DNA of 64,000 nucleotides from positions 310,001 to 374,000 of the forward strand of contig JAQGDQ010002372.1 of the NCBI GenBank assembly GCA_030141605.1. The letters are read 5' to 3'. The translations under genes were made by a program, and so were the position numbers. Positions 1-64,000 of this stretch are shown here, piece by piece. Below the pieces are notes generated by a model, which did not search any database, was not told the DNA's origin, and saw only the letters and a program-made list of their open reading frames with translations. Source of the DNA: Tubiluchus corallicola. Its lineage: Eukaryota > Animalia > Priapulida. Numbering within the stretch: position 1 is the first letter of the stretch; the number at the start of each line of letters is the position of its first letter.

Positions 1-322
1 TGTAAATTTATTTACTTAATGATTGAATGATTCAGCAGCCAGGTCAGCAAATTTGATCGTGGAAACTAAAATGATTAATAGTAGTCTACTGTAGACGAAC
101 ATATCTAGATAATCTTATGTAGCTTATGAAACGTCAGCAGTATCCTGAGTGTAACAGAATTAAATGCACCCCGAAAAAATTTCCTTTAAGGGTTAATACT
201 TGGTCCTCTGCTGTAGATGATTTATGTCTACACTATGATCTTAGATCTTACATTTCGTGATAAGAGCATTAATATCTTTCCTAATTGGATTTGGCCTTCA
301 TTTCTAAAGTTCAAATTGTGCA

Positions 323-368
323 ATATATATATATATATATATATGTATATTTATATATATATATATAT
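323..368. repeat. (TA)n microsatellite
   Basis: Direct reading. Confidence 0.95.
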
Positions 369-559
369 TGGTAAAATTCAAACACTCTAGGTATACCGTT
401 TTATTAGATTTGGTGTTAACAGTGGGCATTTTCCAGGTCGCGTCAGTCAGTTGGTTGACCAATCATATAGTCGAATGAATAACTAGAGTGACCGAACGAC
501 CACATCACTGACCGGCAATAGATTGAACTGCCAAATAACTAGGATAAATAAGCAACTAT

Positions 560-650
560 GCATACAGACAAGCAAGTGAGCAGACAAACAGGCAAACACC
601 CGGAATAAAACTATTACACCTCAGCTTAACTTCGTGGTTAATGGGTAATT
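560..650 (-). mobile_element. HINE-like element fragment
   Basis: acagacaagcaa..cagacaaaca repeats followed by attacacctcagc..gggtaat, i.e. the reverse orientation of the HINE layout. Confidence 0.35.
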
Positions 651-1808
651 GGAAATGTAAAGAGAAGCCACTTAGTTACTTAATTAAAATCTAATAAAAT
701 AACTCAGTTACCCTACGATATTGGATTTTAGGATCAATAATGTCCACGTTTACTAATTTAATAAAACCGCAAATCAGCTTACTATTTTTGTGGCTAAGGC
801 AGTGTTGAGAAATTGAAATATCATTTTAGCATTGCGCGTCTTCAATTTACTTGTGGTGACATATATTTTTGCCATGTGCATTATCATCTGTTAAAAGTTC
901 TTATCTGCTCCTGAAACCTTACAATGACACATCCGCCGAGCACTTCCAGCGTTTGCAATATCATTTTTGCGAAATTGCACCATATTGGATATCTTTTTTA
1001 TGTCTCACAACATTTACAGTTAGCTATTAACGTAGCTTCAAATGCGTAACCTTGATTATCTACGTTCGACAAAACGTGGTAACGGTAATTGTAACAAGTG
1101 AAATAATATTCAGACGCTTTGCATTCATGCGTACTAGATATATTATTTTTAGTGATTTTAGAGTTTTTGTATTGTTACTATAATACCGCAAGTTTGTTTT
1201 AAATGGTCAGGGCTTTCGAATAATCTGGATGCCTGAAGTTGTTACGGTTCACACTGCGCTTGACCGAACATGGGAAAATTATTAATTTCAAAGTTCGTCT
1301 GGGATATAAAATATCTGTTTGGGGCGTTGAAAAAATAAACCTTAAATAATCAAGTAGGGGTCATTATAAGAGGGTCTGCTTGTGAACAAATTAATAACAA
1401 ATCTTCTCTATAGCTCTCTTTCAGTTCGATGCTTTCCGCGTTATTCAATGCTGAAATGTGCTTAACAAAAAACGGGAAACAACTTCTTCAGAAACGTAAA
1501 CAATGATAATCAAAGAAAAAGTTTAGCAAAATCATCAAAATGTACAAAAAGCCACGGTTCGTGGTTCCCGATGTTACAGTACGTAAAAGCAAATTATACT
1601 AATCGTAAGTGTATTGTGTTTGCTAAGAATGTTTTAAATCAGAGATATTGATTGAATGGAAGTAATTATCAGTAAACTAAAAATCAGTAAAATAAATCAC
1701 TGCAAAATGGACCCATTCGCACAAATCGCAGATAAAATTGTAAAATCTCGTGCAAATGGCATGAACTGCAAAAACTACTATATAGTTGCTCAAAAACTGC
1801 GTTTTTAC

Positions 1809-4800
1809 CTGTAATGTGTCGCCTAACGAAGAATTGAGTTCGTGTACCGGTTTGCAGTTTAAATAATCTGACCAATTTGACCACGTTCCTCCTAACAAAC
1901 AATCTTTACTTGCATTATCTGTGAATGTAAAGGGAAATTAGTTATTATTTATTAGTTATTAATTTCATTATGCTTCATCAGCACATTTTTGGGCGTTAGA
2001 TTTCTCCAAACCACCGAAAACATACAGAGATGCAAAATGCAAAAACAGAGGTCTCACTGCTAAGGCTAATTTCAAATTAATCTAGAAGCCATCCTCCCCC
2101 TCATTATTTTTCTCTGCGGTCTGCGCCCATGTAAGCCAAACCTATTGATTAGGAAATAATTAGGAAAAACATACGAACTATTCTTTGGAAAAATTGTCTT
2201 TCGCGCAAAAAATAAATTTTTCTAAACTAAAAAAATAATAGTTTTGACGTACATTCTTGTGGGAACAACATAGGATACTGAGGAAACGATATAGTTTGTC
2301 ATGTTGGAGGGTCGACATAGAATGTCGTTGTTACGACGTCCTGTGCTGGCTGAGCGACATGAATATTTTTATTGCCAAGTTGCAGGCCCAGACTGTGCAC
2401 ACAGAAAGATAACGATGTCTCTTCAATTAAAATTAGTCTTTTATTAAAATAAGGAAATCATTAATGTCACATGGTAATCATTGTGAATGCAACATTTATT
2501 ATCATAATCCTTTTAATGGTCAATAAGGTTTCAACAAATCGAAAAATCTATTTTAGAATGAAGTTTATGCAATAGAATAGCGCGATGGTTTCGACGACAA
2601 AGAAAAATAGTCTTTCAAGGAAATGATGTGGAAGACTGCACAGTGAATATACAATTATTTGAAAAATATATTTCATCGTTTCTTTGAATTTCGTCTCTTT
2701 CGTAAGCAAGTCAGAATATTTGAAATAAATGCGGAATAAACTGTATTAGTATAGACCAGAAGTATTTGCGTTTACCGCATGAATGCTGTGAATAGTACTG
2801 CACGCGTAAATCGGTTAAATTTATGTCAACTTAACCAAACCCGTCGCAAATCGGTGAAAGTGTAAATGACAGCAAATCACGCTCAATTCACGAGATGCTC
2901 AATTACATGAAAATAGTTTAATAGTGGAAATTGGGGCGTGGCAGTTTTCGCTTTCTTCAATTTGTTCTTCAAATTTGAGGATTTTCCAGGTATTAACAAT
3001 GATTATTATTACGACAAACAATTTTTTCTAGTCATAGTATTGATTCTTTTGAAAGCTATTGCAAAATTTAGCCTACAAGTTATGCACTTTTATCATTACT
3101 AGTTTAGTTGCTGAATGAATATCTGTGCAGTGTCGCCTGCATACATTCTGAATTATAGTTGCACTTAAAAGCGACAAAAACAAAGGCGAAGATTCGTCAA
3201 TTGAACGCGAAAATGCAACAGAAATGCGAGCTTAGAAAACACCACAAATAAGAAAAACACAAAAAGTATAAGAAGATGAAACATGAAGAAATGTAGTGTT
3301 AAAGACGAGAACCTAAAAACTAATTAAAACCCACGAAAACACAAGCAAAATCAGAATAATACAAAGGTAGAAATTCAAAATGTGGGCATAATGAAAACAT
3401 CAAAGATAGAGGATCACTTTTAATACGTTTGTTAGTCAATACACAATTAGACGAAATAATGCGCGAACGAGAAAAAACAGAGAAAAAATCTACAAGCAAG
3501 AAAAACAAAATTCAAAAACGTGACAACACAAAACTACAAAAACGCAAAGATGAGAAAACGAAAATACGAAACGTCTCTTCTTCGATTCCGTAATTGGTTT
3601 TCATCAAGGTGTGCCTACGCATAGGAAATCTGCCTGGTTATTAATTAATTTCACAATAGCAACATTTCTGGTTCACACGATAATAAAGTCGTGCTACTTT
3701 AATTGACAGCAGGAGTCTGAGTGCAATGACAATAAGAACTAATTAGTATTGCAATTATAACAGTTCCACCTCATTTTAAATGTCACAGTTAGCATCTATT
3801 AGATACAGATTAGTAATACAGCCACTGGGTTTGTGTTATGTAAACGCGTTACGTAGTAATTAATTATTTGTTTATTATTCTTTAATAGTAATGGTTATAG
3901 ATATAATATCTGTATAGATGGATATAAGAGCATTTATTGAGTAAGTTCCATTGCTAGAACACCAGCTGTTTCATCACGCATCTTTGACCATTACATACAC
4001 CAACAGAAAGGTGTCTTCTCATTGGTGATTTTTTTCAGTTGGGCGCTGGGAAAAATTAAAGGAAAAACGCTATTTCTATTTTCGCTTTCTGCAACTCATG
4101 ACTTATCAGCGTACTGTATACTGAACGTTTTATGTTTTCAAGATGTTAATATTCACTTCTTCGCGAGAAGTTATTTTTACTAGTTACTGAGTTCGAAAAA
4201 AATGAGCTTAATTTCCTCTGATTCTTATAAATTAGCTTGAAACTCCAATTCAGGTCCTTTTAGATGGTGAGTTTTGGCAACCTCTTCCAAATACCTTTTG
4301 ATACGTTGTTTTTATTATCAACGTCGGAGAAAGGGTCTTTTCCTTTAAAAACGTTAACATAAACACACAGCTATGCAAGAGATTTCTGTCTATAATTATG
4401 CCTATGATTTTTGTTATTACTATTTTAAATGTTGTAAGTATTAATTAATAAAACAACTTCACACTAACCAGATGTGTCGTACTGTATGTTTCCAACAAAA
4501 GCTGGACACGTTAGATATTGAGTGAACCCTTCTAAAGTAGGTGGCCAACAAAGAATGCCGTCAAAGTGCGCTGGACAGCGTCTTCTTCCGTTGTAGAAAT
4601 ACCCTGAAGAAAAACGAAGAGAGACAATGATAATTTTGCTAGAGCCCAAAAAATGCGTGGGAAAATTCTGTGTTGCACGAACGACATCTATGTCACACGC
4701 ATGGGGTTATTATGACTTTCTTGTAATTTATTCCTAGACAGGGTAATAGCTCATTCCGGGCGCAAGCTAGTCTTGGGTGTTTACCTCGTAGAGTTCGAAC

Positions 4801-5908
4801 AAGACTGGGACACCTCTACCGGTTCAGTAACTCATCTTAGAGGATTATCATTGATAGAGAGCCATGATCCGCTCACGCTACAAACATCTCGTTGGGCAGT
4901 TGTCTGTGAGTGCTGGCTTCCGGCTTGCGGTGTAACAGCGCTATTTGACAAGAATGCGGTAAAATTCAACCATTGTGTCTGTGAGTGTCAACCAAGTGTG
5001 AATATTCTACGTAGACTAGAAGAAAATCCTGAAAAGGTGCTGCTTTAAAGTTGTAGGGGTGTTTTTTCTAAAACTGGGCAACATAGCCAGTCTTATCAAT
5101 TTGAGTATCCTCTATCCGAAAAGGCTATTGTTAGCTTGAAAATTTATCGGAAAAGGGTCGAAAACGGAAAAAATAGCCATATTAACGAGAGCGATTACGA
5201 CTTCAATTCCAGAGTAGTTGGACCTAAAAAATCCATTCCTGTTCCTGTTACTTTTATTTCAAAATGGCTGCTACGCAAAACGAAATTGTGCCGATCGTGC
5301 AATTTTATTAGCTGTACGTTTCATCTACAGTACAAAACAAAAAGCAAATTATTGCTGAATCTAGAAAATTGCTAGACTGCAAAAAAGACGCCAAAGGCTT
5401 TTGAAACTGCTCATTAAGCAAAAAACAAAGTGTTCGTTGCCTCCCCGAAAAATTGCACAGTTCGCCTAAAACTTAAGAAACTTTGCGCAGTGTTAGAACC
5501 CATCAAGGTGTTTAATTTTGGATATGCTGTGAATAGAAAATTCTCCAATTTGGCAGCCATTTTCAAGATGACCGACAAGATAACGGCCGTTAGCATACAT
5601 AGGCCATATCTTAAACAGGTAGAACAGATGAGATTATGATTTTGGTGTCTATAGGGCCTATATAGGTTTCCAAGGTTAAGAGATCCACAGCTGATACTTA
5701 AATGCACCTTACTTATGACGTCCCTTACTTAGAATTTCAGGATGGTTGCCAAGATGGCTGTACAATAGCCGATTGTACAATACTTTAGCTATATCGCATG
5801 TTCTGCTTTACAGACCAAGGATTTAAAACCTTACTTGTTATTATTTTTTCATTATTATTGCTGTTGTTGTTGTTGTTGTTGCTATTGTTGTTGTTGTTGT
5901 TGTTGTTG

Positions 5909-5993
<85 letters not shown>

Positions 5994-6018
5994 CATTATC
6001 ATCATCATTATCATTATT

Positions 6019-6053
<35 letters not shown>

Positions 6054-8401
6054 CATTATTATTTATATTGAACAAAATCACGAATACACATCACATATTC
6101 AATACAGAATCTGATAAAGAAGCCCGAAGATAAAAAAATCCTTGAAAGAAACAGTTTAGGTCAGAATTTATGGACCCTGATATAGATAATACTGATAACC
6201 TCTAAAACAATCTGTCACGTTCACTAGTGCCGCCACACCACTGTATTTGGACCAGGCTGTGCAAACAAGTCTTGCTTGGACACATTTACATTTGCCATAG
6301 TACCATTTGGCTGGCTGGCTGACAGCCATATTTAATAATTGCTTCAGTTCCACATGTCCGATGTGGTTCCCATGTCAAGTCAGTGGATTTTCTCGGTGCA
6401 GTCAAATGGTGATGGTCAAGCTGGGGACAGTGATGAACGCTTGGCCTAACAGCATCCTGCCTCATATACCACATGTCTGGTGTACTCCAATAGTGCAGCA
6501 GGTCATCCCCGCAGATGTTGGAGAAAATGCCTCCATTGACATTGCCTTTCTTGTGAACAAGCCTTTATATGCTTTGTCAATTAGCATCAAAACGTGCTTG
6601 CTGTGTCATACAAGAGTGTGACAAAACGTTCAAGCACAGGCGTGAGTTCAGTCAGCTGCTCAGCTCTAATCGTGTTTCTTAGCGATACAAATCCTTCTGT
6701 TATCGCCTTAAACACTTGCCACGTAGGCCAAACCATCTTTTCCTTCTCTCTGTAAATGCTGAAACTTGGTCGGAACCAGTATTGGCATGAAATACTGACG
6801 AAGCTGGTCTCTTTAAGTCCCATGCTATTCACAGTTTCAAAGGGCCAAAGATATTGCCTTTATAAACTAGTAACAGCTATTTCGTCAGCCAACGTGAAGA
6901 TGGCGACCATATCGGATATTACCCTAAAGCCTTGACCTTCAAAGCCTACATATAAACAATAAAATCACCATTCTATTTGCTTCAGAATATGCAATGTAGC
7001 TAATATATTAAACAAGTGGCTACAGGCACGAAATCTTAACAGAGGTTATATTATAGGCATTTTTAGGCATTAGACATGGATTCCTTGACCTTGAAAACCT
7101 GTACTTAGACACCAAAATCGTCATCTAAACTATCTGGTCGGGCATCTTGAAAATGGCAACCATATTGGATATTTCTGATTGGTCTCATATCCCAAATTAA
7201 TCACCTTGATGGGTTCTAGCAGTGTGCAAAGTTTCATAACTTTTACGCAAAATTGGCAAGTTTAGGCAAATTATCTAGACTATATAAGTCGGAAACCGGG
7301 CGCACATTTTGTTTTTGTTTTTGCTTATTAAACTGTCTAAGTCGCCTTGTGTCTTTTTTGGGAGTCTTTTTTATATTCAGCAAGGTCGAATTAATAAAAA
7401 TAATTTGCTTTTTGTTTTTATAACAAATCTTTAAATGAAATTGCATAGTTAGCATAATTTTGTTTTGGGCGACGGCCATTTTTGAAATAAAGCTAAGAGA
7501 AACTAATTGCTTAGGCCCAGCAGCTTAAGCAAAATGTCATGATTGCATCTTAATGATAATGTTGTGGCAATGATTTTTTTAAATTTATATTGTTTGTGCA
7601 AAAACATAGCGGTCATTTCTTTTTTATTTTGCATTTTGAGCCCTTTCCGCTAATTTTTCAAGCCGGCTAGGGTCTTTTTGATTTCAAATTGACAAGACTG
7701 GCTATGCTGCCTAGTGCCCACTTAAAAAACGCCTCCAATGTTCCATTTTTCTGAAAAGTCGTCTAATCTAACAATTTAACTAGAATTTAAACAGCGGTAC
7801 AACTCCAAATGAGCATAAAAACCGAAATCTTTTTTGGAGGATTTCATAATTTTGTTGTGTGCAATGTTGCAGGCTATAAACGGACTCTAGCAATGGAGTG
7901 ACCATAAACTAACGGAGCAGAATTTAGGTGGCTATTTGTTAGGAGCACTGACTGCTCTGTGCTATTAGAGGTTATTTATGAGAGCATTCTTAAATTGACA
8001 TTGATTTGTTGAAGGTAGCCGTAGTTCAGAAAGAATTCGTTTCGTCAACAAGCACCTTCATATCTAAGATCTGACAACCAGCAAGTTGCTGATTCACATT
8101 TTTTATATATCTGTTGCTGATTTGTCGCGGATAGTACTAATGTTACTCCTGTATTTGTAGGACAAATTATCATCACTTTAATTTAGAAAAATCTACTTGC
8201 TCCGCAGCAAAATTGTTTTTGGTTTTACGTACACGATGTCGTTTTGTTAGTTCCAAAAGGACAGAATTTTTTTGTATTTTGTTTAACGAAACTGCTATAA
8301 ACTTTGCATACAAATTTCTTGCCGACTAAAAAAAGCATGTAGAAGTTCAACAGACAATGATATGAAACAGCAGCTTTCTAGATAATTTCAAAATACAGAT
8401 T

Positions 8402-8470
<69 letters not shown>

Positions 8471-9768
8471 GAGTGCACTGCATTGCATGGGTGGCATCGC
8501 ATTTGGTTGCGTTTTGTTTGCATTATATTTTCTGTTGCAGGTTAAATGAGAGAGTGAACACCGAGTAATTTAGCAATTTAATTAATAGTTTGTCTAATTA
8601 AAAAAACTTCAAGATCAAGCAACTCGTTAAAGCCTCAGTGGGTTTGATATCATCTTTAGATTTGATCAAGACTTTGCTAACTTAATGACATGCTTCTAAG
8701 TACGAATCGATCTGCACAAAAGCATCTGATTAAACACAGAGTGCAGAGTGAGCATCCTCAGTGTTTATGATGACATCTCCCTCAGGATGTAAGAATCAAA
8801 TAAAGAAACCCAGTCTTGATGCTTCAGCATCGAACCAAGACCATTTTTCATAAACGTATGCATTTTTCGTTGAAATAATGTAAAACGCTATCGTAAAAGC
8901 AATCTTCTTTATTCATCCTATGCATCTCATTGAATTTTTGATGTTGAATAGTCTGTTACGCCTAGGCACTCATGCACATGTATAGAGCACGAATGGCTAT
9001 CAGTGCTCGTAACTTGCAGACCTGATTGTTACGGCATTAGCTTGACTAATAATTATTATCAGGCATCTTGTGAAGACTTCCTTAGGTTTCCGAACTAAAA
9101 AACTCTAAAATTTAATAATCCACAACAAACTGTAAAGCAATAGTCATTTACCAGTCATGCGGATATAATTTGTTCTGAGATAACCTTAAGCATCAGCTAC
9201 GAATTAAGATCGATAGATGCCCTAAAATGTAGAGGCCGTAAGCATAAGCACTAGAAAAATTTCGTTGCCAACATAATTATTTTTAATTTAAAGAATACTC
9301 GGTTAACCATAAAATAAACATTTCACTTTCTGAAATAAAAGAAAACTTATACAGTAGGTTTATTTGGACATGCCTTAACCACGTGCTTACTTTTTTGCTT
9401 AATGTTAATCCAGCCCTGATACATATTAAAGCAGCATCGTCAATTTCTTCAATTTTGTTTATAATTAACGAGCATGAATTATTTTTGAAATTAATCCTTT
9501 ACAGTAAAAATGCATATACATTTAACCCGTCGAGGAGCGTAATAGAAATTGATGAACAGGTTAGAGGGAACTGATAACATAATTGACAGGAGACAGACAG
9601 GTAAATGCATATAAACCCTAAAAGGCTGTAAACCAAAATAATTATAAGATTAATATGTAATAACTATAATCAGCAATAGGCCTATATAAATAAAAACTTA
9701 CTTGTATTATTTAAAGCGTTTAACTGCAGAACGGTGCACACTGATTCCTGATCCAGCTTCTCAAACAT
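1809..9768 (-). CDS. Class B (secretin-family) GPCR, CRH/DH44-receptor-like. N-terminal hormone-binding-domain exons only: 9768-9702, 4603-4469, 1918-1809. The gene continues past the left edge.
   Basis: Spliced translation: MFEKLDQESVCTVLQLNALNNT/RYFYNGRRRCPAHFDGILCWPPTLEGFTQYLTCPAFVGNIQYDTS/DNASKDCLLGGTWSNWSDYLNCKPVHELNSSLGDTLQ. It has six ectodomain cysteines and the CxxxxDGxxCWP and CxxxGxW motifs. IQYDTSDNAS resembles CRFR/DH44R. Junctions are GT-AG with compatible phases (1,1,0). The first exon is less certain than the other two. Confidence 0.85.
3165..3575 (+). repeat. Degenerate A-rich, strand-biased low-complexity tract
   Basis: Recurrent ACGAAAA/ACAAAA/GAGAAAA units with strong A bias. 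Confidence 0.5.
5054..7737 (-). mobile_element. Internally deleted, decayed DNA transposon with long imperfect TIRs, Academ-like
   Basis: Colinear inverted matches across ~5054-5600 and ~7140-7737, e.g. catagccagtcttatcaatttga vs catagccagtcttgtcaatttga, and gaaactttgc..tagaacccatcaaggtg. Interior minus-strand fragments (WQVF..ITEGFVSL..LERFVTLLYD; TWEPH; IIKYGC; GKCKCVQARLVCT) resemble the XPG-like/Cys-rich C-terminus of Academ proteins. No clean target-site duplication. Confidence 0.65.
5852..6062. repeat. Compound trinucleotide microsatellite (TTG)n(TTA)n(TCA/TTA)n
   Basis: Direct reading; it explains the poly-N, poly-L, poly-Y and poly-I ORFs in the track. Confidence 0.98.
8403..8469. 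repeat. (AG)n microsatellite
   Basis: Direct reading. Confidence 0.98.
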
Positions 9769-10521
9769 GTTAGCAACAAGTGATTTCACTGTTTATATTC
9801 CGTATATATGTCCAGAACTGCCAATACATATTTACAGTCATTATGCACAGTTTGGGTTATTAGAATTTTAGGCCAATAGACGACAACATTTTTAAGACGC
9901 TTCAGAAACATTCGTTCAGCGCTTCAAAATAAAATCATCTTGTCCTTATAAAACAATGTTAAAAATTGCACCTTGTTTAACGCCCATGTTTACATTTACA
10001 TTTAATGAAGACAATATCTAAGTAAAAAATTGTTGCCTAATATCAAGCGTCATAATTACTGCATTTAAACAAAGATTTCAGCTTAACGCCAAAAAATAAT
10101 ACTAGCCTGTTTTAGTCTCACCACAAGATTACTGCATGAGTGGATCGCTTTATGAAGCCATCTTCCCTGATGTTGCTTTTCACTGAAGCCCGTTCCTGAG
10201 CAATGCTATAATCCAGTCTACGTTTCAGTTCAGCAGAGGAGCGCGCAAATGTGGTAATTAACTCGAAATTTCGATTGTAATGTTTGTAAAATGTTCGCCA
10301 GAAATAAATAGGACACCTGCGCCATTAACAGAATTAACGACATGCGCAAACTAAAAATTATTTTGCTTAGTTATCACAAATAATCAAAAACAGATACGAT
10401 TATATCTTAAGATATGGCAAATTGGTAATTGCTCATGAAAAGTGTATATGTGACAACAAGGGCACTATCGAAATACGGAAGATGATATCAATAATAAGCA
10501 ACCTGTTTATATATATATAAA

Positions 10522-11038
10522 CTAAATAAGAACAACATTGCTATTGTTCTTGCAGATTAGAACTTGCACTTATTTTGACGTGAATTCATGTACTGTGCCT
10601 ATAGCAGTAGCAAATTTTTATTTTACCAAAATATTCTTGCGCGCCAGCTGGAATACAAATTGCACAGCAGTGAAGTGGTTAATTTAGATGATCTACTGGA
10701 TTGTTTAATGCCCAGATGATATATATTATGTCAAACTGATATAAGCATGCCTAATTTATATTATTTGCTTGAAAATCTTATCGATGTTATATTAGCACTG
10801 ATGTTTTAATGCACTGACTCACTTGCACCTGCACTGTGGAGAGACTTGAATCAGGTACTACTGTTTTGTTAATCCACTTTAAACAAATAAAGATTATATA
10901 TATGTATTCCAGCTGGCGCGCAAGAATATTTTGGTAAAATAAAAATTTGCTACTGCTATAGGCACAGTACATGAATTCACGTCAAAATAAGTGCAAGTTC
11001 TAATCTGCAAGAACAATAGCAATGTTGTTCTTATTTAG
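10522..11038. repeat. Perfect inverted repeat: 136-bp arms (10522-10657 and 10903-11038) around a 245-bp spacer
   Basis: ctaaataagaacaacattgc...cgccagctggaataca is the exact reverse complement of tgtattccagctggcg...gcaatgttgttcttatttag, compared by eye. Confidence 0.95.
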
Positions 11039-11954
11039 CAATAGTCTTATTTATTTATTCTTACTCAATATTTATTTTTACTTGAACCTTTGGTTGATAT
11101 TAACTAAATCTTGAACTATTGTAAATAGAACCATATTGCAACAGTTTAAAAAATTCATCACTGAATTAAACATAGATTTATGACTAAAATTTACAATTTG
11201 CTCGTGACTAACGAAGCAATTCATTTAGGAAAATATTGCACTCATTTGCATAACGTGTACATTCAAAAAAGTAATGTACTTAATTTTCAACGAAACTATT
11301 ACTAGAACATATTCGGCTATCTGTTATGTTGCGAGAAAACAAATCAGAATTCAACTGTGTAAATTTCAAAATAAATCTATTTGTTAACATTTCATGTTTT
11401 CTGGCTTCATTCTTTTTTACACTGATATTTATTATAGGATGTTCCCACTCCTTAGAAACAAGGCCTTTAAAGCAACCTGTTTTTTTACTGTCATAGCAAG
11501 AATCGTTCATTACAAGACGATTTTTAATAATTATGTAACTAGCATAATCAAAGTTATGTGATATGACGATTAAAATGTGATGATGTAGCGAAAAGTAGTT
11601 TATTATATTTCTAATGTAGGCACATCATTCCTCAAATAGTATACTTATTACCTGCCAGAAAGTATAGTGTTCTGCCTAAGTGTCATTTTAAAAAACTGAT
11701 ATTCTAGTCAAAAATAGCCACAAGTAAACATTTTCTTAGTCTCTGATTGGCCCGTTCTATCTACTTGTAAATATACTATAAAATGCAAATATATCGATGT
11801 TAGTTAACGCTAGTTAAAAATCCTAGCTGAACCCAATCATTTCTTAGATAGCTCTTAGACCAGGTCTGCCACATCCGGCCAGATACATTCATTCCAAAGT
11901 ACAAAATTACCATAGTGTTAGAGGTATATGGACCTCTCATGTATAGGTTTTATT

Positions 11955-12741
11955 TGTTAGCTTTGTCTTGTACATTAATTATATTATTAACGTAAATTAA
12001 TTAATTACGTAATTAAGTAATTATATTAGTTGTGTTATAACAATGTCGTTATTATCTGTGATAAGTAAGTACTTTTAGTGTGTCGTAACAAACTTGTTTT
12101 TCGTTTTCTGCTGCGTCCGTCGCGACTTAGTAATTTAGCAAACAACACAACCCCAAGACAACAGATGTTTGCGAGATATTAGCAGATACGTGCCGTAAGA
12201 AACTTTCTGCGCACCCCAGGTGTTATGCATTGGGAATTTTCCCAGACCTGCGTTATTTCTTGGATAAACTCTGTGCTGAAAACATCTACCTCTCTCTTGA
12301 AGCAGCTGACTTCTTATTGTAATTGGTGTTCTGGACTTGATATGGTTGTCTATGAAGAACATATACGGTCTGGATGGATGATGGGTATTGGTAGCCATTT
12401 TGTTGAAGTTGTTAGTAAAGTTTATGGGACACAGCTGTCGTGTGTTGGTGCTAGAACATTATACCTAGTGGACTGTCAAACATTTGTTCGTTATTGGTGC
12501 GCAATAAAATTTTCCTTGCAAGTCACACAGCGGAAGGACGCTGCTTCAATACAGATCAGTTGGCCTACCGTTAACAGTAGTGTAACAGTATATTAATTCG
12601 ATATAAGCCTGTATCTTTTCTTGTTAAATTTGTACTGTTAATTAATAGACTAAAGTGGTTTATCATTCAGCTATAATTCCGTGTAGCTGTTTGAGTTTGA
12701 GGTTATTTTATCATGTTACGTGATAACTTGCGGTGCTAACA
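11955..12741 (+). mobile_element. Possible solo LTR
   Basis: Starts TGTTAGC and ends GCTAACA (7-bp terminal inverted repeat, TG..CA), with a non-coding interior. No target-site duplication found. Confidence 0.3.
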
Positions 12742-13311
12742 CGTAATAGGATTGTAGTCCATTTTTGATAGTCTCTGTTTGATTTAGGATGACATTGGAT
12801 TAAGTTGTATTGTGTTCTTTCCGGTTTTTAACAGCTGACGAATGTGACATTTTCGTTGGTTTTAGTACTATGTAAAGCAGTATGAAAAAGTTGAGTTTAA
12901 TGGATTGAATTTGACTTGATGTGCAGTAGAGCGGTGGTTTAATGTAGATAACATTATTTGCTTTGCTGTTCAATTGGTGTAACTATTATGGTATACTATT
13001 GGAATAAAAAATTATGGCGTAGTTTGGAATTGAGCGTTCTGGTTTTGTGTGGTGATGTTCGGAATATAATAATAATAATAAGACTTACAGATTTCTCTGA
13101 ATTGTGCCAGAAGGAAACAGATGCCACAGTGCAATAATACATTTTTCCTGCCTTGTGAAACGCGCCAAATACTCCCACCTACAAAGTCCAGTGAACTGAA
13201 GCCACGTAGCAGGAATAGTAAATTACGAATAGTAGCTGCTGATAACATAACCAACGACGAGTATCTAATATTAACTAAAACATGTTAACAATGATTTAAT
13301 AGTCTCAGTTA

Positions 13312-13329
13312 TTTATTTCTCCTTTATTT
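13312..13329 (-). terminator. Candidate polyadenylation signals of the RNase L-like gene
   Basis: Two TTTATT on the plus strand (AATAAA on minus) about 230-245 nt after the stop codon. Confidence 0.4.
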
Positions 13330-13557
13330 ATAATCAGCATGCTGCTGTATACAAAAACAAATAATAAATTTGACTGGATTGAATAAATTTCAGTTTAAAT
13401 TCATGATGAGTAATATCGTTTTCTAACAAGTTTTTGAAATTACAAGATTACGTAGTTAAGATAACAACAGAAAGTTTCCTATAAAAACTCTAAAGCTTTG
13501 TCCACTCGTACAATCCAATATTGGTACCTACGTAACCACCTTATCCCTCTTGATCTT

Positions 13558-16500
13558 TTAGAAAAACATTGAAAAGTGACATTTTGCTCTCCACTGACTA
13601 AACCGTAACGTGTTGTACATGTAAATAACGACCAGAGGAAATCGTGTAGATATGTAACTCTCGGGGTCTCTTATAATCGTTTGTGCCACGCTGCTTAAAC
13701 CATTGTAGTACTTAATCAGGTTTCTGCCAAATCGAATGAAATCAGCAAATGTATTCCTATAAGGCATCGTTGTTCCAGGGATTTCTTGCCAGAGGCAGTT
13801 GTTTACCATTTGTGTCCAATTTCCACAGGTCGACCTAGCAAACGCTTGCTCAAGTTCGAGAGGTACCAGATCTCCACTGCCTTTGCATCGTTTCATTTCT
13901 TGACACAACGCCCCGAGAAAGCGATTGCGTTGTTTAGTAGTCCAGAAATAAGGATGCGCTAGAACTTGTGCTATCGTTGGCCTGTCCATAGGGTTTCGCT
14001 GCAACATCCAAATCACCATATCATTGTATTCCGCATTTATGAACCTCAGAAATGGCGTTCCCGCATTAACATTCGCCTCGCATTCTAAACAATTGCTACC
14101 AAATGGATGTTCTCCACCGGTTAGAATAAAGTACGAAAGCATTCCTGAGATGAAGACGTCCGATTTTGCACTGTAGTTGGCAACTGGCTCGGCGATTCTA
14201 ATACATTCCGGGGGCTTCCAGTAGTTACTGTTCGACCACACTTCGTCTGAAACAGTTGAGTTGTCTGACTGAAGAAAAAGGCTAATTCCAGTGTCTGCCA
14301 ACCGTAACATACCTGACTCGTCAAGTAGGACATTGCTAGGCTTCAAACCACCATGGAGTATAGGACCTGGCTTTTGTGAATGTAGATAACTTACACCTCG
14401 GAAAAGCTGGTAAACCAAGATCTTGTTAAAATTCTCACTGCACGGTTTCTGCCTTATAGCTTGCAAATAGCTATATAAGTTATACTCACACAACTCCATG
14501 GGCAAAAAACCTCCTTCTCTGGTTTCCAAAAGACCCTAATAAAAAATAAATTATTAAAATTTAGATTAAAATAAAAAACGCGTTAAGATAAAAAAAACTT
14601 CTAACGCCACTTCTTACATCTATCTTCAGGATGTGTTGATCATTTAAGCTCCATAAACGAAATCTGGACACGATGTTTCGAAACTGTTGAAGTTTGTTCT
14701 TGCAAATGAACTTCAATGCTAACTCGGTTCCATCTTCATTAATGCCAAGCAAAACGCCACCTCCGTCAACTGATCTAAAAAAAGTTAATTTTTTGCAGCT
14801 GTAATGTAACCGTTCCAGAAACTTCCTGAACATGTAGTGGTTCGAGATTTGATCTCAAAAAGATGCAGCTCAAAAATTATATTTACCTCTTTCCAATAAA
14901 GAACTCATCGGAGTAACAAAATCGTATGGTTCCCTTCGTGATTAGATCACTGGCATGCATTGAGGCTAACTTTCTAAATTTGTCATTCCAACGCTTGCTA
15001 CGACTCTTCCAGTTTCCATTGGAAATGCTACCGTCACAATTGTGCAAGTCTTTCTGAAACAGCATTTCTCCAGGAGTGCTCATCTGTACGCCTTGTCTTT
15101 GGCTAGCATGGACCAGGTTATCTACTGCAGGTTCTGTTGATATACTAATTAAGGAACTAGAGGACATGCAATCAGTATCGTCAAAATCATTTTGTTGAAT
15201 GTTATTGTACCTGTCACCGTTGTAGGTACTATTTGGTGGTCTGAGATTTCCTATATTCCATTGTTGCAAATCATACCCACGACCATAACTACTTGTGGCT
15301 TGTGACATGGAAAGATTTACATCTGATGCGTGTGAAACAGCTTCATTAAATCCCACCGAATTTGTGCTGCTAGAAGAAGATGTGAAATTGAATCCATTAT
15401 CCTGCTGTGCAAATATTTCTGCGGGTGTAGACATCTGAGGAAGCACTTGAGCAGTTGGTTTCTGTTTGACTGTTGGACATTCGTTTTTCCTCATTTCAAC
15501 CACAACGTCAGCATTTTTTGGTAAGTACACCAGATGATTCCTATTGGTTGAGGATAAAACACCTGGTTGACGAAATGGTTTTTCTGATTGAGGCACGGTT
15601 ATAGTTTCCTGCTGAAATTCAATTCCTGGTGGAGGAATTACCATAGGAGCATTGCCACTGGAAAGTGGCATGTGATTTTTGTTCCAAGGAGGCATTGAAC
15701 CAGGAAAATTGCTCCAGAGTTGCTGAATAGCAACCTGAGGCAGTGTTGGAAAAAAACCAGGGGGTGGGGGCATCCTCCAGTATTGAACAAAAGGCGGTGG
15801 TCTAACCATGTGATTAATACCTGGTGGACATGGGATTTGACATTGGTTACTAAGATTGGGATTGTCATGTGGCACTGTACTGACATTGCATCCCACAGAA
15901 GTGGAATTTGAGTTTAGCAATGTTTCCTGCCAGTTAAAATTACTTTGTGCAGCCAGAGGAACAAGAGACTGGATTATGTTGTGAGAATTACTTTCGGAAC
16001 ATGTAGAACACCATTCTGGCCCAGACGGCAGATTCTGAATTTTTGAAGTGCAAGCCTGAAAGCTTTCGGATGGTTTGGATGATAACCCTGCTTCATTGGA
16101 AGATGTAGGTGTTGTATCGGCATTTCTAAGAACAATTTGACTGCCTGTGTTTTTGTTTGAGCAGTTTTCTTCACTGGTTGATAATTCTGGTGTTCTAACG
16201 TGATTTAGTGATGATTCCAACTCCCTATCTATCTGATCATAATTAAAACTTGAGCTGTCACTCAAATTTTGACTTTCATCACTATTTGTGTTTGTGAGTG
16301 ATTTCCCAACACTTACAGTTCTTTCTGGAGATTGAACTGTAGATGTTTGCCCCGAAATATCAGACTCATTTGATTCTACTGAAAAAGATTCATCAGATTG
16401 TGTCAAAGGTTGTATTAAGCAAGACTGTGAACGAGCAGTAACAACTTCTTGAATCCAATTGTTGATCATTCCCCTTTTTATTTCATCTCTAACGGGATCT

Positions 16501-19500
16501 TTTTCTGGTGAAACAGCCATATTGTTAACTGAAGAACGAGACAATATGTGTGACTCAGAACTTTTGAAAATTTTCAATAAAGGGCGTGACCAGTGATCAT
16601 CAAAGCCATCAAGTGTTTTCCATACGTTGGTAATATCAGCTTGTGTAATGTTGGCATTATCATTTGCTATGTGAATTACATCAGATTGTATACCCTGGTT
16701 CACGTCAGATACGACTGGCATTTGCTGGTTCTCAAAAACCACTGTTTCTGAGGATTTTGGTGTAATTTCATTTTTTGGCGTGTCGGCTTCCACATGTTCA
16801 CAGGAAATATTATTATTATTAACACTTATAATTTCAGTATTTTCTTCATATTTCACAATCCCATTATCTTGCTTGTCCTCTTCCAGTTTTTTTGCTTTTA
16901 ATTGCCTTGGGAGGAACTCAGCACAATCGTCTTCAGTACCATTATCATTGTCATTCCACTGAACAACTTCAGATGGCAAATTGATTCTATATGACGTAGT
17001 ATTTTGATTCACAGGTTCAATTTCATCTTTGTTGGAGATCAGGTGCAAGGTAAAAATAAAATCCAAACACAAAATTTCTTTTACGTTAGCTAATGTTAGT
17101 AATTGGTTACAACTGCATTCCTCATTGTCATGATCATGGTCGTTACCGCTTTCATTGTTTTCATTAGTGTTGAATAAGCTTTCCAAAATTGACGTGTCAT
17201 TACTGCTGCCATCTGTTAAAGGATCGTCGCCTTCTGATTCATCATTTGCAGTGTAATAACTTTCAGACGTCGATGTTGTAGATGTTGCATTTTCCACAAT
17301 GACTTTATCAGCATGCTTTTCCTTTCTATCACAGAGATGATTCGCAAAGTCACTGCTTGTTGTAATCTGTGATGATTCGTTGTTTCTATATGAATTATCG
17401 TCAGTGAAATGTTCCTTTTGCTGTAATTCACTGGAATGGTCTTCCGTCATTGTCTTATTAGTTTCTTCACTGCTGATGTGAACATTCTTATCTGAATTAC
17501 TTGTAGTTTTTTTAAATGTCTTCTGAGGACTTACTGGTGCTGATTTTGCTACACATTTTCCGTTTGGCAAATCCAGTCTTTTTCTTGATGGCACATCATT
17601 AACGTCATAGTACATGCCAACTGGTTGTTGCTGAGTTGTCTGCTCCCAAACGAAGAGTTGCTTGCTTCCATAATCAGAGTGTGTACGGTGTTTGGTAGGC
17701 GTTGTTTTGGTTTGAGTTTCTCGTGGCTTGCTTGATTCACCCTGCCCTTTTACTCCTGTTTTTGGTTTTATTACATTACCTGGTTTAATTACTTTTGATA
17801 CTTCATTCTGCGCTTTTTGTGGACTACATGTGCTCTTGTTATCCTGTGACATAGCTAAAAAGGTAGAAGATGGATGTTTTGCTTCTGCATGTTGCAAAGC
17901 AGTTGCGGTTTTCTCTGTAGCAGTCCACTTTATGAAATCCTCTATCTCGATTCTGCTTATTTTCACGTTTTTTGGTAGCAGGTAGTCAGAATCTGTAAAA
18001 GCAAGCCAAGGGTTTAATTCTTCTTCTGAATTTTTTATATGCTTTGTCTTTTTCTTTGCTTTTTCCACAACCTCAAATCTATCACCAACATCAACCGGAT
18101 AAGCAAAACCATGATTTAAACCCTTCGTGTAATCATCATAAATAGTTTCATCAGTAGATGATTTGGAATTTTTGTCCTTATCTCCCTTGAGCTTTTTATC
18201 TTCCCATAATTTCTCAACCTCAATTGTTCCGTCTTGGCCATGTTTAAGCTTACATTGAGATTGTTTTGGTTTCTTCTTGATTTTGGACATCTTATCTGTG
18301 GCACTGTCTTCGTTATAAGGACTTGTTGTTTCTGATTTTTTGACATCTGGGGATTTATTTTTTGCCTCAAGCTGATTATGCGGCATTTCGTTTACGTCAT
18401 CACTGTCTCCTTCATTTCCTAATCTTCCATTCGATCTAGTGGAGCTGTAACTGCCATCTAGTTTTTTTGAATTTTCTCGGTGACGTCGCTTTTTTTCACG
18501 CTTCCTGGCTTTTCTGGCCTTATCGCGCTCTTCGGATTTTAATAACTCGTTCTCATGAACAGCAGCCAATTGTTGCTCGACTTCGTTAAACTTTGCTTCA
18601 AAGGCTTCCCACAGCCTCTTAATGTGTGCCTTTTCATCTTCTTTGTGTGAAATGCAATACATTCGTTCAAAAGTCGTAAGAAATGGTTTCAACTTGTGAT
18701 AGTTGTTCTGGAGCCACTTGAAACCTTCTGGTGCATCGCAGAGAGCAACTACTATCACGAGGCTGGTCACCAGGACTTGAAGATTTTCCATGTGACCCTT
18801 TGAGTATTTTACAGCTACTTTGATAAAAAATTCCAGTTTAGATTTGTCTATCAGGTAAGATGCAAAACGATTGTCTATCGTATTGTCTTCATTAAGGATC
18901 AGCTCTTTGCAGAATGTGCAAGATGCCAGAACAATTTCTTCTTGTGTCATGAACCTTTGGATGACCTGTATAGTAGCATCCAGTGTTTCGTATTCATCCA
19001 TGTGATGTTTTACGTCTGGACTTCTTTTTAAAACGGCCGTCAGGCTTGGATAAAGATACTCCGTGTAAAACCGTGAAGCGCTGCGTGCTTTTGGATCTAA
19101 CATTCTCTCTGTTCTATTCTGAAAATGTAAAGCTTTATAAGAAACGACTTAGACAAAAAAGTGTGAACTTCTCTTTGAAACTGCAGGCTGAAATGTTGTG
19201 GATGCGGATGACCACACTACTTTTCGCCATTCACCCAATGCAATATTTCATTTCAAACACACTGCAGCGGAGCCTACTTCTTTGCTTGTAGAAGACCGAA
19301 AGCAGCGTAGTGAACGACACTTCAGGCTGCAGTTCAAAGCAGAGGTTAAGTTTTAATTGACATAACTGTATGGCTTCGTTTGCAAAAGATAGGCAGTCAT
19401 AGGTCTGATCTGAAATACTGGTGCGCCGTAAAGCAAGTAGCTCGTACGGAAAATGGAATTTACTACCAAGCAAGGACTATAACAAGTGACCAAGTGTTGA

Positions 19501-22500
19501 ACAAATCAGAACGGATCTTTCTTCACTAGAGAAAGAAGAAAAGAGAAGGAGAAACATAGCGATGTGCAGCACAGTACCCACAGTTAATTAGTGCTTAAAA
19601 ATGTATTTTGTTCACTATTTTAAAAACAACTAAATGGTATTTGTTTTAGTTATACGTAAAAAACAACTAGCTAGTCCAAAACTGACATCCACTTTTTCAT
19701 TGTTTTATTTGTTTTTTCGACGCTGCGTCAGGAAATGATAACCAATTTGAGCATTTTTATGAATTAACCGCATTATTTTTGAAAAGCTAATTAGCTGCTT
19801 TTTAGTAATATAGAGACGTGTCTTAAAAGTGAAAGTTTAATAACCAACAAAATTTCGTTCTTACCTTAATGTAAACTGATATACATGTGTTACAATCTTT
19901 TGGACTGCATTTGCATTCTTTCCATAGCGTTTCCTTCATCTTTGGTACTTTACTGACCAATGCCAGGCAAACAGGGGTAATCCCAGCCTAAAAATATCAG
20001 AAACATAAATTGTGTATGCAAAAACTAATTACCCTTATCAATGACCAACATTCATATATGGCAAATGCAATGGCTACATACGACAAATACACTTTTTTCT
20101 CATTTATAGCAAAACATTAAAACAAACAAGCAAATGTGCAAACAATTAAACAAACAAATAAACAAACATATATAAACAAATTACAACCACAAATGAAAAC
20201 AGATTTGGCATCACTTCTGACATTTGGGGCTAGGCGACCGAGATTTTAGCAGAGCCTCATAGGCTAGGTTAAAGTCTTTGGCCTGTTAATAGCGTTCATT
20301 ATTGACACAAACGCAAATTATACGTGTAGTAAAAAAACTTGAAGCCATTGCGTGAGCTTGCGCGTTACAACAAAATTGGTAAGTACTTAGTACTAGTTAT
20401 TGGTACCTTATTTTCCAGAAGAGCGTTACATTTAGCTTCAAGTAGCTTAAGCAGTACTGCTGGATAGCCGTTTTCTGCCGCTAGATGGAGTGCGGAATTA
20501 CCATCGGCGTACCGCTGCAAGTTTTTAAATTTGTTCACATTGGGTCGTTTAAGAAGAAAATCAACACAGCTTTCCCAGCCTCTTTCAGCAGCTATAATGA
20601 GTACTGTTTCACCTAGCTAAAGCAAAATGTATGATTCAGAATTGTAGCTTGGTTGCTAACACATAGGTTTTCGTATCGACGTAAACAATTGTTTGCAAGG
20701 TCTTGCTACATAATTACTGTTTATTTGTTTGCAACCTTACCAAGCAAGAATAGCATAAGGAAATTTAAACAAAACAAACGCCCTGCTATTCATCATGCAC
20801 TATTAAAAATTAATGAACAGCTAATAAATATTCGCGCTGGTGACTCAGCTAAAAGAGCCCATTTATAGCTAGTGCGGAAATGGCGCGCTGTCACTAAAAC
20901 AATGAATTATTAACAAAAAGCGACTACATAAATTATATTTTGCAAATGCATGAGTGCAGAACTTTTCGTGAGTGACTGTACGTAAGCCATACAGGAAAAC
21001 ATAGGAAACTGTGGTAGTACGTCGACGATTATGGTGCCTTGACGATCTGCTCTTTTTGAATTACATGTAGTTAGTAGTGAAAATTTGTCCAATAATTAAA
21101 AATACTTTGTGTTATCCGAATATACTTTAAACATTCATTTACGCTCTTGCTTTTAATTGTCGAAATGTCTGATAATAACTTTTTGCTTCACTTCTTTGCC
21201 GAAGTCTTATTTCTTTGATTTCACTTCCCCTTTGCAGCACATGCTAAAACAAAGCCCGTTTCCTTACTTAGACTTTTTTATTCAGTTTAGCACTCTGCAA
21301 GCCAGGATCCAGCATTCATTGACAGATCTTACTTAATGTAGCTGCCGTGGTAAGACCAGAACCTATTTTATTGTGAAGGGTAATTCTCTAAGATATCTTT
21401 GTCAACATTGGTTCTACATATAATACGTCCTGCTTCAACAAAACAAATGATTCATGGGCAGCGTTGTAGATGAGACCGCCCAAAGGCAGTATTTCAGGTA
21501 GTCACGCACTTAGTTGCCGACCAAAATCAACGCCAAACACACGGGCAATTCTCCCTCAAAACACAACAGTGATTATTACACACACAGTAATCAATAAACA
21601 AATCCGCATGTTATCAGTAGTATCACTTTACAAGTGTATGATAAATGCTTGTGAAACTGAATCCATAACCTCTTATATGACAAGCACATCCGATATTACC
21701 ATATAAGAAACTCTGGCCCATACACGAAAACAGTCCATTTATGGCATTCTAGTCCTATAATCTTAATTTTTTGTTTCTTTATATTAGTTCATAAAAACTG
21801 ACGTCGATGGTAAATCACTATTTAATAAAAGAGAAGATAAAAGAAAAGATTAAAGTTTATTAAATACCACAACTAAATACGATGCAACAGGGTTGCTCTC
21901 TTTTCTCGTTCGCCTGCCAATATCGTGTCTGCCAATATAGCCTGCTAATTCGCCTGCCAATAATCTAACCCATCAACATGAGCAATAGTGCTGCCCAGCA
22001 TGCGTGCAACAATAGCAAAGCATATATTTCAAAGGTAGAGATGATGTTGTACCTTGGTTAGATATCAAAGGTGAAACGATGGCAAATTAAAAAAAAACAA
22101 TTATGCTAGGATGGAAGTCAACCGATATACCTAAAACGGAACCTGGGTATTGAAGACTTGAATATCCTTCACTTGTGGGTAATACTTTCTTTCATTGCCT
22201 GACACCTAGAACTTTTTTATTGAAACATGTAATAATACTTCGAATTTGATAGCTAGTTCTAGGAATGGAATTACGGGAATGGTTTACCTTATTAGCGTAG
22301 CTAAAATCAATGTGGGGTTCATGGTTAATCAGCAGTGAAAAATTGGCCGCATTTCCATTCTTTGTAGCCATCATGATCGCGTTGGAACCATCCTATAAAA
22401 TGGAAAAAATGAAAAAAAACATTCTAGTAACAAATTTCATGTTAATTAAAAGAAATTTGTTGACTAACCAATAAAAATACGTGCTCGAGCAACTGTGTTA

Positions 22501-25500
22501 CATAAAGGCCGAACAAAAGCGTGGACAGATAAGCGAACAATTAATTTCACAAAAACAAATCTATAAAGAAATTAACTAATGCATTAATGAACGATCGACA
22601 AATAAATGATTAAAGAATTAACAATAGACAGAACATAACTCGCATAAACAATTGATAGAATGGCTAAACTTAAACAGCAAACAAATTAAAAAGTGAACCG
22701 ACAAATCGCTGCCCAGCAGATGTTCCATTAAGAAGGTGAAAAAGTATACGAAAGCAAGAGTTGGGCAAACTATCAAATGAAAAAAGGATAGACACAGACA
22801 GAAAAAAATGGCTAGACAAATATTCAAATTTCTTTTGCTGCCAAAATTAACTTACCAAAGACGTGGCATTTACGTCAGCTCCAGCTTTCAGCAATCTCTC
22901 AGTGATTTCTGGCCAGCTGTGTTTGCAAGAAACCAGTAAGGCTGTGGCTCCATCCTGTAATAAAATTTTGCAATATCTCTTGACTTTTTCGATAAAACTA
23001 TTCAGCAGACACGTAGCCAGGGGGGAGCCTGAAAACTTCCCCTTCACTGAATTTAAAAAAAATTATGAATGTTTTGTTTCCTAGTTGTCCGATGGATCGT
23101 ATTAAACAATTGAAGAATTAACGAATAAACAACATTTGATTTAATGTGCTAACATTTTTATTTGTTATGTGTATTTTCTCTTTCAAATGCTTTTTGTGGT
23201 TAAACTTTTAAAATACTATTTATATGCTTCTTTCGCGAGAGCTTCTGAAAGCATGTGACAAACAACAGTTTCCTAAATTATGTTTACTGTTGACAATAGG
23301 TGTTGTCATTCCAGTGTCTATAAGCACACCAGAAAGAACTTTCTCTGACTTACCTGTGCCTTATTTTCCGCGCCAATTTTCCTGTGCTATTTTTACCTGT
23401 ACCATTCGTTTTTGTCTCAAAAAATTTGCTTAGCTTGAGTGCAACATTGAGTTAAAGATTTACGTTGCGTACTTCACTTTACTCAAGGCGTACCAACCTA
23501 TGTTAACCCGCGTAGCTTGCGTGGTATAGTTTCAAATGTTTTACTCAAGACACTAAATTTGAATCATCTTTAAAAATTTGTCACTATTGAACACATAATT
23601 TACGACAAGCAGTTATGAAATCTAGTTAATGACCGTAACTTGTTATGTGTGCCACAAAATTATTTATAAGAAAAAGTAACTCAAAATAAATTTATATCTC
23701 TTGCGTAATTATGTAACTTTCGCAACATAAACTAAATAGTATAGAAGTTCAAACAGTAGCTCAGTTTTTATAGCACGCATAAATTCATAACAATAACAAA
23801 TAAAGTTATCGTTCTTACAGTTAATTTTTATGCCATTCTTTACTTATTTGTAGTAGATCCTACATGCACTTGGCGCGAAATTTGGTACGGAATTACGGTA
23901 CGATATTTTATCGTACTAGTACGATACGATTCGATTTTGTAGGTCCGGCACGGAATTATGGTACGGTATTTTTTAGAGGTACGAAGTGCGGTATTTTTCG
24001 TACCGTACCGTGCCGTACTGCCAGCCATGCCCACATGTACCTGAACAAAGACGAAATAGACATTGAAAATGTAATACAGGGGTTTGCAGACCTCAAAAAG
24101 GCACATTATTTTATAAGTTACAGTTACAAATAATTTTGTAATTTATTCTATTGTAATTACGATGAACTTTAAGTAAACTCTACCTTTAATAAAAATTGAA
24201 AACAAAACTTTACTTTTAATTATACATGGCGAACCCAATTTGTTTACGAGGTATGGGAGTGCAAACTGTATTAGACTACACAGTACATCTATTAGTGACT
24301 ACCTCATTCCCACTCCCATGGACTGAGCTCCGAAATTCAATTTAAGCATTGGACCAGATAGGTGTTACTGCCTCATTAAAGGGTGAGTACTACCTCTCGC
24401 AATGACCTAGGTAAATTGATAGATAAAACCACAGCTTGATGACCTGTAGAAGCGTTTTTCTCAGTTGGCCACAGATTGACGGGCCGATTTGTCAGCCAAG
24501 CGAAAACCTCGAGCAGTGGCCAGTGAATGGATAGGAGGCGCCGATACAATATTCCTGCTGAGGAATTTATCTGTCATACTGCTTATGAATATTCAAATAA
24601 AAGTCTTAGTAAACTGCTCAGCCTTTTCTATTTAGAATAACCTTAAAATTGCAATGTCAAGCAAACAGGTGATTTTTATATTAGTTTGTTAACAAAGTCG
24701 ATGTTAATATCTTAATACATGAGCTTAGTGACCAAGATTAAGCAAAATCATGGTTGGAGACTATTAACACCACCGCGTTCTGTGCGATTGTATTCAAACT
24801 GTTTTCCTCTTAGAGGGACGATGCATTCACATCCGAATATGCAAAAATCATACCGGCATAGTATTACAGCTTAGAATATTAGAACCGATAGTGATAATTG
24901 ATAATTCCGCCATCACCATCCACATTAAGTAGGCGCTAGCATTGAGTATTGTAGACCAGCTTGAAAGTGCCAAACTGTATAAAAATCAACTGTTAGCTGA
25001 AAGAATGCAGTTTACGGTAGCAACATGTTTAGAGATACGAAGGGTCTACTTACGTCATTGAAGCTAGCGTTGACGCAACTCTTATCTTCTATGAGCTTTT
25101 CTACAGCTTTTACGTGGCCGACAGAAGCAGCGACTAATAATGTTGGATACGGAAAATCCTGCAAAATAAAAGAAATAAGAAAGCATGTCCGGGATTTCGC
25201 AAATTCACGGAGAGAACGTCGTTACGGTTCATTAAGTAACAAAAGATTCGTTATGGAACAGTATTATGTATCAAAGTAATACAGGGGTTGGTCTTGGTCT
25301 GTGGGTAGGCCCTGAAGACCAGACCCCAGATAGACCAGCCGTAGACCACAGACAGACCAACCAGATCTGTGACAAATGAGATTTCAGATAAATCAGAAAC
25401 CCCAGACTGATCAGCCACAAATTACACTACAGATATATTAGATTTCAAACAGATCAGTAAAATCAACCACATACCAGACCTCTGTCGACCTTATAAGGAC

Positions 25501-26072
25501 GTTATATTTTTAACAGCAACAACAACAACAAGAATAAACAACGGCTTCTACTAAAGTATAAAAACACCGTTGATTTGAAATTTGCAAACAGGATTAACCA
25601 AAATGTAAGACGACTGAGAGACATGTAGTGCAGTTGATATCAAGAAACTTTTTCGATGTTTAGTAGATGAGTGTTCATACACACTATAACTGTACAAAAA
25701 TCACACGCTCAATAATTTTACTTTTTACGACAATTGTGGTTAAACGTACCCAAGGGAAAAAAGCTAAGGGTTAGAGCTAATATTAACACACTTGGCTATG
25801 ACAGACCAAGATAATAATATTTATCTGACCTATCATAACAAAAAAACTAGCTGCTATAGCTACAAGTTACTGCGTTTCACAAGAATTACCAAATTTTCAA
25901 AAGAAATAGTTCCTCTAGGGTCCAGTCGGTTTTCTTTCATTAATTCATCTAGGGCTAATCGAACATTCTCGGCTGTCACATCTACTTCTTTCTTATCCTT
26001 CTTCTTGCGAGTTCCGCATTCAGCGTCTTCAGCTTTCACTACAGGTGAGTTTTTTCTTTTTATTTCAGTCAT
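13558..26072 (-). CDS. RNase L-like protein (ankyrin repeats + long spacer + IRE1/RNase L-type pseudokinase + KEN domain), ~2063 aa. Exons: 26072-25890, 25158-25054, 22954-22856, 22392-22288, 20616-20407, 19987-19865, 19118-14887, 14774-14618, 14535-13558.
   Basis: All exons have AG/GT boundaries with compatible phases; total 6192 nt ending in TAA. Ankyrin motifs: DGATALLVSC..GADVNA, GETVLIIAAERG, DGNSALHLAAENG, GITPVCLA. Kinase motifs: ELALK, MELCEYNL, HGGLKPSNVLL, LADTG, KSDVF..G, GGEHPFG, RPTIAQVLAHPYFW. KEN: YRNTFADFIRFGRNL...DPESYISTRFPLVVIYMY. Confidence 0.85.
23006..24115 (+). mobile_element. hAT transposase C-terminal remnant interrupted by other insertions, in intron 2 of the RNase L-like gene
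   Basis: FPKLCLLLTIGVVIPVSISTPERTFSDL matches the hAT dimerisation motif (23269-23352). HMYLNKDEIDIENVIQGFADLK (24033-24100) looks like the hAT C-terminus. A TIR-like CAGACACGTAGCCAGGGGGG lies at 23006. Confidence 0.6.
23866..24030. repeat. GTACG-rich element end (MITE-like)
   Basis: Clustered GGTACG/CGTACC motifs ending cgtaccgtaccgtgccgtactgccagccatg. Confidence 0.45.
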
Positions 26073-27261
26073 TGCATTTACATTGAAGGTAAAAATTGAA
26101 ACGTTTGTTTCTCTGCTCTGCTAAGAAGCGCGCTTACAAAGTTAAAACGTTCTTAAAAATAATTATTCTAAAACGCACGCGTTCAAACTTCTGTAGAAAA
26201 GCTTGGTTGTTTCTAGGGGAAGATTTGATGTGTTTTTCTTTGTGATGTAAGCAAATTGGGGTGCTGAGGTAGAATTTCCATTTTCAGAAGCAAAAGGCTA
26301 TTAAAGAAGCGTTGCTTCTTTTAATTCAATAATAAATTGCCTCACGTAGTAACGTCTATTTTTATGCAAATCGCCCCCTAAAAAGATTAGTGCGTAAAGG
26401 GGCTACGTACGCCAGCTCCTAAAAACATAGAACTACAAGTAATTTGTTTGTGGTACATTTGCTAACGTTCTTTTTAAAGGCGTGAAATAACAATGTTCTG
26501 GTAATTCTAAAATTACCAGACGAAAAATGATAGATGTACCAGCTGCTACTGATCTGCGTTTTGCATAAGATAAAATATGATGGCGATAAAAGGTTTAAGT
26601 AACAAAAACAGCAAATTTTATCACCTATAATTATGCTGTCACTGTGCCTGTACAGTTTTTTGGTTCAGTTGTCACGTATAATGACAAAAATCGCTGTATT
26701 AGCACAATTGCATATATTTAGTATAAGCCTATAACAAATTTTAAAGCACAAGATTATAAAAATACGGAAACTAAAAAAAATTCATGGGGTCATCGGAGAC
26801 AGTGTTTATAGTGAGCTTCCATTTTACAGTTTTCTGAAATGCAGGCTGGCTGTTCGTCTAACAAAACTTCTTCCAAAATCTTCAACACTAATTCAAGCGT
26901 CACTTAAGCTTGAAAAAATATCGGATAGATTGGGACACTCGTAGATTCCTGGAAGATGTTGGCTTCTAGGAAATCTAAATAATCCCTTATATAATACCTA
27001 CCGGGAAAATCGTTGGAGGAAGAAGAAACGCAGTTTATCCTAGTCTTCATCCATATATTTATTAAATGAGACTAGCTCTGTTTAACTTAAGCCTTTAAGC
27101 TGGCTATCATTACCACGTATACTCAGATATTTTCTGACTTTGAAATAAATATATCGTGGGAGACAGAATTAAAATTTAGAATAGCAAAAACCGTTCAAAA
27201 ACATTTTATGCGCGAACGATGAACTATACAAGTAATGTGGTTATTGATTACATTCCATGTG

Positions 27262-27525
27262 CATAATTTCTCATTATCCCCTCGCAACAAAATTGCATGA
27301 GAGGATATAGTAATGCCCTCTGTTTGTAGCTGTCTGTCCATCCAAGTGTGCGTCCGTTATTCCGCCATTTGCTTTGTGGACAAATTTCAAGCCAAATCCA
27401 TAAGCAAGCCGTCGACTTTAATTGGGGTCTCAGTGTCAAAGGTCAGAGTCACAGGATCTATTGCACATAATAGTACGACGGTTCGTTGGGAGGAGATGGT
27501 CGCTTTGCGGTCCATGTTTACTTTG
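27262..27525 (+). mobile_element. Helentron-associated (HINE/DINE-1-like) short element
   Basis: Imperfect hairpin ttatcccctcgcaac..gcatgagaggatatag, followed by GTCY-type repeats and tcaaaggtcagagtcac. Confidence 0.5.
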
Positions 27526-28636
27526 CTGTATTGTTGAGAGAAGCCATTTGCTGACCATTGTAGAAATGTAGAAACGTTTTCAAAAGTAGCGTTTTGTAAT
27601 AAGCCATAGAAATCTCTCCAAGAAACCCGTACTTACAATTTCGCAAAATATATTTGAGCAAAATTTTGAAAACGTCGGTTGGCTGAGATCACTAAAACGT
27701 CGGCAGCGGGAAGTAAGCTAATTAATAGTGTCTTATTCAGTATATGTGCAGTCAATAATTCATTCAAAAATATATTATATTATTATTATTATATTAAAAT
27801 TATTAATACAAATTAATTAATAACAATATTTATTCATTAATAGTTTGCCATTCAGTTAGCTGGTCACCCATCAATAAGCAGCCAGTAACTGACATTTCTG
27901 GCATAAAAAGTAATAAAAAGGCCAAAGATTCACAGTAATTTAGTACTTAGCATTCTGTTACCTTAAAATGTTTGTGCTTTCCCTATAATTATTAATTATG
28001 GCATAAACTTATGCTCTTACACTTTGTCAAATTTTTTTATAGCATTGCCTATAGATCTAATGTATTTGGCCTTGCATATTTCATTCAGTGAAAGCCTCCA
28101 TGAATATAAAAAAAATATGTACCTCTTAGTTATTAAAGCAGTTTCCTGAGGCAGTCAAAATATTTCATCTGGTAAATACTACAAGATTTACTAGTGCACA
28201 AACACAGACACACAAATATATTCATTTATTTCTTCCTACTATAACAAATCACAAATTAAAGAAATACCTAAACCTCAAATTGAAGCAAAAAGCAGACACC
28301 TTTTATTTAAATCAACACTGTTTAGCATATCAGAATATTTTAATGCTAATTAGTCAACAATATACAAGTCTATGTTATTAGCTTAATTTTATAGTAGACT
28401 TTACTTGAATTGTACATACGACTAGAAACATTAAAACAGACCCAGTGAATTGTTACTCGTTGGTAAATTAAAAGAGCCACTAAACAATTATAAGAGCAAG
28501 TATTTCAATGATAAAATTATTTCTACACTATAAATGCAAATATGATGCATACAGCAAAACCACAGTACAAGATTATGCAAGAATGTAAAAATGTCTAGTT
28601 ATCACAGTTTTCTTTATCTTTCCAATGTTTGATTAT

Positions 28637-28892
28637 TCATTCTGCAGAGATAAAAAATTGCTGGAACTTTTTGAAGTTGATGAGGTTGTCATCATAATCG
28701 GTGCATTGTGCAATAACCTGAAATAAATTTAATATTATTTATAACTAACTGTTTCTGATGTTGGACAGTAAACTGTACTCCATCCTTGATCAAGCCTGGC
28801 AATGTACTGTTGTTCAATCATAAGTGCTATGCTATGTTAGTGTATTTTGCTTTATATATATATATTTATGTATATATATATATTTATATATA

Positions 28893-28925
<33 letters not shown>

Positions 28926-31900
28926 CAAGTATATAATACTTGTATGTTTAAGAACATAAAAGTACCAGAAAACAAACATCTTGGTTATCATCACCGAGTT
29001 TTCTTCCTTTTGGTCAAGTAACAATCCAGCAAACAAAGATATGAGTGATTTAATTAGTCAGAATCAATAATTTGTGAATTTTTACAGATCATGCTAACAA
29101 TTAGTTCTATCAAGACATGTTTCTAGGTTTTTTTGATGACTCAGCCATTTTTAATAATTAAAGGTGTTTTTCCAGCATGTTTTTCATGCGTGTACTATCT
29201 TACACATGCATTATGCAAGTACGTATCTCTTTAGACATTTTCCAAAGTTATGCAAAAGAATGAGTTTAAAACAATTTTTTAAAATATTTACCAAATCCAG
29301 TATGTCATCGTCCAAAGGAATATTGGCACGTCGACAAAGGACTTTCAGCTCATTTTTCTCAATGTAGCCAGATTTGAATCCACTCCTAAAAGAACAATTT
29401 ATACCAATCAAACTTTTATCTTAACAGATTTGCCGTCATTAACACGTACATATACTTGCTTGTGCCAAATGCTTGTGTTGCCTCGACCGAACAATATGAC
29501 TTTTTTGCACAAAATATCAAACACCAAAATACCAGTTTCTGGTGTAATGGTAAAAAGTTACTGCAAGGCTTATAATTAAAGCACACTTATCAACACTGTT
29601 TACTTTGGAATTTCAAACTTAATGCTTTCCTCTTACATAGTTGTAAACACTTATGAAAGTTCAACTCTATGGCTCATTTAATTAGCCTTGTTAGCCCATA
29701 CTGCCCAGGCTTAATTACCTATAATTATCTGCATTTAAAAACTCCTTTTTCAAAGCATCTTTCTGCATTGAACACCACTGTTGTAGCATTTTTTGAACAC
29801 GATTCAGCAACCTTTCTGCATCATCATCTTTTCTGAAATGTATAAATCTATAAATTTAACTATATTAAATTTAATCATCCTATGCAATATGCATAGGGAG
29901 ATAAAAGATGTTCATTTTAAATTTGTGAGTTAAAAATTGCAGCTTCTGACACCAGTTTTATTGCATTTTACACAGACTACAATAATATTATCTACATATA
30001 ATATATGTGTTATATACAGACAGGATAATAATCTCGAATGCAAAAAATTCAAAAACTTTTCAGGCTATTTAATCTTAATAGCTGTTTCTCTAGACAACCT
30101 GATAATGTACCAACTTGAATTCAAAATATTGCTATCAGTGTGCAACTGGAAAAAGTACGAAAAGTAGGGTATGAATGAAACATACATTTATTCACAGATG
30201 CCAAAAAAAATGTCTCATCAACTTAAGAGCACTAAGTGAACTTATACAGCTTGCTCAATAAGTGCTAAATGAGTCTCAGAAGCTTTTAACCATGTAAAAT
30301 AAAACTAAATGTCTTTATGTATTTAATTTTCCATAATGCCTTAATTCAAATACACTGAAAAGGCCATAGCAAACTAACAAATTATCAACAGTTGAATATT
30401 ATTGAAACAATCATGTTCAAAATACAACTACATTTAACACAGTTCCAGATTATCTTGTACTTACTTATATGCAGTAGACCCTTGAGAAGTTGGCCCTTGT
30501 TTCTCCAAATGAGCTTTTAATGACAGCACAAGAGACGCTATTAAAAAATACAGCCAGGAACTTTAAAATATTGAAAAATCTTACCAGAAGGTAAAAAATA
30601 ACAAAGTAACTTTAAATAAGTATGAGATGAAATAAAACTGTATGAATAGATACCAATTTAATTTCATTCACTAAAAAATGAAATTTGCAACAACACAATG
30701 TTTGATTTACGCTTTTGTAAAGATGAAATATTATGGTATTAAATTTTTAGAGTAAATGCAGTTTGCAGTAAATAACTTAGGCAGCAGAATCATAGATCTT
30801 TGTGAGTTGCATTCTAAGCTTGGATGATCCTTTCTTTAACACACAGACATGTCAACAAACTAGGCTATTACCATGCAAGCTTTAAATTGTATTTACCCGG
30901 AAATTTGTCCTTGTGTAGCTCTACATATTTTACTACATATTCATCAACATCAACAATTTTGAAGCGATTGTTGAATACAACTATTATGCTTCCAATGTCA
31001 AAATCCTGAGGTCCATAAAATTCAGGATTTTGCACTGATGATCCTGGCTTTTGAAGCCTTGTTCGTTCTAAAAATTTCCCTGAAATTTATTTAAATGGAT
31101 TCAAGATAAAATGCTATTATGATGACATTGAAAAGTTTTTTACCTGATAGTAGAGACAACAGATATATGAATGAAAAACAAAATGTACATAGTTGTAGTT
31201 GGATGTTTTAGCCTAAAAATGACTGTTTCACATTATTTTTCACATTCTAAGAGTGTGCATATAACTTACCTCCAAGAATTCCTGAGTTTCTCACAGGTGG
31301 TTCATATATTGTGACCATGTCATCAGCAAGTCGGTATGAAATAACGAACCTTCTGTTTTTGTCCTCTTGCTTGACTGTATCCTAATCCATGAAAATATTA
31401 ATATTAATTCACAAAGATAGGGCAAAAAGTTGTTTTAACAACTAAATTCGAATATGTAACTCAAAAACAGTACGGCATGCATTTCTCGCTAAAATTTCTG
31501 AAGTCCAGATAAAAATGAATCTAATGACAACAAAAGAAATTAAGCACTATATCAGCAATATTACATTTATCAAATACGTACAACATAACTGAAATGGTAT
31601 AAAAGAACTTACCAGAATTGCAGCATAACGCAAGACATTATGGTCATTTTGCAACATCTTAACAACGTCTTTCTTGGGTGGTTGAGGTATAAGTGACAGA
31701 CATGATTGCAAACTATCTTCCACTGAGCCGAAACCAGTGTAAGGTGGTACTTCCTAAAGAAAATGTGAAAAAAAAATCAGAAAAAAATATGACTAAAAAT
31801 TATTGAGGTTTTTATATCAGAACATTTTAATAATAATAATAATAATAATAATAATGCATTCTTAAATCAGGGAAATCAAAATCTCGCTAGATACACTTAT

Positions 31901-34900
31901 AATGGTAATATGGATAGCTTAGTTAAAACACGTGAATTTTTCATATGAAAAATATATGTACAGAGCTGTTATTCAAAGAAATGAAAATTGTGATGGTTGT
32001 AAATGTTTGTAAATTGAGAATGGCTTGTTTTGTGTACAGATATACAAATAATTTACTACCAAATACCTTCCAGTAATTTCGAATAGAGATTGATGTTCTT
32101 ATAAAACAAAACTGCTAAACGATTGTCATTTTCATAAATGTAGAACTAATGTAAAATTACAATTGCTGATGTGTAGACAAATTATGCAAGGAATAGAAAA
32201 CTATTAATATTAATCAAGTTACTATGGTCTAGTCCCTAGGCCATTTCTTACCCTAGAAAAATTGTTTATTTTTGTTGACTTTTTTCAGCAATAGACCTGG
32301 ATTTTAATGTGTATCAAATAAAAGCCCTGTTAGATAGTTCTATCTTGGGCAAATATGGTAAAATGTGATAAATAGATAGCATACAAAACAACAAATTCTA
32401 TTGTTAATGCATTAGAAGAACATGCATTCCTGCTTCGTAATGGTATTATGTAGCACACATCTACCTTCTTCACTACACGTTTCTCTTGTCCGATGATCTT
32501 CTCTCTATCTATTGGTGTAAAATCTGAGATGTCAAAATGTGCTTTATAAAAATCACGAGTATATGCATCGCAGTCACAAATCAAGAACCTAGTTAGGAAA
32601 TATAATTTATGCCATTAAAAGAAGATTTCATTACGTTGTTCATTAAGTTATAGTAGTTCATTAATTATAGTTTCTCTGATGTATGCATGTAACTACTTAT
32701 ATTAGATCATATCGTAGCGATGATCTAAGCAATATGATTGCAACAATAATTATTATTGTGCAGGTCTTCATTAAAACCCTTTCAAAACTGCTCAACCAAA
32801 ATGGTTACACGTAGCATTTTAAGAAAAAAAAAGAAAAGTGCGCACATACACAAACTTTCAATATACCAGGACATTCTCATTAACTTTAAAAACCCTTACT
32901 CAAAAAAAGACAGCTGGAGGTGTGGTTGTGTGTGGAAGTTTTAAAAATGCTGACATTACATTAGTGCATTTAGTCCTGAAGACACAACCCACACCTTTAA
33001 ATCAAAAAAGTCATGTATGGATTCACAACCATCCACCTTTAAATAGTTAGTGCAAAAAAGCCGGCCACTAACGAATGTAGGTAAAAATGGCAACAGAAAA
33101 AATGGCACGGTAAAAATGGCACAGAATGAAAATCACACAGGAAAAAATGGCACACTTAGTAAAGTATGCGCTTAGGGTTAGGGTTACAGTGGGGATAATT
33201 ATTTTAGTTATTTTTACCTCTGCCAAAGAAGTTACTTTCAACACAGTTTGTTTGTTTGTTTGTCTGTTTATTTGGTTGTCTTTTGTCTGTTATGGTAATA
33301 AAAATATTACACAAAAACTATCTGACAGTTTTCCAAGAAACTCTGTGAACAAAAGTGGGCATAGGGTACTGAAGTTGGAATCTTTTCGTCGGTTCTTTTT
33401 TCTCAAAGCTTGACCGAACACCATATACAAAAAAACATTTGTGGAGTGCTTCATGGGGTCTTGGAGGGAGTGTTTAGTACTTCTTTTTTGTTATCTCCAC
33501 TGGACACACAACTACGAGTTAGTTCCAGCTGCATTTTGAAAAATTCTGTCTTGTAAAACTGTGTACCACACTGCACCAGAAAGTCACTTTCACACTGCAC
33601 ACTGTCTATACCATTGGCTTATTAGTGTGTATAGGCTTATAAGGTAATTTGGTATGTATATATTTGTCAGTCTATTACCATCGCCAAAATTAATGGTGAA
33701 AAGTTGGATAAACACCATGTGGAACACTCGTGCATTATTGACTATAAATCCATTTAATGAAAATTTTTTCCTGTTCCATTTTTACCTGAGCTATTTTTTC
33801 CTGCACCATTTTTTCCTGTGCCATTTTTACTGTGCCATTTTTACCCATGCCATTTTTACCGCATATTGGGTACTAACTAATGACTATCTCGTTAAGTCTT
33901 TAAGAAGGAAGTTTCAGAAAAGGTGACAAAATAATAAACATTCTAGAAGATGATAGTGAACACTTTTCTGAAAAGACTAACTGTTTCACGTCATTTTTTA
34001 TTTTTCCTGATACTTTACAGGAACCATTATGAGGTTATAGGCCATATATAAACACATTATTTCATTTAACCTCCAAAAGCATAATTACTTTCTGCCATAA
34101 ATGACAAGAGAGTCCCCAATGCGAAAATCTTTTGGTGTGTACCACTCAGAAATGTCACTATCTGTCACCTCCATTGCTATGGTGGGAAACAATGCTGTAA
34201 TTAGAATAAAGAAGTACATCAAAAACAAAAATTAGACACTGGTAATTAGTAATTTTAAGAAAACACTGAGATGTTTAAGCAACAAGTATTGGCTTACATG
34301 GAAGTTTTCCTCTGTTTTTTGCAAGTTTTTGCCTTCGCATCAGAACTGGAAAAGGGTCCCTTCCATTATTTGCTGAATGTTGTTCTCTAATTTCTACTGT
34401 GTCATCAACTAAATAGTACTAAATAGAAAAGAACAATAAATAAGAAACAAGTAAAATTATATTAAATGACATTAAATGAATGCCCACTAGTCCAAAGCAA
34501 TTTTTGTTAAATCAAGATGCATTACATAGACAAAAACAACAAAATTTCTCTTGAATTTAATTAGGTACTACCTTACAGAACTATCACATGCATGCAACAT
34601 TTTTTAATTAAGCTATATTGAAACTTATTAACTTACATGAAGAACACAAGGTCGTACTTCGCCAAACATGCTATCCCTATCATCCCAAACACAATAAAAT
34701 CGTAAAACTTTTCTATCCAATTCCAGAAACTGACGAGTTTTATCAAATGTTGAGGGTGTTTTGTAGTTAGCAATAGCAGTTCTCTTTGCACGTGCTGTTG
34801 TATATGGATCATCTGGGATCAGTTCAGGATCATTGAGTTCAATGCCCTCACTTGCCATGAATTCCTGCAAAAGCCGCACTAATAAAATGGAATAGTAGAC

Positions 34901-37900
34901 AACTTTTTACAGGTTTGCTTAATTAGTGTAAACTAAAGACAGACGATTCACTAATGATTGAGTATAAATGGAGAATCAGCGAGTCTCTGTGAGGTCTTAA
35001 AATGAATAAGATTAATTGTTCAAACTCCTACATAATACAAGATGCTCCCACATGGAGTAGGCAGTTGAGAGTGTAATGACAAACCACTTACAGAGCAGCA
35101 AAGATTTCCTAAAACGAGAGAGATTTATGGGGTGGCTTGCAGCCTGTCAATGAAGTTCAAACTACAGAGTCTGTGAGCGCATCCAGTGAAATTCGCGGGG
35201 TCAAAGCCTAGACTGCGAATGCGTTTTTATGCCATTCAGAAAATTTTGGAAGATTTAGGTACTCTTATAACTTATAAATTTTTACAGATCATCTGAAAAT
35301 GTCCAAGTATAATTTTAAATTTTATGACAAAGTCCTCAAACCCTAGACTTTAGGTTTTAGAAATTTCTAACACCAACAAAAAGCCAAAATCTTCGTAAGG
35401 CATCAGTGAGTAGCGTGGAGGGCTTCTTGACCTTGCAAAAAGCATTGATCTAATGACTGACAATGATAATAAAGTTTCCTTGTGTGACTAATTATTAGTG
35501 ATTATTAGTTATAATGTAAAGTTACACGAATTTTTATTTTTGTATTGCATTTCTGGATCACAATTTCACAAATCTTAAATATGCTAACATTTATCATATC
35601 ATATTAACTATCGTACTTCTGCTCACATATAACAATTTCTGATCATATTACATTGCCATAATCACTTAAATGCACATTCAACAACTCTATGAAATGACAC
35701 TTTCAGTAGCTGATGTTTGAAACCTACAAGTCTCAAAAAAAATCTCCAAGATCATTGCAGGCTTTTGCTTGTTTTTATAAATTGACAAAATAAGAAGTCT
35801 GCATAAAATTTCCATGATTTGTGAACAAAAAAAGTTATTATTTTAACAGATGTATCAAAATAATCCTATTTCATGTGTTCGTCAAGATTTACAAATGGTG
35901 GCAAACCCATTAATCAGAATTGAAGGTTTTAGCTACATTAGCCAGTGCTCAAATTGAGGGTGTATGGGGGTATACAATGTGTATATTATTGAAAAAGTAA
36001 ATGCAAGCAAAATTGAGTGCGAGTAGAACACACAATAAGACAAAATGAAAATGATAAATGAATGGTTATCAATTACCCATAAAAATTACCAATGAACTAT
36101 TGCTCAGATTTTAGATTTTTAGGTTTAGAAAATAACTTTTATTATATTTGTTGACCAAAACATGTAGCGAAAATGAGTTATAAAATAAGCGGAAAACTTT
36201 CTTACGAATACTCCCACATACCTTTCGGCTCAAAATACCCTTAAATGGTGTAAAATGCATTAACAACCGAAGCACTGCCACAAACTCTGCTGGGGAGACC
36301 CTATGCAGAGATCGGAAAACTCGGGCAAAGTGACAATTTTTTTAATTTTAATCAAGTTTGCTTATTCAAGTTCGCTTATTCTATTAACATTTTAAATGTG
36401 AGAGAATAACATGCTGGCCAGCAGAGCGGGATAACACTTGCAAATGTGGATGGCACACACACCGAATTGGGGTGTCTTGGTACATAGAAACTTACATGTT
36501 AAAATGTACAAGAAAATCAATGGTTTTCACATAGACAATCCCTAATGCTGTATCTCCAGTAAAATGTGAAACAGCTGCAAAATCCTGCAATTTCAGACAT
36601 GAAGATTTTACCAGACACAGATGAAACATGATGGAGTTAGGAAAGCACAGAAAGAGAGGAATCGGGCAAAATACCTTTGTCCAACCATCGCAGTCAACAA
36701 TATGAAACACTTTCCCATAAAAGACGACATTAATGCCAACATTAAAGTCTTTCCAGTGCCATGGAGTGCCGTCATCTAGTTTTGGAATTTTTTGTCGTTT
36801 TAACAACTTGCCCTGAAAATAAAACATTTGAATGTTGATGTAGTGGAAGTTCAGGGCAAATGAACAGAAAGGTGATTTTTGTAATGTAAGGATCAGGAAT
36901 AGTGTAACCTAACTACGTAAGAGCAAGCTTAACCCATTTACATTGAGGGCAATGTCTCTCTGCACCAATGTTAATTGAAAGTTCTTCCCTTAAATTTTCA
37001 GAACACTTCTCAGCTGGTTTAATTTTAGGAGTTTAAGATGACAAATCTCGGGACTCCACTCTAGCAACTGCTGCAATACACAGATTGGCAGTGCATGCAA
37101 AGCCAACCCTACCCAGCCCATTCCCGCAAAATGTTGCTCACTGACAGCAACTACAACATAAAATCTTCGACAATCCAAAAAAGCACAAAAATGCATACAT
37201 GTTTAGTAGCAATTTGTTAATTATTCCAATAATTGTTATAAACTTACCAGACTACCAGAAAATGCTAAGCAAATCACTTCAAAGAAGGATTCATTTATTT
37301 CATTTAAAAATATTAAGATTTTGTATGAAAGATTAAACATTGTTACCCTTTGACCAAAATGCTAGGCGCTAACAAAAAAAGACAATGGATGTACAAACGT
37401 GTTGTAAACTTATAGTTTTTTCATATACTGCAATAAAATTAGTTCATATGAAATTTATACATGATCAATCTAAGACTAAAGTCAGCAACAATATGGGTTT
37501 AAATGACATAAGGTACCCCAGCTATACTTTGTGAAAGGGTTCATCTCATATTCAATCTGATCCAGCAGCATATTTTTCTAAGTCTTTTTTTTGGTTTGGA
37601 GAAATAAATCTGACTCATTCTAACCTTTCCAGCCATTACATGTTGCACAATCATAAAATTCCTGTTTTATTGATAAACAAGCAGAATTAAAGCTAGTGCG
37701 GATGGAAAAAAGAATAAAAATAATACTAAGAATGTGCACTTGATTTTGATTCTCACAGTATAGTTCAATACATTCTCCAGCTATGTTTGTGAGTAACCTT
37801 TGTCAGCTTGTCAGTTGAAAATATAAAAGAAGCATTCGATTAGCCATTGCAACATAGATACACTAATTGATTTTTCCTAATCCCTCTATTACTTAAATCT

Positions 37901-39598
37901 TTCATTTCTTTTCTCATCACTTCAACATGGAAGAATTTTTTGCTTTTTCGCTTGTTTACAAAATTTAGTAAACAGTATGAAGTAGTTCACGACTGTAATC
38001 TAATTCATAGAATTACTAGACACAAACCAAGAGGCAAACCAAATATCGGCAAGCATAGTGTCAATTTTTTGTGCTAAGCATGTGGCGCCGTCTATTAATA
38101 AAAGAAAAAACACCATAACCTAACTGGTGGATACCTATTTTATAACGGTAGAGACTGTTCAATGTTCATTAAACTTTAATCACCTGTGGAATGCCACTAT
38201 TGATTACAGTGGGCTCATTAACGACAATGCTATCATCTTCCAGATAATAGTAAATGTTTACAGGGCGAATTCGCATTGTTTCCTCAGCAGCTTCAACAAC
38301 AGTTTCTGTGAAGTATGCATTAAATTTAAGAACCTAAAAAAATGAATTCAAACTTCAGCTCAAAAGAATATAATAAAATTAAGAATTATAAAGTTATTAA
38401 GTGGAACAAGGACTTTGAAATCAATATGGATTTATATGTCCAATATTGCAATTATCATAATTTAAAGGCAATAAAAGTTGACATGCTGGTTAAAAGAGTA
38501 AAAATGACTAAAAAAATCAATAGTCAGAAAAGTGGAAGACAAAAGTTATTTAAAAATTGTATAGTGTTTTAAAGAAAATACTACACGTCATAATACGTGT
38601 CACATGTAGTGAAACACATTACGTAAAACCTGAATAAAATGTACCTTTTTGTCAAATACGAAATGGGCTGGCAAGAACTGTGTTTGAGGAACTAACTGAG
38701 AAATTTGACCTGGCCCTGCTCTGTAAGCTGCTGCAGAACGTGGTCCTGCAGCTGAAAGTGTCTTTGTTGCCCTTGCACCAATTTCATACACATATTCTGG
38801 ATGCTCTGGAAGATTCTTGTCGGCTGCTTCAGATATAGATTTTGCTTTCAAAGGCTCACCACCAATGCCAGATTTTGGAGCATTACGCATTGGATACCCA
38901 TTCACATATCCAAGAGATTGTTGTCGATGAAATGCCATTTTCTAAAAAATTGGTCGTTGCAACTAATTATAAGAATCGGTGAAACTTGGGACTTGGCACA
39001 ATCAAAGAAACTTGCATACACATCTATTATATTGTAATATATACTACTAAGTGATAAACTGTTACAATGTTCATGAAAAACTGAACCAAATAACCAGCTG
39101 ACTACACAATCTTTTACATCATTACATACATGCAGAATGTTACCTTTATGCATAGGTGCACACTACACACTATGCATACTATGTAGTAACTACTAAATTA
39201 GTCAGAAGACCCATAGGCCTGCACAGACATAGTAAGCCTATTAGCATATTTTCATGTTTAAGATCATGATTGAAGCAATGGTAACAGATTAGTAGGCTAC
39301 TAAATTAGGAAAAAGTTTAGCGTTAAATTAAATAAAGACAGTGATCAAGTGTGAAGTGAAGCAGATTATACGAGTACACTACAATAATTGCAAGGCAAAC
39401 AAAAACCGAATCACTGTAAAACATCAATGAAGTATATAAATGTTAGTTACAACTTGAAGTTTTAAACTGCATGTGCTTTTGAAGAATTAACAATTTACAT
39501 AACGCCCGCCTTGTGGCATTTTGGAAATTTAGAAAAACAAACAAACTTACGCTAGGGTCTTTAAAACTGTAACCTGGCAGTTTTGGCATCTCCTCCAT
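28637..39598 (-). CDS. EFHC1: EFHC1 / Rib72 (three DM10 domains + C-terminal EF-hand), axonemal microtubule inner protein. 15 exons: 39598-39551, 38941-38645, 38333-38184, 36812-36675, 34864-34637, 34418-34298, 34194-34089, 32588-32465, 31753-31613, 31381-31270, 31079-30897, 30537-~30466, 29832-~29719, 29385-29292, 28717-28637.
   Basis: Motifs matching EFHC1: [39 protein letters not shown]; [12 protein letters not shown]; [23 protein letters not shown]; [18 protein letters not shown]; NGRDPFPVL; [16 protein letters not shown]; [33 protein letters not shown]. Exon phases are compatible and the ORF ends in TGA. Confidence 0.95.
28853..28925. repeat. (TA)n microsatellite, interrupted
   Basis: Direct reading. 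Confidence 0.95.
31828..31855. repeat. (AAT)n microsatellite
   Basis: Direct reading. Confidence 0.9.
33072..33868. mobile_element. MITE/foldback-like non-autonomous element with inverted arrays of AAAAATGGCAC, in an EFHC1 intron
   Basis: The left arm has repeats of ggtaaaaatggcac (33080-33155) and the right arm has repeats of gtgccatttttacc (33765-33862). A one-sided related array lies at ~23353-23408. Confidence 0.75.
33209..33490 (+). mobile_element. HINE/DINE-1-like element nested inside the MITE
   Basis: tttttacctctgccaaagaagtta followed by (GTTT)n/gtctgt repeats, the typical HINE layout. Confidence 0.45.
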
Positions 39599-39992
39599 GG
39601 TCGTCTTACTTTAGCTTATTGTCCTAAATTCCACGTGTTTCTTTATCAAATTTTGCAAATTTACAATTTTTGTCAAATTTTAAGTATAAAAGTGTGCAAA
39701 CAGCACTGCGACAACAGAATATTACTTTAGCTCTGTTGCCAATGACGCGTTTCTGTGTTTGTATAATTGACGTATGCTGGAACTCGGTGCGCATGCTCAA
39801 TAGATTTTAGCAGGCGGGTTGCCTTTGCTAGTTTGCCATAGTTAATGCTGGTGCAAGCGACCAAGCGTTAGGCTGACAAGTTTAACAGGTTGCAAAAGCA
39901 TAACCGTGTCGGCAATGGACGGATTGATGTTTTGATATCATGTTCATAGAGAAAAATCGCTGTTTAATTCCAATGAGAGTTTTTGTGATAAA
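39599..39992. promoter_or_regulatory. Candidate bidirectional promoter between EFHC1 and PHLPP
   Basis: Only 394 bp separate the two divergent ATGs. Imperfect RFX X-box-like sites: GTTGCCAATGAC (~39735), GTTGCCTTTGCTA (~39818), TTTGCCATAGTTAA (~39832). A TGCGCATGCTCA motif lies at ~39788. Confidence 0.7.
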
Positions 39993-42900
39993 ATGGATCG
40001 AATAGAGAAAGACAGCATTAGATCACAGTATTCTATGCTCAGTTATAAAGTGCGCTCGGGTCAGAACTGGTGGAAAGAGTTTATGGGCGAAAAGGGTATC
40101 GACTCTGTTTCTCGTAGCTCAAGTAGCAGATCACCAGAAAGTCGCAATATAGGACAAATAGAAGATGATATTGATAACTGGGAAATAAGTGAAAATTATG
40201 AGAAAGATAGGTCTCCTACGAGTAGTAGCAGTTCTTCGTTTTCTCGAACACATTCACAAGGTACTGAGCGCCAGTTTGAGGCTGAACATTGGCTGGGAGA
40301 CACCAACCATGGTTATATCCGTGTTTATGATCCAGACACAAGCGTTTTGAAGTCTCGTTGTATACCGTGTTCACTGAGTACGACGGCACATCAGATTTGT
40401 CTAAAACTTAACGCATTGTCAAATGCTCTGCACATTCAGTACAATGGCGGGACCATTAAACGGTTAGAGCCGTATGACCACCCCCTTGCTCTTCAAAATG
40501 AATATCTGACGAGACTTGGTTATACCGACATTTGTAGGATACAAGAGGTTGGACAAAGCAAAGAACTAGGCTACTTAATTCGATTTTATGTTGGTAGGTA
40601 TAAAGTGATGTTATCATGGCATTAAGAATTCCGGCAAAGTTTTATCATTCGATGAGTTCATTTATGAAGCCTCTTTAAATATTAGAACTTCCGAATTTTA
40701 AACGTGTAATAATTACTTAGTAATATGTTGCTGTAGCTGTACTGTACTAGTTAGCAGCATTCTGTACACCAGGCTTGTATCATGCCAGGATAATAGAATG
40801 GCCTGCTCTACATTTATTTTATTATAGTTGGCCATAAAAATATCTAAGCAGTTTACAATTACAATACTTTGTGTGTATGTAAGTGTAAGTTCTTTTTCTG
40901 GGTACAAGGTACCCAAGTGAGCAATGTGGAGTTTAATTTTGAATAATTTGGAAACTTTGCAACCTGTTTTGCATGCTAAACAAGAAAAATTCCTGTTGTC
41001 TGTCTTGGCACACATATAAGACAATTATTCTCGAACAAGGAACCATTGTTCGTTAACGTTGGCGAGTGCTTGTTTTGCCCTTCGGCAATAACTTTCTACC
41101 ACTTCATGGACAGCAAAAACTTAGCCAAGCATCTGAGAAAAACATAATTTTAACTACAGAAATTTTTTAATGTTCGTTTGGGGAACACATATGACAGTAT
41201 GTTGCTCATATTATGTAGCATGCAGCAGTTAACATACTTAGCATGTAATAGTACATAAATACCCAAAGCAATAATTATACACCAATGAAATGAAACAAAA
41301 TTATTTAACAAAAAGGCCAAGATAAGGAAAAATCAAAAATGCTCTACGTGAGCTGTTTTGGCTTTTAAAAATAACTCCTTCAACTAATATGCTGCTGCTT
41401 TTGGGTGCAAAGGTTTCAGTTATAAATCTATAATCTAACAGTACAAGCTAAGAAATAAACAAAAAAGTGAAGAAAAAACATTTCGTAAAATGACAAAATC
41501 GCGGTTCGCAAACAAACAGTTATTTTGAATTGTTTATATTTTAAAAGAAAAATTATGTATACAGCTATTAATTGTCTATCATCATACCTGGGGTCGTTTA
41601 ATTGTGTATGTACTGTACACATTGCCCAGCTTAAAATGTTTGATTGGTTGACATTTGCCGTCACCCATAAGTAGGATGTAAGTCACGAACTATCAGGAAG
41701 ATAGCTATCATTAATCCTGTGAATGTTTTTAGTTTTGTTTCATGCCTCGCCAGCTACGGGCCCTTATTACTTGAAATAATCTGTAATGAACAGTTTTTTG
41801 TAATCTGAAGCTAGTGTCGCAATAAGCACCCTGATTTCCTACTGATCTCACTTGACTGTTCTGTAAAACAATTACTCAAACCAATTGGTGAAATAAAAGA
41901 CACACAAAACGCTATATAAGAAGATGTGATTGAAATTAGGAAAAAACAAAATGATTTAGGCAGAAAATACTCAAACATTAAGAAACAGAAAAAAGCACTG
42001 ACCGAGCAAGTTAGAAAACTCTCAGGACTTACATTAGAGATATTAGAAAAAGAAAAATGTGCCAAAAATATCGTAGTTTTTGGGCTAGCTGAACCCGAAG
42101 CGGATGGTGACCAAAGTGATATAGGGAATGTAATCACATCATTGATGACATCAAAGCGAGCGTACAGACCACGCCCTGTACTAGTACAGCTGTATTCAAG
42201 CAGTGAGGCAACAAGCACTGTTCGGGGCAAAGAGACTGAAAGATGCGAGTGCGCAGTACAGACGTGTCTTTATCAGTCCAAATACAAGCCCCACAGTGCA
42301 GAAGGAGCATCAAAGCCTATTGAAGGTGTTAAAAGATGAGAAAAGCAAAGTTGAAAATGAACTTGAGAATTGACTGGAAAAATAAATGTGTTCAATGAAA
42401 CAACGAAACAATAATATTTTCTATACTCAGGTTTTTTTAATAACAGGGTAGATGCGCACAATAACAATGCTAAGCTACTGTCATGGAACATACACTCAGT
42501 GACTGATAAATGTGAGAACATGTTCGATAAAGTTATCACCTTGTTTTGCTTGCATGATATCATTTGTTTGCAAGAAATTAGCACTTATTGTTTTACTATC
42601 CCCAGTTTTAATGTACTAATACGTAGCAAATATAGCAACAAACGTACTATTAAAGGTGGTATTTTTGTATATCTTAGGCAATAATATTTCTGATTATGTA
42701 ATATTTGTAGATGATTCAACCCCTTGTCAAATGTGGTTAAGACTGCAATAGCCTGGCTAACATTCTTATTTGCTTCTGCTATGTTACAAGGCACAACTAT
42801 TGAAGCACAAGAGAATAATGAGAAGTACTTTATAATTGGTGATCTAAATGTAAGATGTGGTCAATGTAGAAATATACTGACAGAAGGGAACCAATGGAGG

Positions 42901-45900
42901 TATGCACATAATCCTGATATAAGAAGGAACACAACAGGCACGCGACTTTTGCAACTATGTAGGGATAATCACTTGATCCCCCTTAATCATTTAGTAACAT
43001 GTAACAGCTATGGTGATGGTTTGACGTTTAGGAAGCGCCAGAATTGGATATCCCAGCTAGACTTCCAATTGATGGAGTAACTTCCATTGTCTTATGTTGA
43101 ACTTGTGATGATAAACTTCGAAGTTTTTGTGCTCGGCAGGATATCGACTTATCACAATATGAGTCTGTCATATATCCAACAAGATGGGATATCGACGACC
43201 TATGTCAGAATGCCAAAGACATCAAATATGATTCTGCAACCAAATGTAGAATACAAAACGATACTTCAAGTAGACGAGCAGCAAACGCGAGATGCATTAA
43301 TTTATTAAAATCTGGTAATATGAAGGCAATATGATGTGCTGTGGATGATGACCTATTCACACCAGATGAAGTCAATAATACTATCATTAGTCTAAAACCC
43401 AACAAGTCGCCAGGCTGTGATAGTGGTAATGATATTATTGATCAAGTGTGTATCTGCACTATGGATTACGTTTATGACTGCATGTTTTAATACGGTACTT
43501 TCATCAGTTTACTACCCTAATAATTGGACTAAAACAAAGTTGGTAGTCTTGCAGAAAGGCAGTCGTCATGACTGCAATAACTACCATGGTATCTCGATTT
43601 TGGACTTATGTCCATAGATATTTGACGGACTGATTAATACTCTCTTACAGCTCTGGTGGCAGCCTGGCCCAGAACAGGCTGGTGGAGAAAAAGAAAGAGG
43701 CTGTTTAGAACAAGCAGTTACGTTGCGCTTACTAACAGATTCAGCAAAAATAATACGATGCAAATTGTACATTGTATTCATCGATTTTGCTAAGGTGTAT
43801 GGCATCGTATCAATGCACAAACTCATTCAAGAATTAGTGAAATTAGGATGTCGTCAAACAATAACACGTAAATCCAGGCCATGTACATGAAAACTATGCA
43901 GCGCGTTAGGCTCTAGCTTGGTTACTAGTAAAATAGGTGTAAGACAGGCTGCGTCCTCGCGCAGCATGTTCGTGTTCACGTTATTCATCAATCCTTTGAT
44001 AAAAAGATTGGCTATAGTTCGGGATGACGATTTCTTGCCAAACAGACACGGTCTGTTAATGATGGTCAACTCTGTACTACTGCCTGTTCAAGAGAGCGCT
44101 GCATAGAAAAACCCACTATATTGAAGTCTTTTTGCGTTGAGCATGGTCTCGTAGTTAACGAGTTAAAGACGATGTTTCTTGTTATTACATTGCAATGGTG
44201 AATAAAATGACCGCATGCCTATAATCGTTGAAAACTTACAAGCAAACTGGTGCTATAGCTACATCTACTTAGGCACAGTTTCTTTGTGCCGGCGGAAAAT
44301 TGGCTCAGGCAATTGTGATTCAAAATAAGGAAAAACTTAACCACGAACTGAAATACGTAGCATTTGTCCGTAAGAACTTCTCCTGTCCAAGTATGGACTA
44401 AACAGACTTTGTTAAAAGCAGCTATATTATCTAGGCTTTTGTACAGCTGCGAGATATAGCTGTCCAATGATATAAGAAAATTGTCTTAATTGTGCACATC
44501 TGGAATTAAAAACTGCCTTGGAGTGCGCAAGGCAGTTCAAAATGACCTATCCCTTCTCGAGTTAGATATGCCATCGGCAGAGGCATACATTAAGAGCCAG
44601 CACTACAGGTTTTTTACTAAGATGTTCAGTAATCCTGGTAAGCATCCTATATTAATGTATACGATAAATAAATGTCAGGCAATTTCTCTGTATGCGTACA
44701 TCAACAGCATCATCACTCTGAGAAGAGACCCTGCAACTGAGGATAAACAAAACAAAGTGCAAGAATTGTGTGTGTTAACCTCTAGTAGGATAGTTACATA
44801 CAGACTTTTGAATGAGGATTTATTTAGTTGGTCTATATATTCAAATAGTGCGGCGCCTGTTCAAAAACTCGAAAGAATTTCCCGGACAAAGGCCAGAATA
44901 TCAGGTCATAAATTGGCTACTGAAAGTGGCAAGTGAAAAATATACCTAGGCACAGGAGCTTTTGCGACTGCCCTACTAACGAAACCAAGGCCTGATCAAG
45001 ACCAAGAACTTGTTTTCTGCAATTGAGCGAAGACTGACCTGGTCAGACCACTACCGTGGTTCTCTGATATTGATGTGGCATCGATCAGTTCTATATTCAG
45101 GCATAGCAGTAGCCAAACTGTTGTGAACTATATTCGCCACTGCCTTAAATGTTTTGCACAATGTTTTGCACATTGTTTCTTGTAGGACTGGTAGTATAAT
45201 GTAAAATACGTTAATTATATTGCGACACTCAGTTTAATCCCATTTTAGCACTTTTACGATCGGCAATGTATAAATGTTTTGGAGAAAATGGGGTCGTTTG
45301 TGTGTCTTAATGTGTTGTTTTCTCTGCATCTACCCCGATTAAGTATAATAATAGTTGTTAGTCAATAAGTTACTTACTTGCTTATTGTTTACAAATTAAT
45401 GTTTATTATGTAACAACATGTGTAGCCAGAGTGTAACCAATCGATGAATAAAATTTCACATTGAAACAACATTGTTGTGTGTATCACTGGATTTAGAAAC
45501 TTTTAAAACATCTACAGGACTCTGTATGGGGTGAAATTTACCATAAATGCTATCTGCGCTGCCGAGGTTGTTTAGCGTGAAGTTTTCAAGTAGCAGACTA
45601 GCATCTTAGATAGGCAACGATAATAGAACATAACACTTCAAGGAAGCTAATAAATGAAGTTCAATAGATAACATCGGTTTGTGTGGTTTTTGCAGCACCC
45701 GTTTATCAGACCTGCCTGATGCATTATTTTTTCTGCAGCTATTTCTTATTGATTTTTTATACGCAGCTATTCCTCAAGTGGATAACGCATAAGGCATTCC
45801 GAATGTTTGGTAAACAGCCGCGTAACGCATATGCGTTCCGGAACACCTCAGAACAAGTGAAGTTTTTGAAAAATTGACGTAGCTTAATTCACAAGCAATA

Positions 45901-48900
45901 ATACAAAACAATTTACAAAGTAACAAGCTTATAAATTAAAGAACTTACACATGCAATTATCAGTTATCAATTTTCGTAAGAACTGATTATGTATATACAA
46001 TTAGTTATGCTTCGTGTTGATATCACAAAAACACTAATTATGCTGAAATCTTGTGAATTGTGAATCAATGTTTTTTTTCAGGAAAACCGACTCAAGATGG
46101 GACGTTTTCACGAAACAATGTTTCTGGTCAACTGTATGTTCGAAAAGGCAAAGTATTTCATCAGTGGGCCAAACGGTTTGTTGCCTTGTCTGGTACCAGA
46201 CTTCTTGTATATCCTGGTAAGCGATTAACACAAAGCTTGTTATAGTTGTTAGCTATCTGTTGAAAAACTTTACGACGGGTTTATCTACATATCTGAACTT
46301 CTGCTTCTTTGACCTGAAAACCACTAATTTAGTCAAATATAGCTAAAATAAACTGCCAATATAAGAAGTTTGCAACAAAATGAACTTTTATCCTGCTGGG
46401 CGAATTTGCAGCACAACGAATATAACAGTATAATTGTATTACCACGAAGACAATTGTCTTCTTCATGCAATCATTGGCAGCGTAATGATTATACAAGTGT
46501 CTATTGTTTTAGAGAACTACTTTCCAAGCCTAACTTGACTTGGTTGGTTATGATTATTACCTATATTGAAAACTCCATTATGCACTGTATAGGATACATA
46601 AATTTATACATTTTAAGGTGAGATCCGTCTAAATTGTACAAGTGTCATCCACCCTGCACATTTTGAATAGGGATAATATTAAAAACCCATTAAACAAATT
46701 TTCATTAATTGCCATAGCAATTTCAGCGGCATACCCAGATTAATGATTTTCCATGCTTCCATTGTAAAATATTACTTCCTGGGCCAAACACAAATTGCTG
46801 CGCCGTCCCATACCAGTTTTGAAATCAATTTGTGTGATATTATCAGTATGCGCGATTACTGCAGAAATTGCGTGTACAGATTTTTAAAGCTATTAAGATT
46901 TTATAGAATAAAACATCGAAAACTTGAAAGGTTTTAAATTATAGAACTTATAGATGTTCAAAGACGTATCAGCGAAACAGTGTATAATATAATTAATATT
47001 TAAATTTGTTAAAAAATTCTTAACTATATGCTTAATCTACTGCATGCGTGAGCCCTTTTCTGTTCCTAACTATAACGATTTATAAGCGCTTACCTGTAGA
47101 GGGTTGAACATACAACGCCCAAACATTAATTTATTACGAATCCACTAAAACATGGCATAATAAATGTCAGATTGCATGACATCATTTGACATGGGATATT
47201 TACTGTACTATGTGTTTCACCCTTTGGCGGCCCATTTGGGCGGGTTATTAATTAATTGATTGTTTAAGGTCAGTGGGGCGTCCAGAATAATACGTTTCAA
47301 GTTATTTTCAAGTATTTATGGTAATGAAAGAATGTGTTAATACTCAGCAACAATTATTTTTTATAATCTCTTGTTAGCTCGACTTATGTTACTTACTGAA
47401 TGCATAGCAAATTTCTAGTTTTGTAGATAACTTAACAAACCTCTATGTACATTGAACATTCGCCAAAGTGGGACTAACAGTTACTATGCCTAGATCATTA
47501 CTGCGTCTGTTACAAATTTCCAATACCTGTTTGCTTAGCAGCTTTGCAAATAAAACTTATGTGATTACTGCTCCAGTTATTAAAACTTGACATTGTGTGT
47601 TAAATTAATATTTTGCAGCTGATGGATAGATTTCTGCCTAATGTAACGTGTTCTACTTTTCAAACTAGGAATGTCTGAAAAACTGACTTGTAGACATAGT
47701 TTCTAATTTCCTGGTAGAAATAATTTTGTTAGACTTATTGGGCTTAAATGGACTCCTCATGTTTCCGGCTTGTAATACCATCGAACCTCTCATCTACTGT
47801 TTTTGTTCCATCTCAGTTGGTTACATTTAATCAGTTTTAAACAAGATTGTGCTGGTACTTCTTCTGCTTAATTCACATTTTTATTGTCTAATGTTCCCAT
47901 AACCATGGTCTCTCAGGACAATGATTACTTGTTCCACATGCAGTCTCTGAAATCACTTTGCCAAAAATTGATTTGTTAAAAGTTTTTTATTATTTGTACT
48001 TCTAGTTTCTCAGTCTACTGGTTCCTCTGTGCCATTTAGGGTTTAAATTGTTCTCGTATTCTCAGAGCAGAAAATTGTCACCAACAAAATTAAACGTAAT
48101 TGTCACTAACAAAATTGATTAACAAAAATACTCCTCAAGTCTTAGGTACCAGAAACCATATCTAACTATTAGTGTGACGGTGGCACGGGATACAAAGACA
48201 ACTCACTGCTTCCGTTGCTTTGTAGTTTTGTCTGTACAAAAAAGCATAGTGATGAGTTTGAATATTCATCGTTGGTTTGGTAATTGCTTTCTAAATGCGT
48301 CAAACTCATCTAAGGCACACATTTTAGCAATTACATGGCTGGGAGTTGTGCTTGTCGAATGTGACATGACAATACCAGTGATGAATGAGGAGTGTGACAT
48401 CTAACCGCAGGCCATAAAACAATTCCGAGATGTTTGTTGGGGTCACATCTGTGAGCCTAGATTTGAAAGTTAAAACTACTGTCTGGAAATCCGATTTAAA
48501 AGTTTCAATATGTAGAGGCAATGTGCCAAAGTTACACGCTGACAGTTTTTATTGCAAGAAGATTAGATCAAGAAGGATAAATATATATCTGTCATTAGTC
48601 TCAGTCCCTTCTAAGGCCTTTGATTTGATGATCTCGATTGTAATTTATGTTTGTTTAGCGTAGACTATTGATTAAAAATGTTTGCTGACTTTATTTTATT
48701 TTATTTTAAATTTTGCACGTTCACGTAATATTTTGTTATTGTATTCCGTGAGAAAATAGTACATTATTAATGTTAAGTCAAAGAAATGAGCTAAGTCAAC
48801 CGGTCGCCAGCAATTACCCTGGATGCTTCAGGTTTCATAGCTTAAAGTTGACTCTAACACGGTGCGATTAGTAGCAAGCTCCTCAATGTACCTGCTAAAT

Positions 48901-51900
48901 ATGACACCAAACTTATGTCAATTTTTGCACCAAACCAGAGTGAAAAAGGAGGTGAAAATAGGGAAAGATGCTGGCGAAAAAAAAACTAACTCAAGAAATC
49001 GCACCGTTACGGCAAATTAACACCAGTCGTTAACATGCTCCATCGGGTTTTGGGGCTTAACCAATTGAAACTCTCCACGTGGCGCCACAAAAGGACGCAG
49101 CGACTCGTTTGTAATCTGAGCGACGATTTGGCAACCTATCCCCAAATAATATCTACTCTCCTATATATATATATATATATATATATGCATTATTATGAAA
49201 TTTGAAAATGCTCTCTCCCAAACTTTTTGATTGATTTCGATTCGATAAAACGGTTCCTTTCGCTCCAGATTTGCTGTATTCATGAACTATACATTTATGT
49301 CTCTCTTGATACTTCAAAAGCAGTGAATCAGTTCTCAGTGGTTTCTTTCATCCTCAGTCTTCTCTCGAAAAATTTCTGGAGGCACCGAAGCACAATATTT
49401 TCTTTCGCTTATTCACGACTCAGACATAAATGCAGTGAAATTTTAAAGAGACTGCAAAGCTGTAATGCGCAGAATCGGTCTGCTTTTTATTTTAACCAAA
49501 AGGTCCACAGGGGATTTTTTACAGATCCGTGACAGATACGCAATTGCAGTATATCTGTTGTGTTCAATGGACCTACTCACTTCATGAAGTTGCACTAGCT
49601 TTCACTTTGAGCTCTTCCACTGGTTTACACTCAGAGCCAGTGATCTTCATGATCTTCATTTCGCACCTAAGAGTTATCTGTTGTTCTGGCTTAGATGTAT
49701 TGCTTATCCCTGTATGTAAAAGTAAGGTGAGAAACCACGTCCCTCCATTCGTTAAGAAAATCTTTGAGGCCTGGGAACATTGAATATGGACCTTGCTGAT
49801 GTTGCCATGATGCCATCATTGTTCTGCTTTTTCTCACTCCGTTTCAAATGCAGTAGGTTCTGTCACATACTCCAGCGACTCAGGACCCGCTTCGGAGCTT
49901 TCATCTCTATTTTTGTGGCTTGACCATGTCTACTCAAGTGTTCTTAAGACTTTTTCTTTACTGGAACTTTCACTTAAACTGAGTAAAATTTCATTATCAT
50001 GAAAATATAATAAGCATGATCGTACTTTGCCCATTAAATTTAATAACGCCAATATTTTCTACGTGCGGCTTTTATGGTTTTTGAATTCATGGGTTTGGTC
50101 TGACCCAAATGTTTAGAAAGCTACAGTTTCGTTTATAACAAGTGTGTTTCAAGTCAAGTGAATTACTGTCTGCTTGTTATGTACACAGCTTGATTTTACA
50201 GTAGTCTAACAACAATTATATCCAAGTAACAGCTTTCCTGTACCGTGACAGTCGCTCAGTAAAATTGTAACAAGTTTTCAAAACAACCGTCGCATTGAGC
50301 TTAGACTAATGGTTTAGTGTTTAAACAATTAATTTTAAAATCTCGGGATTGGAAGATCATTGACCAGGGACAATACCACGTTTGTTTGCCCTCATTTCCT
50401 TTTACTCTTCGTATGACCATAAACTAAGCTTAAAATGGGAATGGTATTACCTGTAAATGGTCTGTTTTGGGACGTGCAGTCCCAGGATCACTACACCTAA
50501 AAAGGTTGACATTCCACGTGGTGGCAATTCTTTATAGAATACCTCATTTTACAAGCGCTATCCAATAAAGTTGAACTATATTTTATATACATATAACCAA
50601 GTAACCGATACTTTCCAATAAACTGCGCTCATTGTATAAAAGTATGTTCATGTAGTTTCCCTGTGGCTATATTGAAATTTTTAAACACTTTCTCACTGTG
50701 TGCCAAGATGGCATGCGTGGCAATTTCGGACAATAAATTTTAAAAAAATCATTTTTGCTGGTGTACGTTTTTGTATTCAAAGCACAACCAGAAATCTGAG
50801 AATACGTCTGACAATGTAATTGGATACAACTTGGCTTTCGGTTGACAGACCACTTGCGGAATGCAGCAGTAAACTTACTGTGTTTTGTTACTTTTCTAAA
50901 TTGTATTATTGTAACAGTCACAAATGTTCGCAATGCCTGTTTACCCGCCGGGTCATTGGCTTGCATCAGTTACTTGTTATTCTATTTCAGTTAGTGTAAT
51001 TGGCCGGATAATTATGTCTCGTATAGTAAATTTACTATCAAGCAATAAACGCTGTACAAGCAGGGACAGTCTTTGTTTTCCAAACTGCTGGCACGTAAAT
51101 ATCACTGGTTAAACGAGAAAACCCTTTTTTATGATTGGTTCTAAATTTTGTTAGCACTTTTTATTTTTTCAGCGTAACCATGGATGCGTTCAAGGACACG
51201 TCAACAAAAAAGTATAGCATTATTAAGAGTGGTTCATTATGTTGAAACCATTCTGTTACTTGGCATGCTTTGAACAAATATATTTGTTTCTAAGCTGATG
51301 CTTGTTTTTGACCAAGATTGTGTTTCAAACCTTGGATGTTTATCCTTTGAAGCTCATATTGAAACTCTTTCTTTCATTGTACAGGATTTTGTTCTTAATT
51401 AATTGCACAACTTTCCTTTCTCAGGATTGGAAAAAAGAGGGCAACCCCATGTTTACATGTTGGCAAAGGGGAAAGTGGAGGAGATGAAATTCAAAAATCA
51501 CGAGCGATGTCTAAAAATTACTGCTGAATTGCAAGCAGGTCGAACAGTGTTTCTTTCTTTTGGAAGTGATGCTGAAATTTCAAAATGGCTGAGAAAATGC
51601 ATGAAGGTAATTAGCCATTATCTGTTAGACATGTACAGTGGCAAGGATGATAGTCTTTAAAATATTTAATTTAAGTGGACCAACAACACTACCCCTAATT
51701 CCAGTAATCACAAGTTCGTGTGAGGTTGGCACGATTTTGTCTGCCCTTAATGACTCAAAATTATAACACCCTTTATGTGTTCTGGTTTACGTATTTTTTG
51801 CTGTTAAATTACAGTTTGTAAACTTTAGCAGCTTATTATCGGTAGTTTTTTTACTTGTTAACTTACTTCTTTAGTTTACCTGTGTTATTTTGTTCAACAC

Positions 51901-54568
51901 TTCATGAGACTAACAACCCATTTACGTCATTATTAATTGGACAAATTTGTGCAGTGCTGCAACAAGCAAAAGTTTTGTGACTTGGGCTATTTCTATTAAT
52001 GTATAGTAAAATATTATTAATATGATATATCTATTCCTCCGTAATATGACTAAAATGTGCAAACCGTTCTGAAACTGGACTTTTAATGGCCTTTTTCTTG
52101 GGTTTTGAGGCCACTTGTGTAACTTCCACTAACTGCTTAATTTTTACATTATATGTGTTCCTAATTTCAGGCAGTAGCAAAGTTACCAAATTTAGCAGAT
52201 TTGTCCAATAACCATTTGGAATACATCCCAGAAAATCTGTTTGTGAATGATCGCTTATCTCAGCTGAATCTTCGACACAATGCACTAAAGGAAAGACCTA
52301 TAGAGGAAGATATTTACACAATTGGTAGGTGCAAAATCAAAATTGATTCCAAATTGCTTAGCTATCTAGTTATTTCTAACATAAAAAATATGGTAGCATA
52401 CAATTACGTAAAATTTGAATTACTTCTTTTCGTCCAATATTCATTCGGCTTTTTCTGTTATTTAAGTGTGCCATCTGGAACGTTAGTTGTTTTAAAATTG
52501 TAATTAATGAAATTAGATTTAGTTCATTTCACAACAGGTCTTAGCTTGATCTCACAATATGCTGATGTGCTGAAAGAATATGCGGGGTTTAATAAAAGTA
52601 CTAAAATACAATTTAACGACTGTAAGATAGATGATCAAAATTTACATGCAGTATTGTATGTGTGAATATAACAGACACTACTTAGCCTTAATGTATCCTA
52701 AAATAATAATGACATTGTGCAAAGCATTAATTTCACCTCCACTTGCAGCTCAGTTGATCTTTAGTTTTTCCGTGTGTTCAGAGTGTGAATTCGTTACCCA
52801 CAAGTTGCGCCTCAGGCCTTCATGAATATGTGACTGTTTTATAGTTGTTAGTCTGGCATATTTATTGACTAATGCATTATGCAAAATAACAGAACTTATA
52901 TACTTTTATAACAAACCGTTATGTATGCAGTTCTATATTCGTTTAAACTTGATAATGATATATTTATATTTTAAAATTATTGAAGGTAGGACATAAGTAG
53001 CAAACATCTACATTTTAATTATTTGGATCAACTTCAATTACTATGTGGAAATGTACAATGTATTGTTTGCATATACTTCACTTTTTTCATTACTTCAACA
53101 AACTCGTTTTCATATTCAAGTAACTAAAGCCATTGTAACAATTTCCACAAGTGTTCCACAAAGAAACACAAATTTGTTTTAAATACGAGTTTAAATTAAT
53201 TTCATAAATTATTTAAAGTAGTTTTCTTAATTGCATGCCTGCTGTTTCTACAAGTCCTTTATAGTGTTCCTATTGTACCGTGACATTGAGTTTTCGACTT
53301 CATGCATTACCTAATAAATTTAGACCTGTTTCAAACCTTTACAATAAACACCATAAATTTTCTTGAGAGTCAGTTCTGCCCACTTGCTTCTGACATAAAT
53401 CATAGATCAGAACACCCATATTTATTTGAAGTGTTTTCCCTTATACTGACGTTATAAAGATCATTAAAGCATTAGCCACCGCCCAGTTAACCTTGCCACC
53501 TCCGATTGTGCTTCATTGTGGCTTATAGGTATGTGGTGCATGTAAACAAACTGATTTAGTAACCTTGTTAAAAATGGACAAAAACTGTTTTGTTTCCTTA
53601 TTCATCTGTGAATGTCTTTTTCTTAAGAATTACGTAGTAAATGTGCTTTTTAAAGAAAACTTTGCTGTTTTGGGATCATGTAGAGGCGTATAATTGCACA
53701 TATACAACTGGGAGAATATTTTCTATGTTTATACCATTGATATTGTGCACAGCAACTGAACACTGAAACTATAACTAAAACAGTATAAGGAGTGTCGGGA
53801 AATGATTGTCCCACCACCACTCCCCAGGAGAAACCAATAAGAATGGATAAATACTGATAAAACCATGAGAAAGAACATTTTATATCTGAGTAAGAAACAT
53901 TAATTTTGTCTTGCTAGGTAGTACTTTGTTATTTGCAGCTTGCAGGGCCGTAAATGGACAGGGTACAATTTGCATTGGTTTCTCAGTGGGAGTGATGTCT
54001 TTATCTTTTTTTCAAGAATGTTGGTGATTTTTTCTGATAACAAGTTTCGAAAAAATTAAAAAAAACTTTAAATAAGAAATATTTTACTGATTGAAATGTG
54101 TATGTTCATATCTGCTAATGATTACTTTTAAGTACAGCCAAAGCTTTCATTTCCAGACACCCTGTACTTAAATATAATTCATTGTATGTAATCTTTCTAG
54201 TTACCATATGAAGGTTAAGATTGGTTATAGTAATTATATGTCATCTTTGTATCATCTTGCTATGCAAAAAGATTAAATTTGTTCTGCAATGAATATGTGT
54301 GTTGACTTCAGGCGTAAGTTAAATGCTATAAAGATTTTTGAATACTACAGAGGTCAGCCGACCTTTCCCTCAACATTTAACAGTTTATGACTATTACAGG
54401 ATGGGTGGATGATTTGCCCAGCTTTCAGAATCTCCATACTCTGAATCTATCAGATAACGACATCTTCATATTCCCCAGTGCCATATGCCACATAACTACA
54501 CTGCAAGAGCTGAATGTATCCAGTAATAAAATTGAAGAACTTCCACCAATAATAGCCGAGCTTACAAA
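39993..54568 (+). CDS. PHLPP: PHLPP (PH domain leucine-rich repeat protein phosphatase), 5' exons only: 39993-40593, 46082-46216, 51425-51606, 52171-52324, 54400-54568. The remaining LRR and PP2C exons were not found in the window.
   Basis: RA-like domain: GYIRVYD..LHIQYNGGTIKRLEPYDHPLALQNEYLTRLGY..QEVG...LIRFY. PH domain: SGQLYVRKGK..QWAKRFVALSGTRLLV..KVEEMK..FLSF..WLR. LRRs: DLSNNHLEYIPENLF..LSQLNLRHN and LHTLNLSDN. The domain order matches PHLPP1/2 and exon phases are compatible. Confidence 0.9.
41800..45455 (+). mobile_element. Decayed near-full-length LINE (ORF1 + APE endonuclease + RT remnants) in PHLPP intron 1
   Basis: ORF1-like coiled coil, NIVVFGLAE and RPRPVLVQL. Endonuclease motifs: LLSWNI, DIICLQE, IIGDLNVR, SQLD. 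RT motifs: KSPG, NYHGISIL, EQAG, FIDFAK, GVRQ. Many stops and frameshifts. AATAAA at ~45447. Boundaries approximate. Confidence 0.85.
49162..49186. repeat. (TA)n microsatellite
   Basis: Direct reading. Confidence 0.9.
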
Positions 54569-57500
54569 GTAAGTATGTTTGCTATTTCATTTAATATGTA
54601 ATTCCCTTCCAACAAACTCGTATCATTTCTGGGAAAAAGGTCATTTTGCAAATTAAGTCTGGGTTTGCTTATTAAAAGCAGTGATGTATTCTGTTGTTTT
54701 TGCTTAGGACACCTTTTATTTATTCCTTGTTGTACTTGTGTTTAGTGTACATACATATATAACTGTATAGTACTTAGCATGTTAAAACATGAAAAATCTA
54801 GCAGAACTGGTGCTAAAACCCACAATTACCGGAGTCTAATTCCTGCACGCACTGCGACAAAACAACTTGTGTCAAGGATGGGAGAACTACCAATTTTCGT
54901 GTGCAATCACCATATTTTACAGAAAGTATAGAGAATTTGCTGTATGTGTCGGATTTGGCAGTTGTTAGCCCAAATGGATAGCATCAGAATGATAAATTAT
55001 ATTTATATAATTACTGTTATCTGTCAGTTTGTCATTAATATTAGCACACCGTAAGAATAAACTGTGGTATAACTTTATGATATTCTTTTAATCAAAATAA
55101 TGCTTAGCTTTATTAAATCTGACTTGTAATTTTTAGTTCTCTGGGAACTTCTTCTTAGACAGATAGAATGTAAGCACTTGAGTGTGATATCAGAAAACCT
55201 ATTTATTGAAATTGTTAAAGCATAAAGATATGATTGATTAGGGGGCTACAATTGACTATTGAGCAAAGCATAAACCCCAGTACATGTACAATAAGCACTT
55301 CAAATAGCATTTACGAATTTTTTTGCAAAGGAAGCATGTTGTTACGTTTAAGGGGAAATAAATGTTGGCTGATCTCCTTCTAGCTAAATTACACCTTTTG
55401 TAAATTATAGTGAACGTTTTTCCAAGCATGTGACCTGAGGTGGTCAATGTAATTATTCTTTTTACTTAACATTGATTACAGGTTGACTTTCGTTGTAATT
55501 TTTAAGCGCCGTTTAGTTGTTCTATTGTGCCTCGATACATCCGTCCAAAGCTTCGCATACAAGCTTTTCCCAATTACAAATCACCTTTAGATGCTGTCTT
55601 TCTAGAGGAACTATATGCTATCTAATTTGATCTGCAAAAGTGTAAAAAGTGTAAGAATGGTATAATAAGAACTATTTATGTCAGTTAGGACATTTTTTGC
55701 TTTTACATGACACGTTTGTTTTCTTACCTGGTATTTCTTTGATCTGAACATGTAATTCTCAGTTGCAAATTGTTCACAGTCGTGTCGCTGAATGTCGTGT
55801 AACCTGAAGGCTGACAGGAATCTATATATTTTCTGGAAAATTGACAGTAAATTGTGTGAGAACTTGACCTATTGGTCGCTAACTGGGACGTAATCATCCT
55901 ATTGAAGCTTATTAGAGTGAACCTGAGGCTCTCTAGTGGCAGCGTGAGACTAGTTAGTTTGGCGAGAACTTGTATTTTAAACAGCACAAGCGCTTTATTG
56001 TTACATTTATATCATTTTATGGCATCCTTGAACATTTCTTGTCAAAGAGAAGGTGTAAACGCGATTAACAGGTAGTAAAAAACTCATATCGTGTAGGAGA
56101 GAAACCTGTTTAGAAGTGGTTTAGAAGGTTTTATTAATCGTAACCCATCAGCAGGCTTTTGCTATTTGGTAAATTTGATAATCTCTTAATTAGTTAGTTC
56201 ACCATGCTTGGTACTACCGATGTATTCATAGTATTTTACTCGTGGAACATAAGATGTTGAAATAATAGTACATTTCTAAACAGACGCTTCACGTTCTCAT
56301 AAAACAGCTAAACAATAAAGCACAACGACGAGGTACTCAAACAAATACTTTTTCTTTCAAGATATAAGTAAATTTCTAAGTACAACTGACACACCTGTAG
56401 TTGGGTACTGCATACATAATGAAGTTTTGGCACTAAAGTAAACTTACTTCAGTACTATTTTTTGAGACACAACCTTGAATACTTCTGTGTCTAGTAAACT
56501 GCATAATCATAATGTACCGTAGAGCATACCAAAATATTTAAAATCTAAATTTGCAAAAAACGAAAGGTATGTTATTGTTTAGCTGAAAGTGTCTTAATTT
56601 TCTTTTCTTTCACTTATTAAATTCTTTCACTGGCTTAGACTCCAGTTGTTTTGTTTGTTCTATTAAGTTTCTGTGAAATACATGTTTACAAAAAAATTCT
56701 CATATTCTTTCAACGTGGTCTCAACTACCTGTAGCTGAGTCTGATGTAGGAAATTACCAAAAAATGCTTTTAAATTTAAAAAAAGAGCTAAAACACAGTT
56801 CAAGGCTGTAAAAAGTAAAGACCACTTTGCTGGTACAAAAAATTCATTTCTGCATCTGCACAGAAAACTCTATAGACACACGAAAATGTTATCTAGTTGT
56901 GAATCTTGTAATTTCTAAAGAACACGAAAGTGACTAGAAGTTAGGAATCATGCAGAGCTGGTCCCTTAAGATGTTCATGTTGATGATGTCACGTTGGATC
57001 ATCATTATGCTTTCACGGGTGATTGTTCTCTTTTTCTGAAAAGCAATTTGGTCCACCTCTAATCTGGGTAATCTGTATTTTACGTTTCACTTCCTTCAGT
57101 CCTTATTACAGTAACTTGCTGGTCTTTCTTTTATTCAATGACCAACAGATTTTTACTTCAGTAAGTTGTATTAAGTACTGTAATTTTGTTAGCTTAACAT
57201 GGCACTTTAATATCTGCATGGTAACACTAATAAAATTCATCACTAATGTGGCACGTATTCAAAATATTCTACAACATGTAATTAAAAACAGACTCTGTAT
57301 ATTATATTAATAGTACAATCAGGTGAAGGTGAACTTCGCAAATATCTACTTGTATACTTAACTAGAGGAACAAGATGTTCGTGTTACATATTACCGACCT
57401 GTAAATACATGTGATATCGTGCAAAGCCACGAGCTTTTTGCACATAATTTGCTCCATCTTGTTACTTATTAAATTGAAGTAAAAATTGCTTACTTATTTA

Positions 57501-60500
57501 TTTTCGTAGAATTTCGGTTAAGAAGTTAGACACTAAAGCTTTGAAACTTAACTGTAAGTTTCTAATATTCTTTGATTTTTTATTCACCTGGATATTCAAT
57601 ATTTTAATTCTTATCCATTTACGCTAGTAAACTTGACCCAGAATACATGCTCTTGTTTTGCTTCGCTTGCCGATAAGTAAATTTCGGTTTTGGCAGTCAC
57701 GCATTCTTTTTCAAAATCGGATTTTGTGTGGAGGGGCGTCATTGTGATTTTCAGTGTCGTGGATTAAAATTCATTATGGAAATCGTGTTAAGACTTCTCT
57801 ATCCATTTGTTTAAATGCCAAAACACTATGCTTTTCTTGTCATGGACGACCTCTGAAAAAGCAGCATAGTGCAGGTTTAGTAATTAGTAATTGCTGTCTT
57901 AAGAGTTAGATGGTACAGGTCGTGACCATGTGTATATGGTCATACTGTAAGGTGATTACCCTCTGTAGTATTGTCTTTGACAACTTAATTGTCATGTAGA
58001 ACCGCCATCTTGTATCATCGTCTCTAGGTGAATCAGTTTGTTATACAAATCTCATTTGTAAATCAATTTTGTTGCTTAGTTGATTTGTCAATGCATTGTA
58101 TAACTAGGACGCATCGATGGTTTAAAATTCAACGCACAGCAATGGCGGAATTGGGTCTGTTTTTGTACCTTCCACAGTCTCATTTATAATTAGCGGTTCA
58201 TTAATTACACACGTTATATTGTGTGTTTTTACTCAAGCGACGCTATTTCCGGTCTAAAAGGTGACCCGATTCTAGCATATCCGGTTGATGGACGGTGCAT
58301 ATACACCGGCAAAATCCGATAAGTACAATTACCGTCACCTGTAGAAACAGCTCTTAAGATGGAAAGTACTGATTGTTTCTGCATAGGAAATGGCACTCAA
58401 TGCAGCTGCCTGGCATTTCTTGTGCATATAAGGGGCAGTATAGCGTACCCTCACTAGAAAAGTAAATGCCCATTCACAATTCTATGCCCTTCACTAAGTA
58501 ATTCATTTTTCATTTCGATACGTTGTGTGTGTTTATGTCGTTCTATATTCCTCAAATTCAGATACCTAGGACATGATAAATATTGCTAAGTTACAATATT
58601 ACTACACTCGCACGTGATTCCATATATAAGCATATTATTGTTTTTAGTATCACGATCAATGAATACTCTGAAGTTATGGCATTCAACAACTTAACCAATC
58701 TATAACATAATTACGCATTGTAATTGCAAGGATTGGTTCAGAATATCTATATCTTGTGTTCTGTATCTATTGGTGTTGGCGGCCATGACATTGTCAGTAA
58801 AGAAAGGAATGATGAGTACTGAATAATAAGATTTAGAACATGTATAGCTGTAAAAATAATTACTGTTGTAATAGTGTTATTAAAGGGTAGGTCTAGTGTG
58901 ATATGAGGGCACTTATACACTGAAAATCGCAAAAGTCTCTTTGTAAATTGCATTGAAATTGGTGAGGTATCAACATTTATATTGAAAGTATTATACTTCT
59001 GAGATGTTGCTATCGTAAATTGTGATCATAAGCAAGATGGACCAGGGCTTTTATTCAGCCTTTATTCATAGCCGTCGACTATTCCGCAAAACCAATTTTT
59101 CCTCATTTAATACATGACACTGATGAGTGTAAGTTATAGTCAGTTTCAGTTACCATACTACTTAAAATTTGCAGCTATATAATATATACATATATGTCTT
59201 TATTTGCCATAAATTAGATTACAATTATAATCTTCTTGCTATTTGGTGTTCACTAACTCACTAATTTCTAGAGAATAGTCTAAAGCCTAGGGATAAATAT
59301 ATTCTTATATAGAGTAATATGATGTGTTATTTGGAATAATCCTGAGTATTATATAGGACAGAAGTTCAACCGCTGGTGATTATGTATTTTAAAAGTCTCT
59401 TGCGTGCTGGAATCATAAATTAAATTTTTTCTCTTTAATGAAAGTGCAATTACTATTGTTGCTGTAGACACTCAAGAACATTGGAAAAGTGTTCTGAAAC
59501 TCTGTGCCTGCGCCATAAACTGTAATAAACATGTCTTCGTACTGTATTTGCGGAAGTAGACTACGCATACTATATCGTGGGGGCAAATGGACACGTTTTT
59601 TCTCGAAAATGTTTGAGCGAAAGTACGTTAAGACAGCTTCCCGCGGTTATTGGGCAGCCGGAATTACATGAACGCAAATATTAGAGGTAGAAAGTCCCGG
59701 ATTAAATGCTTTGTTCGATACACGAGAAAATAGTATATCAAGATTTGCTATCTCCGGTACGAGGATACCCTGATATCTTGGTTAATCCCATGGTTATCTT
59801 GAATAACAACAACATAATAGATTTTGAAAAGTTTAAGAATTTATCAAGGTACGGTTATTGTGTCCTCTCTGCGTGTTACTGATAGAAATCTTCGGCCGTT
59901 AAACTGTCTGGTAAATGTAGGCTGCTTCTAATCAACGTAACAGTAATTGGACCATCTTTAGCCTCGCTGTAGTTGCTAGTTTATTTGATTTCAAGATGCT
60001 TCACTTTCGTTGAATGTCACTACAATACTAAGGTAAGGTAATAAACTTATCATACTATATATAAGGCTGCATAGATAGTATGATATCAGGATATTCATAC
60101 AAATCACAAAGTAAAAAAGTATTCAGTTTAAGACAACAATTTAGAAGCTATTCAAGCTAGAATAATTTATGGTATTAGCAATGATATTATGTGAGACAAA
60201 TTAAAAATTCTACTATACCACTAATACTGTACTACGATGACGGCGACGACTATTGCTGCCGCTGCCACTTATCTACTTATCTATCGTACTTACTACAACC
60301 TATTTTATTGGAATACTTTGGGTATTATACGAATACGATCCAGTTCGATACGTGTAAATATGCTTTTGAAAATATTGAATGAAGTGTTCACCAGTTTTTT
60401 CTTCAAAGCACGTACAAAACATTTTTGTTGATATCAGACAACAGTAACTATTATTGCACTCCCACATTACCTGTAGCGACGCTGTAAAATTCATGCAGAG

Positions 60501-63500
60501 TGAAGCTCTCATCATTCTCTCCGTATTCTTTCACTTCCCTGTACAGTTTTGTCGTGCGACAAAAAGCTTGTTATGTATGCAAATTTACAGTTTAATGCCC
60601 GACTTCTTTAACAAAACACTGCCGTGTCTACAGTACTTTCTTTACCATGTCTGCGTTGTGTTATCATCAGCGCTTTACTTTGTGCTTCTTAGCTGAATAT
60701 TTTTCATCATGTGTTCTCATTGTTATAAGTACTTTCACCGTTTTCGCAATTGCTTTGTCCAATTTCAACCAATCAGTAAGTTTATAATTATAGAAAAGTC
60801 GCAAAAATAAGAGAAACGTTTCGATGAAATCATTGACAATATTTCACATTAGATTTTGAGAGCAGCATAAAGTTACAATTTCAGACTGTGTTTTTATATA
60901 AATTTTTAGCAATAATTGCTTTCTGCATGGTGTAAACAAGGTAAATGGCCTGAAGTACAAGATTAAAACTCAGATTAAAGACACAAATGTCACACCTAGT
61001 AAATTACTAGTTAGCTTCCATGGCGTCACTATAGCTATTTATTTTAGGTGCAGTAGACGGCTTTATTAGGGCATTCGTTTTAATATTTATTTAAAGGCCA
61101 TTTACATTAATGTATAATTTACATACGGATGTCCGCAGTTATCTCAAGAGTCAGAACTCAAAAGGCCAAGAATGGCATATTTTGGCGTAGCTGCTACAAA
61201 GCTGCGTGGAGTTTATCCACTTGAGAAAAATACCAATATTTGATGCTTTTTAGTTTTTTTTAGTTGGGACAAGTATACTAAAGAAGATTCAGTAAAACTG
61301 AATGTTGGTGACTAGTGAGGCCCCTGTTTTTTCCATTTGTGACTGTAACACAGCCTTCACATTTGTAAAAAGAAAAGATCACAGTCAGTGATGTGAAAGG
61401 GAATAGTGCTCAGGCCACTTCTCGGATTCTTATTATAAAGCCTGCAGCTCTGATCGTTGGTGCAAATAAACTTTCATTCCTGTACATGTACATACTTCAG
61501 TTGAGCAGGCATCTCAAGTGCCCATATTCCTTGAAAAGAAATTAGACCACTCAAATTAAATGTAATTTTCTTCTCCATGTGCAATGATGCAGGAAGGTGG
61601 TTTTACCTATGTTAAATGTCCGTTTCTCGATCTGTCCTGCTAAGCAATTCACTTGTGCACGCTCGTGGGGGTAAATTTGTGCTCGTTTGCTGTTTGCTCG
61701 CTAGCTATGTCCAAGGGCAGACGTGGAGATGTAGAAATTCCCATTCTTACTGTCACCTCCGCGGGTAGTAAAATATTTTGATTTAGAAAAATGTTGTGTA
61801 TGTTACTGTTTTGAACGGCTTATTGAAGATATTGCAAGACGTCTCTCGCTTGCTGCTTTTGAAAACGTTGGCAACTACACTGACTACAACAGTAATTACC
61901 AGAGGCAGCAAGAACGATAATTAGAACAAATCATCATAGCAGCAAAAGCAACAAAAACGACAACGAAAGGCAACAGCAGAGTCATGTAAACGTGTCACAT
62001 ATAGAAAAATATCAAATTTACCCATTTCGTCGTTATCTCGTATTAACAATCATGCGTTATCTATATTCGTGCATTCGACCACTTTCCGATTACTCTTATT
62101 TATATCACGAAACCTACTCCTACTATTACTTTTAGCACCACTACTACAGAATTTCAAGTGCCACGTTAGTATCAGAAGCAGTGGTAGAAATCCTGTGACA
62201 ACAGCAGCGTTTGCGCATAGGTCCTGTACACCGTATTACAGAAAAAATAAAAAATGTATGTCGATGGGCAATGATAATTAAATTTTTCTGGACCTATATT
62301 TATGCTTGCACTTTTCATCTATGGCCTGTTATAGCATCTGGTTGTATAATCGTAAACAATTTGTAGTAATGTTACCTCCATATGTGGACATGATTCTTAA
62401 GAAACAAATCAATCTAATCTCAAGAAATATATAACTTGACATAAAACCAAAGCTCTTATTTATTATCATAGAATTTAGAAAAATACAGGTTTTGGTCTTC
62501 ATTTATCCTTATTTCAGTTTTCATTAAAGTTGATAGTTAATTATCTTAGCTGCAATAGAGCATCGCTTAAAATTAATGCAGTTACATATTCCATTAGTTT
62601 CACTCTCTGCTGCCAGAACTTTGAAAGAGTACTACAAATTAGTCAGTCGTCTGTGTTGGATTTTTGTGAAAGGGCTTATCACTTAATAATCATTGCTTGG
62701 GTTAGACTGGTGATTAATTAAACAAAAAATACGCCAAGCATTTGTTTCATTAATTCTTTAGCTTTGCAACAGTTTTTTGTTCAAGCCTTACAAGACACAA
62801 TTCCTGACCTAATTGTGGTTCTACTGTTTTTTGCCACCGCTTTCGTACTATGTAGTGAAAGGCGGTAAAGATTCACTGGTTAAAATGTTTTTTCGAATGA
62901 CTACTTTTGAAGAACGTTAAACTAATTGCAGTGTGTCTTTTGCTTTTTGACGGTTTCCTATATTGTCGGTTAGACAGTTGCAGTCCTGAGGGCAAAGCTG
63001 TTACTGTCCCATTTTGTGACATGGAAAAGTCATTTTGACTTCTAGATGGCACCTATTGCGATAGTGATGCACATTCACTGAGTCTATTTGTTAAAAATGT
63101 GAGTGAAATTACAACACACGTGTAACCTAGTTTAAACGCGGTTAAAAGAAATAAAATCAACATTTAAGAGTCAATTTTGCGTGATTATCTACGAAAATAT
63201 GAAAGTTTACACGCATAATTTGAAAACATTATTTTGTACACCGGGCGTCTAGATTCCCGGGGTGGGGGGGGGGGGGGGGTGAAAGACGAAAAGTAGACAA
63301 AGAAAGAGGGAAAAGGGAATGTTACATGAATGAAAAAGCGAGCAAATAAAGAGTGACCAAATATACAAATGAAAGAAAGAATAAATAAATAAATGTATGA
63401 AAGAAAAATGAATGGACGGGTTGATATTTAGATAGACTTATAAGAGAACGAAGAAACTCGCGAAGAGCGTGACCAGAACTTTCTATGTCAACCGAACAAA

Positions 63501-64000
63501 CCATTAAGTAGTGGGTTACATTTAAACCGGTTACCAAAACTCATGTTGATAATTTCAAAAACTTCTAGGTGACAGCATCTTACACGTGCTATTCGCACTG
63601 TGTCACTGACTACATTATGTGTACATTGGCTAATGAATACCTGCCCGCCCGTAAGAATACAGGGCCAATAACCGTGATGATAATTTATGCGCATATTTGC
63701 ACACACATTGTCGTCCGATTTAGACACCAACTTTATTTATTTAGTTTTGCCATAACGAAAATGGCTATATTCAAAATTTAGTAAATGAACCAATAATTCG
63801 TAATCTTGCAATTAAAATTATGCATAATTTGTTGTACTACAAAATTTTATAATATTCTTTTATAAGTTCTTTGTAATATTTTGAAAGCTTTGAGGCACGA
63901 GTAGTTGTAAATGGTGTACAGTAATGAACTTGTTGTTAAGAAATGTTGTTGTAAAAAAGACTTGTAAACAACAAACAGAAACAACCTCAAGTGATGGCAT

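Follow-up and report, generated by a model that had tools for sequence, protein, structure and literature searches.

The Tubiluchus corallicola gene described here, located within the 64-kb window (the whole stretch of DNA that was analysed), is predicted to encode one member of an old, unnamed invertebrate family related to RNase L in which both catalytic motifs are broken, and, judged from sequence, its product would likely act as a non-catalytic scaffold. Two kinds of kinase-KEN protein are familiar, IRE1 and RNase L. The present family, represented in insects, a snail and T. corallicola, would constitute a third conserved type, which keeps the fold and the RNase L-type linker although both of its enzymes appear dead. 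Retention of such a double pseudoenzyme for so long implies an undescribed function. The preliminary description of this DNA had suggested a possibly undescribed antiviral or RNA-stress module, and no paper describing the family was found in the literature searched.

Gene model and continuity of the reading frame

The gene comprises nine predicted exons on the minus strand, all with GT-AG boundaries, which join into 6,192 nt encoding 2,063 aa with a single stop at the end (Table 1). The predicted protein consists of five to six ankyrin repeats, an ARM-like domain, a spacer of ~1,180 aa, a pseudokinase and a KEN domain, in that order. With these GT-AG exons and this single open frame, the nine-exon joining of ankyrins to kinase-KEN proposed in the preliminary description is confirmed as a predicted model, which also contains the segments of this DNA quoted there. 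The Pfam scan, covering all nine exons separately, returned matches for each of the three domains named earlier, Ank, Pkinase and Ribonuc_2-5A (weak in ankyrin exons 2 and 4), and no credible match in exons 1, 6, 7 and 8.

It is very improbable that ankyrins and kinase-KEN are encoded by exons of two genes, or that the model is mis-spliced. The exon junctions are predicted rather than observed in RNA, and Pfam support for exons 1, 2 and 4 is weak or absent; however, alignment shows homology to relatives crossing all eight exon junctions, and the helical domain begins in exon 6 and runs into exon 7, which is itself in frame with the kinase linker. Additionally, a family HMM built without the T. 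corallicola protein matches aa 41–477 as one domain with 215 bits (leave-one-out). Two separate genes are rejected on the junction-crossing homology and the exon 6–7 continuity. Ankyrins, helical domain and kinase-KEN occur together in 25 of 30 relatives of at least 1,000 aa (the helical domain in 28 of 30), which supports one transcript and agrees with the earlier claim that ankyrins and kinase-KEN share one protein. In two Logan-only relatives, the ORF is uninterrupted over 1,765 aa (contig of 5,690 nt) and 1,354 aa (contig of 4,200 nt), so that these contigs may be spliced transcripts. A second data set, which is DNA because introns are covered and intron 7 is spanned unspliced, lists 12 SNPs in exon 7 (seven silent, five missense), with no stop or frameshift among them; from a further run, just 1-2 repeat pieces aligned. 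A pseudogene is ruled out by the open 6.2-kb frame together with the conserved family.

Table 1. Features of the T. corallicola gene, in positions of the window
Feature	Position	Strand	Content
Exon 1	25890..26072	-	aa 1-61: start codon, basic N-terminus, pre-ankyrin helix; junction aligned with relatives; no credible Pfam match
Exon 2	25054..25158	-	aa 62-96: ankyrin repeat 1; Pfam Ank E 0.026 (weak) and family alignment
Exon 3	22856..22954	-	aa 97-129: ankyrin repeat 2; Pfam Ank E 1e-5
Exon 4	22288..22392	-	aa 130-164: ankyrin repeat 3; Pfam Ank_2 E 0.018 (weak) and family alignment
Exon 5	20407..20616	-	aa 165-234: ankyrin repeats 4-5; Pfam Ank E 2e-11, two repeats
Exon 6	19865..19987	-	aa 235-275: capping sixth ankyrin-like repeat, start of helical domain; no Pfam match; both junctions aligned
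Exon 7	14887..19118	-	4,232 nt, aa 276-1686; one open frame: helical domain, basic stretch, spacer, pre-kinase linker, first kinase strand
ARM/HEAT-like helical domain, family-specific	18564..19118	-	aa ~256-460 (~200 aa), starts in exon 6, conserved
Lys/Arg-rich stretch	18468..18512	-	aa 478-492, end of a long helix; comparable basic stretches in relatives
Spacer	15021..18467	-	~1,150-1,180 aa, Ser/Asn/Thr/Glu-rich, Pro-rich block
Pre-kinase linker helix	14988..15011	-	W1645-x3-S-x2-W1652; family profile and row comparison
Exon 8	14618..14774	-	aa 1686-1738: kinase N-lobe, beta-3 lysine K1707
Exon 9	13558..14535	-	aa 1739-2063: kinase C-lobe, KEN domain, stop; Pfam Pkinase 1e-26, Ribonuc_2-5A 9e-8
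Catalytic loop	14347..14355	-	H-G-G instead of H-R-D; G1801 at catalytic Asp position
DFG position	14287-14295	-	reads D-T-G
KEN active-site helix	13708..13725	-	R2009-N2010-x3-Y2014; catalytic His replaced by Tyr

Ankyrins, helical domain and spacer

Within the ankyrins, which lie ~1,400 residues away from the kinase, W178 and E232 of exon 5 are conserved in the family (W in 21/23 and E in 23/23 aligned rows). The helical domain that follows, absent from the preliminary description, scores 33 bits against an insect-only HMM, where the best of 1,000 shuffles reaches 9.8. Its structure model has a pLDDT of 68.7 and resembles WapL (VIA Z 10.6) and beta-catenin (9.3) most closely, which is the level of a generic solenoid, and Foldseek with this model gave no match at E ≤ 0.001. 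The Lys/Arg-rich stretch is a possible NLS or nucleic-acid contact. The spacer, likely disordered given its composition, varies from 284 to 1,276 aa across 29 measured family rows, and BLAST of it against 179 collected proteins gave no match.

The most hydrophobic 19-mer of the protein (aa 390–408, KD 1.86) lies in a helix of the ARM-like domain. A transmembrane helix at aa 388–408 is rejected, as this segment is a solenoid helix that is less hydrophobic in relatives. The IRE1 hallmarks of signal peptide, luminal beta-propeller and TM helix appear to be absent, in agreement with the reported lack of a signal peptide and luminal domain: the N-terminus is basic and ankyrin/ARM-like, and luminal-type Pfam matches are confined to IRE1 rows.

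Kinase-KEN fold and catalytic residues

The AlphaFold model of exon 9 (pLDDT 78.5, pTM 0.80) superposes on IRE1 kinase-RNase structures with TMq ~0.7 and E 2e-12, and IRE1 is also the best whole-domain sequence match of the kinase-KEN module (E 1e-19); an Atlas search with exon 9 returned generic kinase clusters. The pseudokinase retains K1707, N1806 and D1819, and the KEN domain retains Y1997, R2009 and N2010. In alignment, Y2014 occupies the position of the His that was changed to Asn in 3sdj, an Ire1 mutant without RNase activity. KEN activity is reported to need both the His and the Arg of the R-x4-H motif (PMC3710099), and RNase L H672A is reported as inactive (PMC10400998). The preliminary description did not mention the loss of this histidine.

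Both active sites are altered throughout the family. Specifically, the HRD Asp is present in 0/38 family members versus 20/21 fish/lungfish, 30/30 other cytosolic and 30/30 IRE1 rows, and KEN Arg and His occur together in 0/38 versus 20/21, 23/28 and 29/30 rows, respectively. Gly occupies the HRD-Arg position in 37 of the 38 members, giving an H-G-x loop. Thirteen of the 38, mostly from the clade containing Physella, retain Asn and His of the KEN motif and have lost Arg, while the motif is nearly erased in insect members.

Family placement relative to IRE1 and RNase L

The 38 members sampled are cluster representatives, of which the named ones are insects (Tribolium and Periplaneta among them) and a snail (Physella). 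The family is monophyletic with support of 99/97 under LG+G4 and 99/98 under a mixture model. Both traits that define it are found in the T. corallicola protein: the family-specific helical domain, and the H-G-x loop together with a position in this single clade. In kinase-KEN trees built without RNase L sequences, the family falls in a cytosolic kinase-KEN clade (98/96) that also holds the fish/lungfish proteins. Nesting inside IRE1 is rejected for the T. corallicola protein (AU p = 3e-5) and for the family (AU p = 5e-6), so the separation from canonical IRE1 put forward earlier holds. A canonical IRE1 is ruled out by the former value, by the lack of a luminal domain and by the lack of active kinase and KEN motifs. 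Whole kinase-KEN profiles rank IRE1 over RNase L, with 187 versus 129 bits for the family and 236 versus 139 bits for the fish clade, and such scores therefore cannot settle descent; slow evolution of IRE1 plausibly accounts for its being the best whole-domain match. A sister relation between the family and the fish/lungfish clade was neither recovered in the tree nor rejected (AU p = 0.085), and their helical domains gave an HHalign probability of 0.3% with shallow fish profiles, so that no homology was detected from these domains on their own. A KEN-region search with the lungfish protein yielded eight fish/lungfish proteins among 76 candidates and no RNase L.

The pre-kinase linker helix is common to cytosolic kinase-KEN proteins, RNase L among them, and is lacking in IRE1. 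A seven-sequence family profile of the linker has a single match in the PDB, pig RNase L 318–377 (E = 0.0015), and the 51-aa linker piece of the T. corallicola protein alone has none there at E ≤ 10. The resemblance of the pre-kinase segment to RNase L noted earlier persists as a shared linker helix at the level of the family profile. Collectively, the position outside IRE1 and the shared linker support RNase L kinship of the family, although the T. corallicola protein, by its predicted features, is not itself an RNase L. Of the earlier proposal of an RNase L-lineage family outside vertebrates, the kinship is therefore supported, and an active RNase L-type nuclease is not. Speaking against the antiviral nuclease reading are the broken KEN R-x4-H motif (incomplete in 38/38), the missing HRD aspartate and the five to six distant ankyrins.

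Proposed function and alternatives

As a scaffold, the protein would bind a protein partner through its ankyrin and ARM-like solenoid, with the long spacer serving as a flexible tether between the solenoid and the C-terminal module. ATP binding by the pseudokinase may persist through its retained residues; carrying an RNase L-type linker helix, the pseudokinase would likely form a back-to-back dimer of the kind seen in IRE1 and RNase L. In such a dimer, the two dead KEN domains would hold RNA or a partner and leave it uncut. Among the named members, the family tree roughly tracks insect phylogeny, a pattern that fits constitutive regulation better than the part of an effector in an arms race. 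As a counterpoint to a pure scaffold, residual or altered RNase activity is conceivable, given the KEN residues retained here and the 13 members with Asn and His.

A dominant-negative or allosteric regulator, which would tune the RNase of an active kinase-KEN enzyme by heterodimerising with it, the partner being IRE1 or a cytosolic paralogue, is an unlikely alternative to such a scaffold: the kinase-KEN fold is intact in the predicted model, KEN enzymes are described as acting as dimers (PMC8104961), and cytosolic paralogues with apparently active motifs occur in other animals, including cnidarian relatives, but no active cytosolic paralogue from insects is found among the matches and the family has long diverged from IRE1. 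Slightly less probable again is a functional invertebrate analogue of RNase L, in which a nucleotide second messenger at the ankyrins or linker would switch on a non-canonical RNase. In RNase L, the individual 2-5A-binding residues are W60, K89, F126, E131, R155 and R309. The linker also participates in 2-5A binding there, as stated in PMC4718504, and this linker, the RNase L-like module order, the Arg and Asn retained in the T. corallicola KEN motif and the OAS genes reported from invertebrates (PMC6307210) are all consistent with an analogue. Against it stand the replaced catalytic His, in a motif incomplete in every member and almost erased in insects, and the geometry of the ankyrins. The 2-5A pocket is described as needing ANK2, ANK4, ANK9 and the kinase N-lobe (PMC5927464), so that five to six ankyrins at this distance could not form an RNase L-like ANK9/N-lobe pocket without a large fold-back. 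Moreover, OASb, which PMC10400998 gives as the sole OAS type of animals other than jawed vertebrates, failed there to activate RNase L in yeast for two vertebrate pairs. Among the 62 ORFs scanned within the window (of 132 composition-filtered), none matched OAS, cGLR or a paralogue family. Searches with neighbouring genes were not informative on the host taxon: in the Atlas, the PHLPP RA region matched nothing more specific than generic RA clusters, and an EFHC1 exon scored 37.8 bits on 8snb (sea urchin) versus 36.3 bits on 9cpc (pig), a difference too small to be of use.

Origin of the ankyrin fusion

Ankyrin-led cytosolic kinase-KEN proteins on both sides of the protostome–vertebrate split make a single versus a repeated fusion testable. 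A tentative and rather doubtful possibility is that a cytosolic kinase-KEN RNase, led by ankyrins and equipped with the RNase L linker, was already present in the last common bilaterian ancestor and gave rise to this family, the active fish/lungfish proteins and RNase L. The founder of the family would on this view have been a proto-RNase L, an ankyrin-pseudokinase whose RNase worked, and sensing of a nucleotide signal or RNA cleavage may persist in some members. Under this ancient fusion, the lineages lost different KEN residues (Arg and Asn remain in T. corallicola, Asn and His in the Physella clade), which implies that the founder RNase worked. The ankyrin fusion would then be older than jawed vertebrates rather than the product of separate gains; according to PMC10400998, RNase L arose through a gain of ankyrins shortly before jawed vertebrates. 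The Tribolium and Periplaneta members make the family open to RNAi.

Comparison with known kinase-KEN proteins

RNase L of jawed vertebrates (PDB 4o1o, 4oau) is likewise cytosolic and combines N-terminal ankyrins, pseudokinase and KEN in one protein (here predicted), with a structured ankyrin–kinase linker helix also present in the T. corallicola family. It differs in having nine ankyrins adjoining the pseudokinase, whereas the T. corallicola protein has five to six, followed by the extra ARM-like domain and the ~1,180-aa spacer. RNase L keeps conserved nucleotide-binding residues, according to PMC4718504, and depends on H672 (PMC10400998), while the T. corallicola protein has lost the catalytic-loop Asp and the KEN His. 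IRE1 shares the kinase-KEN fold and is the closest whole-domain match in both sequence and structure; however, it has a luminal domain, not found in the T. corallicola protein, lacks the pre-kinase linker helix, and carries an active HRD/DFG kinase and an active KEN where both sites are broken here. One sentence of PMC10400998 (2023 PNAS) mentions ankyrin-bearing kinase-RNase proteins other than RNase L and calls their ankyrins independently gained; as given in that sentence, these resemble the present protein in combining ankyrins, PK and RNase outside the RNase L clade. The fish/lungfish ankyrin-helical-kinase-KEN proteins, exemplified by Protopterus LOC122799199, Scleropages LOC108938732 and those of Salmo, Alosa, Arapaima and Siganus, have the same module order, including the helical domain, basic stretch and linker helix, and fall in the same cytosolic clade, but their spacer is short and both active sites are intact in 20/21 rows of their clade.

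Gene model and domain architecture

The predicted gene comprises nine minus-strand exons, all bounded by AG/GT, which splice to 6,192 nt and encode 2,063 aa with a sole, terminal stop; seven of its eight introns are phase 0. The phase-compatible joining of ankyrin repeats to kinase and KEN domains, proposed in the preliminary description, is thus borne out as a single frame. The three Pfam models it named are also matched. Exons 2–5 carry ankyrin repeats, with strong hits in exons 3 and 5 and weak ones in exons 2 and 4. Exon 9 matches both Pkinase (1e-26) and Ribonuc_2-5A (9e-8), and its predicted structure (pLDDT 78.5) matches IRE1 kinase–RNase structures. The 12 exon-7 SNPs listed from X1, a DNA sequencing run mapped to the locus, include seven silent and five missense changes and no stops.

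A first homologue search yielded ten hits, four of them relevant, from stick insects and Xenia. A wider search (20 hits of 4,303 candidates) adds cockroaches, sawflies, Orussus, beetles, a mirid bug and the snail Physella, and nearly all homologues found are annotated "uncharacterized" or "hypothetical". A further 150 proteins come from the full HMMER search, with a top identity of 39% across exon 9. The closest relative, the fragment P0028 (39% identity, sister at 100/99), begins its homology where the exon 8/9 junction falls and carries Gly at the catalytic Asp position, as does the window protein, which suggests that the two have this intron in common and come from related host lineages.

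The segment originally read as spacer includes a conserved ~200-aa helical domain immediately C-terminal to the ankyrins and common to the relatives. An insect-only HMM scores 33 bits on the window protein's copy of this domain, against a best of 9.8 among 1,000 shuffles. A second HMM, from the family minus the window protein, gives 215 bits over aa 41–477. The predicted fold is an ARM/HEAT-like solenoid (pLDDT 68.7, best Z 10.6), a generic match that tells nothing of function. Beyond the 37 relatives used, the helical HMM, built from 23 family rows, detects only five proteins, all family-like and excluded from the tree for being near-copies or having broken models. The spacer itself spans 284–1,276 aa in 29 measured rows, and its BLAST comparison with the collected proteins gave no match. 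The gene is real and conserved. No description of the family appeared in the literature covered, which takes in few subscription papers, and six of its gene identifiers matched 0 papers; as first supposed, it is apparently undescribed.

Features of the predicted gene and its neighbourhood
Feature	Position	Strand	Details
Predicted ankyrin–kinase–KEN gene	13558..26072	minus	nine exons
EFHC1/Rib72-like gene	~29000-39598	minus	DM10 domains; directly upstream of the predicted gene
PHLPP-like gene	from ~39993	plus	RA_3 E 1e-21; weak LRR match at 52165-52500
Hormone-receptor (HRM) domain exon	4467-4706	minus	downstream of the predicted gene; probable class B or adhesion GPCR
Decayed LINE-like fragments	~41900-44950	plus	PHLPP intron; weak RVT_1 match, E 0.002
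High-copy repeat, intron 2 of the predicted gene	~23100-24200		X1 depth 186
High-copy repeat, EFHC1 intron	~33070-33200		X1 depth 978

The EFHC1/Rib72-like and PHLPP-like genes lie head to head, ~400 bp apart.

Position among kinase–KEN proteins

The alignment retains 126 of 180 sequences; the 54 dropped comprise 20 of low score, 13 short and 21 partial, broken or near-copy sequences removed by hand. In the 60-row IQ-TREE phylogeny (LG+G4; RNase L not among the rows), the family forms one clade (99/97) nested in a cytosolic kinase–KEN clade (98/96) and separate from IRE1, whose rows are labelled by luminal-type Pfam hits for some and clade membership for the remainder. A 30-row mixture-model tree, likewise without RNase L, concurs (99/98). 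Family limits were drawn after FastTree inspection, so the helical domain serves as an independent marker. AU tests reject grouping with IRE1 for the window protein (p=3e-5) and for the entire family (p=5e-6), upholding the earlier placement outside canonical IRE1.

Fish and lungfish ankyrin–helical–kinase–KEN proteins also fall within the cytosolic clade. Grouping them with the family is not rejected (AU p=0.085), and homology between the two helical domains, compared alone, is not detectable. These ~900-aa lungfish and ray-finned fish homologues (P0040, P0173-P0175, P0178, P0179, P0057, P0047), mostly unnamed or called IRE1-like, have intact HRD and KEN motifs. RNase L is reported lost from ray-finned fish in the available text of PMC10400998, and the fish and lungfish proteins are candidates for a real RNase L-like effector there. 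Partner domains are exchanged across the cytosolic clade: other homologues (P0099, P0111, P0072, P0056, P0101, P0102, P0152, P0069, P0001) carry PYRIN, CARD, ubiquitin, GT4-conflict glycosyltransferase-like, TROVE or tandem kinase–KEN domains, with kinase motifs intact and the KEN motif present in most, weak in the GT4 group. The clade appears to be a radiation of animal immune effectors that has gone unrecognised.

A profile built from seven sequences across the pre-kinase linker and the first strands, its segment and members picked with the claimed RNase L likeness already known, matches pig RNase L 318–377 (E=0.0015), the sole match at E<=10 among 177,635 chains. That likeness therefore holds for the family profile, but not for the window's 51-aa linker piece alone, which found no match in the same kind of search. 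The fish-clade profile aligns to RNase L from residue 313–317 and to IRE1 only further in, and the linker tryptophans occur in 0/30 IRE1 rows; the linker is thus a marker of the cytosolic clade together with RNase L rather than of the family alone. Whole-domain scores are higher for IRE1 than for RNase L in the family and fish clade alike, so such scores cannot decide descent.

Active sites

The window catalytic loop reads H-G-G, with K1707, N1806 and D1819 kept. The HRD aspartate is present in 0/38 family members, 20/21 fish/lungfish, 30/30 other cytosolic and 30/30 IRE1 rows. The KEN helix contains R2009, N2010 and Y2014, the last aligned with the histidine for which 3sdj, a structure of RNase-inactive Ire1, has asparagine. 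KEN activity needs both Arg and His of the motif (excerpts of PMC3710099), and the H672A mutant of RNase L is inactive (excerpts of PMC10400998). The pair occurs in 0/38 family members, 20/21 fish/lungfish, 23/28 other cytosolic and 29/30 IRE1 rows. Singly, Arg is kept in 14/38 and His in 13/38, the latter mainly in the Physella clade, which speaks against calling the family simply dead; its founder is therefore likely to have carried the complete motif, and altered KEN activity may persist in some members.

Proposed role and comparison with RNase L

A non-catalytic scaffold is the likeliest mechanism and a moderately favoured one, its directly observed parts being anatomy and motif loss. The ankyrin–ARM solenoid would bind a partner and the spacer would act as a flexible tether to the C-terminal pseudokinase–pseudoKEN module. 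That module may be able to bind ATP and to form dimers, and may hold RNA or protein that it does not cleave. Alternatively, the protein might regulate an active kinase–KEN enzyme by heterodimerising with it, which is unlikely. That the ankyrin and kinase–KEN exons are two genes is very improbable: homology to relatives spans the exon junctions, and of 30 relatives of at least 1,000 aa, ankyrins occur in 26, the helical domain in 28 and the two together in 25. A true RNase L analogue is slightly less probable than the heterodimerising regulator, and the absence of both the HRD Asp and the KEN Arg–His pair from all 38 members argues against an RNase L-type nuclease. The protein is probably a double pseudoenzyme relative of RNase L rather than an invertebrate RNase L.

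The available text of PMC10400998 describes RNase L as restricted to jawed vertebrates and reads several other ankyrin-bearing proteins as independent gains; that of PMC6307210 reports RNase L not found in oyster, limpet, Lingula and acorn worm. Portions of PMC4718504, PMC8104961, PMC11672174, PMC13319465 and PMC9334734 were also covered. The RNase L 2-5A pocket is built from ANK2, ANK4, ANK9 and the kinase N-lobe (excerpts of PMC5927464), whereas the window protein has five to six ankyrins, ~1,400 residues from the kinase.
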